Virus record (IMG/VR): IMGVR_UViG_3300027608_000011
Strand: one strand, 5' to 3'
Length of the DNA: 64,000 nt
Origin: a virus
Lineage: Duplodnaviria; Heunggongvirae; Uroviricota; Caudoviricetes
Part shown: piece by piece, positions 1 to 64,000 of the stretch
How the letters are laid out: the number at the start of each line of letters is the position of its first letter
How positions within the stretch are numbered: the first letter of the stretch is position 1
Position numbers and translations under genes: made by a program
The notes under the pieces: generated by a model
Told to the model about the DNA's origin: nothing
The model's input: the letters and a program-made list of their open reading frames with translations, nothing else
The model's database searches: none

Positions 1-1
1 T

Positions 2-163
2 TACATGGACTACTACTGTAGCGGTATAGGTGCAGGCCTTGGCAACGGAGACGAAGACGGCACCAAAGGTTATGTCGGTGAAAGTGTAGTCACTGAAGAA
101 GTTGAAAATGATTTTAAAACTATAGGCTGGCAATGGAAACATTGGCCCGATGACTATATATGA
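2..163 (+). CDS. Partial (5'-truncated) phage hypothetical protein
   Basis: Open frame from window edge (YMDYYCSGIG...HWPDDYI) ending at TGA 161-163, overlapping the next ATG (ATGA coupling). Confidence 0.7.
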   Translation, partial: YMDYYCSGIGAGLGNGDEDGTKGYVGESVVTEEVENDFKTIGWQWKHWPDDYI

Positions 164-636
164 AATATAACATACCCTTTACCTTTGCTGATAATTATAT
201 TAATACTAAAACAAATAACCTGTTTAAAATAAAAGTATATAAAACCTTAGCATATACTAATGCACTATCGTTTGTATTAGAACATCAGATAGAACTAATT
301 AAAAACGGTCACGCTGATCCTCTTATTTTTATCAATAATACATATTCTGTAGTTACTGCCGAACATAACGATAAGATTGTAGGCTGTAGTGTATATAACA
401 TTATACCTGACAGATTAATGGTATGGAAACTTATGACTGTTGTGCATCCTGAATATCGACAACAAGGTCTTGCAAAAAGATTCCAGTCAGTATTAGAAGA
501 AATTGGACGTCGAAATGGATGTCTTAGAATAGATAGTACGGTACATAAAGATAATGCAAATATGATTACCGCAAATAAATCAAATGGAATGAGTCCAGAG
601 TATATTCGTTTTACTAAAAATATTGAAAAATTATGA
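160..636 (+). CDS. GNAT-family N-acetyltransferase
   Basis: Acetyl-CoA binding motif A VHPEYRQQGLA, then N-x-x-M/NKSNGM motif B. Confidence 0.85.
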   Translation: MKYNIPFTFADNYINTKTNNLFKIKVYKTLAYTNALSFVLEHQIELIKNGHADPLIFINNTYSVVTAEHNDKIVGCSVYNIIPDRLMVWKLMTVVHPEYRQQGLAKRFQSVLEEIGRRNGCLRIDSTVHKDNANMITANKSNGMSPEYIRFTKNIEKL

Positions 637-1502
637 AACTTAAAATAAGCGAGCTGTTTTACAGCATACAAGGTGAGGGACGTTACATGGGTGTACCAAG
701 TATTTTCTTACGTACATTTGGTTGTAACTTTACCTGTAGTGGGTTTGGCATGCCACGAGGTGAAGTGAGTCACGAAGCAACAGACATTGCGGCAACGCAT
801 ACAATGATTGAGTCTTTTGCAAAGTACGAAGACTTGCCATTAGTTAGTACAGGCTGTGACAGCTATGCCAGTTGGATGCCAGAGTTTAAAGACCTTAGTC
901 CAATGGTAGAAGTAGAAGGCCTTGCTAAAGACATTGTTGCTAAATTACCATATATGGAATGGCGTAATGAACATTTAGTTATCACCGGCGGAGAGCCATT
1001 GCTAGGGTGGCAACGTGCGTATCCAGAATTACTAAATCAACCATGTATGCAAGATCTTAAAGAGATTACATTTGAAACAAATGGTACTCAGAAGCTTACC
1101 GAAGACTTTAAAGAATATCTAGCAGAGTGGCAAACAGCAGGATGGCCGGATACTGGGCCAATGAGAGAAGTTACATTTAGTGTAAGTGCTAAACTTCCGG
1201 GTAGTGGCGAGAAATGGGAAGAAGCTATTTGTCCAGAAGTAGTTTGTGAATACGAAGATTTTGGTACTGTATATTTAAAATTCGTTGTTGCTTCGGAGCA
1301 GGATATCAAAGATGCAGAACGTGCAGTTAAGGAATTTCAAGATGCAGGATTTAGAGGTCACGTGTACTTAATGCCAGTTGGTGGTGTAGAAAGTGTATAT
1401 ACTCTCAACGCAAAGAATGTAGCATTGGCCGCTATGAAACGTGGATGGCGCTATAGTGACCGCTTACAAGTCCCCTTATTTAAGAATGAATGGGGAACCT
1501 AA
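633..1502 (+). CDS. queE: QueE-like radical SAM enzyme (7-carboxy-7-deazaguanine synthase)
   Basis: ELFYSIQGEG, FLRTFGCNFTC...GCDS, ITGGEPLL, FETNGT and RLQV motifs typical of QueE/NrdG-like proteins. Confidence 0.85.
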   Translation: MKLKISELFYSIQGEGRYMGVPSIFLRTFGCNFTCSGFGMPRGEVSHEATDIAATHTMIESFAKYEDLPLVSTGCDSYASWMPEFKDLSPMVEVEGLAKDIVAKLPYMEWRNEHLVITGGEPLLGWQRAYPELLNQPCMQDLKEITFETNGTQKLTEDFKEYLAEWQTAGWPDTGPMREVTFSVSAKLPGSGEKWEEAICPEVVCEYEDFGTVYLKFVVASEQDIKDAERAVKEFQDAGFRGHVYLMPVGGVESVYTLNAKNVALAAMKRGWRYSDRLQVPLFKNEWGT

Positions 1503-1675
1503 TGGAAACCAAAATTAGAACGCTTGCCCGCACAATTAGTTATAGAATAATTGCATTATTAATAACTGCAATTTGGACGGGATTAAGTAGTGCCATTCTA
1601 ATTCATATCATATTAACTGCTGTACATTATGTATTTGAAAGAATTTGGTTAAAGATTAAATGGGGAATACATTGA
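1502..1675 (+). CDS. Small membrane protein, DUF2061-like
   Basis: METKIRTLARTISYRI...HYVFERIW..IKWG pattern with a hydrophobic core. Confidence 0.7.
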   Translation: METKIRTLARTISYRIIALLITAIWTGLSSAILIHIILTAVHYVFERIWLKIKWGIH

Positions 1676-1700
1676 CACATACACAAAACTGTGTTATACT
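1672..1700 (+). promoter_or_regulatory. sigma70-type promoter
   Basis: TTGACA-17nt-TATACT upstream of AAGGA and ATG 1718. Confidence 0.75.
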
Positions 1701-1717
1701 ATACACAAGGAATAAAA

Positions 1718-2038
1718 ATGGCTTTTGTAGATAAAATTAAAAAGTTCTTTAAACGTAAAGAGCAAGTTAGAAGCGAAAAAGAAAAAGCCACACTGGCAGG
1801 TGAGCCGTGGGTTACTGTACTTAAAGTAGACATTGATCCAAATTCTCCTGCACAAGGATATTTTGAATTAGATTGGAATGATCATTTTGTAACTATGTTA
1901 TCTCGAGCGGGCTATGCTGGCCCAAGTGCAGATTCTATCGTTGACCAATGGTTCAGTGACTTATGCAATGGTATTGCACGTAGTCAATTAGAAGAAGAAA
2001 AGTTTATTGCAAATGCAGATATCCTGCAAAAGCGTTAA
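1718..2038 (+). CDS. Conserved phage hypothetical protein
   Basis: ORF with RBS AAGGA; GYFELDWND motif; no recognisable catalytic motif. Confidence 0.75.
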   Translation: MAFVDKIKKFFKRKEQVRSEKEKATLAGEPWVTVLKVDIDPNSPAQGYFELDWNDHFVTMLSRAGYAGPSADSIVDQWFSDLCNGIARSQLEEEKFIANADILQKR

Positions 2039-2053
2039 GGATTGTAAAATAAA

Positions 2054-3034
2054 ATGACCTACATTTTAGTGGATGCTAGTAATATGTTTTTCCGTGCTCG
2101 CCACGTTGTTCGTGGAGATGATCCGGAAACTAAAGTTGGTATGGCTTACCATATTATGTTTAATAGTATTAACAAAGTATGGCGAGACTTCCAGGGTAAG
2201 CACGTTATCTTCTGCTTCGAGGGCCGCTCGTGGCGCAAAGACGTTTATAAACCCTACAAAGCAAATCGTGCCGCGGCCCGTGCCGCTTTAACAGAAAAAG
2301 AAGCAGAAGAAGATAAAATGTTTTGGGAAGCGTTTGATTATTTCAAAACATTTTTAACTGAAAAGACTAACACTACAACACTTCAACATGAGAGGTGCGA
2401 AGCTGACGATTTTATAGCCAGATGGATCCAAACACATCCAGAAGATCAGCATGTAATTGTTAGTAGCGACAGCGACTTCTTCCAGCTACTGGGTCCTAAT
2501 GTTAGGATCTATAACGGTATTAGTAAAACTACTGTAACCCTTGAAGGATTTTTCGATGACAAAGGTAAGTCTATCATTGATAAGAAAACTAAACAAGCAA
2601 AAGCCGCGCCTGATCCATCCTGGTTGCTATTTGAGAAGTGTATGCGTGGCGACACCTCCGACAATGTCTTCTCTGCTTATCCGGGAGTACGTGAGAAAGG
2701 GACAAAGAATAAAGTTGGTCTCCGTGAAGCCTTTGCAGACAGAAACGACCGCGGATATAATTGGAACAACATGATGCTTCAGCGTTGGGTTGACCATAAT
2801 GGTGAAGAACATCGTGTGCGTGACAAGTATGAAGAAAACAGACATGTCATTGACTTAACTATGCAACCAGACGATATTAAACTTAGCCTGGACTCTGTTA
2901 TATCAGATAAAACAAAAACAGAACCAAAGAAACAAGTGGGAGTTGAGTTCCTACGTTTTTGTGGTAAGTGGGACTTGCAAGACATAGCCAAGAGACCAGA
3001 CGATCATGTAAATTATTTAAATGCAAGGTATTAA
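2054..3034 (+). CDS. rnh: T4 RNase H-like 5'-3' exonuclease (FEN/PIN fold)
   Basis: LVDASN, WRKDVYKPYKANR, EADD, SSDSDF and GDTSDNV acidic motifs. Confidence 0.9.
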   Translation: MTYILVDASNMFFRARHVVRGDDPETKVGMAYHIMFNSINKVWRDFQGKHVIFCFEGRSWRKDVYKPYKANRAAARAALTEKEAEEDKMFWEAFDYFKTFLTEKTNTTTLQHERCEADDFIARWIQTHPEDQHVIVSSDSDFFQLLGPNVRIYNGISKTTVTLEGFFDDKGKSIIDKKTKQAKAAPDPSWLLFEKCMRGDTSDNVFSAYPGVREKGTKNKVGLREAFADRNDRGYNWNNMMLQRWVDHNGEEHRVRDKYEENRHVIDLTMQPDDIKLSLDSVISDKTKTEPKKQVGVEFLRFCGKWDLQDIAKRPDDHVNYLNARY

Positions 3035-3038
3035 TAGT

Positions 3039-3506
3039 ATGTTAGCTAAAACAATTATGCCAGGTAAATTCTGGATCCTAGAAGAGTCAGGGCAAAAGAT
3101 AGGAACTATACATAACGGTGATAATGTTTTCACCTTGAGTTTTAAAGGTGGACTTAAACGTTACAACGACCTTAAAGTATTAGAAGATGAGTTACATGTT
3201 AGTTTGGGAGAAAGTGCAGAAGCAGTGAATGTAAGAAGCACTAATGACTCTGTGTTAGAGTATCCTACTGCATGGGCACTGATATATAACAAACAAGAAT
3301 TAGAAGGCTTGCCTGTGTTTACTAAAACAGAAAACTCAAAAAGTTTCCATGCCGCCGGATACTATGGCATTCAGTTCCCCAATGGATGGACTACCAGCTT
3401 CTGTCCTAGACTAACTACTATTAAGGGCTATCAATATATTGGGCCGTTTAAAACACAATCTGATATGACTGTGGCCATTCAGCGTAAGAAAAATGAACGA
3501 ACTTAA
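3039..3506 (+). CDS. Conserved phage hypothetical protein
   Basis: ORF in operon; PVFTKT..SKS..AAGYY..FCPRL..Y.GPFKT pattern. Confidence 0.75.
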   Translation: MLAKTIMPGKFWILEESGQKIGTIHNGDNVFTLSFKGGLKRYNDLKVLEDELHVSLGESAEAVNVRSTNDSVLEYPTAWALIYNKQELEGLPVFTKTENSKSFHAAGYYGIQFPNGWTTSFCPRLTTIKGYQYIGPFKTQSDMTVAIQRKKNERT

Positions 3507-3705
3507 TTTTGCAATAGTTAAAAAACTAACAGATGCTGTAGAATCTGCTACTAGAAGTCATAGTAAAGACATGCGTATTAGCACTGCCGATGCCGTATCT
3601 ATTTTATCAATAATCACTAACCTAAGTCTTAAAGTAGTCGATAAGTCGTCTAGCAAATCAGACTCTACTACAGTAGTAGCCGCAGACGGCGGCAAATTTA
3701 GATAA
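3493..3705 (+). CDS. Hypothetical protein
   Basis: 70-aa ORF overlapping the upstream stop. Confidence 0.65.
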   Translation: MNELNFAIVKKLTDAVESATRSHSKDMRISTADAVSILSIITNLSLKVVDKSSSKSDSTTVVAADGGKFR

Positions 3706-3736
3706 TTTATAGTAAATACTAGTTTAAGGAGCCGGT

Positions 3737-4039
3737 ATGCGTAACATCGTATTGGCGTTCCTATTCAGTATAAGCTCTATAGTTAACGCTCAAGTAGTTG
3801 AAATAAACAAGCCAGTCCAGTGCGGATCAACTGATCTAGTATTGTCGGCGCTTATTGCGTACCATGAAAAACCACTATGGATAGGTAATGGAGATAACGA
3901 AACCAAATTACTTATTTTTGTAAACTACAGTACTGCAACCTGGACGTTGGTTGAAATAGAAAAAACCGTTGCCTGTGTGCTTGCCGTCGGACAGGGCTTC
4001 GGGATGCTATCCAACCCCAAAGAAAAACCCTACCTGTAA
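3737..4039 (+). CDS. Hypothetical exported protein
   Basis: Signal-peptide-like N-terminus (..VNA/Q), two Cys, RBS AAGGAG, upstream TAAATA at 3713-3718. Confidence 0.7.
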   Translation: MRNIVLAFLFSISSIVNAQVVEINKPVQCGSTDLVLSALIAYHEKPLWIGNGDNETKLLIFVNYSTATWTLVEIEKTVACVLAVGQGFGMLSNPKEKPYL

Positions 4040-4090
4040 CGCCAATAAAACTTACTTTAATGGATAAATATCCGTAGAGAGGAAGCAAAG

Positions 4091-4399
4091 ATGGCGAGAC
4101 CGAAACCACAGATACTGTTAGATTACACAAATCCAAAGACCTATAAGAGCGAACAAATATTAGAGGCTGATGCTATTTTTGCAGTATTCTACGATAGTAA
4201 CCCCATTAACTTACGAACGTTAAATGCATTAGTAAATTACCCGGGGCCAAAATATAAAAAAGTTAGTTTTAGTAATAGCGGCCACGCTTTTAATCTTGCT
4301 GAAAGACTTAATAAACTCTTTAAAACGGATAAATTTCAGGTATACGAACTTACTCAAGGTAAAATTGTAACTGATAAATCTGCAGATGGTTCCGTGTGA
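4091..4399 (+). CDS. Conserved phage hypothetical protein
   Basis: RBS GAGG; GPKYKKVSFSNSGHA motif; TAAATA box at 4065-4070. Confidence 0.8.
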   Translation: MARPKPQILLDYTNPKTYKSEQILEADAIFAVFYDSNPINLRTLNALVNYPGPKYKKVSFSNSGHAFNLAERLNKLFKTDKFQVYELTQGKIVTDKSADGSV

Positions 4400-4739
4400 A
4401 ATCATCATTGAAGAGATCAAAACGTTTCATAAGTTAGATACCGTAAACCCATGGCATATTTTTTATAATTATAAAAAAGGCCAAGGTACTAGATTAACTA
4501 AGCAAGGGTTTACTTTGCTTCAACCTATGTTTGATAGCTATAAAATATTGTTGGATAAAGAACATGCTGTTAAAAGCAAACATCTGATTATATTGCAAAG
4601 GTCAATGACATTTCCTTATTATATAACTCGCACAGCAATATGGGTGTTCAGCGAACAAGATGCATTTATGCTTAAACTAAATGGCGGCGATATAGAGCAT
4701 CTGGGACAGACTAGCGGAGTTACATTAGATAATATTTAA
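4386..4739 (+). CDS. Hypothetical protein
   Basis: 117-aa ORF overlapping the upstream gene. Confidence 0.7.
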   Translation: MVPCEIIIEEIKTFHKLDTVNPWHIFYNYKKGQGTRLTKQGFTLLQPMFDSYKILLDKEHAVKSKHLIILQRSMTFPYYITRTAIWVFSEQDAFMLKLNGGDIEHLGQTSGVTLDNI

Positions 4740-4741
4740 AA

Positions 4742-5368
4742 ATGCAGATACACGTTTTTAAATTAACCCTTGATAATCACTATAGTGAATTTAAAGAATT
4801 TTGTATAGATCATTGGGAAGAACACACTCGGACATCTTCCAGAATGATGAATATTTGTAATTTAGATGTTAATAAATTCTTTCATAGTGCTATATTCTGT
4901 TTAGAAAATAATATTGCACCGACGATTGTTGATCTAGTAGGACAACATCGTAACACAACCGCGCATGACCAAACATTATTAATAGGGCCTGAACAACAAA
5001 GTAGATGGTCTAATTTCCAAGATTACTTAGACACAGTTGAAGGAGGCAATAAAGCTGTGGCGCCGTATGCTATATTAGTTCCAATATCCGGAGATGTTAG
5101 TGTTATGTTTAAAGAATATACTAATAATGTACTTGAAGAAGGTCATTGTTTGTTTGACCCGACACTAGTTGGACCACTTAGGTTTGAATTGAAACTCGAT
5201 GCTCCGTACCTTGTTAGTACATTAAATCCAGTTGATATAATTAATCATAGTCCACATCCTGCGTTATATATTATCTATCGTTTTGTATATCCAAAACGCC
5301 CATACGGATTTTATAAATGGTTATCTTTTATAATGCATAATTTTAAAAGAGAACGTTTAAAACAATAG
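4742..5368 (+). CDS. Hypothetical protein, possibly a degenerate cupin/2OG-oxygenase fold
   Basis: GQHRN, AILVPI and PYLVSTLNPVDIIN segments echo the AspH-like proteins in this window but lack the full His triad. Confidence 0.5.
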   Translation: MQIHVFKLTLDNHYSEFKEFCIDHWEEHTRTSSRMMNICNLDVNKFFHSAIFCLENNIAPTIVDLVGQHRNTTAHDQTLLIGPEQQSRWSNFQDYLDTVEGGNKAVAPYAILVPISGDVSVMFKEYTNNVLEEGHCLFDPTLVGPLRFELKLDAPYLVSTLNPVDIINHSPHPALYIIYRFVYPKRPYGFYKWLSFIMHNFKRERLKQ

Positions 5369-5384
5369 TACTACAATTACTTGG

Positions 5385-5413
5385 TTGACAATAAACTATA
5401 TTGATTGTATACT
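5385..5413 (+). promoter_or_regulatory. sigma70-type promoter
   Basis: TTGACA-17nt-TATACT with TG extension. Confidence 0.8.
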
Positions 5414-5424
5414 TTAGGTTCAGT

Positions 5425-5466
5425 AGGGCGAGTATGCCCGTAAACAAGGGCGAGTATGCCCGTAAA
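5425..5466 (+). repeat. Tandem 20-nt direct repeat, each copy a GGGC-N6-GCCC hairpin
   Basis: AGGGCGAGTATGCCCGTAAA at 5425-5444 and 5447-5466, abutting RBS AAGGA. Confidence 0.95.
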
Positions 5467-5478
5467 AGGAACTTAACT

Positions 5479-6624
5479 ATGACAACAATTACCCACGCTC
5501 AAACAATCAATGAGCGGTATCTCAAATCAACCAGCCATTTCGTTACGTTACAACAACGTCTAGCAGATGCACTTAAATCTGCCCCGGTGTTTGTAAACAT
5601 GCTAACTGCAATGGTAGACGAATACAAACGTCGACACGCTGAATGGCTAAAGTTCACTGACCTTAATTTATGCAAAGCAATTATGGTTCCAATGGACAAG
5701 ATTCTAATCGATACTACAATGCAACGCAGTCTTAATCTGCGACATGTATTAAGTATTCTTCAACACTTTCGTAGCACAATGACTATGGCTATACAAGTCT
5801 ATGAAGATGAAAACAAGCCCGGCTATTACATAGCATGGGATGGTCAGCACACTGCCATTACACTTTACATTATCCTTACCAAAGTATTCGGTGAACAAAC
5901 TGCCAAGACGCTGGTTCCAGTTGTTGTGTACAATGTAAAACACAAACTAGAAATTCGTCGTAACTTTATTTTGCTTAACGGCGATGCTAAAGAAGAATTA
6001 GACTTTATTGACAAGTACATTCAGATGGTGTTTGGTGTTAAGATTGACAAAGCAGATGACCAAGAGTGGGTTGATACTGCACTTAAGAATGACTACTTTG
6101 CGGCCGCAGGACTATTTGCTACACACAACAAGTTTGGTGATGAAGACCACCCGGGTGCGTTTACCTTGTTGGCCGACACACTGATGAGCAAGAGTTTGAA
6201 AACTCGCAAACATCCAGAGGTTACTCGAATGTTTGCACAATACTGGAGTTTCTTAAATCAACAACGTCCTGTTGAACCTAAGGAAGCTAGACAGTTGTAT
6301 GAGTACTTCAATCTTTGCTATGAGCAAAGCATCACTGTTGATGATGCATACTTGTTGGAGTTTGTGGCATTTACCAAAAACAACTTTGATGCAGACTTTG
6401 GTCCTAACGGGCCATTCTGGGACAAGGTAAAAATGTCTTACGAAGAATGGTACAAGAAGGCTAACCCAGAGTCATTTGCAGAGTTTGGATTGAAAGGCTT
6501 TAGTTCAGAAATGCGTACAGGCATTCCGTTCTTAATTGCACAAATTAAGAAAAGTACTAAACTGAAAGTGCCAACATTTACTCCTAATAACGGCTTCACT
6601 GTTGCTAAGAAGGACTTGTGGTAA
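5479..6624 (+). CDS. ParB/Srx-fold (DGQHR-like) domain protein
   Basis: IDTTMQRSL and AWDGQHT motifs; start taken at ATG 5479 after RBS AAGGA. Confidence 0.7.
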   Translation: MTTITHAQTINERYLKSTSHFVTLQQRLADALKSAPVFVNMLTAMVDEYKRRHAEWLKFTDLNLCKAIMVPMDKILIDTTMQRSLNLRHVLSILQHFRSTMTMAIQVYEDENKPGYYIAWDGQHTAITLYIILTKVFGEQTAKTLVPVVVYNVKHKLEIRRNFILLNGDAKEELDFIDKYIQMVFGVKIDKADDQEWVDTALKNDYFAAAGLFATHNKFGDEDHPGAFTLLADTLMSKSLKTRKHPEVTRMFAQYWSFLNQQRPVEPKEARQLYEYFNLCYEQSITVDDAYLLEFVAFTKNNFDADFGPNGPFWDKVKMSYEEWYKKANPESFAEFGLKGFSSEMRTGIPFLIAQIKKSTKLKVPTFTPNNGFTVAKKDLW

Positions 6625-6625
6625 T

Positions 6626-7081
6626 ATGTCAACACTACGTGATCCAAGCAAGGACAAACTTAAGAGTCAAAGTATTCTTAAGGAACAGTATCGTCTGCAA
6701 TGCAAGTGCAAGTTAGAAGATTGCGATAACGATATCACAATTTTTGATGGTCCAGGCAGTGATGGTTACTGCCGTGAACATCAACTACAACTTACAGAGT
6801 ATGGTGGCATGGGTAAAGCAGAACGTCCGCATACATTTTATCGTGGTTGGGTATGCCAATGTTGCAAATACGATCCTCGTGAAGATCCACAGTTTGACGA
6901 CATTGAAGATCCGTTCCATAAGTTACGTTGTATGCGCGGCGTGATGCACGGAGACCACCTAGAGCGTAAAAGCGATGGTGGAGCAGACACCGCAGAGAAC
7001 ATACAAACCCTGTGCTGTCGTTGCCATATGATTAAGACTTACAAGGAAAAAGATTACCTCAGGGGTAAAAAAGACGATTGA
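6626..7081 (+). CDS. Cys-rich HNH endonuclease
   Basis: CQCC, HGDHL...GG...ENIQTLCCRCH.IKT HNH motif; additional N-terminal C-x-C/C/CREH zinc site. Confidence 0.85.
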   Translation: MSTLRDPSKDKLKSQSILKEQYRLQCKCKLEDCDNDITIFDGPGSDGYCREHQLQLTEYGGMGKAERPHTFYRGWVCQCCKYDPREDPQFDDIEDPFHKLRCMRGVMHGDHLERKSDGGADTAENIQTLCCRCHMIKTYKEKDYLRGKKDD

Positions 7082-7129
7082 CAATAAATCCAATTAATTG
7101 TATAATAGTGGCTTAGTAAGTAAAAAGGA
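7078..7129 (+). promoter_or_regulatory. Early promoter cassette copy 1 (perfect sigma70 consensus plus RBS)
   Basis: TTGACA ATAAATCCAATTAATTG TATAAT AGTGGCTTAGTAAGTAAAAAGGA; 51/52 identical to 51266-51317. Confidence 0.95.
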
Positions 7130-7135
7130 TTCAAA

Positions 7136-7399
7136 ATGAATTTTGAACATCGTGTATTAGGTCTAGTTAACCCGTTGCTAAAAAACAACGAAACTGCTGA
7201 ATTTTACTTGGATACTGGTACGTTATTTGTTGCTAGTTCTGAGGGTACTGCCCGCAGTATCTACCATAAATTAAGCAAGGAATTTGGACTCGGATCCATA
7301 GCAATCAGCGGGCCAATTCAGGGCGAATTTGCCTACGATTTTGTTGCAGAAATGCAACACAATGAAGAACTTAGCCCGTTTGCCACTTGTAATTCTTAA
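7136..7399 (+). CDS. Early hypothetical protein
   Basis: ORF directly behind the promoter cassette and RBS. Confidence 0.8.
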   Translation: MNFEHRVLGLVNPLLKNNETAEFYLDTGTLFVASSEGTARSIYHKLSKEFGLGSIAISGPIQGEFAYDFVAEMQHNEELSPFATCNS

Positions 7400-7403
7400 T
7401 TGG

Positions 7404-7432
7404 TTGACAATAAATCCAATTAATTGTATAAT
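7404..7432 (+). promoter_or_regulatory. Early promoter cassette copy 2
   Basis: TTGACAATAAATCCAATTAATTGTATAAT, identical core. Confidence 0.95.
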
Positions 7433-7463
7433 ACTAGCATACGTTAACAAAAGAGGCTAATAA

Positions 7464-7787
7464 ATGAAACTGCTAATTACCACACAGATTTACGAAAACT
7501 ACGGTGCCCACGATTGGGACGGCAAGAACGAGTGCCCGCAGTACTGGAAAGCCAAGGGCGGCAACGACTACGTGGTCAAGAATTTCACGGACTTCGGCGC
7601 CGTCACTGAGACTGTGATGGCTCTGCGCGGCCAGCTCGAGCAAGACAATGACGGCTTCCGTGAGCACATCATTGATTGGGAAGTTGTAGCAGATGACTAC
7701 CTTACTGAGTTTGAGCAGAGCCAGTTGAACTACGAAGGCGTGATCCGTTTTCCAGCCAAAGAACTTACATTTAAAGAGGTAGCATAA
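7464..7787 (+). CDS. Early conserved phage hypothetical protein
   Basis: ENYGAHDWDG..ECPQYWKAKGG motif; RBS GAGG. Confidence 0.85.
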   Translation: MKLLITTQIYENYGAHDWDGKNECPQYWKAKGGNDYVVKNFTDFGAVTETVMALRGQLEQDNDGFREHIIDWEVVADDYLTEFEQSQLNYEGVIRFPAKELTFKEVA

Positions 7788-7788
7788 T

Positions 7789-7989
7789 ATGGGTCGCTTG
7801 AAAGACTTTTACACTGATCTCGAAAGCCGGATCGTTGACGGTGAAGATTGGGATCAACTTTCCAATCATATCCAAACTGTACTACACGTAAGCAATGATG
7901 AGGCCATGCGTCTCATCCAAAACATTTCCCAAACCATTGATATGGAAGAAATGGAAGCTGAAATTCAAACCGAAGCTAAGTTCGGTTAA
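7789..7989 (+). CDS. Early hypothetical acidic protein
   Basis: RBS GAGGT; 66 aa. Confidence 0.7.
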   Translation: MGRLKDFYTDLESRIVDGEDWDQLSNHIQTVLHVSNDEAMRLIQNISQTIDMEEMEAEIQTEAKFG

Positions 7990-8039
7990 TAAGATTTATG
8001 ATGCTATCAATTCAATTCGTCCAAAATGTTCAAAACATA

Positions 8040-8068
8040 TTGACAACAAATCAAATTGGTAGTATTAT
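8040..8068 (+). promoter_or_regulatory. sigma70-type promoter
   Basis: TTGACA-17nt-TATTAT. Confidence 0.7.
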
Positions 8069-8121
8069 AAAGGTTGCTAGCGATTATGCTGGCGTTTTTA
8101 AACTAATGACAGGAGTCATGT

Positions 8122-8355
8122 ATGTCTGATAAAATTTTCACCCATGTTGGTGTTTCTACCCTTAAGGGCAAGGTTAAAGCCCGTTTCACTAACGACGCAA
8201 GTCGTGTTAAAGTTCTTATGAAGAACGGCCACACAGATGTGACCTTTATCGAATTGCCTAAGGCAATGACAAAGGAGCAGATCCGTGCTGGTGGTTATCT
8301 TGAGACTTTGATGCCAACTGCTACTGCCGAAGAAATTGTTGCGGCGGCGGCCTAA
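8122..8355 (+). CDS. Small conserved phage protein
   Basis: RBS AGGAG; KARFTND..RVKVL.KNGHTD...IELP..MTK motif; has its own promoter and terminator. Confidence 0.85.
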   Translation: MSDKIFTHVGVSTLKGKVKARFTNDASRVKVLMKNGHTDVTFIELPKAMTKEQIRAGGYLETLMPTATAEEIVAAAA

Positions 8356-8357
8356 AC

Positions 8358-8388
8358 AAAGTACAGGGCCTACGGGCCCTTACTTTTT
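8358..8388 (+). terminator. Intrinsic terminator with cUACGg tetraloop
   Basis: AAAGTA-C-AGGGCC-TACG-GGCCCT-TACTTTTT. Confidence 0.85.
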
Positions 8389-8390
8389 AG

Positions 8391-8419
8391 TTGACAAATA
8401 AATTAAACAATTATATAAT
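8391..8419 (+). promoter_or_regulatory. sigma70-type promoter
   Basis: TTGACA-17nt-TATAAT. Confidence 0.85.
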
Positions 8420-8449
8420 AACATATCAGCAATTTTTTAGGAGCAATAG

Positions 8450-9529
8450 ATGTCTGAAGCACGTACAGTTAAAATTTCCGAGGCAAAAGTTATTATCCGC
8501 AAGGCGCTTGCAAAAGGTCGTCCGGTAATGATTTGGGGTCCTCCCGGCATCGGTAAATCCGATTTGATTGCCGAACTTGCATTAGAAGACGGTCGTCAAG
8601 TCACTGACGTGCGTTTGAACTTGTGGGAACCTACCGACATTAAAGGTATCCCGTATTACAACTCTACCGAGAACACAATGAAGTGGGCTCCTCCAGCAGA
8701 GTTGCCTACCAATCCCGAGTGTGACAATATTTTGTTTCTAGATGAACTTGTGTCTGCGGCTCCCGCAGTACAGGCCGCGGCTTACCAACTTGTTCTTAAT
8801 AAGAAGGTAGGCACTTATACATTGCCAAAAGGTGTTGGCATTGTTGCGGCAGGTAACAGGATGTCGGACAAAGGTGTTACTTATCGTATGCCTAGTCCAC
8901 TTGCAAATCGTTTTGTTCACATTGAACTTCGCGTGGACTTTGAAGACTGGCAAAAGTGGGCTCTTAAGAACCGCATTGAATCCGACGTAGTTGGTTACCT
9001 GAGCTTTAGCAAGGGCGACTTATACAACTTTGATCCTGCTCAACATGACCGTAGTTTTGCTACACCTCGCTCATGGAGTTTTGTATCTGACTTGTTGGAT
9101 AGTACACTTAGCGAGTCTGCACAAACTGACATTGTAGCAGGTTGCGTGGGCGAAGGTCTTGCTATTAAGTTTATGGCTCACCGTAAAATTGCTAGTAAAC
9201 TGCCTAACCCTACAGACATTTTGCTTGGCAAGGTTAAAGACTTGAAGGTAAAAGAAGTGTCAGCAATGTATTCGCTAACTGCTAGCCTGTGCTACGAGTT
9301 GAAGGATGCGTACGATAATGGTAAGAAAGCAAACGACCTTAAAGCATGGCATCCTATGTGCGAGCATTTTATCCAATACATGATGGATAATTTTGAACCT
9401 GAAATGGTTATTATGGGCGCACATACTGCTCTTAAGACTCATGCTCTACCATTTGAGCACAAGAAGCTCAAGAACTTTCCTGAGTTCTTTAAGAAGTACG
9501 CACATTTGGTAATTGATATCGGTAATTGA
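8450..9529 (+). CDS. MoxR/dynein-related AAA+ ATPase
   Basis: Walker A GPPGIGKS, Walker B LFLDE, AAGN sensor, LANRF arginine finger, TPRSW. Confidence 0.9.
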   Translation: MSEARTVKISEAKVIIRKALAKGRPVMIWGPPGIGKSDLIAELALEDGRQVTDVRLNLWEPTDIKGIPYYNSTENTMKWAPPAELPTNPECDNILFLDELVSAAPAVQAAAYQLVLNKKVGTYTLPKGVGIVAAGNRMSDKGVTYRMPSPLANRFVHIELRVDFEDWQKWALKNRIESDVVGYLSFSKGDLYNFDPAQHDRSFATPRSWSFVSDLLDSTLSESAQTDIVAGCVGEGLAIKFMAHRKIASKLPNPTDILLGKVKDLKVKEVSAMYSLTASLCYELKDAYDNGKKANDLKAWHPMCEHFIQYMMDNFEPEMVIMGAHTALKTHALPFEHKKLKNFPEFFKKYAHLVIDIGN

Positions 9530-9537
9530 GTTGCTCC

Positions 9538-9581
9538 TGGGTAGTGTATACACTAAGTGTACTACACTACCCATTTTTTTT
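9538..9581 (+). terminator. Intrinsic terminator
   Basis: TGGGTAGTGTA-TACAC-TAA-GTGTA-C-TACACTACCCA followed by a T run. Confidence 0.85.
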
Positions 9582-9583
9582 AA

Positions 9584-9612
9584 TTGACAAATAATGGCAA
9601 TTGCAGTATAAT
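9584..9612 (+). promoter_or_regulatory. sigma70-type promoter
   Basis: TTGACA-17nt-TATAAT. Confidence 0.85.
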
Positions 9613-9637
9613 AAGATTAAATAGTTAGGAGTAATAT

Positions 9638-10864
9638 ATGACAACAGTTTCAGAGCACAAAGCTAAACAAGAATTTCCAAAATGTAATCTACCATGGGAT
9701 AAGATTAGAGACCGTGTTACTAAGGCCCGTGTTAAACTTTTACTCCAACATCCGTTTTTCGGAAATCTTGCAACACGCCTTAAAATTATAGATGCCACTG
9801 ATAGAATTCCTACGGCGGCAGTAGATGGCCGCAATCTGTTTATTAACAGAGACTTTGTACATGCCCTTACAGATGGCGAACTAATGTTTCTTATTGCTCA
9901 TGAAGTAATGCATTGTGTATTTGAGCATATGATCCGTCGAGGCGAGCGTGAACCTCAAGTGTGGAATATGGCCGGAGATTATGTAATTAATCTGATTCTT
10001 GAACGAGATAAAATCGGAGACGTAATCCGCAAGGTTGATATTTTGTTAGATCGAAAGTATGCCGACAAGACTACTGACGAAGTATATAACGATCTAATGG
10101 CTAATGCAGTTACAATTAAAATGCCGTTGGATGTTCACTTGGATATGACTGGCGATGGCAAGGGCGGTGGCGATGCTACTGTAACAGTACTGGGCGGTAA
10201 AAGTCTTACAGAAGAAGAACGTAAGGCTTTGCAAGATGAAATTAAAAATGCAGTCTTGCAAAGTGCCCAGGCCGCTGGCGCTGGTAAAGTGCCTGCCGCA
10301 GTTCAACGCATGATCCAAGAACTTACCCAACCTAAGTTGAACTGGAAAGACTTGTTGCGTATTCAATTGGAAAGTTTAATCCGTAACGATTATTCCTTTA
10401 CTCGTCCTAGTCGCAAGGGCTGGCATACTGGTGCTATTTTGCCAGGTATGTTGCCAGGCGAAGAAGTAGAAGTACACGTTGCCATTGACATGTCAGGAAG
10501 TATTTCAGATCAAATGGCCTTGGAATTCTTATCCGAAGTAAAAGGCATTATGGATAATTATGATGCCTACAATATTCGAGTGTGGTGTTTTGACACAGAA
10601 ATTTACTCGGACCAAACGTTTACCAGTGACGACGGCGATGACATTCGCACATATAAGCCAGTGGGTGGTGGTGGCACTGACTTTATGGCCAATTGGGAAT
10701 ACATGCGTAAGCAAGATATTATGCCAAAACAATTGGTAGTATTTACAGATGGATTTCCATATGGGTCATGGGGCGATAAAGATTACTGTGACACATTGTG
10801 GATTATTAACTCGGGAAGCGACATAACTGCTCCGTTCGGAGTAACGGTGCAGTATGAACATTAA
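9638..10864 (+). CDS. Metallopeptidase-like + VWA domain protein (DUF2201-like), MoxR partner
   Basis: TAAVDG, AHEVMH (HExxH), WNMAGDY.IN; VWA MIDAS DMSGS, GGGT, FTDG. Confidence 0.9.
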   Translation: MTTVSEHKAKQEFPKCNLPWDKIRDRVTKARVKLLLQHPFFGNLATRLKIIDATDRIPTAAVDGRNLFINRDFVHALTDGELMFLIAHEVMHCVFEHMIRRGEREPQVWNMAGDYVINLILERDKIGDVIRKVDILLDRKYADKTTDEVYNDLMANAVTIKMPLDVHLDMTGDGKGGGDATVTVLGGKSLTEEERKALQDEIKNAVLQSAQAAGAGKVPAAVQRMIQELTQPKLNWKDLLRIQLESLIRNDYSFTRPSRKGWHTGAILPGMLPGEEVEVHVAIDMSGSISDQMALEFLSEVKGIMDNYDAYNIRVWCFDTEIYSDQTFTSDDGDDIRTYKPVGGGGTDFMANWEYMRKQDIMPKQLVVFTDGFPYGSWGDKDYCDTLWIINSGSDITAPFGVTVQYEH

Positions 10865-11119
10865 ATGAGTCTAAGATTTGCAATCAAAGCAAAAGATGAA
10901 AATCATTTATCAAATGTAATCTGGATAGCTAAAGATTACTTGGCCCTGAACGCTTCGGGGCCTTTTTCCGTTTATATAGAAAACGGAAACGCTATCATTG
11001 AATTAGAAGAAGCTGAGGACAGCTTTTTATTAAAATTAAGCGCATGGGGAGAGATTGTAGAACAATCGACTCTTCCGATATCTGAGCTAAATATTAAAAC
11101 TAGCTATAATACGAAATAA
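10865..11119 (+). CDS. Hypothetical protein
   Basis: 84-aa ORF abutting the upstream stop. Confidence 0.55.
   Translation: MSLRFAIKAKDENHLSNVIWIAKDYLALNASGPFSVYIENGNAIIELEEAEDSFLLKLSAWGEIVEQSTLPISELNIKTSYNTK
10942..10967 (+). terminator. Probable intrinsic terminator inside ORF 10865-11119
   Basis: GGCCCTGAA-CGC-TTCGGGGCC-TTTTT. Confidence 0.6.
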
Positions 11120-11151
11120 TATAGCACTTAACCTTAACGGAGAAAATTAAA

Positions 11152-11421
11152 ATGGAATTACAAATTCAAGACATCCAAGTAGCCGCTCAAATTATTGACC
11201 TGGCCGTACAACGCGGTGCATTCAGAGCAAACGAAGTTAAAATTGTTGGAGAAACTTTTGAAAAGATCTCCACTTTCTTAGCGGCAGTTGCTAAACAACA
11301 AGAAGAAGCCAAAGCCGCAGAAGCCGCCAATGCTCCAGCTGATGGTACTGTACCTGCGACAGAACCAGCGACAGAAACATCAGTTACATCAGTTGATGCC
11401 GCTAGTGTTTTACCTAACTAA
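11152..11421 (+). CDS. Conserved phage hypothetical protein with Ala/Pro/Thr-rich tail
   Basis: IIDLAVQRGAFRA.E...VG motif; RBS GGAG; TAAATA at 11088-11093. Confidence 0.8.
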   Translation: MELQIQDIQVAAQIIDLAVQRGAFRANEVKIVGETFEKISTFLAAVAKQQEEAKAAEAANAPADGTVPATEPATETSVTSVDAASVLPN

Positions 11422-11429
11422 GGATTAAT

Positions 11430-11960
11430 ATGAAATTTCTCAGACACGTAGGAGTTCTAAATAACTCAGGTCACAGAGTACTTGTTGTTTTTAGACAACT
11501 CCCCAACGATCCAACTCATGCATTGGTAGTTGACACAGATGCATTGCATGACAAGTATCACGACGATTTAATTGCGGCTGTAGAGTCAGTTACTTCTCAA
11601 AGTACATTAGATTTCTTTGAGTATGCTAACAGACAATTCTTCACTGACGGTACTAACATGTTGTCTGCTATGCACCAACGTGGATGGTTAATGAAGGTAT
11701 CAACTGACCAAATTACAATGAGGCCGCGCCCTGATTTAGAAATAACATTGTTAGAACTTAACAATCAAATTTCTTCTATGAATGGTGATGAACCTATTAG
11801 TACTGAAGGTGTAATGGACGACAAGAAGTTAGCCAGTGATTTACGTAGACAAGCAGATATGTTTGCCAAACAAGCAGATGATTTACGTAAACAAGCAAAT
11901 GATCTAGATCCTCCTAAAGTCGAAAAGAAAACAAAAGTTAAATCGTTGGCCGGTGCTTAA
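11430..11960 (+). CDS. Conserved phage hypothetical protein with C-terminal coiled coil
   Basis: RBS AAGGA; QAD/QAN heptad repeats near the C-terminus. Confidence 0.8.
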   Translation: MKFLRHVGVLNNSGHRVLVVFRQLPNDPTHALVVDTDALHDKYHDDLIAAVESVTSQSTLDFFEYANRQFFTDGTNMLSAMHQRGWLMKVSTDQITMRPRPDLEITLLELNNQISSMNGDEPISTEGVMDDKKLASDLRRQADMFAKQADDLRKQANDLDPPKVEKKTKVKSLAGA

Positions 11961-12226
11961 TGTCGCCTCTTGACAAATTACTAGAAGAAGTTAAAATAGA
12001 GAGGCACCGGCAAATAGATTTGCCGGGTAGCGAATATGATTTAGTTAACAATGTTAATGACTGGGTAGCAATAGCCAGTCATTATCTAACACAAGATTGT
12101 ACTCGCAAAGGTATGATACCTACTAGACAAGATTTTCATGATAGTCTTATTAAGGCATGTGCAGTAATTGTAGCGGCCTTAGAGTACGAAGAAAATTTAG
12201 TCAAAAAGGGTCACATTAAAGAATGA
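11960..12226 (+). CDS. Hypothetical protein, possibly MazG-like all-helical
   Basis: ERHRQ...DSLIKACAVIVAALE pattern. Confidence 0.5.
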   Translation: MSPLDKLLEEVKIERHRQIDLPGSEYDLVNNVNDWVAIASHYLTQDCTRKGMIPTRQDFHDSLIKACAVIVAALEYEENLVKKGHIKE

Positions 12227-12233
12227 CTAAGAC

Positions 12234-12560
12234 ATGGCTATTAGAAAAAAAGACAGGGGATTCGACGACATACTAAGTGATGTTGTTATGAACCACGTAC
12301 CATCAGAGTACATAGAAGAAATCATAGTACATTTAAATAATGGCCAGGCTATTAGGTTTGCTGGAGAAGAAGTATCGCAAATTGATAGTCTTCCGGCGCA
12401 TCTAGAAAACACTGGAATTATTGATTCAAAAGATATGGTAGATGATGTTGAAATCACAATGGATTTGGTTAAACTAAAAAAAGATATGAAGAAGTATGTT
12501 AGCATATTGCTGGCAAAACATTTTGAAAACGGTGGGGACTCAGATGACACTAAGAAGTGA
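12234..12560 (+). CDS. Hypothetical acidic protein
   Basis: ORF in operon upstream of thyX. Confidence 0.7.
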   Translation: MAIRKKDRGFDDILSDVVMNHVPSEYIEEIIVHLNNGQAIRFAGEEVSQIDSLPAHLENTGIIDSKDMVDDVEITMDLVKLKKDMKKYVSILLAKHFENGGDSDDTKK

Positions 12561-13428
12561 AATAAATTTTGAAAACGATTCGAACTATACTCCAATATTG
12601 GATCATGGATTTGTTGGTTTGGTAGATAGTATGGGTAGTGATAGTGCGGTAGTCCAAGCCGCTCGTGTTAGTTACGGTGCAGGAACTAAACAAGTTAACG
12701 ATGATAGAAATCTAATTCGTTATCTTATGCGTCATAAACACACAACTCCATTTGAGATGTGCGAAGTTAAGTTTCATTTAAAGATGCCTATTTTTGTTAT
12801 GAGACAATTGGTTCGACATCGTACTGCCAGTATCAATGAATACTCTGCACGTTATAGTGTAATGACTGACGAGTTTTATATTCCCGAGCTTGAGCAAATT
12901 CAAAAACAAAGTACAACTAACAAGCAAGGGCGAGAAGAATCAGAATGGTTCATTAATGACAAACGTGAAGTACAACATGCCTTCCAACGTAGCTTTCATA
13001 ATGCATACAAAGAATATACAAGTTTGTTAGGCGAGGAAGATAATGGACTTGCACGTGAGCTGGCTAGAAGTGTGCTTCCAGTAGGCGGATACACTGAGCT
13101 CTATTGGAAAGCAAATCTTAAAAACTTTTTGCACATGATTAAACTTCGCAGTGATCCTCATGCCCAGTGGGAGATACAAGAACTGGCAAATGCAATGTAT
13201 AACTTAGTTAAAGACAAGTTTCCTCAAGTGTGCGAGGCCTTTGAAGATTACGAACAAAATGCTGTCACCGCTAGTAGAATGGAAGTAGACTTGCTACAGG
13301 CACTGATTAGTAAAGATAAGTGGAATAATTTGTTAGAAGACCATCGTACGGAAGATGCAATTGCATTAAAGTTCAATATGGGTAAGAGAGAAATACGCGA
13401 GTTTATTGACAAATGGATCAAAGATTAA
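12544..13428 (+). CDS. thyX: Flavin-dependent thymidylate synthase
   Basis: AARVSY, HTTPFE, RHRTASINEYSARY ThyX motif, ELARSVLP, HAQWEI. Confidence 0.97.
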   Translation: MTLRSEINFENDSNYTPILDHGFVGLVDSMGSDSAVVQAARVSYGAGTKQVNDDRNLIRYLMRHKHTTPFEMCEVKFHLKMPIFVMRQLVRHRTASINEYSARYSVMTDEFYIPELEQIQKQSTTNKQGREESEWFINDKREVQHAFQRSFHNAYKEYTSLLGEEDNGLARELARSVLPVGGYTELYWKANLKNFLHMIKLRSDPHAQWEIQELANAMYNLVKDKFPQVCEAFEDYEQNAVTASRMEVDLLQALISKDKWNNLLEDHRTEDAIALKFNMGKREIREFIDKWIKD

Positions 13429-14030
13429 TTGTAACTGACTTATGTCGAAATCAGTCATTTTTATCGCTGTTCAACAAAACCTTAGTAGAAATACAAAAAG
13501 GTAACGACGAATTAAAAGATAATTATGCTAATCTAACTCCGGATGACTTTGCTAGCCTGACCTTTGCAGTTCGTAACGGTCAGGCTTTAGCTTTTAGCGG
13601 CATGGAAATTAGCGCAGAGAAGTGGGGAGCAAACTGTGCCAGGGTTAGTTCAAAATTTTATATACCGCCTGCATTCAGGCATACACATTTACAAAAATTT
13701 GAACCCAGCGACAAATATATTAATAGTACGTATCTTATTCCTAGACAAATAGCAGTAGCGCAAAGCCTGGGTATAGAATGTGTTTTTATAAGTCGAATTG
13801 ATAAACGTAGAAGCTTTGGTAAATTCATTGATTTAGTTAACGCTAACGGAGGATACAATTTTAAAATGTATCCTCATAAACTAGGTGTTTGCGGTCCACT
13901 GCCGCTGGGATATCGTCCAGCAGAATGTTGCCAATGGATTGCTACTATGCCGTTAAAAAAAGATGCTGATACTAAATTTTTAGAATATCTAGAAAACATA
14001 TCATGTGAGGATTGTAATGACTCCAACTAA
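13413..14030 (+). CDS. GNAT-like fold protein
   Basis: AFSG...ARV.SKFYIPPAFRH...QIAVAQSLGIECVFISR resembles GNAT topology. Confidence 0.55.
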   Translation: MDQRLIVTDLCRNQSFLSLFNKTLVEIQKGNDELKDNYANLTPDDFASLTFAVRNGQALAFSGMEISAEKWGANCARVSSKFYIPPAFRHTHLQKFEPSDKYINSTYLIPRQIAVAQSLGIECVFISRIDKRRSFGKFIDLVNANGGYNFKMYPHKLGVCGPLPLGYRPAECCQWIATMPLKKDADTKFLEYLENISCEDCNDSN

Positions 14031-14613
14031 AATAGCTATAACTGGCCATACCAAAGGTATAGGCAAAGAATTGTCCGATTATTACTCTGCACTAGGAATA
14101 GAAGTGCTGGGCTTTAGCAGGACTAACGGATACGATATTAGTAAAGCTGACGCTCAAGAACGTATCATTAATGAAAGTTTAGACTGTGACTTGTTTATAA
14201 ACAGTGCATATTTTAGATACAGTCAGATTGATTTATTACAACGCTGGTACGGACATCATTATAAAAAGCCCAATTTTATGATTGTTAATTTGAGTAGTCT
14301 AGCAGGTGATGCGTCGATGTTTTTAGGTAAAGTATATCCTTATGGATTACATAAGAAAGCACTAGACGATGTTAGTTATCAAATGAATTTATCTGCCGGC
14401 TGTAAGTGCAAAATTATAAATGTAAAACCAGGACATGTTAAAACAGACTTTTTGATGGATACCAATACGTATACGTTTGCACAACTACGACAACCGAGAA
14501 GCATCTTAGACTTAGAAAAACTAATTAAAGTCATTGCATTTACTATAGATATTTCAGATGAGAACAGTTACATAAGTAGTATAACATACAAAGGCGACAC
14601 TAGTACTATATGA
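14017..14613 (+). CDS. Short-chain dehydrogenase/reductase
   Basis: ITGHTKGIG, FINSA, VNLSS, catalytic YGLHK, PGHVKT. Confidence 0.9.
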   Translation: MTPTKIAITGHTKGIGKELSDYYSALGIEVLGFSRTNGYDISKADAQERIINESLDCDLFINSAYFRYSQIDLLQRWYGHHYKKPNFMIVNLSSLAGDASMFLGKVYPYGLHKKALDDVSYQMNLSAGCKCKIINVKPGHVKTDFLMDTNTYTFAQLRQPRSILDLEKLIKVIAFTIDISDENSYISSITYKGDTSTI

Positions 14614-15167
14614 CAACTGATGCGTTAGACGTCCGGAAATTGGATATTAAATATGATGCAGTCCGATTAAAACAAGAATTGGAATTATTGTATCGCCAAT
14701 ACCCATTCCATAAAGATGCTAATCAGATTGCATTAAGTCATAGTGGCAAATTTACCACTATAAAAGAACAAATGTACGATGGCGTGGGAAGTTTGTATGA
14801 TAGAGAAAACGGTGTTGCCAGCGACCTAGAGGAAAATTATACTGTTATCAGTGATTACGTTAAAGGCAGGTATTGGGAAGATGTAATCAAATCTGTACAG
14901 AATGTTAGTTCATTCCCGTTGGGAAGAATTAGATTAATGTTACTAAAACCCAAGACCTGTTATAGTTGGCACAGGGACAGCGATGAAATTAGATATCATA
15001 TCCCAATTGCTACTAATGCTAACTGTTTCATAGGAACAGAACAAGGGCTATATAGGATGGAAGAAGAAGGTAGATTGTATACTTTGATTAGTACTCAATA
15101 TCATACTGCATTGAATGCCAGTTTCAAACCCAGAGTTCATCTTGTGTTCTCTACATACACATCATGA
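14610..15167 (+). CDS. Aspartyl/asparaginyl beta-hydroxylase-like Fe/2OG oxygenase
   Basis: WHRD, RYHIPI.TN, HTALN, RVHLV. Confidence 0.85.
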   Translation: MTTDALDVRKLDIKYDAVRLKQELELLYRQYPFHKDANQIALSHSGKFTTIKEQMYDGVGSLYDRENGVASDLEENYTVISDYVKGRYWEDVIKSVQNVSSFPLGRIRLMLLKPKTCYSWHRDSDEIRYHIPIATNANCFIGTEQGLYRMEEEGRLYTLISTQYHTALNASFKPRVHLVFSTYTS

Positions 15168-15760
15168 TTTATTTTGACCACATTGCCAGTAATTTAAATA
15201 TCAAACCTGCATTTGAAGAATTGATGCGGAATTTAGATTTGTTTGCGCCACATACCAAATATAAAAAAATAGCGCCAGCATTAGAAGAAGTCGAAAGCAT
15301 ACACTTACGTATTCATCCGTCGGGCGATTATACTAGTAGGACCAACGACGAAATATGGGATGCCAAGGACTTAGCTGACCAAGCCGCTATATCAGTTATA
15401 GATAGTAACGCATATAGTAAATTACCTACTGCAAGAAAATTAATAGAACATGCAATGACATTGATTCCTGCAGGTGTTATGGGCAGGGCTTATATTTCTA
15501 GACTATCGCCGGGCGGCAAAATATATCCGCACGTTGATCCAGGAGCATACTTTCACATACACAACAGATATCATATTGTGTTAGATACTAATCCGCAAGT
15601 TGAATTTTTTACTGAAACGGAAAATATAAAGTGCAGGCCCGGCGAACTATGGCGATTTAATAATAGAGCCAAGCATTGGGGAGAAAACAAAGGCTCCACT
15701 GATAGGTATCATATTATATTTGACATTGCTCATCCGGAAAGATTTTATAACTATGATTAA
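15164..15760 (+). CDS. Aspartyl/asparaginyl beta-hydroxylase-like Fe/2OG oxygenase
   Basis: L.PGGKIYPHVD, RYHIVL, WRFNN..KHWGEN, DRYHIIFD. Confidence 0.9.
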   Translation: MIYFDHIASNLNIKPAFEELMRNLDLFAPHTKYKKIAPALEEVESIHLRIHPSGDYTSRTNDEIWDAKDLADQAAISVIDSNAYSKLPTARKLIEHAMTLIPAGVMGRAYISRLSPGGKIYPHVDPGAYFHIHNRYHIVLDTNPQVEFFTETENIKCRPGELWRFNNRAKHWGENKGSTDRYHIIFDIAHPERFYNYD

Positions 15761-16622
15761 TCATACACCAATCCTACCCACTATAGGCAGTACTGTTCAC
15801 GGAACATTTGATGAGTTAATGGCCTTGGATAACACTGAATTAAGGAAATTAATTTATAAAAGAAAAGCTCTGGTGTTTAAGAATATTAATGTAGATGCGG
15901 ATCGCATGGCTGAATTTAGTAAAAAGTTTGGTAGTCCGTGGACCAAAGATATGTATACTAAGCATACTAAAGAAAACTGTTTAGTTGCAAAAAATGATGT
16001 AGCATACACAATGTATGACGACAAAAGTTATCCCAGACTGTATAAAAGTTTAACTTGGCATTGTGATATTGCTAATGAAAAAGGATTAGAACCTTTCCCG
16101 TTCAGATTACTATATTGCTTAGAACTACCTAGTAAGATGACGGGCGGAAGCACTGATGTGGCTGACTTGGGTATTATACGTCGAGAATGGGATAGTAAAG
16201 ATCAGCACAATATTAACTTAGCTAATTTAGATTTCTTATATAATAGTTGGCAAAAGAATTTCACTAATCAGAAATGGTATCCTGCCTTAGACAAGCATCC
16301 ATGGACCGGAGAAGAGTTCGTTCGTTATAATGCATTCGGTACTGACAATGCATGGATATTGCGAACTAAGGTAACACATACTGATGGCAAGGAAGTATGG
16401 CTTGAAAACTCTTTTATGAGAGAGTTAAGCACTAGTCAAATCGAAGCTACACAATTTCTCGAACACACATGGAATGTGGGAGATGTGCTAGTATTCGACA
16501 ACTGGGCTACAATACACAGACGCGGAGATTTGGAGATTTTAGAAGATAGCGTTGGTCGACGAAGTTTTATTCGAATTAGTATCGACCATGAATTTGATAA
16601 GATGCCTCCATATAATAATTAA
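15753..16622 (+). CDS. TauD/TfdA-family Fe/2OG dioxygenase
   Basis: LVFKN, WHCD, GGST..AD, HPWTGE, HTW..GDVLVFDNWATIHRR. Confidence 0.9.
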   Translation: MINHTPILPTIGSTVHGTFDELMALDNTELRKLIYKRKALVFKNINVDADRMAEFSKKFGSPWTKDMYTKHTKENCLVAKNDVAYTMYDDKSYPRLYKSLTWHCDIANEKGLEPFPFRLLYCLELPSKMTGGSTDVADLGIIRREWDSKDQHNINLANLDFLYNSWQKNFTNQKWYPALDKHPWTGEEFVRYNAFGTDNAWILRTKVTHTDGKEVWLENSFMRELSTSQIEATQFLEHTWNVGDVLVFDNWATIHRRGDLEILEDSVGRRSFIRISIDHEFDKMPPYNN

Positions 16623-17554
16623 TGCAATACACACAGAATAACCATTTCCATTGGAGTTATGATGGTACTCCGTTTACTTTACGTACTAACCCTTATAGCA
16701 CATTTAAGATGCATTGGGGTAAGCCGTCTAGACCAGTTATGAACTTTAAAGATGAGTGCATTAAAGTATGTCAGATTTTAGCAGAAACATATCCCAATCA
16801 AAAATTTAATGTACTGTTTAGTGGAGGCATCGACAGCGAAATAGTAATGCAAAGTTTTATATGGGCTGGATTAAAGCGAAGAACAAAAGCAACCATAATC
16901 AGATTCACTGGTGGGTATAATGATCATGACATTGCGTATGCTATAGATTTTTGCAAGTATCATGCAATACCGTATGAGTTAATGGAACTTGATATTGTAG
17001 AATTTTTTAATAGCAAAGAATATATACCGTATGGAATGAAATATCAAAGTATACAATTGGCACAGATACAATGCATCTGGGCACTGGATCGTATACAAGA
17101 CGACATTCCTGTATTGGGCACCGGAGAAGTATTCTTCGAAAAGATTTTTAATTGGAACACCTGGATGGAAGATGTTCCTAGAAAACAATACGACTGGGTT
17201 TACTATGTAAGAGAAAACAATGACCTTAGTGTACCCAAGTACAGCATATTAAACAATCGTCCAGTTATCAGTGAGTTCTTTAGCTACACTCCTGAAATAA
17301 TGAAATCATACGTAAATGATCAAATTGTACAGGACTTATTAAGTAATAAACTAGACGGCAAGTTAAGTATTGCTAGTTCAAAGTTTCGAATCTATTATCA
17401 ATATTTTCTATTAAAATTTAGAAAAAAATATCACGGTTACGAAACATTAAAACTATTAAATTTACAAGCTCAACAAGAAATGTTAAACTATATACCTTAT
17501 AACGATCATAGATTTGAAATGTTAGCAACAGACTTTATTAAGAGCCTTTCATGA
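16622..17554 (+). CDS. PP-loop ATP pyrophosphatase (asparagine synthetase C-domain-like)
   Basis: VLFSGGIDSE motif, LGTGE, RKKYHGYE C-terminal motif; no glutaminase domain. Confidence 0.75.
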   Translation: MQYTQNNHFHWSYDGTPFTLRTNPYSTFKMHWGKPSRPVMNFKDECIKVCQILAETYPNQKFNVLFSGGIDSEIVMQSFIWAGLKRRTKATIIRFTGGYNDHDIAYAIDFCKYHAIPYELMELDIVEFFNSKEYIPYGMKYQSIQLAQIQCIWALDRIQDDIPVLGTGEVFFEKIFNWNTWMEDVPRKQYDWVYYVRENNDLSVPKYSILNNRPVISEFFSYTPEIMKSYVNDQIVQDLLSNKLDGKLSIASSKFRIYYQYFLLKFRKKYHGYETLKLLNLQAQQEMLNYIPYNDHRFEMLATDFIKSLS

Positions 17555-18165
17555 AAATTATTAAATTAGACCTAAGTTATTTTGACCAAATTGACGAAAT
17601 CCAACAGGACTACAATACGTTTGCGGGGGTAGATGTTACGGCAGTTCCTTTTTATAAACAAGATATGATGATGAGTAAGCACAACAATCTTGCTAACTTA
17701 TACTTAGGTAAAGATAATCCCCAATATATGATGTGGGGATATGTTGACGAAGACACAAATATATTGTATTCTGCAATGACACAGTATTTTAGCCCTGAGA
17801 CTAATATGTGGTATATTCAAAAAGCAATTAGTAGAAGAGCACACAAAGTTAAAAGTATAGGTAATAGAAACGGATTAGTTGAAATTATGCAACATGCTAT
17901 TGAATTTGCAGAAAAAAGAAACTGCTTTCAATATATTATGGCATACCCTAAACGCTATTATCTAGCACATAAACGTATATGGCCCAAGTATGTCGAACAA
18001 CGAAAAGAACGATACGACAGCGTAGTTATTAACGTTATTCCGCCCAATACAAGACCCCAATTTATAGATCAATGGATGTGGTTAATGAACAGTGCATTAT
18101 GGCCCACCGAACTAGTTGTAACTATGCAATATCTAAAGCCGGAATTTCGTCAAGAAATTAAATAA
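17551..18165 (+). CDS. GNAT-like protein, paralog of 22184-22849
   Basis: MWGY..., WYI, IMQHAIEFAE, VIPPNTRP motifs shared with the paralog. Confidence 0.55.
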   Translation: MKIIKLDLSYFDQIDEIQQDYNTFAGVDVTAVPFYKQDMMMSKHNNLANLYLGKDNPQYMMWGYVDEDTNILYSAMTQYFSPETNMWYIQKAISRRAHKVKSIGNRNGLVEIMQHAIEFAEKRNCFQYIMAYPKRYYLAHKRIWPKYVEQRKERYDSVVINVIPPNTRPQFIDQWMWLMNSALWPTELVVTMQYLKPEFRQEIK

Positions 18166-18176
18166 TAAATAGTAAT

Positions 18177-18944
18177 ATGAAAACGACCGGACATAGCATT
18201 AAATTATTTTGGCCTGTACATTTGGCCGCCCTAATAGGAACTATTTGTTTGTTCCTGTACGGGGACTTATCTTACCTGTGGCTATGGCCCGTGGGTTGGG
18301 TACTTATCAGCGGCCTTGGCAGTGCAATTGGCTTACATCGTGTTCTTAGTCATAAATGTATTCCAGAAATGAGTTCATTTACAAGAAAAGTACTTACATT
18401 GTTAGGCTGTATGGCTGGACAAGGTAGTCCTATTTTTTGGGTAGCATTACATAGAGGCTACCACCACAATCATGCAGACACATTACGAGACATCCACAGT
18501 CCTATCCATGGCAAATTTCACGCTTATCTGAGTTGGAGTTGGAAAATTACTCCCACTGATGTTAGCTTGAAATATGCAGTAGATTTGCTACGTGATAAAT
18601 TCCAAGTATGGGTACACACAAACTATTATAGAATAGTATGGGGTGTAATATTAGTAACTGCCTTAATCAACTGGCAAGTAGCCGTTGGGCTAATACTAAT
18701 CCCAATGATTACTGGAATACATCAAGAAGCTTGCGTCAATCTATTTTGCCATTGGAATGGTTTAGGTTATAGGAACCATGAAATCAAAGACAATAGTACA
18801 AATGTGCCACTGCTTGGTTATTTTGCGTGGGGTCAAGGATGGCATAACAATCATCACAAACACCCGGGCAATTTTAACTTTGGCGAAAAATGGTGGGAAT
18901 TTGATCCATGCATGATATTCTATCCTATACTTAAACGAATCTAA
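18177..18944 (+). CDS. Membrane fatty acid desaturase (delta-9/OLE1-DesC-like)
   Basis: His boxes HRVLSH, HRGYHHNH, HNNHH; DIHSP; WWEFDP; hydrophobic helices; TAAATA at 18166-18171. Confidence 0.93.
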   Translation: MKTTGHSIKLFWPVHLAALIGTICLFLYGDLSYLWLWPVGWVLISGLGSAIGLHRVLSHKCIPEMSSFTRKVLTLLGCMAGQGSPIFWVALHRGYHHNHADTLRDIHSPIHGKFHAYLSWSWKITPTDVSLKYAVDLLRDKFQVWVHTNYYRIVWGVILVTALINWQVAVGLILIPMITGIHQEACVNLFCHWNGLGYRNHEIKDNSTNVPLLGYFAWGQGWHNNHHKHPGNFNFGEKWWEFDPCMIFYPILKRI

Positions 18945-20491
18945 TGACCTCAGACATTGTAATTTTTACAGAATTTACCAGCACGACAGTATTCCAAAGA
19001 CTACTGGGCGCATATCGAATCGCCACCGAACTACGTAAAAATGGATATACTGTACAAGTAGTAGACTATTTTACTGAATGGAACTTGGACGAATTGAAAC
19101 TAATCGTCGATAAGTTTGTTGGACCAAATACATTATTTGTAGGATTCAGTAGTACACTGTACGCCATCAGAGACGAAGCACTTAGTGATAATAGTAGGCC
19201 CAATCATTATAGAAGAGAATTACGCTATACTGAGGACTTCCCGTTTAAACCAGAAGTAAGTCATGCATTTATTTCCCATATTAGAGAAGTAAACTCTAAC
19301 ACAAAAATAGTATTAGGTGGACAACGTAGTCAATACAAAAACAGTAAACTTGTTGATTGTTTCATTCACGGATACGCCGACCATACTACCGTTGAATATG
19401 CACATTTTTTAGCTGGCAAACCATATGATGCATCTGTACTTAAAATGGTTCCAATTAACGATAAACAAATAGAAGTAGATTGGATTAAAGATCCCGAATG
19501 GAATTTCCAGACTAGTCAAGTATTATGGCAACCTAATGATTTAATTTATGAAAACGAAGTGTTACCTATAGAGATTAGCAGGGGTTGTATTTTTAGATGC
19601 GACTTTTGTAGTTTTCCAATGAATGGTAAAACTAAATTAGATTACATCAAAGATCCAGGCCCATTAAGAGAAGAATTCATACGTAACTATGAGCAATGGG
19701 GTATTACTAATTATATTTTTGCGGATGATACATATAACGATAGCATCTATAAAGTAGAAAAACTTTACAATGAAGTGTTTTCTAAATTGCCATTTAAAAT
19801 ACAGTTTAGTGCTTATTTGAGACACGACTTAATATATCAGAATAGAGACATGGCTCCTCTTTTAAAAGAAAGTGGCTTGAAGACGTGTGTGTTTGGATTA
19901 GAGACTATGAATCACGATAGTGCAAAATCTATCGGTAAAGGTCTTCATCCAGAAAAAGGTAAAGAATTACTGCATTGGCTCAGGGACGATGAATGGGGCA
20001 AAGATATAACAATGAGTAGCGGATTTATTGTTGGGCTACCACATGAGACCGAGGAAACATTTAGAGAATGGATGAAGTGGGTTGAAGATCCGAATTGTCC
20101 ATTAGATGGTTATACAGTAGAGCCCTTGGGATTTAATATTAACGAAAAGAAAATATGGCCCAGCAAATTTGAAGCTGATCCCGAATCATATGGTTATACC
20201 ATTGTTAATAAAGGTGTTGCAAATAACAGTTTCTTTAAATGGAGTCTATGGACCAACAAGCATATGAGTCTGCCTAAGGCATGGGCGCTTGCTGACGAAT
20301 ATATTATGCGAGGATATCGCAGTGGCAGGATCAGGCCTGCTGGTTTTTTCCAATTCATGTGGATGAATGGTACTGGATTAACTGCCGATGATTTAGCAGG
20401 AATGAGTGTTAAAAATGTCAGTGCAACATTTCTTAAAGATAAGAAAGCTGAATGGTTTGACCAATACAAGACACGCCTTTTTAATTTATAA
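18944..20491 (+). CDS. B12-binding radical SAM enzyme
   Basis: N-terminal cobalamin-type domain (GAYRIATELR, VGFSST, IVLGG), SRGCIFRCDFC, DDTYND, GLET, FIVGLPHET. Confidence 0.9.
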   Translation: MTSDIVIFTEFTSTTVFQRLLGAYRIATELRKNGYTVQVVDYFTEWNLDELKLIVDKFVGPNTLFVGFSSTLYAIRDEALSDNSRPNHYRRELRYTEDFPFKPEVSHAFISHIREVNSNTKIVLGGQRSQYKNSKLVDCFIHGYADHTTVEYAHFLAGKPYDASVLKMVPINDKQIEVDWIKDPEWNFQTSQVLWQPNDLIYENEVLPIEISRGCIFRCDFCSFPMNGKTKLDYIKDPGPLREEFIRNYEQWGITNYIFADDTYNDSIYKVEKLYNEVFSKLPFKIQFSAYLRHDLIYQNRDMAPLLKESGLKTCVFGLETMNHDSAKSIGKGLHPEKGKELLHWLRDDEWGKDITMSSGFIVGLPHETEETFREWMKWVEDPNCPLDGYTVEPLGFNINEKKIWPSKFEADPESYGYTIVNKGVANNSFFKWSLWTNKHMSLPKAWALADEYIMRGYRSGRIRPAGFFQFMWMNGTGLTADDLAGMSVKNVSATFLKDKKAEWFDQYKTRLFNL

Positions 20492-20502
20492 GAGAGACAG
20501 AT

Positions 20503-21120
20503 ATGTGGATGCACATTTTAACTACAAGCCTAAATAGGGTATTGTTACACGCCCCCGAGAAGAAACATTTATATTTTATTAATGAATGCTTTTTTGATAC
20601 TCACGTTTATACTGGACAATTAGATAACAGTTTAGAACCTCAGTTCAGGTCTACTCCAACTGATTTTATACTGCAAGGATCTAACATTGTTTTTAGTCCT
20701 GTACCAAATGATGATATTTCCAATCTAAGAAAATTTGCTGAATATAAGCAAATGTGCTATTATGATTTATTAACTAAAATAGGATTAGCTAGAGTCAAGG
20801 AACAAGACAAAGTAACTGGACAGGCTGAAATTTATAAAATGAAATATGATCAAGCATTGTTACTACAACAAAACAATTATGATCCTACAAACATTAATGC
20901 TCCGCTAGTAGTTGATTATGCAGAACTAGACAACTGCACTATTAAACAAAGTGCGGATCAAATTATTTTACAATATACAATGCACCAAGAGTCTCTACAG
21001 AAAACAGAATGGTTTAGAATAAAATATTTAAGGCTAATTAAGCAATCACAAACTGCCGAAGAATTAAAACAAATTGCAAAAGATTTGCATAAAGAAACCT
21101 TTTTAAACATACTCTTATGA
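20503..21120 (+). CDS. Hypothetical protein; helical C-terminus resembles tail-fibre-associated proteins
   Basis: GQAEIYKMKYDQA...PLVVDYAE...TEWFRIKY...IKQSQTAEEL pattern. Confidence 0.5.
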   Translation: MWMHILTTSLNRVLLHAPEKKHLYFINECFFDTHVYTGQLDNSLEPQFRSTPTDFILQGSNIVFSPVPNDDISNLRKFAEYKQMCYYDLLTKIGLARVKEQDKVTGQAEIYKMKYDQALLLQQNNYDPTNINAPLVVDYAELDNCTIKQSADQIILQYTMHQESLQKTEWFRIKYLRLIKQSQTAEELKQIAKDLHKETFLNILL

Positions 21121-22190
21121 AATCACTATTATATTATAATCAATTAGATGTATATAAACCTGAATGGTGTAAAGATGTGCCTGCATTGAAGACCTATAGT
21201 GTGTTTAGTAAAGCATTTAATAGTGGTATTAGTTTAGTTGATAGAACTGGTACTATAAAACTACCGTTCAATGTAGTTAACAGACATCCCATGCCTACTA
21301 AACAAGATATGTCATTAACATTTGAAGAACTATGTTATCAGACATGGGATAAAATAGAACAACATATTAAGCAAACAATGTTGCGTCCTGTTATTATGTA
21401 TAGCGGCGGCATTGACAGTACATTAATAGTTTCATTAATGCATACCTATGCAAGTCCTGAGTTTAAAGAACGACTATTAATTATATTAAACACTAATAGT
21501 ATACAAGAAAATCCAATATTTTACGAAAATATAATTAAACGCAACTATACTATGGCTAGTAGTAATTCATTTGAAAATTATTTTAATGAGTTTAACTATA
21601 TAATTACCGGCGAGTTTGCTGATAACGTATTTGGCAGTTTGACATTAAAATCTAGCATAGACTTTTTTGGCACAGAAAGCATTATTCAAAACAATTACAA
21701 AGTATTTGCTTATGATTTCTTCAATCATAAAATTCAAAATGAAACCGAGACTAAATTCTTCTTAGATCAAATGGAGCAGTTAATTGCTACTTGTCCATGG
21801 AAAATTAAAAGTTGGAGCGACTACTTATGGTATCAAAATTTTGCAATGAAATGGCAAGCAGTTGAATTTAGAATATTGAGTCATAAAAATGCAGACTTAA
21901 CAATTAACGATGATTATATCTCTAAACATATTTGTCATTTTTGGCAAAGTCAGGAATGGCAACAATGGGCCCTAAACAATCCTGAAGATAAAATACAAAA
22001 CAAATGGACTAGTTATAAACTTCCTGCAAAAGAGCTAATCTTTAAACTGACTGGCGACCGGGAATATTTCATACGTAAGACTAAATTTCCTAGCTTGCCC
22101 GGCGTGTTTAGATACAGACGTGTAAGTAATTTCATAACAGACAAATTCGAGTTTGTAAGTGATATAGATATTAAGGAATACCTATGTTAA
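21117..22190 (+). CDS. PP-loop ATP pyrophosphatase (asparagine synthetase C-domain-like)
   Basis: IMYSGGIDST, ITGEFADNVFG (asparagine synthetase GEGAD-like), YKLPAK..I, K.K.PSL; no glutaminase domain. Confidence 0.8.
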   Translation: MKSLLYYNQLDVYKPEWCKDVPALKTYSVFSKAFNSGISLVDRTGTIKLPFNVVNRHPMPTKQDMSLTFEELCYQTWDKIEQHIKQTMLRPVIMYSGGIDSTLIVSLMHTYASPEFKERLLIILNTNSIQENPIFYENIIKRNYTMASSNSFENYFNEFNYIITGEFADNVFGSLTLKSSIDFFGTESIIQNNYKVFAYDFFNHKIQNETETKFFLDQMEQLIATCPWKIKSWSDYLWYQNFAMKWQAVEFRILSHKNADLTINDDYISKHICHFWQSQEWQQWALNNPEDKIQNKWTSYKLPAKELIFKLTGDREYFIRKTKFPSLPGVFRYRRVSNFITDKFEFVSDIDIKEYLC

Positions 22191-22235
22191 CAAACACCGC
22201 AACAAGAATACCTATGTTAACAAACACCGCAACAA
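22176..22235 (+). repeat. Perfect 30-bp tandem duplication spanning a gene junction
   Basis: GAATACCTATGTTAACAAACACCGCAACAA at 22176-22205 and 22206-22235. Confidence 0.97.
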
Positions 22236-22849
22236 AACTAAATGATAGCCATATGGATCAAGTACTCGAAGTATATGAAACACAGACATCTAATATTAGA
22301 GTCAAGCTAACTAAAAACTTAGATATATACTTTAGGAAAGCATTTGAAACTGCCAGTTTAAATAAACTAGGTCATAGTTTATGGGGGCATTTTGACGACA
22401 ATAATACATTAACTATGTTTGCAACAAAGACTAATTGGACTAGTATGCCGTTTTATACCGTGGGCAATGTATTCGCACACAAAGATCGCGGGCATGTTTT
22501 AACCCATGACGGACTAGATGTTATTGGCAGATTTTTACGAGACATCTTTTATGCCGGTATCCAAGAAGAACGATTTACAGCGTTTATGGCTAGAGATTAC
22601 AGAAATGTAATTGCTACTAATAAAGGCATACGTAAACTGCCTACTACTACTCGAAGCGATTTATATTCCCAATCATTGTTAGAAATTGTGCCTCCTTACA
22701 GTAGGGCCAAATACGAATACGGTAGTAACATACTAGGAATACTGGAAGGCAGAAATCCGCATCCTGTTATTATTCGTAGTTTAACCGTTAAATCTAGTGA
22801 AAATACTATAGTTAATACACATTTGGACGCAGAGTTCATTATAAACTAA
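22184..22849 (+). CDS. GNAT-like protein, paralog of 17551-18165
   Basis: KLNDSHMDQV, LWGHFDD, EIVPPYSRA motifs align by eye with the 17551 protein. Confidence 0.55.
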   Translation: MLTNTATRIPMLTNTATKLNDSHMDQVLEVYETQTSNIRVKLTKNLDIYFRKAFETASLNKLGHSLWGHFDDNNTLTMFATKTNWTSMPFYTVGNVFAHKDRGHVLTHDGLDVIGRFLRDIFYAGIQEERFTAFMARDYRNVIATNKGIRKLPTTTRSDLYSQSLLEIVPPYSRAKYEYGSNILGILEGRNPHPVIIRSLTVKSSENTIVNTHLDAEFIIN

Positions 22850-22873
22850 ATATATGCAATACGGAGATATACT

Positions 22874-23182
22874 ATGAGTATAAAAATTATTACTATTTTA
22901 AAGCGTCCATCACCTGAGGTTGAGTTTTTCTTTGCCCAGTATCGAGAGCACGACGTTATGAAGTCAATGAGAAATAATGCAATGGAACACGATGGCTTTC
23001 TTGGTTCTGCTATGGAAATAACTGACGATAAACTTACTTGTACAGTAACCTTAGAATTCACTGACGATAATCAATTGAGAACATTTGTCAATGAAAATGA
23101 AGAGTTCATGATTCAACGTGGTATCTTAATGGACGAATGGTGTCAGAATCCTGGATGTACGTTTGACGTATATATCGGTTAA
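22874..23182 (+). CDS. Small protein, possible dimeric alpha-beta barrel
   Basis: RBS GGAG, TAAATA at 22847-22852; HDGFLGS...TVTLEFTD pattern. Confidence 0.6.
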   Translation: MSIKIITILKRPSPEVEFFFAQYREHDVMKSMRNNAMEHDGFLGSAMEITDDKLTCTVTLEFTDDNQLRTFVNENEEFMIQRGILMDEWCQNPGCTFDVYIG

Positions 23183-23979
23183 CGCTTTTCACCGATAATC
23201 ATATATCTGGACCATTTATTAAATGAGATGCATCCAGAATATTTGATATCAACTCTAGACTCGACCATTTCTTCAAACTGTTTTAGATCACTTACACAAT
23301 TTATGTGATCCGGCATTTCAAACATATTATTATTCTGTAATACCAATCGCTTACCGGTTGGTATCATGTCTAGCCAACGATAGATATTAGGGATATGTTC
23401 ACATATCGTATTGATTATAGTATCTGCGTTACTATAATCTATATCGTAGATATCCTTGTTAATTGCAGTATACTTGATATCTCTGTTTAATATTTCGCCG
23501 GCCTTATTAGCAGTATCGTCAATATCAAAGCTAGTTATATTACTAGTAGAAGAATTATGGTCAAATATTATTCGTCCTATAGTGCCAATCCACCCGCCAC
23601 AGAGATATAATTCTCCAACGTTATATTCTTTTAATTGTACAGCCGCCCATACTTTACTTTGTATTTGAAATCTACTAAGTCCGTCTTTCCAGTTAACTGT
23701 ACTATACGTGTTCATTGCTATCTTAAGATTATCCAAGAATCTAGGCAGTACACACTGAGTTAGCAACAGTAGTTCTATTAATGTTTCTACATCATCTGTT
23801 AATCGATCAAGTCCGGCACTTGTTTTATTTCTAAGAAAATTCGGCACGGTGTCTAGAACTTTATATTGATGTTGTTTACCTGGGTTATGTGCGTAGTCGT
23901 ATATTGCTCTAAATATCTTAGGATGAGTTTGAACCAACACCCATTCATCTAGTCCGTATAGTAAATCTTTAGTTTTCAT
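23179..23979 (-). CDS. Class I SAM-dependent methyltransferase-like protein
   Basis: QIQSKVW, LCGGWIG (motif I), SFDID (motif II), IINTICEH, LQNNN, RYMIIG. Confidence 0.8.
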   Translation of the reverse strand: MKTKDLLYGLDEWVLVQTHPKIFRAIYDYAHNPGKQHQYKVLDTVPNFLRNKTSAGLDRLTDDVETLIELLLLTQCVLPRFLDNLKIAMNTYSTVNWKDGLSRFQIQSKVWAAVQLKEYNVGELYLCGGWIGTIGRIIFDHNSSTSNITSFDIDDTANKAGEILNRDIKYTAINKDIYDIDYSNADTIINTICEHIPNIYRWLDMIPTGKRLVLQNNNMFEMPDHINCVSDLKQFEEMVESRVDIKYSGCISFNKWSRYMIIGEKR

Positions 23980-24097
23980 TTTTAATTTTTATTAGTGTGC
24001 CGCTGACTTCTTGTCTAGGTTTAGGAAAGTATGTCCAATTATGATACAATATTGCAAACATGCAAACGTACACAATAATTTCAACTTTAGTTTTCAT
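23969..24097 (-). CDS. Unannotated 42-aa membrane peptide
   Basis: MKTKVEIIVYVCMFAILYHNWTYFPKPRQEVSGTLIKIKNEN; ATG overlaps the upstream TGA and the stop overlaps the downstream start, filling the gap exactly. Confidence 0.65.
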   Translation of the reverse strand: MKTKVEIIVYVCMFAILYHNWTYFPKPRQEVSGTLIKIKNEN

Positions 24098-26178
24098 TTG
24101 TTTGCAGAATGTGTAATCCACTGCTCATGTAGCCAATCAAAATCGTTTATTAGATTTATATCGTTCGTATTTTGCCTGACCCAGTCTCTTCCAGCTTGTG
24201 CGCCACTAACAGTCCAGTCGCCGTTTTCAACTCCAAGGTTAACAGAACACCAAACTTCTAAACGCTTGTCGGTTTCTTCATCAACTTGATTTTTAATTAA
24301 TTTACTAGATAATTTAGCGGCTTCTCTAAATCCACTTCGCCATGCTGTTTCGGGATCACTGTTAAATTCAGTTGTGCCTATTGTTCTAGGAATTACTGTG
24401 AACTTGGCTCCTATACTAGTAGCTAAGTCTATATTCCATTTAGTTGCGTTTCTCAATAATTCTGTTGGAAATAATTTGACGCCGCCGAAGCCATAACTTA
24501 ATCCATTGACTACATTCTTTACATGCCATACGTATACCACATCTCTATCATGTAACTTGGGATAATTGTCGAATGTAAATCTACCATCTACCACACAATC
24601 TGCATCTACTAGAAAGAACATATTGCTGGATACTACATTGGCGGCGGCTTTATGTGCTTCTAATAAACCTTTTACTCCGTTTATTCTATGTAGCTTGGTC
24701 TTGTTGTGTATTAGCTTATCTAATTTTTTATAATTTTCATCGGCATATGGTTCGTTATTACTTAAAAATACAATATCAAATTCTTCTTCTATACATCCAT
24801 GATCCCATACTTTAACTGCTGTCTTTTGTAATCTGGGCGTTAGTTCTGTTCCGAGCGGAACAAGATAGCATCCAGCCCAGTCGGTTACTCGACCACTCTT
24901 TGGATTTGTCATCATAAACACATGCACTTTATCTTCGTTACCACGGGCTGGCATATATTTTTGATTCCACTTAACGCCTGGACTACAGAATTTATCAAAG
25001 TGCCAATATAGTTTAGTATCTCCTGGGCCCATACTCCAATTATACATATAAGGGCGTATATACCCATGCTCTTTATATTCGGGAGGATTGTCTATAAAAG
25101 ATATCTTAACACCATATCTTTTATCGGTGCCTTCACAATACCATACATGTAAAAACTGTAGTGAATCATAGCTAGGTATAAAACTATCAGTTACCACCGA
25201 CCAGTTGTACAATTGAAAATCTGGATTTATAATTATTTTAGGAACTAGATTTAATTTGACTTGCCCCATATCAATGTCGCCGCGGCAGTCTGCACTTGGA
25301 GTTAATCTAATTGCCCATATTCTTTCTCCGGGGGGTGTATAACTAGAATCTAAATACCAAGTATGTGTTAGCTTCATTGAATCAGCCAATGGCCTGTAGT
25401 CAAAATCAAAATTTTCAAATTTGATATTATCAAATAATGGATTAACCTCCCATGTCATGTCTTTATAAAACTCCTCGGGTATTGCATTTATAGTTCCTTG
25501 CAATACTGATCCGATAAAATTGTTCGGTTCCAATTTGTATGCCCATACATCATAGTTTGGCAAATTGATATCACCAGTTAAATTCCAAACATGACAATAA
25601 TTACCTTGACTGTAATGTAATGTTGCTTGGGGTATGTCTGTGTATAGGCTAGCAGGCAAGGCTGTATTTGTGACTAAATTAAACTGATTTTTTACATTAT
25701 TGTGTACAATTTTAATGCCTTCTGAGTCAGGAACATAAGAAATTCTTACGGCCTCGACAACTTCACCGTCAGTAGTACTGGTATCAAAATGCCAAACATG
25801 GTCATATTTTAAATCATATGTTGGAGGCAATAACGTTAGCATTTCATCTGTCTTGCCGTTATAATAAGGACTACACGATATGGATCTTCGTGGACGCACG
25901 GGGTATTGTATATATGAATCATTCCAGCCCGCCGGTATTAATTTTACTAACCAAAAACTTCTATCTTCCCAGACCCATAAATGCAAATGGCGTTTTTCAT
26001 ATGATACTGGAATAAATTTCCAATCAAAGTTTTCAAATACTTCTGTGTCTTTTATTTCGGCATTAACAAACCATGTCGTTAGGCCATCGGCCATTTTATA
26101 TAACTCTTTGTCAGTATATGGCTTATCAACTAATATTACTTGAAACGTTGTATTCTGTTGTAATTCTATTAAATTCAT
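24094..26178 (-). CDS. Glycosyltransferase (GT-A) with N-terminal HxW repeats
   Basis: C-terminal FDIVFLS.NEP, LVDADC (DxD), YGFGGVKL, AWRSGFRE; six repeats upstream. Confidence 0.75.
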   Translation of the reverse strand: MNLIELQQNTTFQVILVDKPYTDKELYKMADGLTTWFVNAEIKDTEVFENFDWKFIPVSYEKRHLHLWVWEDRSFWLVKLIPAGWNDSYIQYPVRPRRSISCSPYYNGKTDEMLTLLPPTYDLKYDHVWHFDTSTTDGEVVEAVRISYVPDSEGIKIVHNNVKNQFNLVTNTALPASLYTDIPQATLHYSQGNYCHVWNLTGDINLPNYDVWAYKLEPNNFIGSVLQGTINAIPEEFYKDMTWEVNPLFDNIKFENFDFDYRPLADSMKLTHTWYLDSSYTPPGERIWAIRLTPSADCRGDIDMGQVKLNLVPKIIINPDFQLYNWSVVTDSFIPSYDSLQFLHVWYCEGTDKRYGVKISFIDNPPEYKEHGYIRPYMYNWSMGPGDTKLYWHFDKFCSPGVKWNQKYMPARGNEDKVHVFMMTNPKSGRVTDWAGCYLVPLGTELTPRLQKTAVKVWDHGCIEEEFDIVFLSNNEPYADENYKKLDKLIHNKTKLHRINGVKGLLEAHKAAANVVSSNMFFLVDADCVVDGRFTFDNYPKLHDRDVVYVWHVKNVVNGLSYGFGGVKLFPTELLRNATKWNIDLATSIGAKFTVIPRTIGTTEFNSDPETAWRSGFREAAKLSSKLIKNQVDEETDKRLEVWCSVNLGVENGDWTVSGAQAGRDWVRQNTNDINLINDFDWLHEQWITHSANK

Positions 26179-26854
26179 TGTTTATCCAATCGAAGTCATT
26201 GATTAATTTTAATGCTGGTAAGTTGTTTTTATTCTTTAATCCGTATTCTTTGCCTGCTAATGCTCCGCCATACGAATAGAACCCGTACGGCACATTATTG
26301 TTTAATTGACACCATGCATCGAGTCTTTCTAAAGTTATACTATCATCACTAATTATACCACTGGCCAACTTTGTACATTCTCTAAATGCACTACGCCACG
26401 TACTAAACGGATCTGTATTAAATGCAGTTACGTTTGATATTTCGTTTTTGCTTACAAATTCGGCTCCCATACTAGTTGCTAAGTCTACTTTCCATTCGGA
26501 TATAGATAGCAATAAATCCTTGCGATACAATTTTACGCCGCCATAACCATATATTAGATTATTAATGGGATTAATACTATTCCAACAAAATACACATTCA
26601 TTGGATGGAATTCTGCCATATATTAATTCAGTTGGGGTCGGGGTATAATCAAAATTAAAAGTTTCTACTATTTGTGCATCTGCATCTACAATGTAAAAAT
26701 TATTAGTCATACTTTTTCGGGCCGCGGCCTGATGTGCTAGTAATAAACCTTTTACTCCGCTAACTCTCTTTGCATGTGGTGCATACGTTAATAGTAATTT
26801 AAAGTTGTCGTCTGCATATGGTTCTTGGTATGACAGGAATATAACATCAAGCAT
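26126..26854 (-). CDS. Glycosyltransferase (GT-A, GT2-like)
   Basis: DVIFLSYQEP, IVDADA, YGYGGVKL, WRSAFRE. Confidence 0.8.
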   Translation of the reverse strand: MLDVIFLSYQEPYADDNFKLLLTYAPHAKRVSGVKGLLLAHQAAARKSMTNNFYIVDADAQIVETFNFDYTPTPTELIYGRIPSNECVFCWNSINPINNLIYGYGGVKLYRKDLLLSISEWKVDLATSMGAEFVSKNEISNVTAFNTDPFSTWRSAFRECTKLASGIISDDSITLERLDAWCQLNNNVPYGFYSYGGALAGKEYGLKNKNNLPALKLINDFDWINNEFNRITTEYNVSSNIS

Positions 26855-27837
26855 TATTCATTCTCGCTACCGACACCTTTAAGTACTTGGTCTTCTTTAA
26901 TCATTGGCCCTAGTCTATTAGGATTAACGTAAGTAGCTTTGAAGAACTTACTGCCCCACTCTCCCAATTCTGCAAGTTCTAAATTTAGTTCTTGGCGCAG
27001 TGCCATTCCTAAATTAATTGTTTCTTTCTTTAACTTAGTTGTATCCCATATATAATTGCTCTTATGGCATTGTTTATCGTTGCCAGCAAATTGCGGTGCA
27101 ACAATAGAATTCCAATAGTTGTCATGCCATTCGAAATCTCTGACATTTACAAAATCAAACTCATCTCGTTTCATGTTAGTTAAGTAACATCCTAAACGTG
27201 TGCCGTACATGGCCCATTCGCCATTTAATACATCTTCGCCTACACTACACCATACCAATAATCTTTGATAATTTTTATAATGTATGTGTTCTCTAAACTT
27301 TTTAGGATTAATAGGAACTCCTCGCTGTAGTCCTAGTTTAACCCCTTCTCTAAAACCTGCCCTATAGGCTTGATAAGGAGTAGCATTGTTCATTACATCA
27401 CTGTATACATTATTCATTTGAATGTAATTAATGTTCCAACAAAAATCTACTTGAGCTTCAGCAGTATCAGAATCCTCATGACTTTTCATTTGTTCCACTA
27501 CATGCTTTGGCCAACACTTAATACCGCCATTGCCATATACTAATCCATTTACAACATTTTTGCCAGCCCAGCTTATTACATCATTTTGGCCAATTTTATT
27601 TAAATCAAGTTGTATGTTTAGAAAGTCTTCTCGTACGATATTATCAGCATCAATGGTAATAAATCTATCTGTGCTAGATAGTGCCGCGGCGGCCTTATGG
27701 CAAGCATCACTACCTTTGACCCCGTGACTTCGTTGTGCCCATGGTATTTTTGTTAGTAGGTCTGCATAATTTTCATCAGCGTTTGGTTCATCGTAACTCA
27801 TGAACACAACATCAAATTCTGTTATAGGTGTCATCAT
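26854..27837 (-). CDS. Glycosyltransferase (GT-A, GT2-like)
   Basis: DVVFMSYDEP, TIDADN, YGNGGIK, AYRAGFREG. Confidence 0.8.
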   Translation of the reverse strand: MMTPITEFDVVFMSYDEPNADENYADLLTKIPWAQRSHGVKGSDACHKAAAALSSTDRFITIDADNIVREDFLNIQLDLNKIGQNDVISWAGKNVVNGLVYGNGGIKCWPKHVVEQMKSHEDSDTAEAQVDFCWNINYIQMNNVYSDVMNNATPYQAYRAGFREGVKLGLQRGVPINPKKFREHIHYKNYQRLLVWCSVGEDVLNGEWAMYGTRLGCYLTNMKRDEFDFVNVRDFEWHDNYWNSIVAPQFAGNDKQCHKSNYIWDTTKLKKETINLGMALRQELNLELAELGEWGSKFFKATYVNPNRLGPMIKEDQVLKGVGSENE

Positions 27838-28784
27838 TCTGTGGTCCAGTTTATCTTTACTTTTGTATTATTGTATATTAGATCCATATTATCATAGGGT
27901 TTTATGTAATCCAGTGTTATGGTATCTGTTACTTTAGAATCTATTGCAAACGTACCAAAATAATAACTAGGATCGTTATGTTTAATCAAATGAACAGCTA
28001 TTGGTTCATCTAACACTTCTTTAATATTATTTGTTATAGTAACACCATTGTCTGAAAAATGCAACCGTATATGTGCGTCATCTGAATCCGTCTGGCCGGC
28101 TGTATTAATTGAGTATGTATATCCATTTGATGCAGGTGAATCTATTTGTGTACGTATCCATTCCCACGAGTACGAATCAAAATACGTTAAGGTCCATATT
28201 ACTAAATGATTCAAGTTTTCCTCAGTAACCCATGGCACTGAAAATTGTAACGTATGATTTAATAGTTCATTTAAGTTACATTGTATTGTATCATATATTT
28301 TATTTGGATCTAGCTTATCTATTATAAAAAATGTTATGTACTCTTGATCTGCTTGTATTTTCTGAAACGGTAATGCTTGTAATAAATTATCAAATATAAC
28401 ATTGTCCACAGATATTGTTAATATTTTTTTCGATAGATTGAACATTAATTTTGTTACAGCATTAGTGTCTCCATATGGCAATGCTTCTAACTTAGGTATG
28501 CGAGCTTCCAAACTCCTTAATAAGTTATCTTTTTTAAATAATTGTTTAGTTCCAGTAGAATTATCATGTGCAACAATAAAATTAAGCTCGCTGTCTGCCG
28601 ATGATAATATTTGTTTTAATAATTTATTATCATTAGATACTTTAATAAAATTATCTATATTTGGATGTTCTACTTGGATACCCGACACTATCCCGGTTTC
28701 GGTATGATACAATACATAATACTCTGTGGTAGTAACTTGCGTGGTTTCAAACAAACTTTGAAATTGCTGTAAACTCTTATGCAT
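27834..28784 (-). CDS. Hypothetical protein in glycosyltransferase operon
   Basis: Overlaps neighbours on both sides; no catalytic motif recognised. Confidence 0.75.
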   Translation of the reverse strand: MHKSLQQFQSLFETTQVTTTEYYVLYHTETGIVSGIQVEHPNIDNFIKVSNDNKLLKQILSSADSELNFIVAHDNSTGTKQLFKKDNLLRSLEARIPKLEALPYGDTNAVTKLMFNLSKKILTISVDNVIFDNLLQALPFQKIQADQEYITFFIIDKLDPNKIYDTIQCNLNELLNHTLQFSVPWVTEENLNHLVIWTLTYFDSYSWEWIRTQIDSPASNGYTYSINTAGQTDSDDAHIRLHFSDNGVTITNNIKEVLDEPIAVHLIKHNDPSYYFGTFAIDSKVTDTITLDYIKPYDNMDLIYNNTKVKINWTTE

Positions 28785-29586
28785 TGTATACCTTTATTAG
28801 TCTTTGATATATTTCGTCAGTCATCCAGGTACTAGTATAATGCCATATTCCATGTTGTATAAAATTTTCTACTTTAACTTGGCCAGAATCTAATATCCAA
28901 GAATTTAAAAATTTATACCAATTCATTTTAGCCCAGTTATAATGTATTGTGTTTTCTTCCTGCCTGCTTAACGTTGTTATATTAAATCCTTGACTAACAG
29001 ATATGTCAGATAATTTTTGGGCTAGGCATAATACAATATTAAATTTAAACTTTAAATTATCATCTATACTATATTCTGTTAAAAACTGTTCTTTAAATGT
29101 ATCCCAATACGTAATTATTCTATGTGCAAGTAAAATAAATTCTTTAAATTCATCTATATTTTTATACAGGATTGCGTTACTCCAGATATCTTTAAGGCCA
29201 TTTTTTATTATAATTTTTCTATTAGAGTATAACTGTTTTGTTATAGGCACTCCTTTGAAATCTAATAAAGTACGATTAAACACTACATTTGAATGTAGCA
29301 AGTTATCAAATAAATCTGTAATGTTTGATAAAACTAATGTGTCGCTATATAAAAATAATGTATTCGTATACGGAGTAATAATTAATGCGTCGAGTAATTC
29401 TTGTTCTACTACACCAGTCGACTTTATTGTTATAACGTTGTCAAAATATTGTTTGTCGACATCTAACCCTGTTGGTATAATTAGTGTCACTGGCAATTGG
29501 CTATTTGCTTTTGCTGTTACTGCTAATAAAATTGCCTGCTCAACACATTTAATGTTATTAGCAAATGTTATGATTCCATTAGACAT
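28777..29586 (-). CDS. GT8-like glycosyltransferase with degenerate DxD
   Basis: GIITFA, FDNVI, TPYTNTLFLYSD, WS...Y, WHY; paralog of 29579-30472. Confidence 0.65.
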   Translation of the reverse strand: MSNGIITFANNIKCVEQAILLAVTAKANSQLPVTLIIPTGLDVDKQYFDNVITIKSTGVVEQELLDALIITPYTNTLFLYSDTLVLSNITDLFDNLLHSNVVFNRTLLDFKGVPITKQLYSNRKIIIKNGLKDIWSNAILYKNIDEFKEFILLAHRIITYWDTFKEQFLTEYSIDDNLKFKFNIVLCLAQKLSDISVSQGFNITTLSRQEENTIHYNWAKMNWYKFLNSWILDSGQVKVENFIQHGIWHYTSTWMTDEIYQRLIKVYNA

Positions 29587-30472
29587 TGTATACTTCCAAT
29601 AACTTATCGTAATGCCTTAATAAGGCCATTTTATTCATCATATGAATATCCTGATCTTGCACTCTTACTACTATATCCTGGGAGGGCTTGTGATTAATGT
29701 AATGACTTAAAAATGTAAAATCATTTTTACCATTGACTTGAACAAGGTCATCCTTTTGATCCATGTAACGCATAACCTTGGGTGGTATTTCGTTAACAAA
29801 GTTCCCCTCCATCTGTCCATTCAATAAATGTATAGCTATTGCACTGGCATAGTCTGTCCTAAACATTCTGCCGGGGAATTTATACAAAAATTTATAATAG
29901 TCATAATTGTCTTTAACATGATGCCACATATTAAAAAATTGTGTGCTTTGTTCACTTTTGGTCCAGTAAATAACTGTGCTCCACCACATATCAATACCTT
30001 CAGGATGTAAGCGTTGTTCGTCGTGATGTGGTAACTCCATTCGAAGTCCTTTGGCTGTTCTAAATAATGCCAGCTCGTAATCTGTGTCAAATAGCCTATC
30101 TAATGAATTGTTTCCTAATATATAATCAACATCAATTAGTAATGTTTTGTCCCATGGAGTTAAGTTAAACACATTATGTTTATTGCCATTACTAAATTGT
30201 GTTGTAAAATTTTTATCTGGGCTGTCGTGATGTAGCCTAGTATTCTTATCGTGTGTTAATGTTTCAACTATTATTTTATCAAAGCACCTATCTATTAAAG
30301 ATTTACTTTGTGTTTTTTTTAAATGGTCGTAGGTTGATGCGTCAGTTAGTAACGCAATGTTATTATTAGTTAAATTTGTTTTAACTGATAGTGCTGTGAT
30401 GATTGCTAATTTTGTATAATCTATCTTTGCATTATTATACGCAAATAGTACTACTCCATTAGTCTGTGACAT
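29579..30472 (-). CDS. GT8-like glycosyltransferase
   Basis: GVVLFAYN, FDKII, TPWDKTLLIDVDY (DxD), WSTVIYW, FRTDYA.AIA, HMMNK. Confidence 0.75.
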   Translation of the reverse strand: MSQTNGVVLFAYNNAKIDYTKLAIITALSVKTNLTNNNIALLTDASTYDHLKKTQSKSLIDRCFDKIIVETLTHDKNTRLHHDSPDKNFTTQFSNGNKHNVFNLTPWDKTLLIDVDYILGNNSLDRLFDTDYELALFRTAKGLRMELPHHDEQRLHPEGIDMWWSTVIYWTKSEQSTQFFNMWHHVKDNYDYYKFLYKFPGRMFRTDYASAIAIHLLNGQMEGNFVNEIPPKVMRYMDQKDDLVQVNGKNDFTFLSHYINHKPSQDIVVRVQDQDIHMMNKMALLRHYDKLLEVYNV

Positions 30473-30812
30473 TTGTTAAACTCTTAACATTACGTTGTTT
30501 TTTTATTTTTTCATTCTCTATAAAAAACTCGTTCATAGCCATAGTATATGCGCTATTAAGTTTTTCCAGAAAAGTTGGCAAGTCTTTAATAAGTATTGGT
30601 GTTTCGTTGTTATCCAAAAATACCTGTTGTTCGAAATCTGAAGATATCAAATATTGAATGTAACCCATTATTTCTGGGGTAGAGGTAAAAATCCCATTAT
30701 TGTGATTTACAAGTTTTTGAATTTCAGCTCGTTGTCTGAGATTAATTTTCTGATTGGCTAATGTTAGACGATAATTACTAAAGTCTAACGCGGCCGCAAG
30801 TCTTTTGTCCAT
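30459..30812 (-). CDS. Conserved hypothetical protein leading the glycosyltransferase operon
   Basis: MDKRL.AALDFSNY..TL.NQK, LDNNETPI motifs. Confidence 0.8.
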   Translation of the reverse strand: MDKRLAAALDFSNYRLTLANQKINLRQRAEIQKLVNHNNGIFTSTPEIMGYIQYLISSDFEQQVFLDNNETPILIKDLPTFLEKLNSAYTMAMNEFFIENEKIKKQRNVKSLTNVTD

Positions 30813-30845
30813 ATGCGATATCTCTCTGTGTATTAAGTACGCAGT

Positions 30846-30851
30846 TATTTA
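30846..30851 (-). promoter_or_regulatory. Late promoter box (TAAATA) for glycosyltransferase operon
   Basis: GATAAATA on the minus strand about 35 nt upstream of ATG 30812; the same box precedes structural genes. Confidence 0.65.
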
Positions 30852-30866
30852 TCGCAATAGAATTTG

Positions 30867-31922
30867 TTAATTACCTGAAAGAGGGGTCGTGATAGCCAAA
30901 ATAGGTTTTTCTATCCTAAATTGGACTCCGCCGAAATCTATGCCGCCAGCATAACCGATGTTGTAAGATAACGTATGACGGCCATGTACTACATTACCAA
31001 TGGATCTATTGTCAATTTCTACTTTAATGTGTATTTGACGTCCATTAACAATCTTACCGAATATTCTGAGTTGTGGACAATTACCATAGCCGCCGTATCC
31101 GCCATAGCCGCCGTATCCGCCATAGCCTCCATAGCCGCCGTCGCAACAATAGGCGCCGTATTCGCCGTATCCGCCATAGCCTCCATAGCCGCCGTATCCG
31201 CCATAGCCTCCGCCCGCAGTAGACGCACATATTAATTCCTGATACGTATTAGTTAAATCGTAAAACCCTATACCTCTACTAGACGCCAATGGCCCAGTAT
31301 GTGCAGTTGTATTAACATTTAATAATGCTGTTCCCATATTATTATAGATGCTTTTCCACAAATTGTATCCGGCAAGATTGCCTGTGCCAGGCAACGATGC
31401 CTGTAAATTTATTCGTAGTTCACCGCCACTGTTAAAATAATATCTGGCTTTATTAAAGTTATCAAAAGTATATACTGCTTCACTTACCAATAAGTTACTC
31501 CACTGGTTGTGCTGACTTTGCCCCAATACCATTAAATTCCTACGTTGTGGAATTAAGTTATTTTTATTAGCGAGAACAAGATTTCCTACTGCTTCTAGTA
31601 AATTTGCTCGTTCGGCAGTTATTTTTACTCCCCTGGCAACTCTAGCTAAATTTACGTTTAATGGTAACTGTCCGGTATTCTGACCTGCAATATTAATAGA
31701 ATCTAAATTACTGTTCCATAAGGAACTAGTTATTTTTACTCCCTTGGCAACTTGTTGAATAGGAGTTTGACCCCAACCAAATTTAAGTTGTGCTTTTGTT
31801 GCAGGATTAGTTGTCGGGCCTTGATTAATTACGTATGCATCAGCCCATGCCCTATTAAAGGCCGTGGTTAATGTATTCCACCCCTGGCCCGTTATCAATT
31901 GGTGCTGTATAAATGATGGCAC
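30867..31922 (-). CDS. Probable virion (tail/baseplate) protein with Gly-Gly-Tyr repeat insertion
   Basis: Last gene of the tail operon; GWGQ, ARYYFNSGG..R, GFYDLT..YQ motifs; (GGY)n block. Confidence 0.75.
   Translation of the reverse strand: MPSFIQHQLITGQGWNTLTTAFNRAWADAYVINQGPTTNPATKAQLKFGWGQTPIQQVAKGVKITSSLWNSNLDSINIAGQNTGQLPLNVNLARVARGVKITAERANLLEAVGNLVLANKNNLIPQRRNLMVLGQSQHNQWSNLLVSEAVYTFDNFNKARYYFNSGGELRINLQASLPGTGNLAGYNLWKSIYNNMGTALLNVNTTAHTGPLASSRGIGFYDLTNTYQELICASTAGGGYGGYGGYGGYGGYGEYGAYCCDGGYGGYGGYGGYGGYGGYGNCPQLRIFGKIVNGRQIHIKVEIDNRSIGNVVHGRHTLSYNIGYAGGIDFGGVQFRIEKPILAITTPLSGN
31083..31214 (-). repeat. Coding GGY tandem repeat (9-nt unit)
   Basis: G(GGY)5-GEY-GAY-CCD-(GGY)6-G, encoded with mixed GGC/GGA and TAT/TAC codons. 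Confidence 0.97.
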
Positions 31923-31923
31923 G

Positions 31924-32979
31924 TTATTTTACTCCTACAACAGCCTCTATAGATCTTACTCCTGGATCATCACAATTAACCAATGAGCGACCTATCACTG
32001 TGTAGGGGTCTCGGGTCCACCGAGCTACTGTTGCTACTCCAGGCAAACTACTTGAAACTAATCTATCGCCTTTTTTAACAGGCCCCGTTACTAGTACTGG
32101 CACACGGCCAACTAATGCCACTGGTACTTTTGCACCATTTCGAAAGCCTGCTCCATTTAGTATGAAAGCAGGGTTTGTAGATACAACACCAAATACTGCA
32201 TCATCATTTTCAGATACAGTTTGTGTTACTTCTTCATTGCCGCCTAATTTAAGTACAGTGCCTGGCTCATAAATTGCATCAGCAGTATAATACTCTGCCA
32301 AGTCAGCAAACTCAGCTTCAATTGCAATGCCGCGGAATTTAACATCTTGTCTTATTGGTAAATTAAATCCTTTGCCAATAGTCGGAAATTGTTTACTAAC
32401 CGCATTTGGATTTATTGTAGTTTCTGTATCGTGCGGGGTATATGCGTCAGCACTCGTAACTGCCATTACTTGGCGTACATACGTTGTAGCATCGCCCGGA
32501 ACAACTTTTTCTAAGTTAAAATGAACAATTGCGTCATGATATATTCCATCTACGTCCCTAACAGTTACATACTCGATGGTATTGTTATAAGGGAACCCAA
32601 CGGGAACCCAACGGATACCATCCCAAACTGATAATTGTTTACTAGTAGGTTGGAACCAAAAGTCACCTGCACGATTGCCGTCAGCTAACGGTTCTGTGTC
32701 ACGCACATATCTATTTGCTATTTCTTTCCATACCCCACTACTATCGAATACGCTAAGTGCTTTGTTAGTTTTGTTAAACCATAACTGTCCAAATACTGGA
32801 TTTGCCGGAGGTGTGCCATACGCAAAATTTTCTAGCATTGCTACTAAATTTTCTGCCATTACTTCGCCATATCCAGCATAATTCTTACCAACTAGCCTAA
32901 TACTGGTACTTACGTCTAACGTACCGTCAGGTATACTTGTCAGTAGCGTTCCATCTGTTTTATTGACATCATATGCCAT
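31924..32979 (-). CDS. Tail fibre/spike protein with C-terminal autocleaving chaperone (peptidase G2/IMC-like)
   Basis: N-terminal LVGKNYAGYGE..AEN...LENFA anchor; C-terminal ADLAEYY, PGTVL, GVVSTNP, VALVGRVPV. Confidence 0.8.
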   Translation of the reverse strand: MAYDVNKTDGTLLTSIPDGTLDVSTSIRLVGKNYAGYGEVMAENLVAMLENFAYGTPPANPVFGQLWFNKTNKALSVFDSSGVWKEIANRYVRDTEPLADGNRAGDFWFQPTSKQLSVWDGIRWVPVGFPYNNTIEYVTVRDVDGIYHDAIVHFNLEKVVPGDATTYVRQVMAVTSADAYTPHDTETTINPNAVSKQFPTIGKGFNLPIRQDVKFRGIAIEAEFADLAEYYTADAIYEPGTVLKLGGNEEVTQTVSENDDAVFGVVSTNPAFILNGAGFRNGAKVPVALVGRVPVLVTGPVKKGDRLVSSSLPGVATVARWTRDPYTVIGRSLVNCDDPGVRSIEAVVGVK

Positions 32980-33012
32980 ATTAATTCCTCGTTATAATGT
33001 ATTTAACCAACT

Positions 33013-33642
33013 TTAAGCCACTCTAATTCGTATAGTGTAACGCACTTGCAAAAGTCTATTCAGAGATTTTTGCACAGGATGGAATGTTACGTGGGTCAGT
33101 AATAATCCTCCATTTAAACTTGTTCCTTTGCTTTTCAGGCCAATTTCATCAAAAACAAATGCGCCATTATAAGAACTTGCATTATCTAATACGTCTTGAC
33201 TTGCTCCTGCTAAGTTGAATGTTGTATCTGCCACTGCTGGCTCGTCGTAGTTAATTACGCAATTAACTATTAAATCAGTATACCCTAATCCATTAATGTG
33301 CTCGGTGGTAATAAAATTCTTTGTTGTATCAGTATTATTAGTAGTATCATCACCATCTATTACTTTATAAAACGTTGGGCTATATAAATCTTCGTTTTGA
33401 CCATTGGTATTTGCTCCTTTATACGTAATAACACCCTGAGTATCAATGACGGTGCCGCCATTGCCAAAGTGCATTTCGTACATAGTTCCTGTACTTTTAT
33501 TAGCCAAACTAAGTGCTAACGCCATACTTAAATTTTCTGGGTTAATAGCGTTTCGTTGGTTAACATATATTTTTCCGGACTCGGGGTCAGAAATATGTAA
33601 ATGTCCTTCTATTTTTAGATTTGCATATTCAATTGATAACAT
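33013..33642 (-). CDS. Structural protein (baseplate/tail-associated)
   Basis: GHLHI.D, FGNGG, FDEIGL, THVTFHPVQKSLNR; TAAATA at 33664-33669; tail operon context. Confidence 0.7.
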   Translation of the reverse strand: MLSIEYANLKIEGHLHISDPESGKIYVNQRNAINPENLSMALALSLANKSTGTMYEMHFGNGGTVIDTQGVITYKGANTNGQNEDLYSPTFYKVIDGDDTTNNTDTTKNFITTEHINGLGYTDLIVNCVINYDEPAVADTTFNLAGASQDVLDNASSYNGAFVFDEIGLKSKGTSLNGGLLLTHVTFHPVQKSLNRLLQVRYTIRIRVA

Positions 33643-33670
33643 GATTTGCCTTTTATGATTACATATTTAC

Positions 33671-36600
33671 CTAATTTAAATCGCCCTGTTCTTGGGTTAT
33701 AAATTTAGCCGCTAGTGTATTGCTTTCTTTCAGCGTTTTGCCTAGCTCATTGAAAATTACCTTAGCTCCTGAGAATTTAATGTTTCCCTGACGTTCGGTT
33801 TCTACTGGGATTGCTTGTTTTGGATCAGCATCATATACCGTTGTTCCAGCAACGTGAGTACTAATGCCAGTACCTAGCGTTCCCCTTAGCAATTTGCCTA
33901 GTCTATTTCCAATGATCTCGTAGTATTCTATACGTTCGCCGTCAATGTATATTACGCCAGGGCTCTTAAATGATATATCAACGCCGCCGAGTGCCAAGCC
34001 GTTTTCTACATCTATATATTCATCTTGCAGGTTAAAATCACTAGTCAACGTAGTTTTTCCACTATTTACTATTCTAGTAAATTTCCATTCATGGTTTAAT
34101 GATTTTAACATACGGAAACTATAGTATTCTGGAGCAGGAGATAATACAGTAACTGGCCAATGTAAATTAACTGCTACTGGAAAAATAGTTACACCCCATC
34201 CATTAAACATGTTATTGTGCATAGCGTCAGTGATTGTAAACTCGTCGTATTGGTCAGCGCCCGGAGTTCCTATTGCTCCACGTGGAACTCGCACAGTCCA
34301 TCCTGCGGTAATTCTTGTAGTCTCTGCATTTTCTTCAAATACCCATCCAGATGACATGCCACCCGGTTGTCCAGTTACTCCAGACTCTATTGTCATACTA
34401 ATTTGATTATCACCATACTTTGTTTGTACCAATAATTCTAAGTTGTCTCCGGCTTTGACTATCGCTAGTTCTTCGTCAGGATTCATTTCATCGCGTAGCA
34501 AATTAAATGCTCGACCATCAATATACGATTGTATCTGATCTGGACGTAGCCCGAATCCTGCACCGTCGTACATTGAATCTAGATATGCTTGTTCTAGTTC
34601 TGGCCTAGTAGGATCAATACCCGCTGGCGAATCCCAAGGTCTACGTTGAAAGCCTGGCTCTACTATATTAAAATCTGTTCCGTCAATAATGTTAACTAAA
34701 TTAGAGCCTTGTCCAGTTCTATCAAATTTTAAGTTGACATCTATAGTATATGAGTCTTCGGGGCTTATTGTTGTTTCATCATTTAAGTCTCGAGTATCTA
34801 ATACTTCTCGCAATTTACTTCTGTAAGGCTTTGAGTTATCTATATATTCAATAAAATTCTCAACTTTGTCTTTCTTAAATTGTGGCTCTTGCGTTAGCCC
34901 TCTAACTGTTAAGTTATCGATATGTAAATATGTACTCTTTTGTATCCAATCAACTTTATCTTGTTCACTATAAACAAAACGTATCATAGCAAAGAATAAT
35001 CTGTTATAATAGTACTGGCGTGATCCAACAAATATATCTTCTCTAAGAGCAGTTAGAATTTCATAAAATTCTTGACTAGGTTCAGGATCCCAGCGTTTAA
35101 AATCCCATGGGCCTAGATCCCATAAGTCTTGTTGCTTCTGGCTATTAAAGAGAATTTCTTTAAACTGTATAGTGCTATTTTTTCTAAATCGAAGTATTGT
35201 GGCACCTTGTATATATTCGTATATTGCATATTTTCCTATACTATCATTTTTTACTAATATATAATCAAAATCATTAATTACATTAGATAGTTGTGGAATG
35301 TCTGCCTCAGCTGTTACTCCATAGGAAATTTCTTTTTTACTGTCGTAGTTTGCGTCGACGAAATCAACTATATCATAAAATTTAGTTAACTGATAATCAT
35401 ATTCGCCTTTTGTAAAATCTCCCAAATGTTTATTCCAATCTGTGATTGACACTACGTCCATAGTCGCTAATAATTCGTTGGCCACTCTGATGAAGTTTCG
35501 TCGAGCTTCACTTCGATTCTTAATCCAGGTTTGCTGACTAGGACGAATTTGATTACCGTAGCGATTAAACTGATTTATTCTAGGGTCGGGTACGTCATTA
35601 GGCAACGGCATCTTAATTCTATTATTAGGTAATAAAATATATTCATATAACTTATAGAATGGTTGTTGACCAAATGCACGAGCTGTATCTTCTTCCGTGA
35701 AATCTCTAAATGCTCTATAGTAATAATTGTTTTGTTTTATTATATCACCGTAAGCATACTGATAATTATATTGATAATCATCAAATGATGCAATATAAGT
35801 AGTGCTATCGTAACCAACCATACTATCTCTTAAACGAATGTGTAGCCATTCTGGAATTGTTGTATTATTGTCCAACTCGCGCAGAACCATCCATTGACTA
35901 TGTAAGTTGGTGTCACTAAGATCTGTCTTAAATTTAATTTGTATAGATGTACTAGTATCATTTAAGAATTGTTGTACACCATATATAATAAATCCATACT
36001 CACTTACTGGCGAAAACCATGGTATTCCCATTGCAGTAGGATCTTTAATAATGTCTGCTAACATACTAGTCGAATATTTTCGTGACACAGTTTTGCCCGA
36101 CGGCACTACTGTTTTATCCTTGACCCAAAAATAATATTTTGTAATGCTAGACCCATCTTCAATGACATAGGTATATGTACTATAACTAGTATTTTGAACT
36201 ATGCCTGTTGGATAAACCCTAGCAACACCGGTTGGCAGTTGTCCGTCGATTAACGTTCCATTACTAACTGCTTCGTTGTATGCTACCGGGTCTACTGAGG
36301 ATTCAGTCCATTCATATATGTCAATGCTAGATCCTGTAAATAATTTACCCCAATTTTTTAATCTATAATCCAGTGTTCCTTGTTCGTACGTAACATATTT
36401 GGCCGTACTAACGTCCCACCATACTGTACCAATTTGGGCACGTTCCCAATATGCGTCAGGGTTTATTGTTACGTCAGGATCAGATGAAATTTCATATTGG
36501 GCCGGGTCTGCTGGGCTCTTAATATTAATTTCTACATTAGCTATCGATGGAATTATTCCTTTATACGGATCCCAACGTTCTATATCTAGCAGAACTCTAT

Positions 36601-39600
36601 CTAGCGCATGGTCATACAGAAGCACTTCGTCAATAGCATACGTATCTACCATTGGCTGTTCTTTGTCGATTAAATCAAACTGCTTATACGGAATGTAGTC
36701 TCTTATTTCGTCTTGCCACATAAAAATAGCATAGCCATATAATGGCGAACCTATTTCTTCTATAAATGCAAGTTGATTATCTATCCAGGTATATCGACTT
36801 AATGCTGTAATAGATTGTTGTAATCTTGCTTGTGACTCGAACTTTACAGGAACAAATGAATAGGCATCGCCTTCTGTTCCTACTTCAGTGATTATACTAT
36901 CAATTTCTACAGTATCATTGCCTACTATTTTGTCAATTCTAAAAAAGCCGTCGACTACATCACTACTATTAGTATTTGATATATGTAGCCAATCACCCAC
37001 AGTTAGTGCAGTATTAATATTTTCACTAAATGTAACATTAGTTGGGCCAGTTGGATCGTCTTCATCGGCTTTAGCGATGCTTGAAATTGTAAAATGTTTT
37101 TGCTGGCGTAGTATACTCCAGTTACCAAACTCAAAATTACCAACCCAAATGTTTGGCCTATCGCTACTAGTAGGATCAATTGAATCATACAATCCCTTAA
37201 GGCCTGTGGCTAGTCCAATGGAGTATGATACATGTTCGAAACTAACAAATCCCGGAGTTGGTAAATCGTCGTCATATACAATTTCATTGCTATCATTTGT
37301 AATAACAGATTTTTTACGTACTGGAAACTGTAGATTATCTATTCCAGGTCGATGTATCCATCGACTATCATTAGTCATAATATCAATTATACTATCTGTG
37401 CTACGATCTATATTACTTCTTTCAGTCGTAGGATCATAGTCAGGCATGAATCTAAACACTTGTTTAGCATCTTTAAATTCTCGTTGCTTTAATTGTAAAT
37501 TCCAACTGAGTTTAGTTTCATTTGCTCCAAAGTCGCCTAATTTAAATAACCACTCTTCGTCTACTACTAGTTCTTTAGCATACGAAACATCACCTTCTAT
37601 TTTTGTATTACGTAATAGTTTATTATATGATGCTGGTGTGCCTTGTTGTCTCATCATTCCGCGCTGGAACTCAAACGCAACTGTAGGATTCTCTAATAGA
37701 TTACCTAAATAATTTTTTGTATTAACTCCAAGAGTATGCCTTGCTGTTTCTACTAAGCGAGAATTTAATGTACTACCTTCTACGTTAAAATATCGTGTAT
37801 CCATGTCGTCAATGGTTCTGTCAAAGTTAGCAATTAACGAATTACCGTAAATTAAATAACCCGGGGCATATGGGCGCCCTTGCCAATCGGCAGTACGCTG
37901 ACCAATTAATTTTAATCTATATTGTTTTAATCGTAGTACAGGATCATATATGATGTCGTTAAACACAGTTTCGTTGTCAAATACAATTGCGTGTTCTATA
38001 TCAATTATTCGTAGTCTTACTCCAAATAATCCTAGTTGATTATCTTTTACAGTAATAGAAGTTAGCCCATCGTCTTCTCTATTTACAGTTACATTTGATA
38101 CATCAATAGGAATACCATCTTTGTTTAGCAACGGAGAAAAACCTCTGTCTAAATAGTTAAGATCTTCTACAAATCCCCTGTCTAATTTAAATTCTAACTT
38201 ATTAGCACACGGACTTAGATTAATACTATAGCCAGGATTCCATTGGGTTTCGCTCCAGAATAAGAAATGCTGAGCACTTTGTCTAAAATCTTTAATTCCA
38301 GACATATTACTATCATATTCGCCAAAAACTACCCCTTGGTCAATTATCCATTTATTATATCCTAATAGAAAATTTACTACGTCTTCACGACTTGTCAACG
38401 TTGTACCATAGTCTAATTTAGAACTATTTTGTTCCCAGTCTATTGCTTCCTTAATGGTTAAATTTCCGTATGTAAAGTCTTTAGTACGAGTTGTTGATTT
38501 AGGACGGTAAATTATAAAGTATGGATTTACTAAATTTGTGCCACTGACTTCATATCCTTTGCCGTTAAAGGTAATTTTTACGCCGCTATAGAAAAATTCT
38601 GTATACGGAGTTCCTTTATAAAATATAATACCGTAGTTCTCTTCCGGTACTATATTTGTATCTTTTTGTGTTTTAAAACTGTCTGCTATAAATGTTAAAT
38701 TACGCTTATCAGCAAATCCGCCCACTTTAAATATAGGTTGTACTGTTGCATATCTTAAATTTGTACTAAAAGAATCAGCAACCGTTTTGCTATCACTAAT
38801 TAGACCTTCAACGATTAATTGCTCTAATCCATAACGGATTATTACGTTATCGACGTCGTCGAGTTCTCTGTGAAAAACATAATCACTGAGCTGTGGTCGA
38901 CTACCTTGCAAGTTGCTTATGCTATACTGCGTTCTATAGAAATCAACGTCAGTATATTCTGGTTGCCAGCATTTTTCAACAAACTTATTTGGTGCTACTG
39001 TAAATTTCCACTGAGCTATATCCCATGGATAACTTTCACTATGAACCCATGCCATTTCTTGATTGCCTAAATCGCCTTGTTTCCATGCAACCTGAGCTTG
39101 TTCTTGTGTTGGCTCACTTACAATATTCGCGGCTACTGGGTCCAGTAACTGTCCTAAATAATTCACAGGAAACTCGGCGCCAGGTCTTGCATATCTTAAA
39201 TCAATATACACGCCATCGCTTGGGGGAGAAACGTTTCCTAATTGTAATGCCGTTATTAATGGAGTACGCTTATTTGGATTTGTCCAGCTATATGCAGAAT
39301 CCCACCACGTTGGTTTAACTGTATACCCTAACATTTCCCACGGATGTGTATGTGGCCTGTCGGTATCAAATAAATGTTTATATATTGCTCTCCAACTGCC
39401 GCCAGCTCTTGTACCTTGGTCGATAATCTCAAACGTAACACTAACATGGTCATATTGGCAAGTATCAACTAATATTAATCTACTATCAGATTCTACACTT
39501 GCTACTGTTCCGATGTCGAACCCTGCCAATGTTTTTAAAACATTACCTACACTTACTTCTGTTAAAAATGCAGTATTGTTTCCATTCAGATCGCCTGTTG

Positions 39601-42600
39601 TTCCGTTTACTATTTTAGATCCATTACTAACTGTTAAGGTACCGGTACCATTTCTATTAATAGAACCTACATTACAGGAACTAAAATTCCATGTAAATTT
39701 ATTGTTTTGTCGATAAAAATTGTCATTGCTATATTGAGTGACACCGTTATTTGTTGCCCACAATCTGTACAAGTCTTCTGCATACTGTAAATACTCGGCA
39801 TTATTGAAACGTGTATTCCTATAATAGCCCGGGCGGCTACGATCCCACTCGAATCTATTTTCTTTAAACTTCTTAAAAATGTTATTATATATACGAGCTT
39901 CTAATTCAAATATAATGTCATCCCTATAATCTCCATAAGAAACTATCTTACTACCGTCATGACATAGTATATGTGTAACTGGAGTTGTATATGTATTGTC
40001 TGTTATAATTTCTGGCATATATACTGGCGCCATACCCAACTTTGCTAGGGTAGGGGGAATATAACAGTTATTTTTAGTTTCGTAGACAGTTAAAGTTAGA
40101 TTTTGTTCGCCCGTTAATCCAGTGTTTAGTGTAATAGTAGTGTTGCCTAATTCAAAGTCGCGGCCTTCTATTAACGATTGACTGTTAATGTTAACGTAGA
40201 CGTGATTGCGGTATGGATCATTAATATCTACAGCAATTGGTAACGCAAATATTCTACCACTATTAGATGTTGCGCCAGGGTAAGTTATGGTATTATTAAT
40301 TGCTCCCCAATATACCATATCACTAAGTGCATGTGGAAATTCTGTATCTTTACCTATGTTAATCGCGGTTAATGCTATGTTTAACATTTCTGCAGGTGTT
40401 AACTCAGTTACACTAATTTCGTTATTTAAACTTTCTATTTTTTGTAAAAACTTTTGTCTAAATGATTTATACTGTATCGAACCCCAACGTAGTGCATTAA
40501 TTGGATTAGTATCGGAATTACGTAATAGTACTGCTAGTTTTAAAGAACTATTTTCTGGTTGTCCGACAACCCACCCTTCTCCCGGGTTCGTATGTATATT
40601 AAAATAATTATTTTTTCCGAACGCTTCTCCGGAAAACCCAATGGTACTTAGTAGTTTACTTTTGAAATGATTGAATAAGGAATTATAACCAGCCGACACA
40701 ATCTGATTCTGGTCAGCATTTGCTTCTAATGTGCTATGTATTGCATATACACCTAATTCGATTGAACTTTCGAATAAGGCCTCAATATAGTCACCTGCTT
40801 TAAGATTGGCGCCGTCTACATATACATCCATTAATGCACGATTTATAGGATTCTGTTCCCATGTAATGCCGCCCGACTGATCATATCCGTTGACCCTGAT
40901 TATAAAACTCCTAGGATCTAAGTACGTATCCGTAATTAATATCTGCCCAATTTGTCCGTTGAATGCATAACGTAATTTTATAAAATCAGGAGCAGTAATT
41001 GAAATTAGCCCAGCGTTAGCGCCGTTATTTTCAATCCATGGCAAAACTACATATCCAATGTCATCGCGATATACTGTAAATGGCATGCCCGACATGTTTA
41101 ATATATTAGCTGTTTCGTTAATTGGAACTACTAGTGTATTTGTATTTGGGTCAAATCTTTCCCATTCATTATTTTTACTTAAACACCAGAACACAATATT
41201 TCCATATTCTTGTGTTATCATATAGGTATATGATGGTCTGCTGTCTATAGGAATTGATAATACATTATCTTGTTGCGGTTCAACTATAGTTCTACTAACA
41301 CGCTGATACGTTTTTGGTGGTTCACTGCTTTTGACCCAACTATTACTTTGCATTGATTTGTTAAATTGATCATTGAAATATTGATAGTAATAGTTTCCTG
41401 GGATTTCTGTTCGTAAACCATCTGCATTATAATAAGATCGATTTCCCTGTGTGTTATTGAATACAATATTAGTAAAAATTTTCGCAAAAGGACTACTCGA
41501 GTCTACTAACTGGAAGTTAGTACTTTCATAAGAAATATTAATTCCTAATTCAGCATCCATTACATCACCAGGAGCATATTCAAATAACGTATTTCCGGCA
41601 AAGTCATTACCAGTCCATTCGTTGTTACTACCTAGGTATTTTCCGTTATTGTCATATAAATTAAACTTAGGTGCTTGGTTATGCAATAATTTATTTTGTC
41701 CTAGTTGCCATTTAGTACCAGTATACCATAGTTCTCTAAATAAAAATGCATTGCCTTGTGTAACAAATACCTTTTGGTCATTAATCGGGATGGCGTCACT
41801 GGCCGGTACAAATTCAATCGCTGACCCGACACCCCTTACAATGTAAGTTTTATTGTTATAACTGTGATTACCATTAATAAAAAGAACACGCATCTCATTT
41901 TTAAGATGAATAGCATCAACCATATAAGCACTTTGTCCAGCTATGTCAGATGGTAATGTTCTATCAATGATTAAATTAACTTCTTGTTTAACAGTTTTTC
42001 CGTAGTCATATAATTCTATATTTTTGTTAAATTGTATGATTGGGCGAGCGCCTCGTAAATCCAATGGTAGTAAGTCGGCCGCGTTAATATCTAAGAACTC
42101 ACACGTGGCTTTTACTGCATCTACATGATACCATTTATTTGTTCTGCTCCATGGATTCTGATCTGTCGCGCCGCGGGCCATAACAACATATTCTTTAAGA
42201 GAGCCGGCTATTTCACTGGTATCCCATTTCTTTTGATCCCAATTGGTGCCGTCCCATGGCAAATATGCCATTGTAGAAAATATTGTTCTTGTGTCTAGTA
42301 ATTTATTAGGTATTAGTTTAATAGATTCGCCAACTCCGTCTACAATAAAATATGTAGGATCAATAATTGGATCGTTGCTACTAACATATTCTAAAGGAGT
42401 TACGGTGTCCGGAGTAACTCCGTTAACTCGGATCGAAAATCCAGTGCCCTGTAGTAATACTGATGGGCTTACTTTTAATGTATCGCCTACGTTAAATCCA
42501 GAACCACCATCAAGCAAATCGATCCGTGTAACTAATCCTTGTTCTACTGTGGCTGTAACTTTTATTCCAGAGCCGTAGACATTATCAGTGGTACCAATTA

Positions 42601-43297
42601 AAGGTATATTTTCATACACTCCGTCAATATAGCCAGAGCCACCGATTAATAAATTCAATGATGTAGCTGACTTCCTGTTAATAAAAAATAGTTTCATACC
42701 ATTAACTAAAGTTAATGTCTTACCATTTGATTGCTCCGGAGTAGTATAAGATAGTTTCCCTAATATATCAGTAGCTACATTTATTAATCCTTCTAATCTA
42801 ATAGGACGTGGATCAAATTTTAGCCAATAGTAACTACTGAAATTAATAAACATATCAGTGTTAATAGGAGGAGCCCATACATATGAATCACTGTCTAATT
42901 GATCTGATTTAAAATCAGGCCAATTAATTTTTAACTGGTCTAAAAAGTCGTCGTAATTTAATGCGTCGGTAATATTACCATCTTCGTCATTCAATACAAC
43001 CCCAGTATCAAATTGGTAGTCGCCTCTTATTTCTCTGGGTTCTTCTAAGTAAAAGTCAGTTGTAGGATTATATACTGTTCCACTCTTTCTACCAATATAT
43101 AAATTAATATCTTCAGGATGACCTTTACTAATTAATGTATCTATACTGTTCTTTAAAAACTTTAAATTTACATCTGTCTTAAAATAGCCGGGCAAGAACG
43201 TACTGGCACTAACAGTATCCTGTTTAGTTCCTTGACCCGGGACTGTATTTTTACCTTGAACGACCGGCTGTGCAGAGAAATTATTTTTTGTCGCCAT
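33671..43297 (-). CDS. Giant (3208 aa) baseplate wedge-like structural protein
   Basis: Follows the gp6-like gene; FLPGYFKT..N.KFL N-terminus, KPYRSKLRE and RG.LGT motifs; beta-rich inserts. Confidence 0.75.
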   Translation of the reverse strand: MATKNNFSAQPVVQGKNTVPGQGTKQDTVSASTFLPGYFKTDVNLKFLKNSIDTLISKGHPEDINLYIGRKSGTVYNPTTDFYLEEPREIRGDYQFDTGVVLNDEDGNITDALNYDDFLDQLKINWPDFKSDQLDSDSYVWAPPINTDMFINFSSYYWLKFDPRPIRLEGLINVATDILGKLSYTTPEQSNGKTLTLVNGMKLFFINRKSATSLNLLIGGSGYIDGVYENIPLIGTTDNVYGSGIKVTATVEQGLVTRIDLLDGGSGFNVGDTLKVSPSVLLQGTGFSIRVNGVTPDTVTPLEYVSSNDPIIDPTYFIVDGVGESIKLIPNKLLDTRTIFSTMAYLPWDGTNWDQKKWDTSEIAGSLKEYVVMARGATDQNPWSRTNKWYHVDAVKATCEFLDINAADLLPLDLRGARPIIQFNKNIELYDYGKTVKQEVNLIIDRTLPSDIAGQSAYMVDAIHLKNEMRVLFINGNHSYNNKTYIVRGVGSAIEFVPASDAIPINDQKVFVTQGNAFLFRELWYTGTKWQLGQNKLLHNQAPKFNLYDNNGKYLGSNNEWTGNDFAGNTLFEYAPGDVMDAELGINISYESTNFQLVDSSSPFAKIFTNIVFNNTQGNRSYYNADGLRTEIPGNYYYQYFNDQFNKSMQSNSWVKSSEPPKTYQRVSRTIVEPQQDNVLSIPIDSRPSYTYMITQEYGNIVFWCLSKNNEWERFDPNTNTLVVPINETANILNMSGMPFTVYRDDIGYVVLPWIENNGANAGLISITAPDFIKLRYAFNGQIGQILITDTYLDPRSFIIRVNGYDQSGGITWEQNPINRALMDVYVDGANLKAGDYIEALFESSIELGVYAIHSTLEANADQNQIVSAGYNSLFNHFKSKLLSTIGFSGEAFGKNNYFNIHTNPGEGWVVGQPENSSLKLAVLLRNSDTNPINALRWGSIQYKSFRQKFLQKIESLNNEISVTELTPAEMLNIALTAINIGKDTEFPHALSDMVYWGAINNTITYPGATSNSGRIFALPIAVDINDPYRNHVYVNINSQSLIEGRDFELGNTTITLNTGLTGEQNLTLTVYETKNNCYIPPTLAKLGMAPVYMPEIITDNTYTTPVTHILCHDGSKIVSYGDYRDDIIFELEARIYNNIFKKFKENRFEWDRSRPGYYRNTRFNNAEYLQYAEDLYRLWATNNGVTQYSNDNFYRQNNKFTWNFSSCNVGSINRNGTGTLTVSNGSKIVNGTTGDLNGNNTAFLTEVSVGNVLKTLAGFDIGTVASVESDSRLILVDTCQYDHVSVTFEIIDQGTRAGGSWRAIYKHLFDTDRPHTHPWEMLGYTVKPTWWDSAYSWTNPNKRTPLITALQLGNVSPPSDGVYIDLRYARPGAEFPVNYLGQLLDPVAANIVSEPTQEQAQVAWKQGDLGNQEMAWVHSESYPWDIAQWKFTVAPNKFVEKCWQPEYTDVDFYRTQYSISNLQGSRPQLSDYVFHRELDDVDNVIIRYGLEQLIVEGLISDSKTVADSFSTNLRYATVQPIFKVGGFADKRNLTFIADSFKTQKDTNIVPEENYGIIFYKGTPYTEFFYSGVKITFNGKGYEVSGTNLVNPYFIIYRPKSTTRTKDFTYGNLTIKEAIDWEQNSSKLDYGTTLTSREDVVNFLLGYNKWIIDQGVVFGEYDSNMSGIKDFRQSAQHFLFWSETQWNPGYSINLSPCANKLEFKLDRGFVEDLNYLDRGFSPLLNKDGIPIDVSNVTVNREDDGLTSITVKDNQLGLFGVRLRIIDIEHAIVFDNETVFNDIIYDPVLRLKQYRLKLIGQRTADWQGRPYAPGYLIYGNSLIANFDRTIDDMDTRYFNVEGSTLNSRLVETARHTLGVNTKNYLGNLLENPTVAFEFQRGMMRQQGTPASYNKLLRNTKIEGDVSYAKELVVDEEWLFKLGDFGANETKLSWNLQLKQREFKDAKQVFRFMPDYDPTTERSNIDRSTDSIIDIMTNDSRWIHRPGIDNLQFPVRKKSVITNDSNEIVYDDDLPTPGFVSFEHVSYSIGLATGLKGLYDSIDPTSSDRPNIWVGNFEFGNWSILRQQKHFTISSIAKADEDDPTGPTNVTFSENINTALTVGDWLHISNTNSSDVVDGFFRIDKIVGNDTVEIDSIITEVGTEGDAYSFVPVKFESQARLQQSITALSRYTWIDNQLAFIEEIGSPLYGYAIFMWQDEIRDYIPYKQFDLIDKEQPMVDTYAIDEVLLYDHALDRVLLDIERWDPYKGIIPSIANVEINIKSPADPAQYEISSDPDVTINPDAYWERAQIGTVWWDVSTAKYVTYEQGTLDYRLKNWGKLFTGSSIDIYEWTESSVDPVAYNEAVSNGTLIDGQLPTGVARVYPTGIVQNTSYSTYTYVIEDGSSITKYYFWVKDKTVVPSGKTVSRKYSTSMLADIIKDPTAMGIPWFSPVSEYGFIIYGVQQFLNDTSTSIQIKFKTDLSDTNLHSQWMVLRELDNNTTIPEWLHIRLRDSMVGYDSTTYIASFDDYQYNYQYAYGDIIKQNNYYYRAFRDFTEEDTARAFGQQPFYKLYEYILLPNNRIKMPLPNDVPDPRINQFNRYGNQIRPSQQTWIKNRSEARRNFIRVANELLATMDVVSITDWNKHLGDFTKGEYDYQLTKFYDIVDFVDANYDSKKEISYGVTAEADIPQLSNVINDFDYILVKNDSIGKYAIYEYIQGATILRFRKNSTIQFKEILFNSQKQQDLWDLGPWDFKRWDPEPSQEFYEILTALREDIFVGSRQYYYNRLFFAMIRFVYSEQDKVDWIQKSTYLHIDNLTVRGLTQEPQFKKDKVENFIEYIDNSKPYRSKLREVLDTRDLNDETTISPEDSYTIDVNLKFDRTGQGSNLVNIIDGTDFNIVEPGFQRRPWDSPAGIDPTRPELEQAYLDSMYDGAGFGLRPDQIQSYIDGRAFNLLRDEMNPDEELAIVKAGDNLELLVQTKYGDNQISMTIESGVTGQPGGMSSGWVFEENAETTRITAGWTVRVPRGAIGTPGADQYDEFTITDAMHNNMFNGWGVTIFPVAVNLHWPVTVLSPAPEYYSFRMLKSLNHEWKFTRIVNSGKTTLTSDFNLQDEYIDVENGLALGGVDISFKSPGVIYIDGERIEYYEIIGNRLGKLLRGTLGTGISTHVAGTTVYDADPKQAIPVETERQGNIKFSGAKVIFNELGKTLKESNTLAAKFITQEQGDLN

Positions 43298-43298
43298 C

Positions 43299-46200
43299 TT
43301 ATGCCTTAATTAACTTTTGTTGTTTCAAGTTAGTATCAGTTAACTGTGTAATAATATCAATATCCTTAATAGTTGCGCCGCTAACAAATAATTCGTTAGC
43401 ACCACTTGTTACTTGGAACAAGTCCCCGAACGTTGTACTAGTTCCTTGCGGTACTAATACTACAGAACTGATAGATCCTGCTAACTTAGTATGTATGTAG
43501 GCCGCCAGTTCCGTAAAGTAAAATGTTTCTCCAAAGGTCCAGTTAACAATAGAAAAGAACTCGTCGATTGCCGTTAGTGTTCTACTTTTAATTTCACTAT
43601 CACTGAGTGATGTTCCAGCCAGTTTAATTACTTTAAATTTTCCTTTTAGCTCTTTATCTGCATAATTTCCAAATAGTATCTTATATTTACTTGGTCGATA
43701 TACAATTGTATCACTACTTGTTTTAACTTCTTCCAATGCCGCAAAATTCTGATACAGCTCTTGCGGGGTTGGAGGTAATGGCATGTCTTCAATTTTGCCT
43801 GTGGCTTTTAACCATCGTCTAAATTTTAAATCGTAGTCACTAGTTAATACAAATAAATCTATAATATTAATAGAACTTGGATCAATTCTCTGATTAGACT
43901 CTGCAATATGATGCCACTGCATATACAAATCAGTTCTACCTTTGTGTGTAATACTAGTGGTTGTATCTTCATACGAAGAATCAAAAATTTGTCTAAATTT
44001 AATGCCGTTAACAGTTACATAGTCTGACTTAACAATATTACTGCCTACTAGGCCTTCAAAGATATATGGATCATCGGGTAAGAAATCACTGTTGGCATCA
44101 GATAAACTAACCACTAATTTCGTATTATCTGTAAAACTATCTTCGGCAATAAAATATTTGTCACTCTTAAACTCTGCTTTTTTGCCAAAGACTTTTGTGC
44201 CGTCAGCACTTAAATTCGATGGCAAGTAATAGAAGCTATCTTGTTCTATTTTAGTTGTTTCGCTGTTAATGGCTTTTTTAAAGTTTTCGTTAAAGAATCT
44301 AACTTTATTCACACTGCCTGAAATGTAACGAATTGATTTATGATAAACAACGTATTGATCATTCTCATAATTCACTCTAATCCACCAACTGTTGTCTTTA
44401 TTTTGTTCACTTACATCACCGGCAAATGTTGTATTATAGAAAAGAGAATTTCCTATATTATTTTGACTTACGATTCTGTAAGTTTGCGTAATATAATCAT
44501 AACGTATTGCAAACGGCAATTTAGTTTCTAACAACTCTTTAATTAAATTGTACTCGGTGGTGCCGAATACTTGTTTAAATCTAGGAATATATCGGATTAT
44601 TTTACTATTAGTTTTAATATTTTTCGAAAGAACTACAACACCAGTGCCATCTTCTTTTCTGCCGGTATTGTTTGAATTCAAATCTTGTACACCTTGCCCG
44701 GTGCCGTATATATTGGTTACGGCCACCCATTGCCTAACTTGTGTGTCAGGGTCTTCAAATTCAAGTAATGCACCTTGTACAATTTGTCTATTTTGTCCAA
44801 CCGTTGCTAACCCTATTTTAATAATAGAGGCAAAGTTTTGGCTGACTTCGAAGCCAGTAAAGTATCCTGTGCTCTTGCCAGAGCCCAACGTAACCCTATT
44901 CCATTTAACATTTGTCGGTAAACCAGTAGTTGGCGATGGCGATTGATTATAGTTTAGTGCCGGGCTCTGTGAATAGAACATGTTAACGACCTCGGCCTCA
45001 CGTAATATGCCAGCTAGATTATCGACAATTAAATTTTTAAGGTACAAGTTATTGTTAACAGTATAATAGTTTGTTGTATAATATTCGTCTTTATAGATAT
45101 ATGCATCATCTGTAAATATATCCAAACTTTGGTTTGTACCAGTAGGATCTGTTATATTTGTATATCTACTAAATCCACTGTGTATTCTATTAGTTGCTTT
45201 AATTTTTAAAATGTTATTGCTTGTTGTCAACGGATACACACTATAATCATTACCAGTAACCATACGGTCCTGACTATAATATGAGTTCGGTGCATTAACT
45301 CTTACACTTTCAATATCTTCACTGCCTACGCTATTAGTCACATCATATTCTAAGTCGGCAGTTAACGTTAAAAACTGGCGCTTGCCCACTTTATCATAGT
45401 ATGCAAAGTCCCATGTGATGTTTTTCATATCTTCAGGGCGTATAGTATATGTCTCACCGTTACTACTACGTGTCCATACTCTGATAATTCCCCTAGGAAC
45501 TTGGCTAAAGTATCCGTCGCCAAACTTTACACTAATTTTATCATTGTCTCGAGTAATTACGCTACATATTTTTCTGTCGCCGCTGGCAAAGCTATTATAA
45601 ATGATATTGTTACCAACTAAGTTAGGCACATTTTTCCAGTTATTAACTACACTACCATCTTCATTGATTGCTTGTACGTAGACGTCCTGCTCGTTAATCA
45701 TTTCGATATCAATGTCAATGACTCTATTTTCGATATAATCGTTTAATTGATAGTCGTTCTTATTCATCTGTCCTTGTTTAAAGACAACAAAGAATCCTGT
45801 ATTAGCACTAGTATTGCCGGCGCCGTCATTTCTATATAGTAAATTCCACTGAGAGAATGGATCCGGTGTTTGTTCTTCGTAGTAACCTAGGTCTGCAAAT
45901 GTGGGATTACATATTTCAAAATTTGAAGTTTTACTTGCTACAGATGCACTATAACTAACTGCAACCTGTTGGTCAGGTATAGTATTTAGGCTGTATAACT
46001 GACTAGTAACGCCGCCCACAGTACCTGCTTTTACAGGTGTTCCAAATGGATGGTTAGTTCCAAATACCGAATTTAATACTGTAATAAATTTTTCAAAACT
46101 ATCAGGATCGTTTACGCCTGCCCATTGTAATGGTACATTAGCTAAATTTGAACCAGTGCTATCTAATACATTTTCAGTTGTTTTAATTGATTTTATTTTT

Positions 46201-46553
46201 AATAGGCCCTGTGCAGACACGTTACGCTTTGGGTTGTAGCTTAAAAATCTGGCTAGGCGCAATACGTTTTCTTTACGTTCGGCAGTATCAATGAAGTTCT
46301 CACGACTGTTTAAATCAATACGAAACCCTAAGTTTTGTCCTAAGAACGCTACTAAGTCAATAAGGGCAACAAACTCACTACTTTGAATCCAGTCATTAAA
46401 ATCTTCAGGATAGTTAGTGCGAATGTATTCAATCATTGCCGTACGCAATGTATCAAAGTCATATGCTTTAAAATCAGCATTCTTAAAACTCTGATATACG
46501 CTTTGCCAGTTTTCTGCGGCAAATAAATTTTCTTGTCTAATAGTTTGCGCCAT
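43299..46553 (-). CDS. Baseplate wedge subunit, T4 gp6-like
   Basis: YDFDTLR, DFND...SSE, ENFIDTAER..NV.RLA..LSYNPKR, VKFGDG, QDRMVT..DY. Confidence 0.85.
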   Translation of the reverse strand: MAQTIRQENLFAAENWQSVYQSFKNADFKAYDFDTLRTAMIEYIRTNYPEDFNDWIQSSEFVALIDLVAFLGQNLGFRIDLNSRENFIDTAERKENVLRLARFLSYNPKRNVSAQGLLKIKSIKTTENVLDSTGSNLANVPLQWAGVNDPDSFEKFITVLNSVFGTNHPFGTPVKAGTVGGVTSQLYSLNTIPDQQVAVSYSASVASKTSNFEICNPTFADLGYYEEQTPDPFSQWNLLYRNDGAGNTSANTGFFVVFKQGQMNKNDYQLNDYIENRVIDIDIEMINEQDVYVQAINEDGSVVNNWKNVPNLVGNNIIYNSFASGDRKICSVITRDNDKISVKFGDGYFSQVPRGIIRVWTRSSNGETYTIRPEDMKNITWDFAYYDKVGKRQFLTLTADLEYDVTNSVGSEDIESVRVNAPNSYYSQDRMVTGNDYSVYPLTTSNNILKIKATNRIHSGFSRYTNITDPTGTNQSLDIFTDDAYIYKDEYYTTNYYTVNNNLYLKNLIVDNLAGILREAEVVNMFYSQSPALNYNQSPSPTTGLPTNVKWNRVTLGSGKSTGYFTGFEVSQNFASIIKIGLATVGQNRQIVQGALLEFEDPDTQVRQWVAVTNIYGTGQGVQDLNSNNTGRKEDGTGVVVLSKNIKTNSKIIRYIPRFKQVFGTTEYNLIKELLETKLPFAIRYDYITQTYRIVSQNNIGNSLFYNTTFAGDVSEQNKDNSWWIRVNYENDQYVVYHKSIRYISGSVNKVRFFNENFKKAINSETTKIEQDSFYYLPSNLSADGTKVFGKKAEFKSDKYFIAEDSFTDNTKLVVSLSDANSDFLPDDPYIFEGLVGSNIVKSDYVTVNGIKFRQIFDSSYEDTTTSITHKGRTDLYMQWHHIAESNQRIDPSSINIIDLFVLTSDYDLKFRRWLKATGKIEDMPLPPTPQELYQNFAALEEVKTSSDTIVYRPSKYKILFGNYADKELKGKFKVIKLAGTSLSDSEIKSRTLTAIDEFFSIVNWTFGETFYFTELAAYIHTKLAGSISSVVLVPQGTSTTFGDLFQVTSGANELFVSGATIKDIDIITQLTDTNLKQQKLIKA

Positions 46554-46562
46554 TGCTTACCT

Positions 46563-46922
46563 TTATTTTATTTCCTTACTTGTGTCGAACTCAATTTGTA
46601 AATCTGTTACCAAGTTATCTGGCAAATAATTTAACCTTATAACTAATGTAAATCCATTTGGAACCGGGATTATGTTTACCCCTATTAATTCGAACCTTAT
46701 ATCTTGTCTGATTATAGCCAAACATTCATTTTTTACATAACTTTCCAGTTCAGGAGTTAATGCATCAAATAATACGTCCCATATCCCTGTGCCAATATCT
46801 GGCGCCATAACACGTTCGCCCTTTCGAGTCATGAACGTGTTTAGCAAATCTTGTTTTGCAATCTCAACATCATATGCCTTATTAGAAGGTAAATGTGAAG
46901 AGAATCCTTTATATGTTGTCAT
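46563..46922 (-). CDS. Baseplate wedge subunit, gp25-like
   Basis: QDLLN..MTRKGERVM.P..GT.IWD.LF motif; TAAATA at 46928-46933. Confidence 0.88.
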   Translation of the reverse strand: MTTYKGFSSHLPSNKAYDVEIAKQDLLNTFMTRKGERVMAPDIGTGIWDVLFDALTPELESYVKNECLAIIRQDIRFELIGVNIIPVPNGFTLVIRLNYLPDNLVTDLQIEFDTSKEIK

Positions 46923-46954
46923 ACCATTATTTACCAATAAAATAAACTACATAC

Positions 46955-47209
46955 TTAATGTATGGTAGGTTTTGGTCCATCTTGGGATCCTTCTTCTAAA
47001 CGTTGTAATAATTCAGTTATTTCCATATTCTTAAATAACTGCTGGTTAAGTGCCGCAACTATACTTTTAAAAACTTCTAAATTTTTTGGCTGAGAATCAT
47101 TTGGGGCCACAATTGGATGTATGAAATCCAATTGGCCATTTTCTTTAATAATGATGGCGCAATCGCTAGGGTTGCACTGATAGCCGGGTTTTGGAGTTAT
47201 GATTGACAT
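46955..47209 (-). CDS. Hypothetical protein
   Basis: 84-aa ORF ending PTIH. Confidence 0.6.
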   Translation of the reverse strand: MSIITPKPGYQCNPSDCAIIIKENGQLDFIHPIVAPNDSQPKNLEVFKSIVAALNQQLFKNMEITELLQRLEEGSQDGPKPTIH

Positions 47210-47231
47210 AATTTACGATTTAATGTATACT
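47203..47231 (+). promoter_or_regulatory. sigma70-type promoter
   Basis: TTGACA-17nt-TATACT with TG extension, upstream of RBS GGAGG and ATG 47264. Confidence 0.8.
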
Positions 47232-47263
47232 TGTATTTATTTGCACAAATCTGGAGGATTTTA

Positions 47264-47659
47264 ATGTCGATGCATATCGAAGGGCCATGGCTTAGTACTA
47301 CTGGTAAGCGTAAAGGCAAACTAAAGTTTAAGTCAGCCGCAGAGGCACAACGTGCTAGGGAATTAGACGCAAGCTGGAAAGAATTGCTTAAACGTCAAGG
47401 TCTTGAGCTTGAAGAACGGAAGCGCAAGCAGGCAATGAGTGCAGAACCATTGGCTGGTAATTATTCATTAGCTATTCCAGAAGGCCGAAGCACTAGTCAT
47501 ATTAAAAGTCTAGGACAGGACAACGGTGTTGCAACCTTGGCTCCAGCCAAAGTGTATACCGGCACTAAAGTTAAAGGCATTGCTACTATGCACAAGTCTA
47601 ATGCGGTGCCTGTGTTTAGCGACGAAGAAGCCATAGATATTAGTAGGATGCGTAGGTAA
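47264..47659 (+). CDS. Conserved T4-like phage hypothetical protein
   Basis: C-terminal YTGT.VKGIATMHKSNAVPVF...A.DIS.MRR. Confidence 0.85.
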   Translation: MSMHIEGPWLSTTGKRKGKLKFKSAAEAQRARELDASWKELLKRQGLELEERKRKQAMSAEPLAGNYSLAIPEGRSTSHIKSLGQDNGVATLAPAKVYTGTKVKGIATMHKSNAVPVFSDEEAIDISRMRR

Positions 47660-47682
47660 ATAATTTAACTAAGGAGTCTATT

Positions 47683-47841
47683 ATGGATGAAAAGTCTTGC
47701 CCGTTGGAGCATACAGAACATGCTCGACATTGTTCTCTACTAGATGGCCACAAAACAGAAAACAGCGTATGCCAATACAAAGATGAATGTAAGCAGATGT
47801 ACGCATCATTAAAAAATACACCACTAGAGGAAGTATTATGA
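47683..47841 (+). CDS. Unannotated 52-aa Cys/His-rich protein
   Basis: RBS AAGGAG, TAAATA at 47657-47662; MDEKSCPLEHTEHARHCSLLDGHKTENSVCQYKDECKQMYASLKNTPLEEVL; stop overlaps the next ATG. Confidence 0.7.
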   Translation: MDEKSCPLEHTEHARHCSLLDGHKTENSVCQYKDECKQMYASLKNTPLEEVL

Positions 47842-48131
47842 AAAAACTTATTTTAGTGTTAGCTGTATTGGCATTAACCGGATGTTCAACCAGACAAATG
47901 GGGCCAGCATTAGTGGGCGGCGTAATTGGTTATGCTATTGCTAAAGACGCTGAGCCTAAAACTGTAGTAATTAGACAACCGGTTATTGTTCATAGTGTCC
48001 CAGTATCCAATGGTAGGCCAGAATTTTCACATTGTGTAGGATATCCGCTAGGAAGAGATCGAGACGCTTGTAATCGCGGTGCTATGGACAGGGCATCGGA
48101 CGATGCTTATCGTTATGGTCGTTACAGATAA
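47838..48131 (+). CDS. Lipoprotein with glycine-zipper segment
   Basis: Lipobox LTGC, GPALVGGVIGYAIA. Confidence 0.8.
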   Translation: MKKLILVLAVLALTGCSTRQMGPALVGGVIGYAIAKDAEPKTVVIRQPVIVHSVPVSNGRPEFSHCVGYPLGRDRDACNRGAMDRASDDAYRYGRYR

Positions 48132-48772
48132 CTTGTAAAAATACTAAGCCCTATTTTACTTTGGGCTCCGGCTTCTAAAAAATTAGTAGACACATGAAGG
48201 TGTTTGCGGTCAAAAACAATAATGTCTCCGGGAATCCATTCGCATCTGTTTAACACAGACATCCCTTCAAAGTTACTTCGGTCTAAATGATTGCATTCAG
48301 TAACTAACGTCTCGTCGAATCCTTGTACAAGGCCACAGACCTCAGCATAGTCGTCCACTATTTTATTAAATTCTTCTTTTACGCCCGGTGTTCCTTTAAC
48401 AAAGAAACTTGCGGCGCCGTCCCATTTTTGATTTAGTATGTATAATGCATTTTTAGAAGAATCATACGTAGGCGTTGTAAAAACTTTAAGGGGTATTACA
48501 AATGTTTTATAAGGACGTGGATCAGGTATGCCTGTATCTGTATGGATTCTGTATGGTACATTGGTAGTAAAGAAATTACCGCTGGTAATTTCCCAAGTGC
48601 CTTTGCCTAACTCGTTGTCAATTATAGGTGTTATAATATCTATAACTATTGGAGTTAAATTGGAAAAATGACGTCCTGAAAATTTAGCATACTCGTTTAG
48701 GTCTAGTTGATGTTCATTCATTAACTTAGTTCTGCTCCATAGGTCTAATGCTTTTTTTAATACGTATGCCAT
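48122..48772 (-). CDS. Fe/2OG oxygenase-like (cupin) protein
   Basis: IHTD, FVIPL, WIPGDIIVFDRKHLH, KIGLS. Confidence 0.7.
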   Translation of the reverse strand: MAYVLKKALDLWSRTKLMNEHQLDLNEYAKFSGRHFSNLTPIVIDIITPIIDNELGKGTWEITSGNFFTTNVPYRIHTDTGIPDPRPYKTFVIPLKVFTTPTYDSSKNALYILNQKWDGAASFFVKGTPGVKEEFNKIVDDYAEVCGLVQGFDETLVTECNHLDRSNFEGMSVLNRCEWIPGDIIVFDRKHLHVSTNFLEAGAQSKIGLSIFTSYL

Positions 48773-49407
48773 TACTTTGAACCCGGATCTTTTTTACCTA
48801 ATATACGAAACGCCCACTCTCGTTCTGCACACTGAAAACATTGTCCACATCTTCCTATTTGCATTTCGGTACAGCTATGACTAAGCTCTAGCAATTTTTC
48901 TTGTCCAAATTGATAGTACAGATCTAAGGTATGTGTTTTATATAAGTCGACGAATGGCACCTGAGCACGTTTGTACTTGTTATGTGAGGGTCGCTCTGGG
49001 TATAATCCCGGCATCGGAAACTCTTCTGGCGGCGTTTGTTGGCTTCCGTAGAAAATGTAATCTACTATTCCGTTGTCTAGCATTGCCATAGTACCAGTTT
49101 CAACTTGCTTACTGTGATGTACTGTTGGGTCACCTACCGATAAAGGAACTGGTAACTTTAAATTTAACCGTTGATTAACGTATTCAACAATGTCTGGACT
49201 ATACAAGTACGCACCGTCTGTTCTTGGTACTGTAAATGGTATCAATTCTGCAGGATTAGGGCGTTGTTTGTTTAATAACGCTACAATATATAACAATATT
49301 GCACTATCTGCGCCGCCACTTACTGTTATGCCTACTTTTTTAGGCCAGTCTGGTATGTATATATTAAATCTTCGTATGTCGTTTTTTGGTCCACAAATTA
49401 TTAACAT
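48772..49407 (-). CDS. QueC-like PP-loop ATPase
   Basis: VSGGADSA, PF..L.K, HSC-x7-CGQCFQCAER zinc motif; start at the ATG overlapping the upstream TGA. Confidence 0.75.
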   Translation of the reverse strand: MLIICGPKNDIRRFNIYIPDWPKKVGITVSGGADSAILLYIVALLNKQRPNPAELIPFTVPRTDGAYLYSPDIVEYVNQRLNLKLPVPLSVGDPTVHHSKQVETGTMAMLDNGIVDYIFYGSQQTPPEEFPMPGLYPERPSHNKYKRAQVPFVDLYKTHTLDLYYQFGQEKLLELSHSCTEMQIGRCGQCFQCAEREWAFRILGKKDPGSK

Positions 49408-50111
49408 CAGTGTCGGTGTTGCAAATGGGCAATCACTTTGCTGACATTTGTAACTGTAAATGGAATATTCATAATTAAGTGGATGCTGTCGTCTGTCCAA
49501 CTTATTGTTCTATGAGTCTTTTTTGTATTTACGTAATACACGCGGCCTTGTTCTATATTAATCTTTTTATCATCCATCCACCAATCATATTGATAAGGCG
49601 CGGCGTTTTTAATAAAACAAGCCAGTCTAAATTCTCTACGTGGGAATCCTGGACTGTCCCTGTGGGGAACAAAGTATCCGCCGGTATTACACTTTACAAA
49701 AAAACTGCGGCCTACTGGAGCAAATTCTTGGAACAATGGATGCAAACTTGCACAGGCATCATATAGTGGTGTTAGTTTAGTAAATGCGCTATCACCCACC
49801 GGCTTGCCTAATGCTTGTGCGGCTTCCGGCAGGCTAGGCAAACTACGATGGTCCCACCCTTCTATATCCAGTGTGGTAAGACTAAGTCCTAATCGGTTGT
49901 TTGGTCTATCCGTCCTAGGAAGATAGTCAACCCAGTCATTGGTAAACACGGACAATTCTTGTTCGAGTTGTGCCGTGTTTACCAAAAAGTCCAGCGGTTC
50001 AAAGTCGCCGATCCCTAATAATGTAGTCTCCGCTACCAGTTTATCAAAATTACTAATAGCTGGATCAACTGTACTTCGACTGTGACTTATGCCTTGCCCA
50101 TTTACCGTCAT
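49407..50111 (-). CDS. Aspartyl/asparaginyl beta-hydroxylase-like Fe/2OG oxygenase
   Basis: GGYFVPHRD, GRVYYVNTKKTH, IHLIMN. Confidence 0.8.
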   Translation of the reverse strand: MTVNGQGISHSRSTVDPAISNFDKLVAETTLLGIGDFEPLDFLVNTAQLEQELSVFTNDWVDYLPRTDRPNNRLGLSLTTLDIEGWDHRSLPSLPEAAQALGKPVGDSAFTKLTPLYDACASLHPLFQEFAPVGRSFFVKCNTGGYFVPHRDSPGFPRREFRLACFIKNAAPYQYDWWMDDKKINIEQGRVYYVNTKKTHRTISWTDDSIHLIMNIPFTVTNVSKVIAHLQHRH

Positions 50112-50647
50112 GCGGCCTGCACTAACTCATCGGGCCATTGGATGTATTCTTTCCATGCTTCGTCCCTGATGTGAATTATTTGTTTACGAGCAAGTTTTGC
50201 CATTTCCCAATATGTGGGTGTACGTGGCTTTATCATTGGTTCCAGCGGGTCGGTACCTTTAATAAAGTTGCAAGTACGACATGCAGTAACAATGTTATCC
50301 CATGTTGTTTCGCCACCTTGGCTACGTGGAACTACATGGTCAAATGTCAAGTCGTCCACATGAAATGCTTCTCCACAGTATTGACACTTGTGGCCGTCAC
50401 GTAAATAAACCATTCGCCTGTTGAATGCTACACCAAAGCTAGGGTTTATCCATTTAGTAGCCACAATGATGCTGGGTACTTTCATAGTTACATATTGACT
50501 GTGAACTTCCCAATCTGTGTATTCTTTAATTATTGTTGCCTTGTCGGCAAAGACTGCCTTAACAGCAGTTTGCCAGTCGACTGTGCTTAAAGGCAATAGA
50601 CATAATGGGTTGTAGTCTGCGTTTAGAACTAGTGTGTCGTTGCTCAT
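50108..50647 (-). CDS. HNH endonuclease (McrA-like)
   Basis: LVLNADY.PL, RDGHKCQYCG, TFDHVVPRSQGG.TTWDNIVTAC..CN..KG. Confidence 0.93.
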   Translation of the reverse strand: MSNDTLVLNADYNPLCLLPLSTVDWQTAVKAVFADKATIIKEYTDWEVHSQYVTMKVPSIIVATKWINPSFGVAFNRRMVYLRDGHKCQYCGEAFHVDDLTFDHVVPRSQGGETTWDNIVTACRTCNFIKGTDPLEPMIKPRTPTYWEMAKLARKQIIHIRDEAWKEYIQWPDELVQAA

Positions 50648-50686
50648 GATTATATATTTAAGTTGCAATTCAGTTATTGAATAGCC

Positions 50687-50715
50687 ATTATAGCATAGTA
50701 GTCATTAGAAGTCTA
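50687..50715 (-). promoter_or_regulatory. sigma70-type promoter for the HNH operon
   Basis: Minus strand TAGACT-17nt-TATAAT with TG extension; also TAAATA at 50655-50660. Confidence 0.6.
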
Positions 50716-50746
50716 TTTGTGTTATTACCGTTTTATAAATATTTGC

Positions 50747-50938
50747 ATGTTAGAAAAAGTAGCCGATACCGAAAAATCTAGAAGGCTGGCCGTTTGCAGT
50801 AAATGCGAACATTTATTTGCGCCCACAATGTCCTGTACCAAATGCGGATGTTTTTTAGCAGTTAAAGCATCGTTCAAAATTTTTAAATGCCCCATGGGGA
50901 AATGGGCCGTAAATTTGATTGACAATAAATCCAATTAA
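50747..50938 (+). CDS. Small Cys-rich (zinc-finger-like) protein
   Basis: RL.VC..C, C..CGCF..VK, CP.GKW; TATAAATA at 50734-50741. Confidence 0.8.
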   Translation: MLEKVADTEKSRRLAVCSKCEHLFAPTMSCTKCGCFLAVKASFKIFKCPMGKWAVNLIDNKSN

Positions 50939-50947
50939 TTGTATAAT
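50919..50947 (+). promoter_or_regulatory. Early promoter cassette copy 3
   Basis: TTGACAATAAATCCAATTAATTGTATAAT followed by AGTGGCATAGTAAC. Confidence 0.95.
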
Positions 50948-50974
50948 AGTGGCATAGTAACAAAAAAGGCTCGT

Positions 50975-51256
50975 ATGCAATTTAACTCTGCCCCTAGTAA
51001 TACTTTATATGTAAAAGTAAACTTTAAGCGTCAGCCTTACTCAAATAATATAACTGCAATTCGCGTTGTAGCACATATATATTCAGATTTTGTGTCAAAC
51101 AAAGCTCTATTTTTAATAGACATGTGCCCAGATAATACTAACATATTACAAGTAGAAGATGTTGTAAAAACGCTACAAAAACAAGCAAATTCCTTAAACG
51201 TAAGTGTTACAATAGCAAAACCCGTATACAAAAGACTAGTAGAGAATGTTGCGTAA
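50975..51256 (+). CDS. Early hypothetical protein
   Basis: ATG after cassette RBS AAGG. Confidence 0.7.
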   Translation: MQFNSAPSNTLYVKVNFKRQPYSNNITAIRVVAHIYSDFVSNKALFLIDMCPDNTNILQVEDVVKTLQKQANSLNVSVTIAKPVYKRLVENVA

Positions 51257-51265
51257 AAACAACAG

Positions 51266-51317
51266 TTGACAATAAATCCAATTAATTGTATAATAGTGGC
51301 ATAGTAAGTAAAAAGGA
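51266..51317 (+). promoter_or_regulatory. Early promoter cassette copy 4
   Basis: 51/52 identical to 7078-7129. Confidence 0.95.
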
Positions 51318-51323
51318 AACGCA

Positions 51324-51581
51324 ATGAAAGCACTTCAGACATATATCGACAAGCAGAATAAGTGGAACGCTATCTTCAAAGGTAGTCAATATGAAATCAA
51401 AACTGCTAAAGGTCGGCAGGAAGTTGCCAACCGTATAGACTCGGATCTTAGTCCAGAGAATCTGTCATGCGACGGTGAACTGCCCCGTAGTCAGGTTCAA
51501 GCTAAGTATCGTTCATTGACTGCCGCGGCACGTGACTTGCAGAAGTTGGATCCTTCAGTTAAATTTTACGAATTTGCATAA
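51324..51581 (+). CDS. Early conserved phage hypothetical protein
   Basis: LSPENLSCDGE motif; RBS AAGGA. Confidence 0.85.
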   Translation: MKALQTYIDKQNKWNAIFKGSQYEIKTAKGRQEVANRIDSDLSPENLSCDGELPRSQVQAKYRSLTAAARDLQKLDPSVKFYEFA

Positions 51582-51590
51582 GAGTAAATC

Positions 51591-51809
51591 ATGGAAAAAC
51601 TTTTTGTTGTGTTTGGTACAATTGCTTTCGGTGTTGCTGGCCTGCTGTTACTCAGTTTCTTACTGAGCTGGCCAGTATACATGCTTTGGAACGGTTGTCT
51701 GGTTGGTGCAGTGACAGGCGTAGTCGAAGTGACTTGGTTGCAAGCCTGGGGTATCACTGTACTGTGTGGCTTCCTGTTTAAATCAACCGCTAAGTCAAAT
51801 GGAAATTAA
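51591..51809 (+). CDS. Small membrane protein
   Basis: Two hydrophobic segments; LWN...VTWLQAWG...LC..LFK. Confidence 0.8.
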   Translation: MEKLFVVFGTIAFGVAGLLLLSFLLSWPVYMLWNGCLVGAVTGVVEVTWLQAWGITVLCGFLFKSTAKSNGN

Positions 51810-52089
51810 TAGAAACAAGTTTGGGTTCCTGGGTTGGAACAATAGCCCTGGGCACGACAAGATATGGGGCTTTATAGAAACAAGTCAGGGCGTGTTTGGA
51901 TTCTGGGGTCGTCGTAAAGGCAAATTGTCTTTCAAAGAATACCCTAGTATCTGGGACGCTCATGACATTGCGAACCAAAAAGAGCGCAAGGGCTATCGTG
52001 GCACTGACGTAAGTGTTCTACCCACTGACTTTGAAGGACAATTAATGTTTGCTTGTTTGGGTATGGTTAAGTTTGGTATTGACAAATAA
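51799..52089 (+). CDS. WGR-like domain protein
   Basis: HDKIWG, FWGRR, K.RKGY motifs. Confidence 0.65.
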   Translation: MEINRNKFGFLGWNNSPGHDKIWGFIETSQGVFGFWGRRKGKLSFKEYPSIWDAHDIANQKERKGYRGTDVSVLPTDFEGQLMFACLGMVKFGIDK

Positions 52090-52107
52090 TCCAATTAATT
52101 GTATAAT
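52079..52107 (+). promoter_or_regulatory. Early promoter cassette copy 5 (variant)
   Basis: TTGACAAATAATCCAATTAATTGTATAAT. Confidence 0.92.
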
Positions 52108-52137
52108 ACTTGTATAGTAACTAAAAAGGACTTGAAA

Positions 52138-52464
52138 ATGATTGCACTAGATAACATCGAATCCATTCATAATACCGCGGTTTCGGCCGCTCAGAAGGCG
52201 GAAGCAGACTTTATTGCCCGACACGGCGAGCCAGGTTACTGTGGTTTTGCTTGGGTACATGTCAGCGAAAAAGCATCAACCAAATTGGGTCGTGCGCTGA
52301 AAACTGTGGGCTTCAAGCCTGCATATGGTGGCGGACTTCAACTTTGGAACCCCGGTGGCTCATTTACTCAGAGCATGGACATCAAAGAAACAGGTGCCCA
52401 GGCCTATGCCGATACATTGAGGGCATTTGGTATTACTGCATACATGAGTTCGAGGGCAGACTAA
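52138..52464 (+). CDS. Early conserved phage hypothetical protein
   Basis: CGFAWV, QSMDIKE.GA.AYA..L motif; RBS AAGGA. Confidence 0.85.
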   Translation: MIALDNIESIHNTAVSAAQKAEADFIARHGEPGYCGFAWVHVSEKASTKLGRALKTVGFKPAYGGGLQLWNPGGSFTQSMDIKETGAQAYADTLRAFGITAYMSSRAD

Positions 52465-52465
52465 T

Positions 52466-52720
52466 ATGAGAGACCAATCAGTAGAGGATAAAGTTATGCT
52501 GGCGCTTAAAGGCTACGAGTGGGTTAGAGAAAATCATGGCAGTTTGTTTGACCGTGGTGCCGCGGACAGTTATTATTCACGCAAACCCGACCCACATTAT
52601 GGAGGTGTCGGGGGAGAAAGTGGCAAGCGGCATGACGTGTTATCCTCCAAAGAGATTAAAGAATACATGGCAGGATTTGAGTACAACGAAGCATCCGGCG
52701 ACAAAAAATATTATAATTAA
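52466..52720 (+). CDS. Early conserved phage hypothetical protein
   Basis: HGS.FDRGAADSYY.R..DPHY, EY.AG..YNE..GDKK. Confidence 0.85.
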   Translation: MRDQSVEDKVMLALKGYEWVRENHGSLFDRGAADSYYSRKPDPHYGGVGGESGKRHDVLSSKEIKEYMAGFEYNEASGDKKYYN

Positions 52721-52721
52721 T

Positions 52722-54026
52722 ATGAAAAAACCATTCGAAGTAATCGACGCCCTTGAGGCTGACAATAGTAGACTTGCTAAAGAAGCAATCTTTAAGGCAG
52801 AGTCTGATGCAGGAAACGATATCTTTTTTGAAGGATGTGGCCTTGCACTTAATAGTTTAATTACCTTTGGACTTAAAAAGGTACCTATCCATGGCGGGCC
52901 AGACGGGCAAGGGTTGCCATGGGAGGCGTTTGTTGAACTCACTGAACAATTACGCAGTCGTGCATTGACTGGAAATGATGCACGAGCGGCCGTTGAGTTG
53001 TGTCTTAGTTCTGCTAAACAACAAGAATGGAACAGTTGGTATCGACGTATCCTTATTAAGGACCTGCGTTGCGGTGCCAGTGAAAAAACTATCAACAATA
53101 GTGTAGCAAAGAAATACAAGGTGCCAGTGTTCACTTGTCAACTTGCACACGATAGTACTAACCACGAAAGCAAAGTATGTGGACAAAAACTAATCGAAGT
53201 CAAACTGGATGGCGTCCGAGTATTAACGATAGTGTATCCGGACGGGCAAGTGGATCAGTTCAGCCGCAATGGCAAGGAATTGCTGAACTTTGGTCACATC
53301 AAAAGCCAATTCGAAAAAACAGTTACTGGCTTGACGGAGCCAGTGGTCTTCGACGGCGAAGTGATGTCAAGTAGTTTCCAAGACTTAATGAAACAAGTAC
53401 ACCGCAAAGATAATGTAGAAGCCAGCGACGCGGTACTGCACTTGTTTGACTTCATCCCTCTCAAAGACTTCCAAAAAGGTATGTGGGATCGTAAACAAAT
53501 TGACCGTAGCGAAAAACTAAAAGCATGGAAAGATTTGTGGACGGCCGAAACTCCTAACGTTGATATCGTTGGACAGGAATTAGTTGACTTGGATTCAAGT
53601 GTGGGCCAGGCTCGTTATACTGAAATTAATGCTCAGGCTATTAAAGGTGGCTATGAAGGTATTATGCTTAAAGATGTTAACGCACCTTATGAATGTAAAC
53701 GTAGTGTGGCGTGGCTTAAACTTAAACCTTTCATTGAAGTCAGCTTAAATGTTGTAGGAGTCGAGGAAGGCACTGGCCGCAACGAAGGCAGGCTAGGTGC
53801 AATTATTTGTGAAGGTCTAGATGATGGGAAAAATATATCTGTTAACGTTGGTAGCGGTTTTAGCGATAACAACCGTGATGACTATTGGAATAGTAAATCT
53901 AAACTTTTCGGACAAATTGTTGAAGTACGTGCAGATGCAGTTACACAAAATCAGGACGGCACGTATAGTTTGCGCTTTCCTAGGTTCCTACGATTCCGAG
54001 GCTTCGAAGTCGGCGAAAAACTTTAA
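52722..54026 (+). CDS. lig: ATP-dependent DNA ligase
   Basis: EVKLDGVR (motif I), VFDGE, EGIMLK, WLKLKP, VGSGF, SLRFPRF. Confidence 0.96.
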   Translation: MKKPFEVIDALEADNSRLAKEAIFKAESDAGNDIFFEGCGLALNSLITFGLKKVPIHGGPDGQGLPWEAFVELTEQLRSRALTGNDARAAVELCLSSAKQQEWNSWYRRILIKDLRCGASEKTINNSVAKKYKVPVFTCQLAHDSTNHESKVCGQKLIEVKLDGVRVLTIVYPDGQVDQFSRNGKELLNFGHIKSQFEKTVTGLTEPVVFDGEVMSSSFQDLMKQVHRKDNVEASDAVLHLFDFIPLKDFQKGMWDRKQIDRSEKLKAWKDLWTAETPNVDIVGQELVDLDSSVGQARYTEINAQAIKGGYEGIMLKDVNAPYECKRSVAWLKLKPFIEVSLNVVGVEEGTGRNEGRLGAIICEGLDDGKNISVNVGSGFSDNNRDDYWNSKSKLFGQIVEVRADAVTQNQDGTYSLRFPRFLRFRGFEVGEKL

Positions 54027-54034
54027 GGAGTAAT

Positions 54035-54340
54035 ATGAAAAATTGGTTACGACATAAATTGCATAATTTTATCTTTCCACAAGATTGTGTAGAGTCAAAA
54101 GTATCAAACAGCCTTAGTACTAGTATAGGCGGACGGCATCACAAAACATTAAGTAGTGAAACCGAACCATTGAGATTTTCAGTGTATAATGCTTCGGGAG
54201 GCAAAATTGTTGAAATTAGTCACTACGATCAAAAACGCGATCGCCACGACACCAACCTACATATTATTGGCAGTGATGAGGACTTTGGAGAAAGCATTGG
54301 AAAAATTGCATTCATCGAACTTCTTAAGAAAGGCCACTAG
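54035..54340 (+). CDS. Conserved hypothetical protein
   Basis: RBS AAGGAG; F.VYNASGGKIVE...YD...DR motif. Confidence 0.8.
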   Translation: MKNWLRHKLHNFIFPQDCVESKVSNSLSTSIGGRHHKTLSSETEPLRFSVYNASGGKIVEISHYDQKRDRHDTNLHIIGSDEDFGESIGKIAFIELLKKGH

Positions 54341-54341
54341 T

Positions 54342-54575
54342 ATGCTTACTGAACGAGAAATAGGTTCTATACTGGCCGCGCAGTTAGTGAGCTTATCCAA
54401 AGATCGAACGTACAGTTACATCAGTAACACACCGTCTTATTCTCATTTGGAAGAGCCGGGCAAAAAGATCATGGCTGAACTTGTTGACATGTTGTTTGTC
54501 AAGGCAGTTGAAGCTGAAAAGAAACGTAGGCAAGATGAAGCTGAACAACTTGTTATGGAAAATCTTAAGAACTAA
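54342..54575 (+). CDS. Hypothetical protein
   Basis: ATG one base after the upstream stop; 77 aa. Confidence 0.7.
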   Translation: MLTEREIGSILAAQLVSLSKDRTYSYISNTPSYSHLEEPGKKIMAELVDMLFVKAVEAEKKRRQDEAEQLVMENLKN

Positions 54576-55054
54576 GTTAGAGAAACTAACTCTAATGCGG
54601 AGTCACTGGTAAGTCTGCTAACAACATCAGCGATTGGAATTTTGAACTTGATGCTGGCATATACCATACCTTTATTTCTAACATCCCATAATAGCGGAGA
54701 CGTTTGTAAGTCGACGAGATATACATTATCTTTAGTTAACGACACACGGGCTCCGTCTTTGTTACAATAATATTGTTCGCCAGAGGTAAGTAGATTCATA
54801 ATCATACAAGTGAACCATTGGCTTTTTCCGTAATGTTCTTTTAATGTGGGACCGTACATGCTGTAACTGGGCTCTATTGCAATATCAGCTACACTAGAAG
54901 GTATGCATTTCAGAAACTCTTGTTTGTGTTCTCCAATTGGAGTTACAGATTTTTTATGTTGGGCTATATGTATTCTGTCCCAATTTATCCATTTTAAATT
55001 TTGTTCTTCCCATCTATTGGGAAACTTAATTCCCTTTAATTCATAAATGGTCAT
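54572..55054 (-). CDS. Hypothetical protein
   Basis: ATG overlaps the gp5 stop (ATGA). Confidence 0.65.
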   Translation of the reverse strand: MTIYELKGIKFPNRWEEQNLKWINWDRIHIAQHKKSVTPIGEHKQEFLKCIPSSVADIAIEPSYSMYGPTLKEHYGKSQWFTCMIMNLLTSGEQYYCNKDGARVSLTKDNVYLVDLQTSPLLWDVRNKGMVYASIKFKIPIADVVSRLTSDSALELVSLT

Positions 55055-57024
55055 GGTACAAATCCAGCTGGTTTGGCAACGTTTTGCCATTGTCTCTTTT
55101 GCACTTCGGTAGGTGCACCAAACACAGGCTTCCAGCGGCCTGCGCCTAGTTGTTCGCCTTTAGTTTGTGCTTTATTATTATTAATAGCTCGTTTAATTGC
55201 CTTAAATCCTTCCAGCTCTAACTGCTGTCTTGTATTACCTTTAGGATAATTACCAGTTAAAAATATTTGTGCTTCTTTAAGTCGTCGTGCATTCTCATGC
55301 GGGCAAGCACTAATAGCATTGCCCATACTCTTATAGTCTTTTTCTTTTGCTAATGTTATAATGGTCTTGCCGTTAAGTTTTAATCCAGACATGCCACCGG
55401 CTCCCATATTATATGCAACACTAATTAATGCATCATATTGAGGTTGAGTAAACTTAACCCCTTTAAATCTTCTACTCATTTCTTTTTCGAAATACTTAAC
55501 GTCTTGCAAGAACTTATTATATGCTTGGTCGTATGTTTTGCCGTTTTCAAATTCACCAGCAGTATCATGCGGTATTCCGGGTTGTTGTAAATGACCAAAG
55601 CCAATACTGTTGTATCTGTAGTCCCAGTAATCTATTGGGCGGAATGCTTCTTGTCCTAATATAAAATCTACGCCAGGTTTACTTATATGCATAGCAGATA
55701 CATCAGTCATTGTAGTAGTGTCTACACCTTCACTGGGCTTAACGTCAGATACATCCAATGGAGTAGTTGATGCATTGGGATCAGTGGGAAACTGATGATC
55801 TAGTGCTGGGTCGGAACTCTGTTGCGCTGACCTAGTAATACTAACTAGCCCTGGATTGGGTAAATTAACGTGGCCTTGCCATGGCTCGTGTTCGGGTGCT
55901 CTACTTACTATAGATCTCCTTAAACTAGTATTTGTAACCAATGCAGTTTCTTCTGGCTGTGCTGGATCATCTGCTCCTGGTCCATTTAAATGAATTGTGC
56001 TTCCGACTACTATAACTTCTCCGGTGGCTCCTATTGTTAACTTGCCGTTAACTCCTAATGCCATACCTGCGCCAGCCAGCATATCAATACGTTGACCTAT
56101 TGTTTGTCGCATATTGCCGCCGGCTTTAACATTAAAGTCGTCAACACATTCCATATTAATATTTTTGCCGGCCCTTAGGTTTAAATCTCCCAAGGTATGC
56201 ATGTTAATGCCACCTTCAGCATACGCATCTATATGGCCATCGGCACTTAATTCAAACCATGCTGTTCCATCTCTATTAATCATGTACACCATACCAAAGG
56301 TATCGCTAATGAATATTTGTGCGCCGTGTGATGTACGTAATCTAATATAAGAATTTTTTACATCATCGTCCATAACAAACTGTTGTTGTCCAGGTGTCAA
56401 TATGCCTTGCACTTTACTAACGCTGTCGCGTTGTGCGCCGCTGGTACTATTACCCCTGAGAAAGTCTTTAGTTAGTCCTTGGTCTTCCAATGCATCTGCA
56501 AGTGTGGAATGTCGGGGTCGCAAGCTGGCATCGTTATCTAAATCTCGTTTATTTTTTTCTGCGCTGGGATATGTCTCTGCATTTGTTGTTTTACCATATG
56601 TTTTACCGAATGGAATTCCTGGAACAGTATATGTATTTGCTTGTTGATATAAACAAGCAAACCATACACCTTTAGTAATATCTCCGTTGGGAAACGCAAT
56701 TAGAACTTCATTATTAACGTCGGGCGGCACAAACCAAAACCCATAGGCTTTTTGTGTATCTTTAAAACTTTTAGGATTAGATCCAGTTGCATGTGGATTA
56801 GTAGCGCCAGCAAACGGACTAGCATATCCGACTGTGATCCAGCTGGATGAATCTTCAGACGAACTTTTAAATTCTGGGATCCAAACTTTAAGTCTGCCCA
56901 TACCTCTGTCATCTTTATTATCTTTAATAATGCCAAGATATATGCCCAAGGGCATATTAATTCTACTGGCGTTGCCGTCCTTAGATTGTGGTCTTACTCT
57001 ATTTGCCGCGTTACTTAATGCCAT
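55051..57024 (-). CDS. Baseplate hub/spike gp5-like protein with C-terminal GH24 lysozyme
   Basis: N-terminal OB fold (D..GMGRLKVWIP, GFWFVPPD), beta-helix repeats, IHLNG, PEHEPW; lysozyme E-x8-D..SIGFGH, QYDALIS..YN.G. Confidence 0.88.
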   Translation of the reverse strand: MALSNAANRVRPQSKDGNASRINMPLGIYLGIIKDNKDDRGMGRLKVWIPEFKSSSEDSSSWITVGYASPFAGATNPHATGSNPKSFKDTQKAYGFWFVPPDVNNEVLIAFPNGDITKGVWFACLYQQANTYTVPGIPFGKTYGKTTNAETYPSAEKNKRDLDNDASLRPRHSTLADALEDQGLTKDFLRGNSTSGAQRDSVSKVQGILTPGQQQFVMDDDVKNSYIRLRTSHGAQIFISDTFGMVYMINRDGTAWFELSADGHIDAYAEGGINMHTLGDLNLRAGKNINMECVDDFNVKAGGNMRQTIGQRIDMLAGAGMALGVNGKLTIGATGEVIVVGSTIHLNGPGADDPAQPEETALVTNTSLRRSIVSRAPEHEPWQGHVNLPNPGLVSITRSAQQSSDPALDHQFPTDPNASTTPLDVSDVKPSEGVDTTTMTDVSAMHISKPGVDFILGQEAFRPIDYWDYRYNSIGFGHLQQPGIPHDTAGEFENGKTYDQAYNKFLQDVKYFEKEMSRRFKGVKFTQPQYDALISVAYNMGAGGMSGLKLNGKTIITLAKEKDYKSMGNAISACPHENARRLKEAQIFLTGNYPKGNTRQQLELEGFKAIKRAINNNKAQTKGEQLGAGRWKPVFGAPTEVQKRQWQNVAKPAGFVP

Positions 57025-57027
57025 GTG

Positions 57028-59409
57028 TTAACTCTTTGTGTTTGGAACTGTCGAAGATGTTTTAGTTGGATACGACTCTCGACTTTTCTTTACAGACTTC
57101 TGTTCTGTAGCTTTATCTGCGGCTTTCTTTGAAGCCGTTTGTGTTTCGATGCCTAAATAACTGTTAATAATATTTGCATCTCTTACTGCTGTTAACTTTT
57201 GTGTAAAATTTCCTTTAAAAGTATGCTCTACATTTGTAACTAGATATAAACCAGATATCATCTGATTCGTATCAAACGTCATCAATCCATCATCGTTATA
57301 TTGGCTTGGTGTTTGAACGGCCAAGTACAAATAATTGCCGCCTTTATTATAATCTGCAAATATAGAATTAGAATACTTGGCCTGATTGTTTCCAGCTAGT
57401 TTTTCTAACAGTATGCTATTTGGCACACCAAACCAGAATGGATCTCCAATTATTTCTATTGGGTCTAGTTTACATAAATCTGCACTGGCTTTGAGTTGAT
57501 TAAAGATATATCCGAAACTACCTCTGTTGTTACTAAACGGACTTTCCATACCTTGAGTTGATTCTTGGTCAGTGTCGTCTTCTAAGAATCTATTTAACAA
57601 CCAACCCGCATTAACCTGTGTATTGTCTACTACCCCTTCGCTGTCTTGATAAGTTAATCCTTGAACTCGTATTTGCTTAGGATCCTGTTGCGGTGCATTT
57701 TGGCCGAACTTTTTAATTGGACCTAGTAATGTTGTTACGGCGGCTTGCTTATCTTGCATCCATGGATTAGTTTTCTGCTTTGCTTCTAATTCTGCAATTC
57801 GTTGTTGTCTTTTAGACTCTCTTAGATAAATGCCCTCTCTTGCGTCTTTGAGTGCTTTGGCATTATCTTTCCATTCTTTTCTAGCTTCATCAATACGTGC
57901 TTTTTCCCCATTGGGATTGCCTTTAATTTTGTCTCCATGCTGACTAGTATCTGCAAATGCTGTTCCGTTAGTAGGCACAGGTTGAAAATAACTGTTTTCT
58001 AACTTAATGTTAAAATTCATTACTTCAGTGTTACGGCCAGTATACAAATAGTCATAGCGTTTGTTAAGCATGTTTAATGCTTTCATTTTCATGAAACGCT
58101 TTTTAACTGTTTCTTTATTAGTATTGTCGTCACCACCTTGCTGTGCATCTTGATCAGCTGGCGTTACAATCTGCGGAGTTATCCACGGTATTATTTTGTA
58201 TGTTATTTTCTTTGCATAGTCTTTAACATAGCTATCAAACTCAATTGCTTCAGTCCATGTTTGTACTCTGAAAAATTGATATGGATCAGCGGCTTCGTCG
58301 GGAGTTATTTTACTAGGTAATCCTTTTTCGCCGCCGGCACTACCTTTTCGTTCTACACGTTGTAATTGTTGCATTTCGTCTGTGCCAGCTAAAATAACAT
58401 TAATCAATCCTAGTATACCAGACCCTTCCCTGAATACTTGTTTACCTTTGCCGCCGTCAGATTGCAGTGATTTACTGATAGAAATATTACTAGGGTTAAA
58501 ATTAGCAAATCTATATTTTGCTATTTCTGGATCAACTTGGAATACATATTCATGTGCTACTAATTTACTAGCGTATACTTTATTTTTTTCTTTTTGATTC
58601 AATGCAGTGGCTAAGCCAGTGAAGTATTCTCCAACTGTGGACGCAGAAACATTAACAATGTCTTTTAAGTTTTCTACAATTAGTTCCTGTGCTTGAACTT
58701 CTTGGTGTACAAATTCAATATCATACTTGCCGCCGTTGGCATCTATATTCATAGTTACTTTTTTAAACACAATTGGCCATATAAAATAAGTGTCAGGAAT
58801 AAAAATGTTTTCGCCAGTTTCGGTTGTTCCTTTAAATGTAACTTCTAGATAATAACTTGCTTGGGTGTGATTAGATATACGTAACGCATTAGCTGTTCTA
58901 ACTATATTATCTAAAAATCTAACACCCAATGGTTCAACAATAACCATTCTACCAGTTGTATTAGTTACATTCTGAGACTTACTATCCCAATTACAAACAG
59001 ATTTAAGAGTGCATTCATCAATGACCATGTCGGCAGTCGCGGCGGTTTCTGCAATAACTACGCCCTGTTCGACTTTCCAGTCTGACACAAGTTGTGGATG
59101 TATCATTGTTAAGCGCAAATAGTACGCAGTATTAGTATAAGTGTTAAGAATATTATCTTTAAACTTGTTTGCCGCTTCAGCGGCATTTGCAATATCTAAT
59201 TGAACTGGTACAACTGATTTGTCTTTGTCATCTACTTGTTTTATGTAGTCGGGATCTTTAAGAGCGTTTACTCTAGATTTTCTATTTTCAACTACATTGT
59301 CGTAGCCCGCTTGAGTTTCGGCATCTCTGCCTTTATTAGCTTTCGCGGCCTCGGCGGCATTCGTCGGAGGGTTGCTCTTACTAGGATATTTTTGTTTTAC
59401 TGTAGCCAT
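57028..59409 (-). CDS. Baseplate hub-like structural protein
   Basis: Lies between gp53 and gp5; KRYDYLYTG.N.EV, IIGDPFW, SGLY.V..VEH.F.GNFTQKL...R. Confidence 0.7.
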   Translation of the reverse strand: MATVKQKYPSKSNPPTNAAEAAKANKGRDAETQAGYDNVVENRKSRVNALKDPDYIKQVDDKDKSVVPVQLDIANAAEAANKFKDNILNTYTNTAYYLRLTMIHPQLVSDWKVEQGVVIAETAATADMVIDECTLKSVCNWDSKSQNVTNTTGRMVIVEPLGVRFLDNIVRTANALRISNHTQASYYLEVTFKGTTETGENIFIPDTYFIWPIVFKKVTMNIDANGGKYDIEFVHQEVQAQELIVENLKDIVNVSASTVGEYFTGLATALNQKEKNKVYASKLVAHEYVFQVDPEIAKYRFANFNPSNISISKSLQSDGGKGKQVFREGSGILGLINVILAGTDEMQQLQRVERKGSAGGEKGLPSKITPDEAADPYQFFRVQTWTEAIEFDSYVKDYAKKITYKIIPWITPQIVTPADQDAQQGGDDNTNKETVKKRFMKMKALNMLNKRYDYLYTGRNTEVMNFNIKLENSYFQPVPTNGTAFADTSQHGDKIKGNPNGEKARIDEARKEWKDNAKALKDAREGIYLRESKRQQRIAELEAKQKTNPWMQDKQAAVTTLLGPIKKFGQNAPQQDPKQIRVQGLTYQDSEGVVDNTQVNAGWLLNRFLEDDTDQESTQGMESPFSNNRGSFGYIFNQLKASADLCKLDPIEIIGDPFWFGVPNSILLEKLAGNNQAKYSNSIFADYNKGGNYLYLAVQTPSQYNDDGLMTFDTNQMISGLYLVTNVEHTFKGNFTQKLTAVRDANIINSYLGIETQTASKKAADKATEQKSVKKSRESYPTKTSSTVPNTKS

Positions 59410-59410
59410 T

Positions 59411-59701
59411 TTATAGGTATGTGTTTGCTCGGTCTTTACTTAGTAATTTAATCCTTGTGCCAGATTTAAAGTCGAACACCGGATCTCTCAATACGTTTGG
59501 ATTTAATGCACGGAATATCCACCATAATCTACTAGACCCATACGCTTCATAAGCTAATAGGTCTGGTCGGCAATGATATTTAGGTTCAATTGTAATTTCT
59601 ATTTCAGTTCCGTCGTAGGCAATAGATGGCAAACTTGCTGTGTCTAAATAAAACCTGTTGATTCGGGTAGTAGAATACGGGCTTGCATTTTCATATCTCA
59701 T
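59411..59701 (-). CDS. Baseplate wedge gp53-like (LysM-like)
   Basis: RPDLLAY..YGS.RLWWIF...N motif. Confidence 0.85.
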   Translation of the reverse strand: MRYENASPYSTTRINRFYLDTASLPSIAYDGTEIEITIEPKYHCRPDLLAYEAYGSSRLWWIFRALNPNVLRDPVFDFKSGTRIKLLSKDRANTYL

Positions 59702-59703
59702 AA

Positions 59704-60324
59704 TTAAATGTATCCTTGTTTGGCCAATGTGCCGTTCGCAAAGTCAGACAAATTGAATTTGTTTTTGATAGCATTAGTGCTATATTGCACTGACAGATCC
59801 ATGGTCATTTCTAACACCATCGGTACCATTGACGTTCCAATCGGCGTTTTAATTGGCACATAGTCTACATCACTAGGGTACCTGTAGTTTACGCTGATCA
59901 CCTGTACCGGAACATTTTCAAAGTTCGTTGGACCATATGCGCTGAAATTTAACACTGGTGGCGGACTGCCGCGCTTTGCATCAGTTACACCAAAATGCAT
60001 TTTGGTGATTGTTCTTAAGTAATGCATTACTGCTATCATGTATAATCCATCGTCAACAGTACTTGCAGTAAATTTGATTGAGTTCAAACTTATCCTAGGG
60101 TTTTCTGTTCTTTTGTAAATATTAGGACTATAGTTAGTATGGGTCAGCGCCAATGGATCGTATATTGCCCTGACATCATACTGAATGTCTGGCATATATG
60201 GAAAGAGTATGCCGCCGAATTGTTTAAGTGGATCTAGTATTGGGCTGTTAAACATTGGGTCACGTACCCCTTGTTTACTGGCCAGTGACACCCTGTTGGA
60301 ATAATTAATCGATTCGCCCGCCAT
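59704..60324 (-). CDS. Tail tube initiator/baseplate protein (gp48/gp54-like)
   Basis: GILFPY.P.I, THTNY, G.PPPVL.FSAYG, NVPV, P.DVDY. Confidence 0.65.
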   Translation of the reverse strand: MAGESINYSNRVSLASKQGVRDPMFNSPILDPLKQFGGILFPYMPDIQYDVRAIYDPLALTHTNYSPNIYKRTENPRISLNSIKFTASTVDDGLYMIAVMHYLRTITKMHFGVTDAKRGSPPPVLNFSAYGPTNFENVPVQVISVNYRYPSDVDYVPIKTPIGTSMVPMVLEMTMDLSVQYSTNAIKNKFNLSDFANGTLAKQGYI

Positions 60325-60934
60325 TGCCGTCTCCTAGTTTGCTATCTACCATTTTAAATAATTGCTGATCAAATTTACCAAATAACTCTGTAAATAATTT
60401 AACTCGAGTCTCAGAGTCTGAATCTTTATACATTGCTCGTATTTCACTAGCACTTCGTATTTCGCGGCCTAATATACTAAAATCAAATGTCGGTACGGTA
60501 TACACATATCCATGTTTGTCAAATGTTTTAAAATCATGGTCTTTCTGAAAAGCCTGTAAATAGCTAGGTGTGCCATCTTTCTTTAAACCAAATTTGAAAC
60601 GAGGGTCATCTGACATATCTTTTTCACTGACTGCAAACACCAATACATTTTTAGTAGGATCATAATTTGCTGTAATTTCCTGTGCTTGATATGGGTTTTT
60701 TGTTAAAATTACTTGGCTAGAAGGAACGCCCGTTAATTGCATTAATGCTTTCTTTTCTGCAAAAGAAAACGGACTTTTAAGAGGTTCTACTTTGTCACTA
60801 GTAGCAATATACACTGAGCCAGCTCCAAATTGTTTGACTAAGAAGTCAAATACCTGCTTGTGTCCTAAATGAAAAGGCTGAAATCTACCGGGGTATACTA
60901 TTACTAGTCTCTTGTCTATTTGGCTGAATCTCAT
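60305..60934 (-). CDS. Cytidylyltransferase-like (HIGH-motif) nucleotidyltransferase
   Basis: YPGRFQPFHLGH, SPFSF.EK, SASEIR; TAAATA at 60958-60963. Confidence 0.85.
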   Translation of the reverse strand: MRFSQIDKRLVIVYPGRFQPFHLGHKQVFDFLVKQFGAGSVYIATSDKVEPLKSPFSFAEKKALMQLTGVPSSQVILTKNPYQAQEITANYDPTKNVLVFAVSEKDMSDDPRFKFGLKKDGTPSYLQAFQKDHDFKTFDKHGYVYTVPTFDFSILGREIRSASEIRAMYKDSDSETRVKLFTELFGKFDQQLFKMVDSKLGDGNGGRID

Positions 60935-61001
60935 CGCATTGTTCCTTATCTATCTAATATTTATGGCAAACAAAAACGGTGAATTCATGCTTTTATAACC
61001 A

Positions 61002-61030
61002 TTGACAATGGTAGTCTACTCTAGTATAAT
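61002..61030 (+). promoter_or_regulatory. sigma70-type promoter for gp55-gp47-gp46
   Basis: TTGACA-17nt-TATAAT. Confidence 0.85.
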
Positions 61031-61036
61031 AATTCT

Positions 61037-61942
61037 ATGACCGCACCTAAAATATACCTTAGCAACAAAGAATTGCTTAAAGAAATACATAAAAGTAAGA
61101 TGACTTACTCTTGGATTAAAAGCCCAGATTACTTTCAGCATGATATTATTGTGCGAGATTTAAACGATTTCAATAGTACCCCCACTGAAAAGTTGCCAGA
61201 CGGAGTAATTGCCGAAGCGCAGTCAAACAGAGCGGCGGCACTAAGTGCCAAAGCGCACGATGTTGCTCTTAAAGAATGGGAAGGTAAGGGCGGTAAGGGC
61301 GAAAAGCCAAAAGCCATTCAATATAAAGTTGATTCTTCTACCGTTAATCCCGACGATTTAGTTATTCGATTAATGACATTCGCACATATTCCCGAGGAGC
61401 CGGGTAGGAAAAACAAACCAAAAATAACTTCGGACTACCATAGTAAAGTAAATTTCCCACCGTTCCAACATTTTGCTAAACTCAACGGAGACTGGAAAGA
61501 AGTAGCTCGAAGTCATTGGAAGGGCGATGCAGATACCGGAGAGTTCAGTGTTGACCACGGAACAACTACTAGACGTTTAGCTGAAATGTACATAAAATTA
61601 TGTGAACGTTACAGTATGCGTAGTAACTGGCGAGGCTATACGTATGTTGAAGAAATGCGTGGTCAGGCACTATTACAATTAAGTCAAATTGGTTTACAGT
61701 TTGATGAATCGAAATCTGAGAATCCGTTTGCATACTATACTGCCGCTATTACTAATAGCTTTACTCGAATTTTAAATATTGAAAAGAAAAATCAGGTTAT
61801 CCGTGATGATTTGTTAATCGACAACGGGCAATTACCAAGTTACAGTAGACAGTTGGAGTACGAAGCAGGTATGGTTCTAGAAAGGGAACGCAACTCTGCT
61901 CTGCGAGATTCGGAATCAGTAGGGGTAATTGTAGATGAATAA
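61037..61942 (+). CDS. Late-transcription sigma factor, T4 gp55-like
   Basis: YLSNKELL, NWRGYTY.EEM, FDESKS.NPFAYYT..I.NSF.R.L..EKK; upstream of gp47/gp46 as in T4. Confidence 0.9.
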   Translation: MTAPKIYLSNKELLKEIHKSKMTYSWIKSPDYFQHDIIVRDLNDFNSTPTEKLPDGVIAEAQSNRAAALSAKAHDVALKEWEGKGGKGEKPKAIQYKVDSSTVNPDDLVIRLMTFAHIPEEPGRKNKPKITSDYHSKVNFPPFQHFAKLNGDWKEVARSHWKGDADTGEFSVDHGTTTRRLAEMYIKLCERYSMRSNWRGYTYVEEMRGQALLQLSQIGLQFDESKSENPFAYYTAAITNSFTRILNIEKKNQVIRDDLLIDNGQLPSYSRQLEYEAGMVLERERNSALRDSESVGVIVDE

Positions 61943-62123
61943 TGGTACTAAAGAACGTATGCAAGAACTGATGGTACCTATCGACACTAGTATACAGTTA
62001 ACAAATGATTCAAATGAGCTCCTTATGGTTGCATGTGCTATGATGCAACGCTCAAAAGAAATATTCGAAACAGTACTAGGAGATACAGGTCGTAAAAAGA
62101 TGTTTAAGGATTATGCTGAATGA
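61935..62123 (+). CDS. Hypothetical protein
   Basis: 62-aa ORF overlapping both neighbours. Confidence 0.7.
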   Translation: MNNGTKERMQELMVPIDTSIQLTNDSNELLMVACAMMQRSKEIFETVLGDTGRKKMFKDYAE

Positions 62124-63139
62124 CTCAACTTTTTAAAAAAGTAGCTTGCTTTACTGATATTCATTTCGGTATGAGGCAAAATAGCAAAGCACACAATCAG
62201 GACTGCGAAGATTTTATCAATTGGTTCTGTGAAACTGCAAGAAAAGAAGGTGCTGAAACTTGTATTTTCTTAGGGGATTGGCATCACCATCGTGCAACCG
62301 TTAATGTTAGTACACTGAACTATACTGTTAATAATCTAGAAACGTTAAGTAAAAATTTCAAACAAGTGTATTTTATCACTGGTAATCATGATTTGTATTA
62401 CAGAGAAAAAAGAGAGTTAAACAGTTTACCGTTTGCAAAAAATATGGATAATATTATAATGGTAGACGAAGTATTCCGGCAAGGTGATGTTGCTATTATT
62501 CCTTGGCTAGTAGAAGATGAATGGACTAAGATGAAATCTCTTAAAGAGAAATATGTATTTGGTCATTTCGAACTTCCTAACTTTTATATGAACGCTATGG
62601 TAGAAATGCCGGACCATGGCGGTTTAAATTCTGGACATTTTCCTAATCAAGAGTATGTGTTTAGTGGACATTTTCACAAGAGACAGAATAGAGGAAATGT
62701 ACACTATATTGGCAATGCATTTCCACACAACTATGCCGACGCTGGAGATGACGAACGTGGTATGATGATCCTAGAGTGGGGTGGCAAGCCAGAATACATT
62801 ACATGGCCAGGCCAACCTAGATTCCGTACAGTAAAGCTAACTCAGCTTATTGAAAATCCAGATTCTTATCTAAGCCCTAGTACATTTATACGTGTTACGG
62901 TGGACGTTGACATTAGCTACGAAGAAAGCACATTTCTTAAAGAAAACTTTATGGACACATACAAGTTACGAGAAATTAGTTTTATCCCTGGCAAAAAAGA
63001 AGAACATGCAACCGAATGGGATGCTGGAGAAATTAAATTTGAAAGTGTTGACACTATTGTGTTAAACCAATTGACTGCCATCGATAGTAAAGTTATCAAC
63101 AAGCAAATGTTGATTGACATTTACAACGGATTACAGTAA
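62120..63139 (+). CDS. Recombination endonuclease subunit, gp47/Mre11/SbcD-like
   Basis: TDIHFG, LGDW, GNHD, GHFE, SGHFH metallophosphoesterase motifs. Confidence 0.93.
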   Translation: MTQLFKKVACFTDIHFGMRQNSKAHNQDCEDFINWFCETARKEGAETCIFLGDWHHHRATVNVSTLNYTVNNLETLSKNFKQVYFITGNHDLYYREKRELNSLPFAKNMDNIIMVDEVFRQGDVAIIPWLVEDEWTKMKSLKEKYVFGHFELPNFYMNAMVEMPDHGGLNSGHFPNQEYVFSGHFHKRQNRGNVHYIGNAFPHNYADAGDDERGMMILEWGGKPEYITWPGQPRFRTVKLTQLIENPDSYLSPSTFIRVTVDVDISYEESTFLKENFMDTYKLREISFIPGKKEEHATEWDAGEIKFESVDTIVLNQLTAIDSKVINKQMLIDIYNGLQ

Positions 63140-63150
63140 AATAACAATCT

Positions 63151-64000
63151 ATGATCACAGTAAAAAATATTACGATTAAAAATTTCATGAGTGTTGGAAA
63201 TGTCACTCAAGCAGTACAGCTAGATCAAAACGGACTCACCCTTGTTTTAGGCAATAACCTAGACTTGGGAGGTGATGGAAGTAGGAATGGTACAGGAAAA
63301 ACTACCTTAGTTAATGCCCTTTGTTATGGCTTGTATGGTCAAGCTATAACTAACATTAGGAAAGACAATCTTGTTAATAAAACAAACTCCAAAAACATGC
63401 TGGTTACTATCGACTTCTCGAAAAACGGGTCGACTTACAGAATTGAAAGAGGTCGCAAGCCTAACGTATTCAAATTCATTGTCAACGAAAGCGAGATTGC
63501 TGACAATGCGTCCGATGAAGGTCAGGGAGAAAACAGACTAACACAACAACATATCGAGTCAGTGTTGGGTATGAGCTACGATATGTTCAAACATATTTTA
63601 GCATTAAACACTTTTACTGAGCCGTTTCTTAGTATGAAGTCTACTGACCAACGTGCTATTATTGAGCAGTTACTGGGCATTACATTGCTTAGTGAAAAAG
63701 CAGAAATTCTTAAAGAGCTAATGAAGTCTAGCAAAGACAGTCTCAAAGAAGAAGAATTCAGAATGAAAGCTCAACAAGAAAGTAATAATAAAATTAAGTC
63801 GTCAATTGACGACTTAGAAAAAAGAAGTAGTATTTGGTTAAGAAAAAGTGAAGAAGATATTGTCACTTATCAAAAGATAATTGCAGAACTAGAAGCAATT
63901 GAGATTAACCAGGAACTGACCAATCATCAGCTAGTAACTGTATGGAAAGAAAAACAAAGTAAAATTACTAGATTTAATAAAGACGTAAGCACACATCAAA
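63151..64000 (+). CDS. Recombination ATPase subunit, gp46/Rad50/SbcC-like (3'-truncated)
   Basis: MITVKNITIKNFMSVGN...RNGTGKTT Walker A, IERGRKP, then coiled coil running off the window. Confidence 0.93.
   Translation, partial: MITVKNITIKNFMSVGNVTQAVQLDQNGLTLVLGNNLDLGGDGSRNGTGKTTLVNALCYGLYGQAITNIRKDNLVNKTNSKNMLVTIDFSKNGSTYRIERGRKPNVFKFIVNESEIADNASDEGQGENRLTQQHIESVLGMSYDMFKHILALNTFTEPFLSMKSTDQRAIIEQLLGITLLSEKAEILKELMKSSKDSLKEEEFRMKAQQESNNKIKSSIDDLEKRSSIWLRKSEEDIVTYQKIIAELEAIEINQELTNHQLVTVWKEKQSKITRFNKDVSTHQ

Follow-up and report, generated by a model that had tools for sequence, protein, structure and literature searches.

A phage-borne multi-enzyme cassette with a conserved core and a possible role in fatty-acyl chemistry

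The window analysed here is a 64,000-nt stretch of DNA from an uncultured giant phage (Caudoviricetes; IMG/VR record IMGVR_UViG_3300027608_000011). Thirteen open reading frames (ORFs), termed g1 to g13, lie on its + strand at 13413-23182, at the coordinates given by the first-pass annotation. The junctions from thyX, the gene upstream of g1, to g13 measure -16, -26, -4, -4, -41, -1, -4, +11, -1, +11, -4, -7 and +24 nt; genes overlap or abut at 10 of the 13 junctions, as expected from the nearly gap-free run described earlier, and translational coupling extends all along the cluster. The run is collinear in eight loci from close relatives, with 44-90% amino acid identity. When the run was compared with locus L003, dN was 0.08-0.48 and dS was saturated for every ORF, indicating that even the ORFs without a family match are real genes; judged from these sequence comparisons, purifying selection acts on all of them. 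TAAATA boxes had been pointed out in front of the desaturase gene and the last gene, and they are indeed found at 18159, 18166 and 22847. However, the hexamer is not commoner than chance (40 occurrences on the + strand versus ~59 expected from base composition), so the boxes carry no evidential weight and the late-promoter argument fails.

The families previously assigned to thyX, the short-chain dehydrogenase (SDR), the two AspH proteins, TauD, the desaturase and the radical SAM protein were all supported by Pfam matches above the gathering score. The flavin-dependent thymidylate synthase gene thyX (12496..13428, + strand; Pfam Thy1, 197.7 bits) shares 16 nt with g1 and probably neighbours the pathway by synteny without belonging to it. 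g1 (13413..14030) belongs to the conserved c9 family, as shown by hhalign (probability 95.7% over 170 columns), and in most relatives a c9 gene directly precedes the g6-like gene. g1 has no match in Pfam, PHROG or NCBIfam and only weak GNAT leads; it is possibly a protein of the acyl-transfer type. g2 (14005..14613) is a short classical SDR with TGxxxGIG and YxxxK motifs, whose adh_short match (32.7 bits) covers the C-terminal half only; this lineage-specific accessory gene was found in 8 loci and in L021. Two Fe/2OG hydroxylases of the AspH/LpxO family follow, g3 (14610..15167; PF05118, 32.8 bits) and g4 (15164..15760; PF05118, 66 bits), which also matches LpxO weakly. The g3 cluster recurs in 32 loci, mostly adjoining a methyltransferase-like gene, while the g4 cluster is accessory (19 loci). 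g5 (15720..16622) encodes a TauD/TfdA-family Fe/2OG dioxygenase (PF02668, 89.7 bits), with the TfdA-like 5j92 as its best PDB match; translation probably begins at the ATG of codon 12, and the gene is accessory as well (10 loci).

g6 (16622..17554) encodes a PP-loop ATP pyrophosphatase of an undescribed subfamily and heads a conserved trio, g6-g7-desaturase, at ~45 loci. Its family profile matched the NAD synthetase 3fiu (E 2e-6) over the PP-loop region only. Both g6 and g11 had been called PP-loop genes earlier, and this is confirmed: each contains SGGIDS, and their family profiles match NAD synthetase and LarE in the PP-loop region. The core gene g7 (17551..18165) encodes a transferase recognised by its predicted structure as having a GNAT fold (AF2 pLDDT 84; 317 Foldseek matches in the PDB at E<=1e-3; VIA Z 14.7). 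This fold is closest to small-molecule and protein N-acetyltransferases, and the canonical acetyl-CoA loop was not evident by eye in g7. Moreover, one of 25 members of the g7 family matched Autoind_synth, which is acyl-ACP-dependent, at 2.7e-4. The next core gene, g8 (18177..18944; PF00487, 47.8 bits), encodes an integral-membrane di-iron desaturase of the stearoyl-CoA desaturase (SCD) type; it has all three His boxes, aligns over nearly its full length with SCD1 (4zyo, E 6e-11) and is the only protein with TM-like segments. g9 (18944..20491) is a radical SAM protein (PF04055, 56.9 bits; CxxxCxxC at 215) resembling the class-B, B12-dependent type. The B12 part of its earlier assignment rests on its best NCBIfam matches, all to class-B families (PhpK, rSAM_ladder_B12, HpnJ), and on a weak B12-binding match in a homologue, but Pfam detected no B12 domain in g9 itself. 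g9 is accessory (17 loci), and the adjacency of desaturase and radical SAM genes was seen again in a Bdellovibrio-type contig.

g10 (20503..21120), also termed A, encodes a helical protein of 205 aa that looks non-enzymatic; its model (AF2 pLDDT 89) comprises a small N-terminal alpha/beta domain followed by a long helical domain. A structural search with this model gave no PDB match, only viral hypotheticals and a weak resemblance to DUF4376/Caudo_TAP. g10 is the obligate upstream partner of g11, always lying upstream of it. g11 (21117..22190), or B, is an AsnB-like PP-loop adenylating enzyme of ~357 aa without an N-terminal glutaminase domain. Besides SGGIDS, it carries GExADNxFGS, a GE..D..FG motif that we take to be of the AsnB type and typical of carboxylate amidation. 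PF00733 was recorded on a few g11 homologues, and the g11 profile matched solved PP-loop enzymes only over the ~40-residue motif region. More than 460 relatives of g11 exist in IMG/VR, whereas none of g6, g9 and g11 has a relative among 50,697 GenBank phage records. g12 (22184..22849) is a second GNAT-like protein, its HMM and that of g7 cross-matching at 168-221 bits; thus, of the GNAT-like calls made earlier, g7 stands by fold and g12 by profile kinship to g7, but g1 remains a weak lead. g13 (22874..23182) encodes a 102-aa protein without a family match that is kept in close relatives (dN 0.30, dS saturated). Both g12 and g13 are accessory (11 loci each).

The system extends beyond g13 to R1 (23179..23979, - strand), a class-I methyltransferase-like gene outside the run coordinates that gave weak methyltransferase matches and shows GGWVG / DID / EH in its family alignment. 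R1 accompanies the module in 39 loci, mostly beside an AspH gene. Behind it, three paralogous GT-A/GT2-like genes (24094..27837, - strand), recognised by their paralogy and an invariant D56-A57-D58, probably belong to the same system. Glycos_transf_2 matched 4 of 25 members of this family (best E 1e-4), which occurs in 33 loci. In L021 the GT-like and methyltransferase-like genes share the strand of the module. The link to the adjacent glycosylation operon proposed earlier is thereby strengthened.

To follow the genes across relatives, we compared 91 viral loci baited with g11. g10 was present in 86, the desaturase in 48, g7 in 47, AspH in 44, the g6 cluster in 43 and thyX in 34, part of this co-occurrence reflecting shared ancestry and sampling, as the loci all belong to related jumbo phages and g11 served to retrieve them. 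In at least eight different architectures, g6-g7-g8 and g10-g11 remain unbroken between changing flanks, and the order within both groups survives inversions, insertions and moves to other parts of the genome at 28-38% identity to the window. Two sub-modules can be recognised: a c9 gene (g1) with PP-loop g6, GNAT g7 and the SCD-type desaturase g8, and helical g10 with AsnB-like g11. The conserved core consists of g1, g6, g7, g8, g10, g11 and one AspH, regularly accompanied by an AspH/LpxO-type hydroxylase, a methyltransferase-like gene and GT2-like paralogues. In contrast, g2, g4, g5, g9, g12 and g13 are lineage-specific add-ons, and tailoring genes differ per lineage (SDR, TauD, B12-type/SPASM radical SAM, cupin, Rieske, FA_hydroxylase, ACP, thioesterase). 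The 13-gene cluster proposed in the first-pass annotation is therefore a genuine co-inherited multi-enzyme system, but not one block; likewise, in the neighbourhood comparison, the two core groups stayed together whereas the accessory oxygenases were reshuffled between lineages. Hundreds of environmental phages, as well as a number of predatory or parasitic bacteria, share the core, which moves among them as a unit. We found no publication describing the cassette.

The chemistry envisaged earlier, namely adenylation and amide formation, acyl transfer, desaturation, hydroxylation and radical SAM, is all represented in the run, with no NRPS/PKS. We tentatively propose, with a probability of about 45%, that the run represents one arm of a conserved enzyme system carried by phages, with a fatty-acyl substrate inside the infected cell. 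Relatives additionally encode acyl carrier proteins (ACPs), a hotdog thioesterase (4HBT), a di-iron FA_hydroxylase, AMP-binding ligases and an alpha/beta hydrolase. Two independent positions were seen for the ACPs, and one of these proteins, with a GLDSL motif and 42 ACP matches in the PDB, directly precedes a g6-like gene. FA_hydroxylase was found in 25 loci, ACP in 5 and thioesterase in 2 of the 91; an alpha/beta hydrolase and a methyltransferase precede a second g10-g11 pair carried by this phage genus, and the Bdellovibrio-type and L152 contigs contain AMP-binding ligases alongside the set. It should be noted that no lipid-specific equivalog assignment was obtained in the window (LpxO, 26 bits for g4 versus a cut-off of 500; ScoE, 45 versus 400), nor was an OlsB/OlsA-type acyltransferase, acyl-ACP ligase or ACP found there. 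Nucleotides and tRNA are substrates of PP-loop enzymes too, and other readings would also accommodate the thyX linkage and the position beside tail and GT-like genes.

Under the fatty-acyl reading, an acyl chain carried by host ACP or CoA, or in some relatives by a phage-encoded ACP, would be desaturated by g8. The GNAT-fold proteins would pass the acyl group to an amine, and the two PP-loop enzymes would adenylate carboxylates to form amides in the manner of asparagine synthetase, using ammonia or another amine as donor since neither has a glutaminase domain. The chain or head group would then be decorated by the hydroxylases, the SDR, the radical SAM protein and the methyltransferase, and sugar may be attached by the GT-like enzymes. 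Such a pathway is predicted to yield an amide-linked, unsaturated and hydroxylated lipid of the aminolipid or glycolipid type, which would either remodel the host envelope or be released from the cell.

The first-pass annotation had regarded virion proteins or their glycans as the likeliest target. On this reading, the enzymes would make a modified acyl or amino-acyl group and, in concert with the GT-like operon, attach it to proteins of the tail, fibre or capsid or to their glycans. In its favour, eukaryotic AspH enzymes hydroxylate Asp/Asn residues of proteins, the cluster runs towards GT2-like and methyltransferase-like genes directly behind tail genes, the module of L010 lies between terminase and tail-sheath genes, and g10 weakly resembles DUF4376/tail-fibre-assembly-chaperone-like viral proteins (TM 0.4-0.5). 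However, work on proteins or glycans would not be expected to involve an integral-membrane acyl desaturase, an FA_hydroxylase, ACPs or a thioesterase; a large part of the set lies in the Bdellovibrio-type contig, where no virion genes were seen across the 21 kb displayed; and stand-alone g10-g11 pairs, including the second pair of the same genus, lie among non-structural genes. Given these observations and the loss of the late-promoter argument, fatty-acyl chemistry is favoured and decoration of the virion appears unlikely.

We also consider it rather improbable that the run is a loose island of independent auxiliary metabolic genes, such as a membrane desaturase and assorted oxygenases, adjacent by ancestry only and without a shared product. 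The patchy or lineage-limited distribution of six of the 13 genes, the reshuffled oxygenases and the common origin of the viral loci in related jumbo phages would suit such an island, but the order of g6-g7-g8 and g10-g11 persists despite rearrangement and divergence, parts of the set recur in bacterial-type contigs, and translational coupling runs across the cluster.

The chance is smaller still that the genes serve nucleotide, DNA or tRNA hypermodification. In such a pathway, PP-loop enzymes would activate the carbonyl or carboxyl of a base by adenylation, like TilS, QueC and GMP synthase, and the base would be elaborated by the GNAT, the oxygenases, the methyltransferase and the GTs. In the most frequent architecture thyX and the trio point the same way, a QueE-like radical SAM is also encoded in the window, and the g6 profile weakly matches ThiI, MnmA, TilS and QueC; yet these matches span only the shared PP-loop motif, the GE..D..FG motif of g11 presumably marks the AsnB type, thyX is a canonical ThyX, and base modification offers no role for a membrane desaturase, FA_hydroxylase, ACP or thioesterase. 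Finally, a lasso-like RiPP pathway is very improbable. Lasso cyclases are AsnB homologues, RiPPs are tailored by B12 radical SAM methylation and Fe/2OG (Asp/Asn) hydroxylation of a small precursor, and g9 has one NCBIfam match to a RiPP C-methyltransferase (26.9 bits). However, in the viral loci compared, neither a conserved small ORF resembling a precursor nor a leader protease or RRE protein accompanies the core, g10 is a folded protein and not a peptide, the radical SAM gene is only accessory, and desaturase and ACP do not fit.

Phage-encoded membrane acyl desaturases are known from cyanophages, which carry lipid desaturase auxiliary genes. Those genes stand alone, whereas g8 sits inside a conserved multi-enzyme cassette, with no relative of g6, g9 or g11 in the GenBank phage records searched. 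Among AsnB-type amide synthetases (AsnB, beta-lactam synthetase, lasso cyclases, uronamide- or acetamidino-forming amidotransferases from glycan pathways), g11 shares the SGGxDS and GE..D..FG-type motifs and the expected chemistry, an acyl-adenylate and then an amide. Unlike them, it is short of the glutaminase domain and always paired with g10, which has no counterpart there.

ACP-dependent membrane desaturases occur in JamABC-type cassettes (10.1101/291195). The acyl-ACP ligase JamA, desaturase-acetylenase JamB and ACP JamC resemble our cassette in combining a membrane FA_desaturase-family enzyme with an adenylating enzyme, and relatives such as L011 have an ACP immediately upstream. In contrast to JamA, an ANL ligase, the adenylating enzyme here is a PP-loop protein; the window encodes no ACP, and GNAT, AspH and g10-g11 are additional. 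g8 itself aligns with delta-9 SCD.

Ornithine-lipid modification involves the LpxO-type OlsC/OlsD, the di-iron OlsE, the methyltransferase OlsG and an unidentified ATP-dependent head-group amidation, and in cerilipin taurine is added by an unidentified ATP-dependent transferase (PMC12971839). The cassette brings together the same enzyme superfamilies as these aminolipid systems (OlsB, OlsC/OlsD/LpxO, OlsE, OlsG): a GNAT-fold acyl-transfer candidate, LpxO-type Fe/2OG hydroxylases, a methyltransferase-like gene, ATP-using carboxylate-amide chemistry and, in the 25 related loci, the di-iron FA_hydroxylase. It differs in having no detected OlsB (Acetyltransf_5) or OlsA/PlsC homologue, and its similarity to LpxO lies far under the equivalog cut-off. 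Two PP-loop enzymes, g10, the c9 protein g1, an SCD-type desaturase and GT-like genes set the phage cassette apart from the ornithine-lipid pathway.

The window derives from an uncultured jumbo myovirus, whose baseplate wedge protein shares 36-40% identity with the counterparts in Atu_ph07, SCTP-2 and Rak2/GAP32-like phages, and PHROGs matches in the window comprise a baseplate hub-lysozyme, a virion protein, a DNA ligase, an SbcD-like nuclease and a QueE-like radical SAM enzyme. The gene for the latter (633-1502, +; phrog_2076, E 5e-50) hints at 7-deazaguanine chemistry elsewhere in the phage. A gene between the GT-like genes and a 3208-aa ORF (33671-43297) has weak matches to Phage_cement and to the intramolecular-chaperone autoproteolytic domain Peptidase_G2; this gene (31924-32979, -) probably encodes a structural protein of fibre or spike type. 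Megablast of the region against GenBank phages gave zero nucleotide-level matches.

The first-pass annotation had described 13 ORFs (g1 to g13; 13413-23182, +) in a nearly gap-free run, and both the ORF coordinates and the compactness were confirmed, since neighbouring genes overlap or abut at 10 of the 13 junctions, with gaps of 11, 11 and 24 nt at the other three. Pfam likewise agrees with the upstream thyX (12496-13428, +), the short SDR (g2), two Asp_Arg_Hydrox proteins (g3 and g4, the AspH genes), TauD (g5), FA_desaturase (g8) and Radical_SAM (g9). The mechanical starts of g5 (15720-16622, +; TTG) and g2 (14005-14613, +; GTG) probably lie too far upstream, the first ATG being found at codon 12 and codon 5, respectively; these later starts would shrink overlaps of 41 nt and 26 nt. 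TAAATA boxes are present as reported, but their reading as late promoters was dropped, because the hexamer is not enriched (40 observed vs ~59 expected from base composition). Sigma-70-like and terminator-like sites were at or below shuffle expectation. In a comparison with the related locus L003, dN ranges over 0.08-0.48 with synonymous sites at saturation, indicating that all 13 ORFs, including the unknown ones, are kept by selection.

To compare gene neighbourhoods, 91 IMG/VR loci were retrieved with the radical SAM and g11 proteins (g11 alone has >460 viral relatives), and their ORFs were searched with iterative HMMs for every cluster protein and then clustered. Eight close-relative loci carry all 13 genes in order; more distant phages show only 28-38% identity in g11. 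Judged from these comparisons, the run is composed of several units that behave differently in evolution. The g10-g11 pair occurs in 86 of the 91 loci in constant order, often alone or duplicated, and the g6-g7-desaturase trio in ~45 loci, usually preceded by a protein of the c9 family. Regular companions are an AspH gene (44 loci), the methyltransferase-like gene R1 (39), thyX (34) and GT2-like paralogues (33). The SDR, second AspH, TauD, radical SAM, g12 and g13 genes are accessories, lineage-confined or patchy; a 91-aa protein of locus L150, compared with the 102-aa g13, proved unrelated to it.

At least eight architectures were found, with the two sub-modules adjacent, inverted around thyX or split by other tailoring genes, and both remain intact throughout. 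The module adjoins terminase and tail sheath genes in one architecture, and in locus L021 the GT-like genes, R1, SDR, AspH, c9, g6, g7, desaturase, g10 and g11 all lie on one strand. The first-pass annotation had treated the 13 genes as one system that independent shuffling among relatives would argue against; such shuffling was seen for the accessories, while the core is kept together. Moreover, a second g10-g11 pair lies ~60-70 kb from the main cluster in the window's genus (L043 and L050; also L153), preceded by a 489-aa tandem methyltransferase and an alpha/beta hydrolase and surrounded by non-structural genes; the window phage probably carries this second pair too, outside the 64 kb. Upstream of the module in ~26 loci is a gene pair encoding, in the window, a MoxR-type AAA ATPase (8450-9529, +) and a protein labelled 'HNH endonuclease' by PHROGs (9638-10864, +), whose homologues in L150 and L151 match DUF2201_N/DUF2201 instead of HNH.

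Each conserved sub-module contains a PP-loop gene. The PP-loop superfamily is characterised by an SGGxDS loop that binds pyrophosphate and stands at the beginning of a Rossmann-like domain; the loop was found in both g6 and g11 (SGGIDS at residues 67 and 96, respectively) and is invariant in both family alignments. Family profiles matched LarE and NAD synthetase at the PP-loop region and nothing beyond; pairwise BLAST gave no g6/g11 paralogy, and profiles later linked g6 to g11 in the PP-loop region only. The g11 family combines the invariant SGGIDS with a GExADNxFGS motif, which we take to resemble a motif of asparagine synthetase (AsnB). No Pfam match was obtained for g11 itself; PF00733 was recorded on 2 of 98 homologues, with a faint match on one more, and the NCBIfam model asn_synth_AEB matched g11 at E 0.039. 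An N-terminal Ntn glutamine amidotransferase domain was not found in g11, which is 357 aa long with the PP-loop as early as residue 96 and gave no GATase match; a search for longer fused forms found none, which carries little weight. For the helical g10, a Foldseek search of its model against the PDB gave no match at E<=1e-3, and PHROGs returned nothing for any of the cluster's unknown genes.

Three genes had been called GNAT-like. For g7 this holds by fold: its AF2 model (pLDDT 84) has 317 PDB matches at E<=1e-3, with Foldseek probability 1.00 to many GNATs and, against VIA, a Z of 14.7 and an rmsd of 2.6 over 153 residues, so that the predicted structure is a clear GNAT fold. By eye, no canonical Q/RxxGxG/A acyl-CoA pyrophosphate-binding loop was visible in g7 or its family consensus, and just one family member matched Autoind_synth. 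The label extends to g12 only through its profile tie to g7, pairwise BLAST having shown no paralogy among g1, g7 and g12. It does not extend by this route to g1, which is unrelated to the g7 family by hhalign (probability 0.1%) and is linked to the c9 family (95.7%). The c9 family reached a probability of 9% against a Pfam-positive GNAT occupying the same slot, and in the cluster that forms an Atlas lead for g1, 20% of the members carry Acetyltransf_1.

The desaturase g8 is the sole cluster protein with transmembrane-like segments. It has the three His boxes (HRVLSH at 54, HRGYHH at 92 and HNNHH at 223) and hydrophobic hairpins of stearoyl-CoA-type membrane desaturases (HxxxxH, HxxxHH, HxxHH); residues 8-248 align to SCD1 (4zyo, E 6e-11) and PF00487 scores 47.8 bits against a cut-off of 29.7. 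In g9, CIFRCDFC at residue 215 accompanies PF04055, and the best NCBIfam matches are class-B families, all far below cut-offs; the B12-binding domain PF02310 was not found in g9 and was weak in one Bdellovibrio-type homologue. Both AspH proteins belong to the broader PF05118 family, with no place in the LpxO equivalog (g4 26.4 bits against a cut-off of 500; no match for g3). A third AspH-like gene (49407-50111, -) lies ~26 kb from the cluster and scores 115 bits to the cluster AspH HMM. For g5, the ScoE model gave 45 bits against a cut-off of 400, and the best PDB match is TfdA-like.

Relatives add further functions. A di-iron FA_hydroxylase is added in 25 loci and a further HxD...H protein in 19, and cupins, a Rieske oxygenase and SPASM radical SAM enzymes are inserted in other lineages. 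ACPs occur at two independent positions. One is beside TauD in L150 and L021, where a PP-binding protein carries an LGLDSL motif and a 4HBT thioesterase lies nearby. In L011, a 348-kb phage contig, a 72-aa ACP with a GLDSL motif (L011:3142-3360, +) lies immediately upstream of the g6-like PP-loop gene, as also in L012 and L073; all 42 PDB matches of this 72-aa protein are ACPs. Just before the L011 ACP are NifU, rubrerythrin and rubredoxin genes, which could possibly supply electrons or iron to the desaturase. In the window, no ACP was found by motif or by an HMM built from the phage ACPs.

Occurrences beyond phages were also recorded. The g10-g11 pairs are found in contigs binned to Bdellovibrionales and CPR bacteria (L092-L104, L135, L145), the latter comprising Kaiserbacteria, Saccharibacteria, Nomurabacteria and Moraniibacteria bins; in both groups the pairs could represent cellular genes, prophages or mis-binned phage contigs. 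In Bacteroidota, Sulfidibacter and others, g11-like genes adjoin a Cupin_2 protein. On a 50-kb Bdellovibrio-type contig, a desaturase and a B12 radical SAM resembling g9 occur together with two GT2 genes, two g11-like genes, AspH and SDR genes and an AMP-binding ligase, and a further desaturase-radical SAM pair is present. On a 298-kb contig, the companions of g10-g11 pairs are CapK-type AMP-binding enzymes, a cupin and methyltransferases.

We propose, with a probability of about 45%, that the system is a pathway in which a fatty-acyl group would be desaturated, transferred, amidated and decorated, glycosylation being a possible last step. This reading is favoured because the sole membrane enzyme is an acyl desaturase, because the recurring extras are carrier proteins, thioesterase/hydrolase, acyl-type ligases and lipid-type hydroxylases, and because the adenylating enzymes belong to a type that turns carboxylates into amides. 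Each single link is weak: the LpxO and ScoE matches are far below cut-offs, the Autoind_synth match is a single one and the window has no ACP.

The first-pass annotation had preferred decoration of virion proteins or their glycans, which has some support from the position of the cluster beside tail and GT-like genes and from a faint likeness of g10 to tail-fibre chaperone-like proteins. The GT-like genes (24094-27837, -) have an invariant D-A-D; 4 of 25 family members match Glycos_transf_2 (best E 1e-4), the window copies have no Pfam match, and profile searches gave the family no PDB sequence match. The adjacent R1 (23179-23979, -) has methyltransferase-like motifs, with weak methyltransferase matches only in a PDB profile search. 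Virion decoration leaves the desaturase, the ACPs and the non-viral occurrences unexplained. Modification of DNA or tRNA finds its main support in the thyX linkage. A RiPP or lasso pathway, which would call for a precursor peptide, a leader protease (B) and an RRE, is disfavoured, as locus clustering (ORFs >=40 aa) revealed no conserved small ORF that could be a precursor, and no protease, with the core. That the sub-modules persist speaks against a loose gene island.

If the fatty-acyl reading is correct, fatty amides are made or re-tailored in the infected cell by a modular and portable pathway encoded by giant environmental phages. Phage 'auxiliary metabolism', so far a matter of single lipid genes, would then include an entire pathway; biochemistry would gain a compact, co-evolved set of tailoring enzymes, and candidates would be at hand for the enzymes behind ATP-dependent amidation of aminolipid head groups. 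A more speculative and rather unlikely extension is that jumbo phages and some Bdellovibrio-like or CPR-associated genomes have a self-contained route to a new class of amide-linked lipids, the glutaminase-less PP-loop enzymes acting as head-group amide synthetases; g6 would work with the GNAT and the desaturase, and the helical g10 would be the obligate partner of g11. Phages would then make new envelope lipids during infection, and reactions in which aminolipids are amidated at the expense of ATP, the transfer of taurine in cerilipin among them, would have a candidate type at the gene level. At least four unannotated protein families are among the members (the g6 and g11 PP-loop subfamilies, g10 and c9/g1). 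As the cassette is abundant in IMG/VR and absent from the cultured phage genomes searched, its product would be a blind spot of phage biology.

No description of a phage cassette of such composition was found in the literature, and tblastn found no relative of g6, g9 or g11 among 50,697 GenBank phage records. Five of the 13 proteins have no Pfam, PHROG or NCBIfam family, and the two PP-loop proteins have sub-threshold NCBIfam matches only. The isonitrile lipopeptide pathway (ScoA-E), which comprises a ScoE-type oxidase, an Rv0098-type thioesterase, an acyl-ACP ligase, an ACP and an NRPS (10.1101/121228), was considered owing to the ScoE match of g5 and the ACP and thioesterase beside TauD in L150. 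It was rejected, as the best solved relative of g5 is TfdA-like, the ScoE matches are weak and partial, the L150 thioesterase is a generic 4HBT, and neither an NRPS nor an AAL was found. JamABC-type cassettes (10.1101/291195) likewise group an ACP and an adenylating enzyme with a membrane desaturase, but their adenylating enzyme is an ANL ligase. Neither the cluster proteins nor 25 members of the g7/g12 family matched OlsB, OlsA (or OlsF), and the cluster is not a member of the ornithine-lipid pathway because the defining OlsB and OlsA are absent. Ornithine-lipid modification is nevertheless the closest functional analogy, by likeness of enzyme types: it combines an ATP-dependent amidation of the head group, to which no gene has yet been assigned, with the LpxO-type hydroxylases OlsC and OlsD, the di-iron hydroxylase OlsE and the methyltransferase OlsG (PMC12971839).

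Follow-up and report, generated by a model that had tools for sequence, protein, structure and literature searches.

A syntenic multi-enzyme operon of an uncultured T4-like phage carries two distinct PP-loop enzymes and two distantly related GNAT-fold proteins

We analyzed a 64,000-nucleotide stretch of viral DNA (IMGVR_UViG_3300027608_000011; the window throughout), whose source genome is that of an uncultured T4-like phage. Positions 13413-23182 hold an operon of 13 genes, adjoining tail genes and glycosyltransferase-like genes, in which a multi-enzyme set includes two PP-loop enzymes (here PPA and PPB) and two GNAT-fold proteins (partner A and partner B). The order of the 13 genes is syntenic in all close relatives, and this holds for the upstream part (13413..16622) as well. 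The features are as follows.

13413..16622, + strand: upstream part of the operon, with an unknown 205-aa gene, a short SDR, two Asp/Arg-hydroxylase-like cupins and a TauD-family dioxygenase (Pfam, PHROG)
16622..17554, + strand: PPA, 310 aa, PP-loop (SGGIDS), putative ATP-pyrophosphatase fold, unnamed family
17551..18165, + strand: partner A, 204 aa, GNAT fold, overlapping PPA by 4 nt
18177..18944, + strand: membrane fatty-acid-desaturase-like di-iron protein, 255 aa (Pfam FA_desaturase 2.1e-12, NCBIfam DesA family 6e-16)
18944..20491, + strand: B12-binding radical SAM enzyme, 515 aa (Pfam Radical_SAM 3.7e-15)
20503..21120, + strand: unknown protein of family c3/c20, 205 aa, conserved companion of PPB on its upstream side
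21117..22190, + strand: PPB, 357 aa, PP-loop (SGGIDS), second unnamed family, AsnB-like G-E-x-x-D-x-x-F-G signature
22184..22849, + strand: partner B, GNAT fold, 221 aa from ATG 22184 or 211 aa from ATG 22214
22180..22239, + strand: 30-bp tandem duplication across the stop of PPB and the start of partner B, 29/30 identical, read from the sequence

A sequence-only reading of this DNA had proposed a duplicated two-gene module, in which an adenylating enzyme of asparagine-synthetase type without a glutaminase domain, followed by a GNAT-like protein, serves twice as a dedicated ligase pair. Its gene-level observations were confirmed: both open reading frames carry the SGGIDS motif (residues 67-72 of PPA, with SGGIDSE at 67-73, and residues 96-101 of PPB), and each is overlapped by a downstream gene of about 205-220 aa, through an ATGA at 17551-17554 for PPA and partner A and, for partner B, through a start at ATG 22184 that runs across the PPB stop codon TAA at 22188-22190. 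The tandem duplication (copies 22180-22209 and 22210-22239) gives rise to another ATG in frame, at 22214, and the close relatives of partner B are 211 aa long, in agreement with this second start.

The resemblance claimed between the two partners is real, although distant. The four motif pairs put forward for it fall in register in both the BLASTP and the hhalign alignments, but direct BLASTP gives an E-value of 5.4, and hhalign gives 0.011 and then 0.0031, collinear over 192 columns at low probability. Three intermediate sequences were found by both partner profiles, with the partner-B values being library-wide and the partner-A HMM values applying to a 78-sequence set only: P0023 (partner-B 1.7e-9, partner-A 1.8e-8), P0036 (8.8e-8 and 2.7e-10) and P0047 (4.4e-6 and 2.8e-11). 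Partners A and B are true but very distant homologues, as seen through these intermediates and a shared fold only; partner B has 68 representative relatives. AF2 models of both proteins follow the GNAT secondary-structure order (beta1-alpha1-alpha2-beta2-beta3-beta4-alpha3-beta5-alpha4-beta6-beta7), at low confidence for partner A (pLDDT 60) and at pLDDT 71 and pTM 0.72 for partner B. Foldseek returned 331 GNAT matches for partner B and 208 for partner A at E<=1e-3, VIA-align superposed partner B on the GNAT 3g8w with Z 14.5 and an rmsd of 2.9 A over 152 residues, and Atlas comparison to GNAT clusters gave TM 0.57-0.60 by model and 0.70-0.81 by matched clusters. With a profile match of the partner family to 3g8w (E 4.1e-5), the modelled structures confirm the GNAT fold that had been suspected for both partners.

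Motif A (Q/R-x-x-G-x-G/A), which binds the acyl-CoA pyrophosphate, is not conserved in an alignment of 29 diverse members of the partner family, where a single Gly and no other residue is near-invariant, and the phage partners matched no Pfam GNAT family. Because of the absent CoA motif and this lone near-invariant Gly, the partner may be no acyl-CoA transferase and perhaps no enzyme. The GNAT-fold proteins would then serve the PP-loop enzymes as subunits that present the substrate or regulate, having lost acyl transfer while keeping the fold, and a copy number of 1 to 3 together with a double-domain form is what one would expect of specificity adaptors. We consider such a non-catalytic role unlikely, since GNATs are notoriously variable in sequence and yet active, one family member weakly matches the LuxI-type family that uses acyl-ACP (Autoind_synth, 2.7e-4), and the bacterial fusions described below carry motif-A-like stretches typical of active GNATs.

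Turning to the PP-loop enzymes, the SGGIDS form of the SGGxDS/T motif is invariant in the PPA and PPB families alike, and the profiles match NadE, LarE, AsnB, TilS and ArgG at the PP-loop segment. Both proteins are, as had been proposed, credible candidates for adenylating (ATP pyrophosphatase) enzymes, and neither has a glutaminase domain. Their mutual similarity is confined to 44-52 residues around SGGxDS (hhalign 48 columns, E 2.4e-9). By sequence comparison, PPA and PPB are two separate, widespread and unnamed PP-loop families, related at the nucleotide-binding loop only: PPA has no fewer than 32 viral loci and 18 bacterial species genomes, and PPB at 125 or more viral loci, with Y95, S96, G97, G98, D100, S101, E166 and D169 invariant. 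Against solved structures, the PPA profile matches NadE (4e-4) and a tRNA thiolase (0.014) over the PP-loop region only, ending after ~90 residues, and the PPB profile matches LarE (0.004) over ~35 residues.

The asparagine-synthetase assignment is not borne out beyond a weak, motif-level match of PPB. No member of either family was matched at any Pfam or NCBIfam cut-off, and for PPA itself no Pfam family was reached. The PPB of the window scores 14.1 bits against PF00733 (Asn_synthase), for which the gathering cut-off is 21, and PF00733 matches at E<=0.01 were obtained for only 2 of 40 PPB members and 2 of 21 PPA members. The PPB profile segment 'vvtGElnDqLFgs' aligns with AsnB 'VLSGEGSDEVFGG', collinear with the PP-loop (E ~0.002 in a single-sequence search), at a spacing from PP-loop to second motif that differs between PPB and AsnB (about 72 versus about 116 residues), whereas PPA gave no match to this second AsnB signature, (S/T)GEGxDE(L/V)FGG. 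PPA and PPB could form an amide or isopeptide bond. Similarity to characterized enzymes covers the nucleotide-binding loop only and no curated threshold is reached, so thiolation, amidation, nitrile formation and other PP-loop chemistry are equally allowed.

Gene neighborhoods separate the two enzymes further. Of 20 non-redundant PPA lineages, 15 have a partner-family gene within 5 kb of PPA, directly adjacent in 9, a link that recurs in many phages, and 13 have the desaturase-like gene within the same distance. PPA and a GNAT-like domain also occur in one polypeptide in bacteria, in two architectures: N-terminal to the PPA domain in an Archangium fusion, and C-terminal to it in three Bdellovibrionota fusions. 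Each fused domain has a motif-A-like stretch (RGRGYA or QGKG; QGKGYH written out) and these domains score 16.8-20.5 bits against a Pfam cut-off of 20.7, just under it; by sequence search they are not detectably members of the partner family. On this linkage and these fusions, PPA probably acts together with a GNAT-fold protein, perhaps in physical contact with it, and the family of that protein is unnamed, large and very divergent. We found no published description of a PP-loop/GNAT-fold pairing, in line with the earlier remark that it is not a described system.

PPB keeps other company. A c3/c20 protein (~205 aa), which showed no similarity in searches of Pfam, the PDB and the partner family, immediately precedes PPB in 31 of 39 non-redundant lineages (83 of 105 genes), and in 11 of the 39 a cupin immediately follows. 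A partner follows PPB directly in a single lineage of 39, that of the window, inside which the arrangement is kept. In a sister lineage (L029, L049, L064, L076) a third PP-loop protein occupies the slot after PPB, and in lineage L001 an unrelated 251-aa gene lies between PPB and the partner. Judging from these neighborhoods, PPB is part of a separate module, with c3/c20 upstream and a cupin downstream as its usual companions, and in the lineage of the window a second copy of the GNAT-fold partner occupies the position where the cupin usually stands. The expectation that the pairing would be conserved elsewhere thus holds for PPA and fails for PPB. Duplication of one adenylating-enzyme/GNAT ligase pair, with copies that differ in specificity, would account for the homologous GNAT-fold gene after each PP-loop gene here, for their overlapping stop and start codons and for the retention of this arrangement in the window's own lineage. 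It is nevertheless improbable, given that PPA and PPB are old, separately distributed families related over about 48 PP-loop residues only and that PPB so rarely precedes a partner; neither the duplicated module nor the single ligase pair used twice was borne out.

We favor, at about even odds (roughly 0.5), a different reading, in which the region belongs to a single, conserved tailoring operon whose several enzymes act on one molecule. The PP-loop enzymes would activate a substrate carboxylate or carbonyl by ATP-dependent adenylation, opening it to attack by a nitrogen nucleophile and so to amide or amidine formation. The GNAT-fold proteins would acylate or aminoacylate an amine, or else hold the acceptor that bears it. 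Tailoring of this same molecule would fall to the membrane-bound desaturase-like protein together with the 2OG/Fe oxygenases, SDR and B12 radical SAM enzyme. The radical SAM protein matches NCBIfam PhpK-type, lipid B12-rSAM and HpnJ models at 1e-14 to 1e-17, all far below cut-offs. Among 90 genes neighboring bacterial PPA we counted Asp_Arg_Hydrox 9 times, Acetyltransf_7 6, Acetyltransf_1 5, FA_desaturase 5, Radical_SAM 3, FA_hydroxylase 2 and PAP2 2. The most likely target is a substrate that is lipid-like or bound to the cell envelope, to judge from the integral-membrane desaturase and from the bacterial neighbors FA_hydroxylase, PAP2 and LpxO/OlsC-type hydroxylases; since peptides and small molecules are further substrates of PF05118 and TauD enzymes, this assignment draws mainly on the desaturase-like gene and the bacterial neighbors. 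Searches of the window turned up neither an acyl carrier protein nor an acyl-activating or scaffold-forming enzyme.

Two other targets have to be weighed against a lipid. The PP-loop enzymes could act on a tRNA or DNA base, as TilS, QueC, MnmA and TtuA do, with the GNAT-fold proteins adding an acyl or aminoacyl group in the manner of TmcA or phage Mu Mom. Family members do give marginal matches to QueC, tRNA_Me_trans, ATP_bind_3 and a tRNA thiolase structure, a ThyX or ThyA gene lies close to the cluster in several arrangements, and in phage Cygsa01 a distant relative of PPB, next to a tRNA gene, carries the annotation MnmA; as described in two reports, Mom sets a precedent of a phage GNAT-fold enzyme that can modify DNA using aminoacyl-tRNA (PMC13219725; bioRxiv 10.1101/2023.03.24.534169). 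None of the hallmark genes that PMC8989533 lists for known DNA hypermodification pathways was identified among the 13 genes of the operon, however, and the QueC and tRNA matches are all below threshold and limited to the PP-loop. With an integral-membrane desaturase-like gene as the most constant companion of PPA and its partner, and FA_hydroxylase and PAP2 as bacterial neighbors, we doubt that nucleic acid is the substrate.

Modification of a RiPP-like peptide or a virion protein, in which isopeptide formation or side-chain amidation by an AsnB-like enzyme would be joined by tailoring through Asp/Asn hydroxylases, a B12-rSAM C-methyltransferase and GNATs, seems very unlikely, although several features fit it. 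PPB has two AsnB-type motifs (a weak match), peptidyl hydroxylation by PF05118 and TauD enzymes is established in other systems, the radical SAM protein weakly matches RiPP C-methyltransferase models (TIGR03975, 1.7e-6), and the cluster adjoins tail and glycosyltransferase-like genes. Against this, the operon yielded no identifiable precursor peptide, leader peptidase or RRE-type protein, the RiPP-model matches are far below cut-offs, and we know of no role for a desaturase-like membrane enzyme in peptide maturation.

Within the favored tailoring pathway we tentatively suggest, with distinctly less confidence, that a PPA-type enzyme and a GNAT-fold protein make up a system of two components, sometimes fused, for amide formation or acyl transfer that has not been described before and is shared by hundreds of aquatic phages and by predatory Bdellovibrionota. 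With the membrane desaturase and oxygenases this system may make or remodel an amide-linked component, lipid or envelope, of the cell under infection or attack.

Among known systems, the AsnB C-terminal domain, beta-lactam synthetase and lasso-peptide cyclases share the SGGxDS PP-loop with PPA and PPB, and the latter two, as glutaminase-less AsnB relatives, likewise have no glutaminase domain. PPB adds a collinear G-E-x-x-D-x-x-F-G signature resembling AsnB 'SGEGSDEVFGG' (a weak match), whereas PPA shares the PP-loop alone, and the remainder of both phage proteins has no detectable similarity to AsnB. By analogy with these relatives, carboxylate adenylation followed by nitrogen attack is the likely logic. 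NadE, LarE, QueC, TilS and the TtuA/MnmA tRNA thiolases have the same nucleotide-binding loop but unrelated substrate-binding parts, so their chemistry is not transferable. GNAT acetyltransferases (closest solved 3g8w, from S. epidermidis; RimI, SpeG and PaiA types) share the full topology with the partners, which differ in being about 40-60 residues longer and in lacking the conserved Q/R-x-x-G-x-G/A motif.

Aminolipid and lipid A tailoring employs an OlsB-type N-acyltransferase, OlsC/LpxO PF05118 hydroxylases and an OlsE-type hydroxylase, and LuxI-type and N-acyl amino acid synthases are GNAT-fold users of acyl-ACP. The operon resembles it in combining a GNAT-fold transferase, PF05118 hydroxylases and membrane di-iron lipid enzymes, and FA_hydroxylase and PAP2 in bacterial PPA neighborhoods add to the likeness, which is one of analogy, not homology: no OlsA, OlsB homologue or ACP was detected within the window, and to our knowledge PP-loop enzymes do not figure in described aminolipid pathways. 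In its setting, the operon region resembles the host recognition clusters and hypervariable AMG islands of T4-like pelagi- and cyanomyophages, in which glycosyltransferases, radical SAM cassettes and an Asp/Asn beta-hydroxylase lie by tail genes (PMC7029224), in that both are variable islands adjoining tail genes of large T4-like aquatic phages. PP-loop and GNAT genes go unmentioned in that paper, and the module of the window forms a conserved core within such variable regions.

The two SGGIDS proteins of the window belong to two distinct PP-loop modules within one conserved tailoring operon. The sequence-only reading had seen here a two-gene module, an asparagine-synthetase-type ligase followed by a GNAT-like partner, duplicated and used twice with different specificity; its observations largely stood, its interpretation stood in part, for the GNAT partners and for the pairing of the first PP-loop protein (PPA), and the duplicated ligase pair did not. 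The window comes from a T4-like myovirus. Among its genes are those for a baseplate hub of the gp5 type with lysozyme, an ATP-dependent DNA ligase, a 5'-3' exonuclease of the RNase H type, a gp47-like phosphoesterase and an AAA+/VWA pair resembling CobS/CobT; a tRNA gene search of the window was negative. The operon and the minus-strand genes beside it are as follows.

Genes of the tailoring operon and of the adjacent minus strand
13413-23182, plus strand: operon of 13 closely packed genes
Genes 1-5, plus strand: unknown 205-aa protein, short SDR, two Asp/Arg-hydroxylase-like cupins, TauD dioxygenase
Gene 6, 16622-17554, plus strand: PPA, SGGIDS PP-loop protein, 310 aa
Gene 7, 17551-18165, plus strand: partner A, GNAT-fold protein, 204 aa
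Genes 8-9, plus strand: fatty-acid-desaturase-like membrane protein, B12-binding radical SAM enzyme
Gene 10, 20503-21120, plus strand: unknown 205-aa protein, family c3/c20
Gene 11, 21117-22190, plus strand: PPB, SGGIDS PP-loop protein, 357 aa
Gene 12, 22184-22849, plus strand: partner B, GNAT-fold protein
Gene 13, plus strand: unknown 102-aa protein
23179-27837, minus strand: family c6 gene (266 aa); family c5, three paralogous domains in 694-, 242- and 327-aa genes

The radical SAM enzyme showed NCBIfam affinity to lipid/hopanoid B12-binding radical SAM families, under the cut-off, and a promoter/terminator scan returned sites no more numerous than in shuffled sequence. On the minus strand, the c5 and c6 genes have no Pfam match, yet they co-occur with PP-loop clusters in many phage loci, and c6 is present also in a Bdellovibrio locus (L147).

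Both SGGIDS proteins are present where they had first been placed, and each PP-loop gene is overlapped by the gene downstream, PPA and partner A through an ATGA and partner B by an ATG (22184) lying over the PPB stop codon. Across the PPB stop and the start of partner B runs a 30-bp segment repeated in tandem (22180-22209 and 22210-22239, 29/30 identical), which gives partner B a second in-frame ATG (22214, besides 22184) and a doubled 'MLTNTAT' peptide. The repeat is single-copy in relatives, and close relatives of partner B are 211 aa long, which fits the second start (22214).

The PP-loop proteins themselves have little in common beyond the motif. A direct alignment of PPA with PPB extends over 44 residues around SGGIDS, and hhalign of deep profiles (21 and 40 non-redundant members) covers no more than 48 columns (E 2.4e-9, probability 96%). 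As they align around the PP-loop alone and each sits in a widespread family of its own (at least 32 viral loci for PPA and at least 125 for PPB), the duplication of a ligase pair is not upheld. Neither protein reached a curated Pfam or NCBIfam threshold; marginal matches scattered across Asn_synthase, QueC, ATP_bind_3, NAD_synthase and Arginosuc_synth, and profile searches against solved structures matched the nucleotide-binding loop only, PPA to NadE and a tRNA thiolase and PPB to LarE and AsnB. An invariant G-E-x-x-D-x-x-F-G block of PPB aligns with 'SGEGSDEVFGG' of E. coli AsnB, collinear with the PP-loop, in a weak match with different spacing, whereas PPA has no match to this block. With structural matches limited to the loop and the AsnB block matched weakly and by PPB alone, the label 'asparagine-synthetase-type' can count as no more than a motif-level lead, and that for PPB, while 'PP-loop adenylating enzyme' is a sound prediction for both. 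Other lineages carry further PPA-like paralogues, short or degenerate, behind PPB or a partner (L029:9001-9819, L019:3220-4068, L034:7080-8090), some of them without the SGGxDS motif (L019, 282 aa).

The resemblance between the two partners is real, though much weaker than the motif pairs first used to argue for it would imply (BLASTP E 5.4). Profile-profile comparison gave E 0.011, improving to 0.0031 when the partner-B profile was made more diverse, over 192 collinear columns at low probability. Exhaustive profile searching assembled a partner-B family of 68 representative proteins (170-240 aa), many of which the partner-A HMM matches strongly (P0069 5e-13, P0047 3e-11, P0036 3e-10, P0023 2e-8; E-values for a 78-sequence set), linking partner A and partner B through intermediates. 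AlphaFold models of both, that of partner A at low confidence (pLDDT 60), follow the common order beta-alpha-alpha-beta3-alpha-beta-alpha-beta-beta, and Foldseek at E<=1e-3 returned GNAT acetyltransferases only, 331 for partner B and 208 for partner A, with overlapping top entries. Partner B aligned to 3g8w in VIA-align with Z 14.5 and an rmsd of 2.9 A over 152 residues, and a 29-member partner family profile reached the same entry, also the top structural match, by sequence alone (E 4.1e-5). These fold matches and the profile match bear out the label 'GNAT-like'. The canonical CoA-binding motif is absent from the partner family, which has a single near-invariant residue. Partner proteins of ~390 aa, considered as PP-loop fusions, were rejected as such: they consist of a partner domain and a second domain weakly resembling it. 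No fused partner form of at least 420 aa was found in a 5.8-billion-protein index, a search that is weak evidence. Complex prediction for PPA with partner A, using family alignments for each, scored 0.27 against a mark of 0.32, which speaks neither for nor against binding.

Gene linkage was assessed in 134 viral and metagenomic loci, in which ORFs were called and searched with the family HMMs. In 15 of the 20 non-redundant lineages PPA has a partner-family gene no more than 5 kb away, directly beside it in nine (seven downstream, two upstream), and a desaturase-like gene accompanies PPA in 13 of the 20. Layouts vary: some loci have one partner downstream, some a tandem of two or three lying ~1 kb upstream, and others a double-domain partner of ~390 aa immediately upstream. 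For PPB, by contrast, a partner follows directly in only 1 of 39 non-redundant lineages, that of the window, so the conserved pairing proposed for both enzymes holds for PPA and fails for PPB, and the two PP-loop/partner pairs of the window are a lineage-specific arrangement of two modules. The conserved PPB module proper (L074-L134) has a c3/c20 gene directly upstream (31/39 lineages) and, frequently, a gene for a Cupin_2 protein immediately downstream (11/39). We detected no relatives of c3/c20 in Pfam or the PDB, where the search gave a designed repeat protein only, and rejected it as a relative of the partners (hhalign E 0.37 against the partner profile). In a sister lineage (L029, L049, L064, L076) a third PP-loop protein, short and PPA-like, follows PPB. 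The L001/L018 lineage carries a 251-aa gene (L001/L002:14659-15414) between PPB and a divergent partner B; it is unrelated to the partners, was rejected as a partner paralogue, has an H-x-D motif and may be another oxygenase.

Outside phages (L137-L154), PPA is almost confined to Bdellovibrionota: across 185,579 species, with one genome each, 18 loci were recovered (16 Bdellovibrionota, 1 Archangium, 1 Thermoanaerobaculia), some on contigs of up to 418 kb. Their neighbourhoods contain desaturase-like, Asp/Arg-hydroxylase-like, B12-binding radical SAM, c6, FA_hydroxylase and PAP2 genes, often with two or three PPA paralogues; Pfam assignments among 90 neighbouring genes included Asp_Arg_Hydrox (9), Acetyltransf_7 (6), Acetyltransf_1 (5), FA_desaturase (5), Radical_SAM (3), FA_hydroxylase (2) and PAP2 (2). 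Four bacterial proteins join PPA and a GNAT-like domain in one chain, with both domain orders represented (L143:7332-8945, L145:1802-4195, L148:2616-5126, L149:9023-11500). In the Archangium fusion (537 aa) the GNAT-like domain is N-terminal and the PPA domain occupies 222-525 (E 7e-107); in three Bdellovibrionota fusions (797-836 aa) PPA is N-terminal and the GNAT-like domain C-terminal. The fused GNAT-like domains score 16.8-20.5 bits against Pfam Acetyltransf_1, slightly below its 20.7 cut-off, with motif-A-like QGKGYH and RGRGYA visible. The ~800-aa fusions also hold a middle region of about 340 residues of uncharacterised sequence. Bacterial GNATs fused to or near PPA showed no detectable membership of the phage partner family, and a ~205-aa family overlapping PPA in Bdellovibrionales reached E 0.015 against the partner profile over just 60 columns (PaiA in the PDB, 0.15). 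Phage neighbourhoods, bacterial neighbourhoods and gene fusion thus support a link between PPA-type and GNAT-fold proteins.

The PPA, PPB, partner and c3 families have no Pfam, PHROG or NCBIfam model; they occur in more than 100 uncultured phage contigs and are almost absent from 50,697 deposited phage genomes. Neither near-DNA searches with the region nor tblastn queries with PPA, PPB and partner A found a match in these records; more central family members recovered only gp44 of the cultured jumbo Ralstonia phage RsoM2USA and two weak 'MnmA' genes of Pseudomonas phage Cygsa01. RsoM2USA gp44 (L136 35281-36216) is a PPA-family member (profile E 1e-20) and could be an experimental handle on the family; the genes beside it, gp43 (overlapping, 206 aa) and gp45 (359 aa), are unannotated and showed no detectable partner or PPB membership.

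Enzymes of the PP-loop superfamily adenylate a carbonyl or carboxylate for attack by nitrogen. To the observed folds, families, linkage and fusions we add a predicted chemistry, in which PPA and PPB would adenylate a substrate carbonyl or carboxylate that a nitrogen then attacks, with sulfur transfer also possible, and the GNAT-fold partners would perform acyl or aminoacyl transfer or present its acceptor. In favour of a lipid-like or envelope-bound substrate are the constant presence of the integral-membrane desaturase-like enzyme, bacterial neighbours of lipid type and the affinities, under the NCBIfam cut-offs, of the radical SAM enzyme. The mechanism is less certain, since the partners lack a CoA motif, no ACP turned up when small acidic ORFs, from the window and from every locus, were tested at motif level for phosphopantetheine sites, and Asp_Arg_Hydrox (PF05118) and TauD enzymes act on peptides as well.

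PPA and its GNAT-fold partner, usually with a desaturase-like gene, thus form a widespread, undescribed predicted functional unit shared with predatory bacteria, and the fusions and conserved linkage single out PPA/partner A as a concrete testable pair. Phages and predatory Bdellovibrionota alike take over another cell, and an enzyme set common to both, with desaturase and lipid-type neighbours, points to deliberate change of the envelope, the victim's or the attacker's. If so, phages would have a new class of auxiliary metabolism, and the set would be a source of new amide-forming enzymes.

Literature searches found no published description of a PP-loop/GNAT phage module or of an Asn-synthetase-like/GNAT hypermodification module. 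Among known families, the window proteins come closest to PP-loop enzymes, AsnB-type and others, and to the GNAT acetyltransferases. Mom of phage Mu is described as a GNAT-fold enzyme that modifies DNA using charged tRNA (PMC13219725; bioRxiv 10.1101/2023.03.24.534169), which shows that acetyl-CoA is not obligatory for GNAT-fold phage proteins. In its genomic setting the operon is reminiscent of a hypervariable region of pelagi- and cyanomyophages, the 'host recognition cluster', where glycosyltransferases, Asp/Asn hydroxylase and radical SAM cassettes are described (PMC7029224); PP-loop and GNAT genes go unmentioned in that study.
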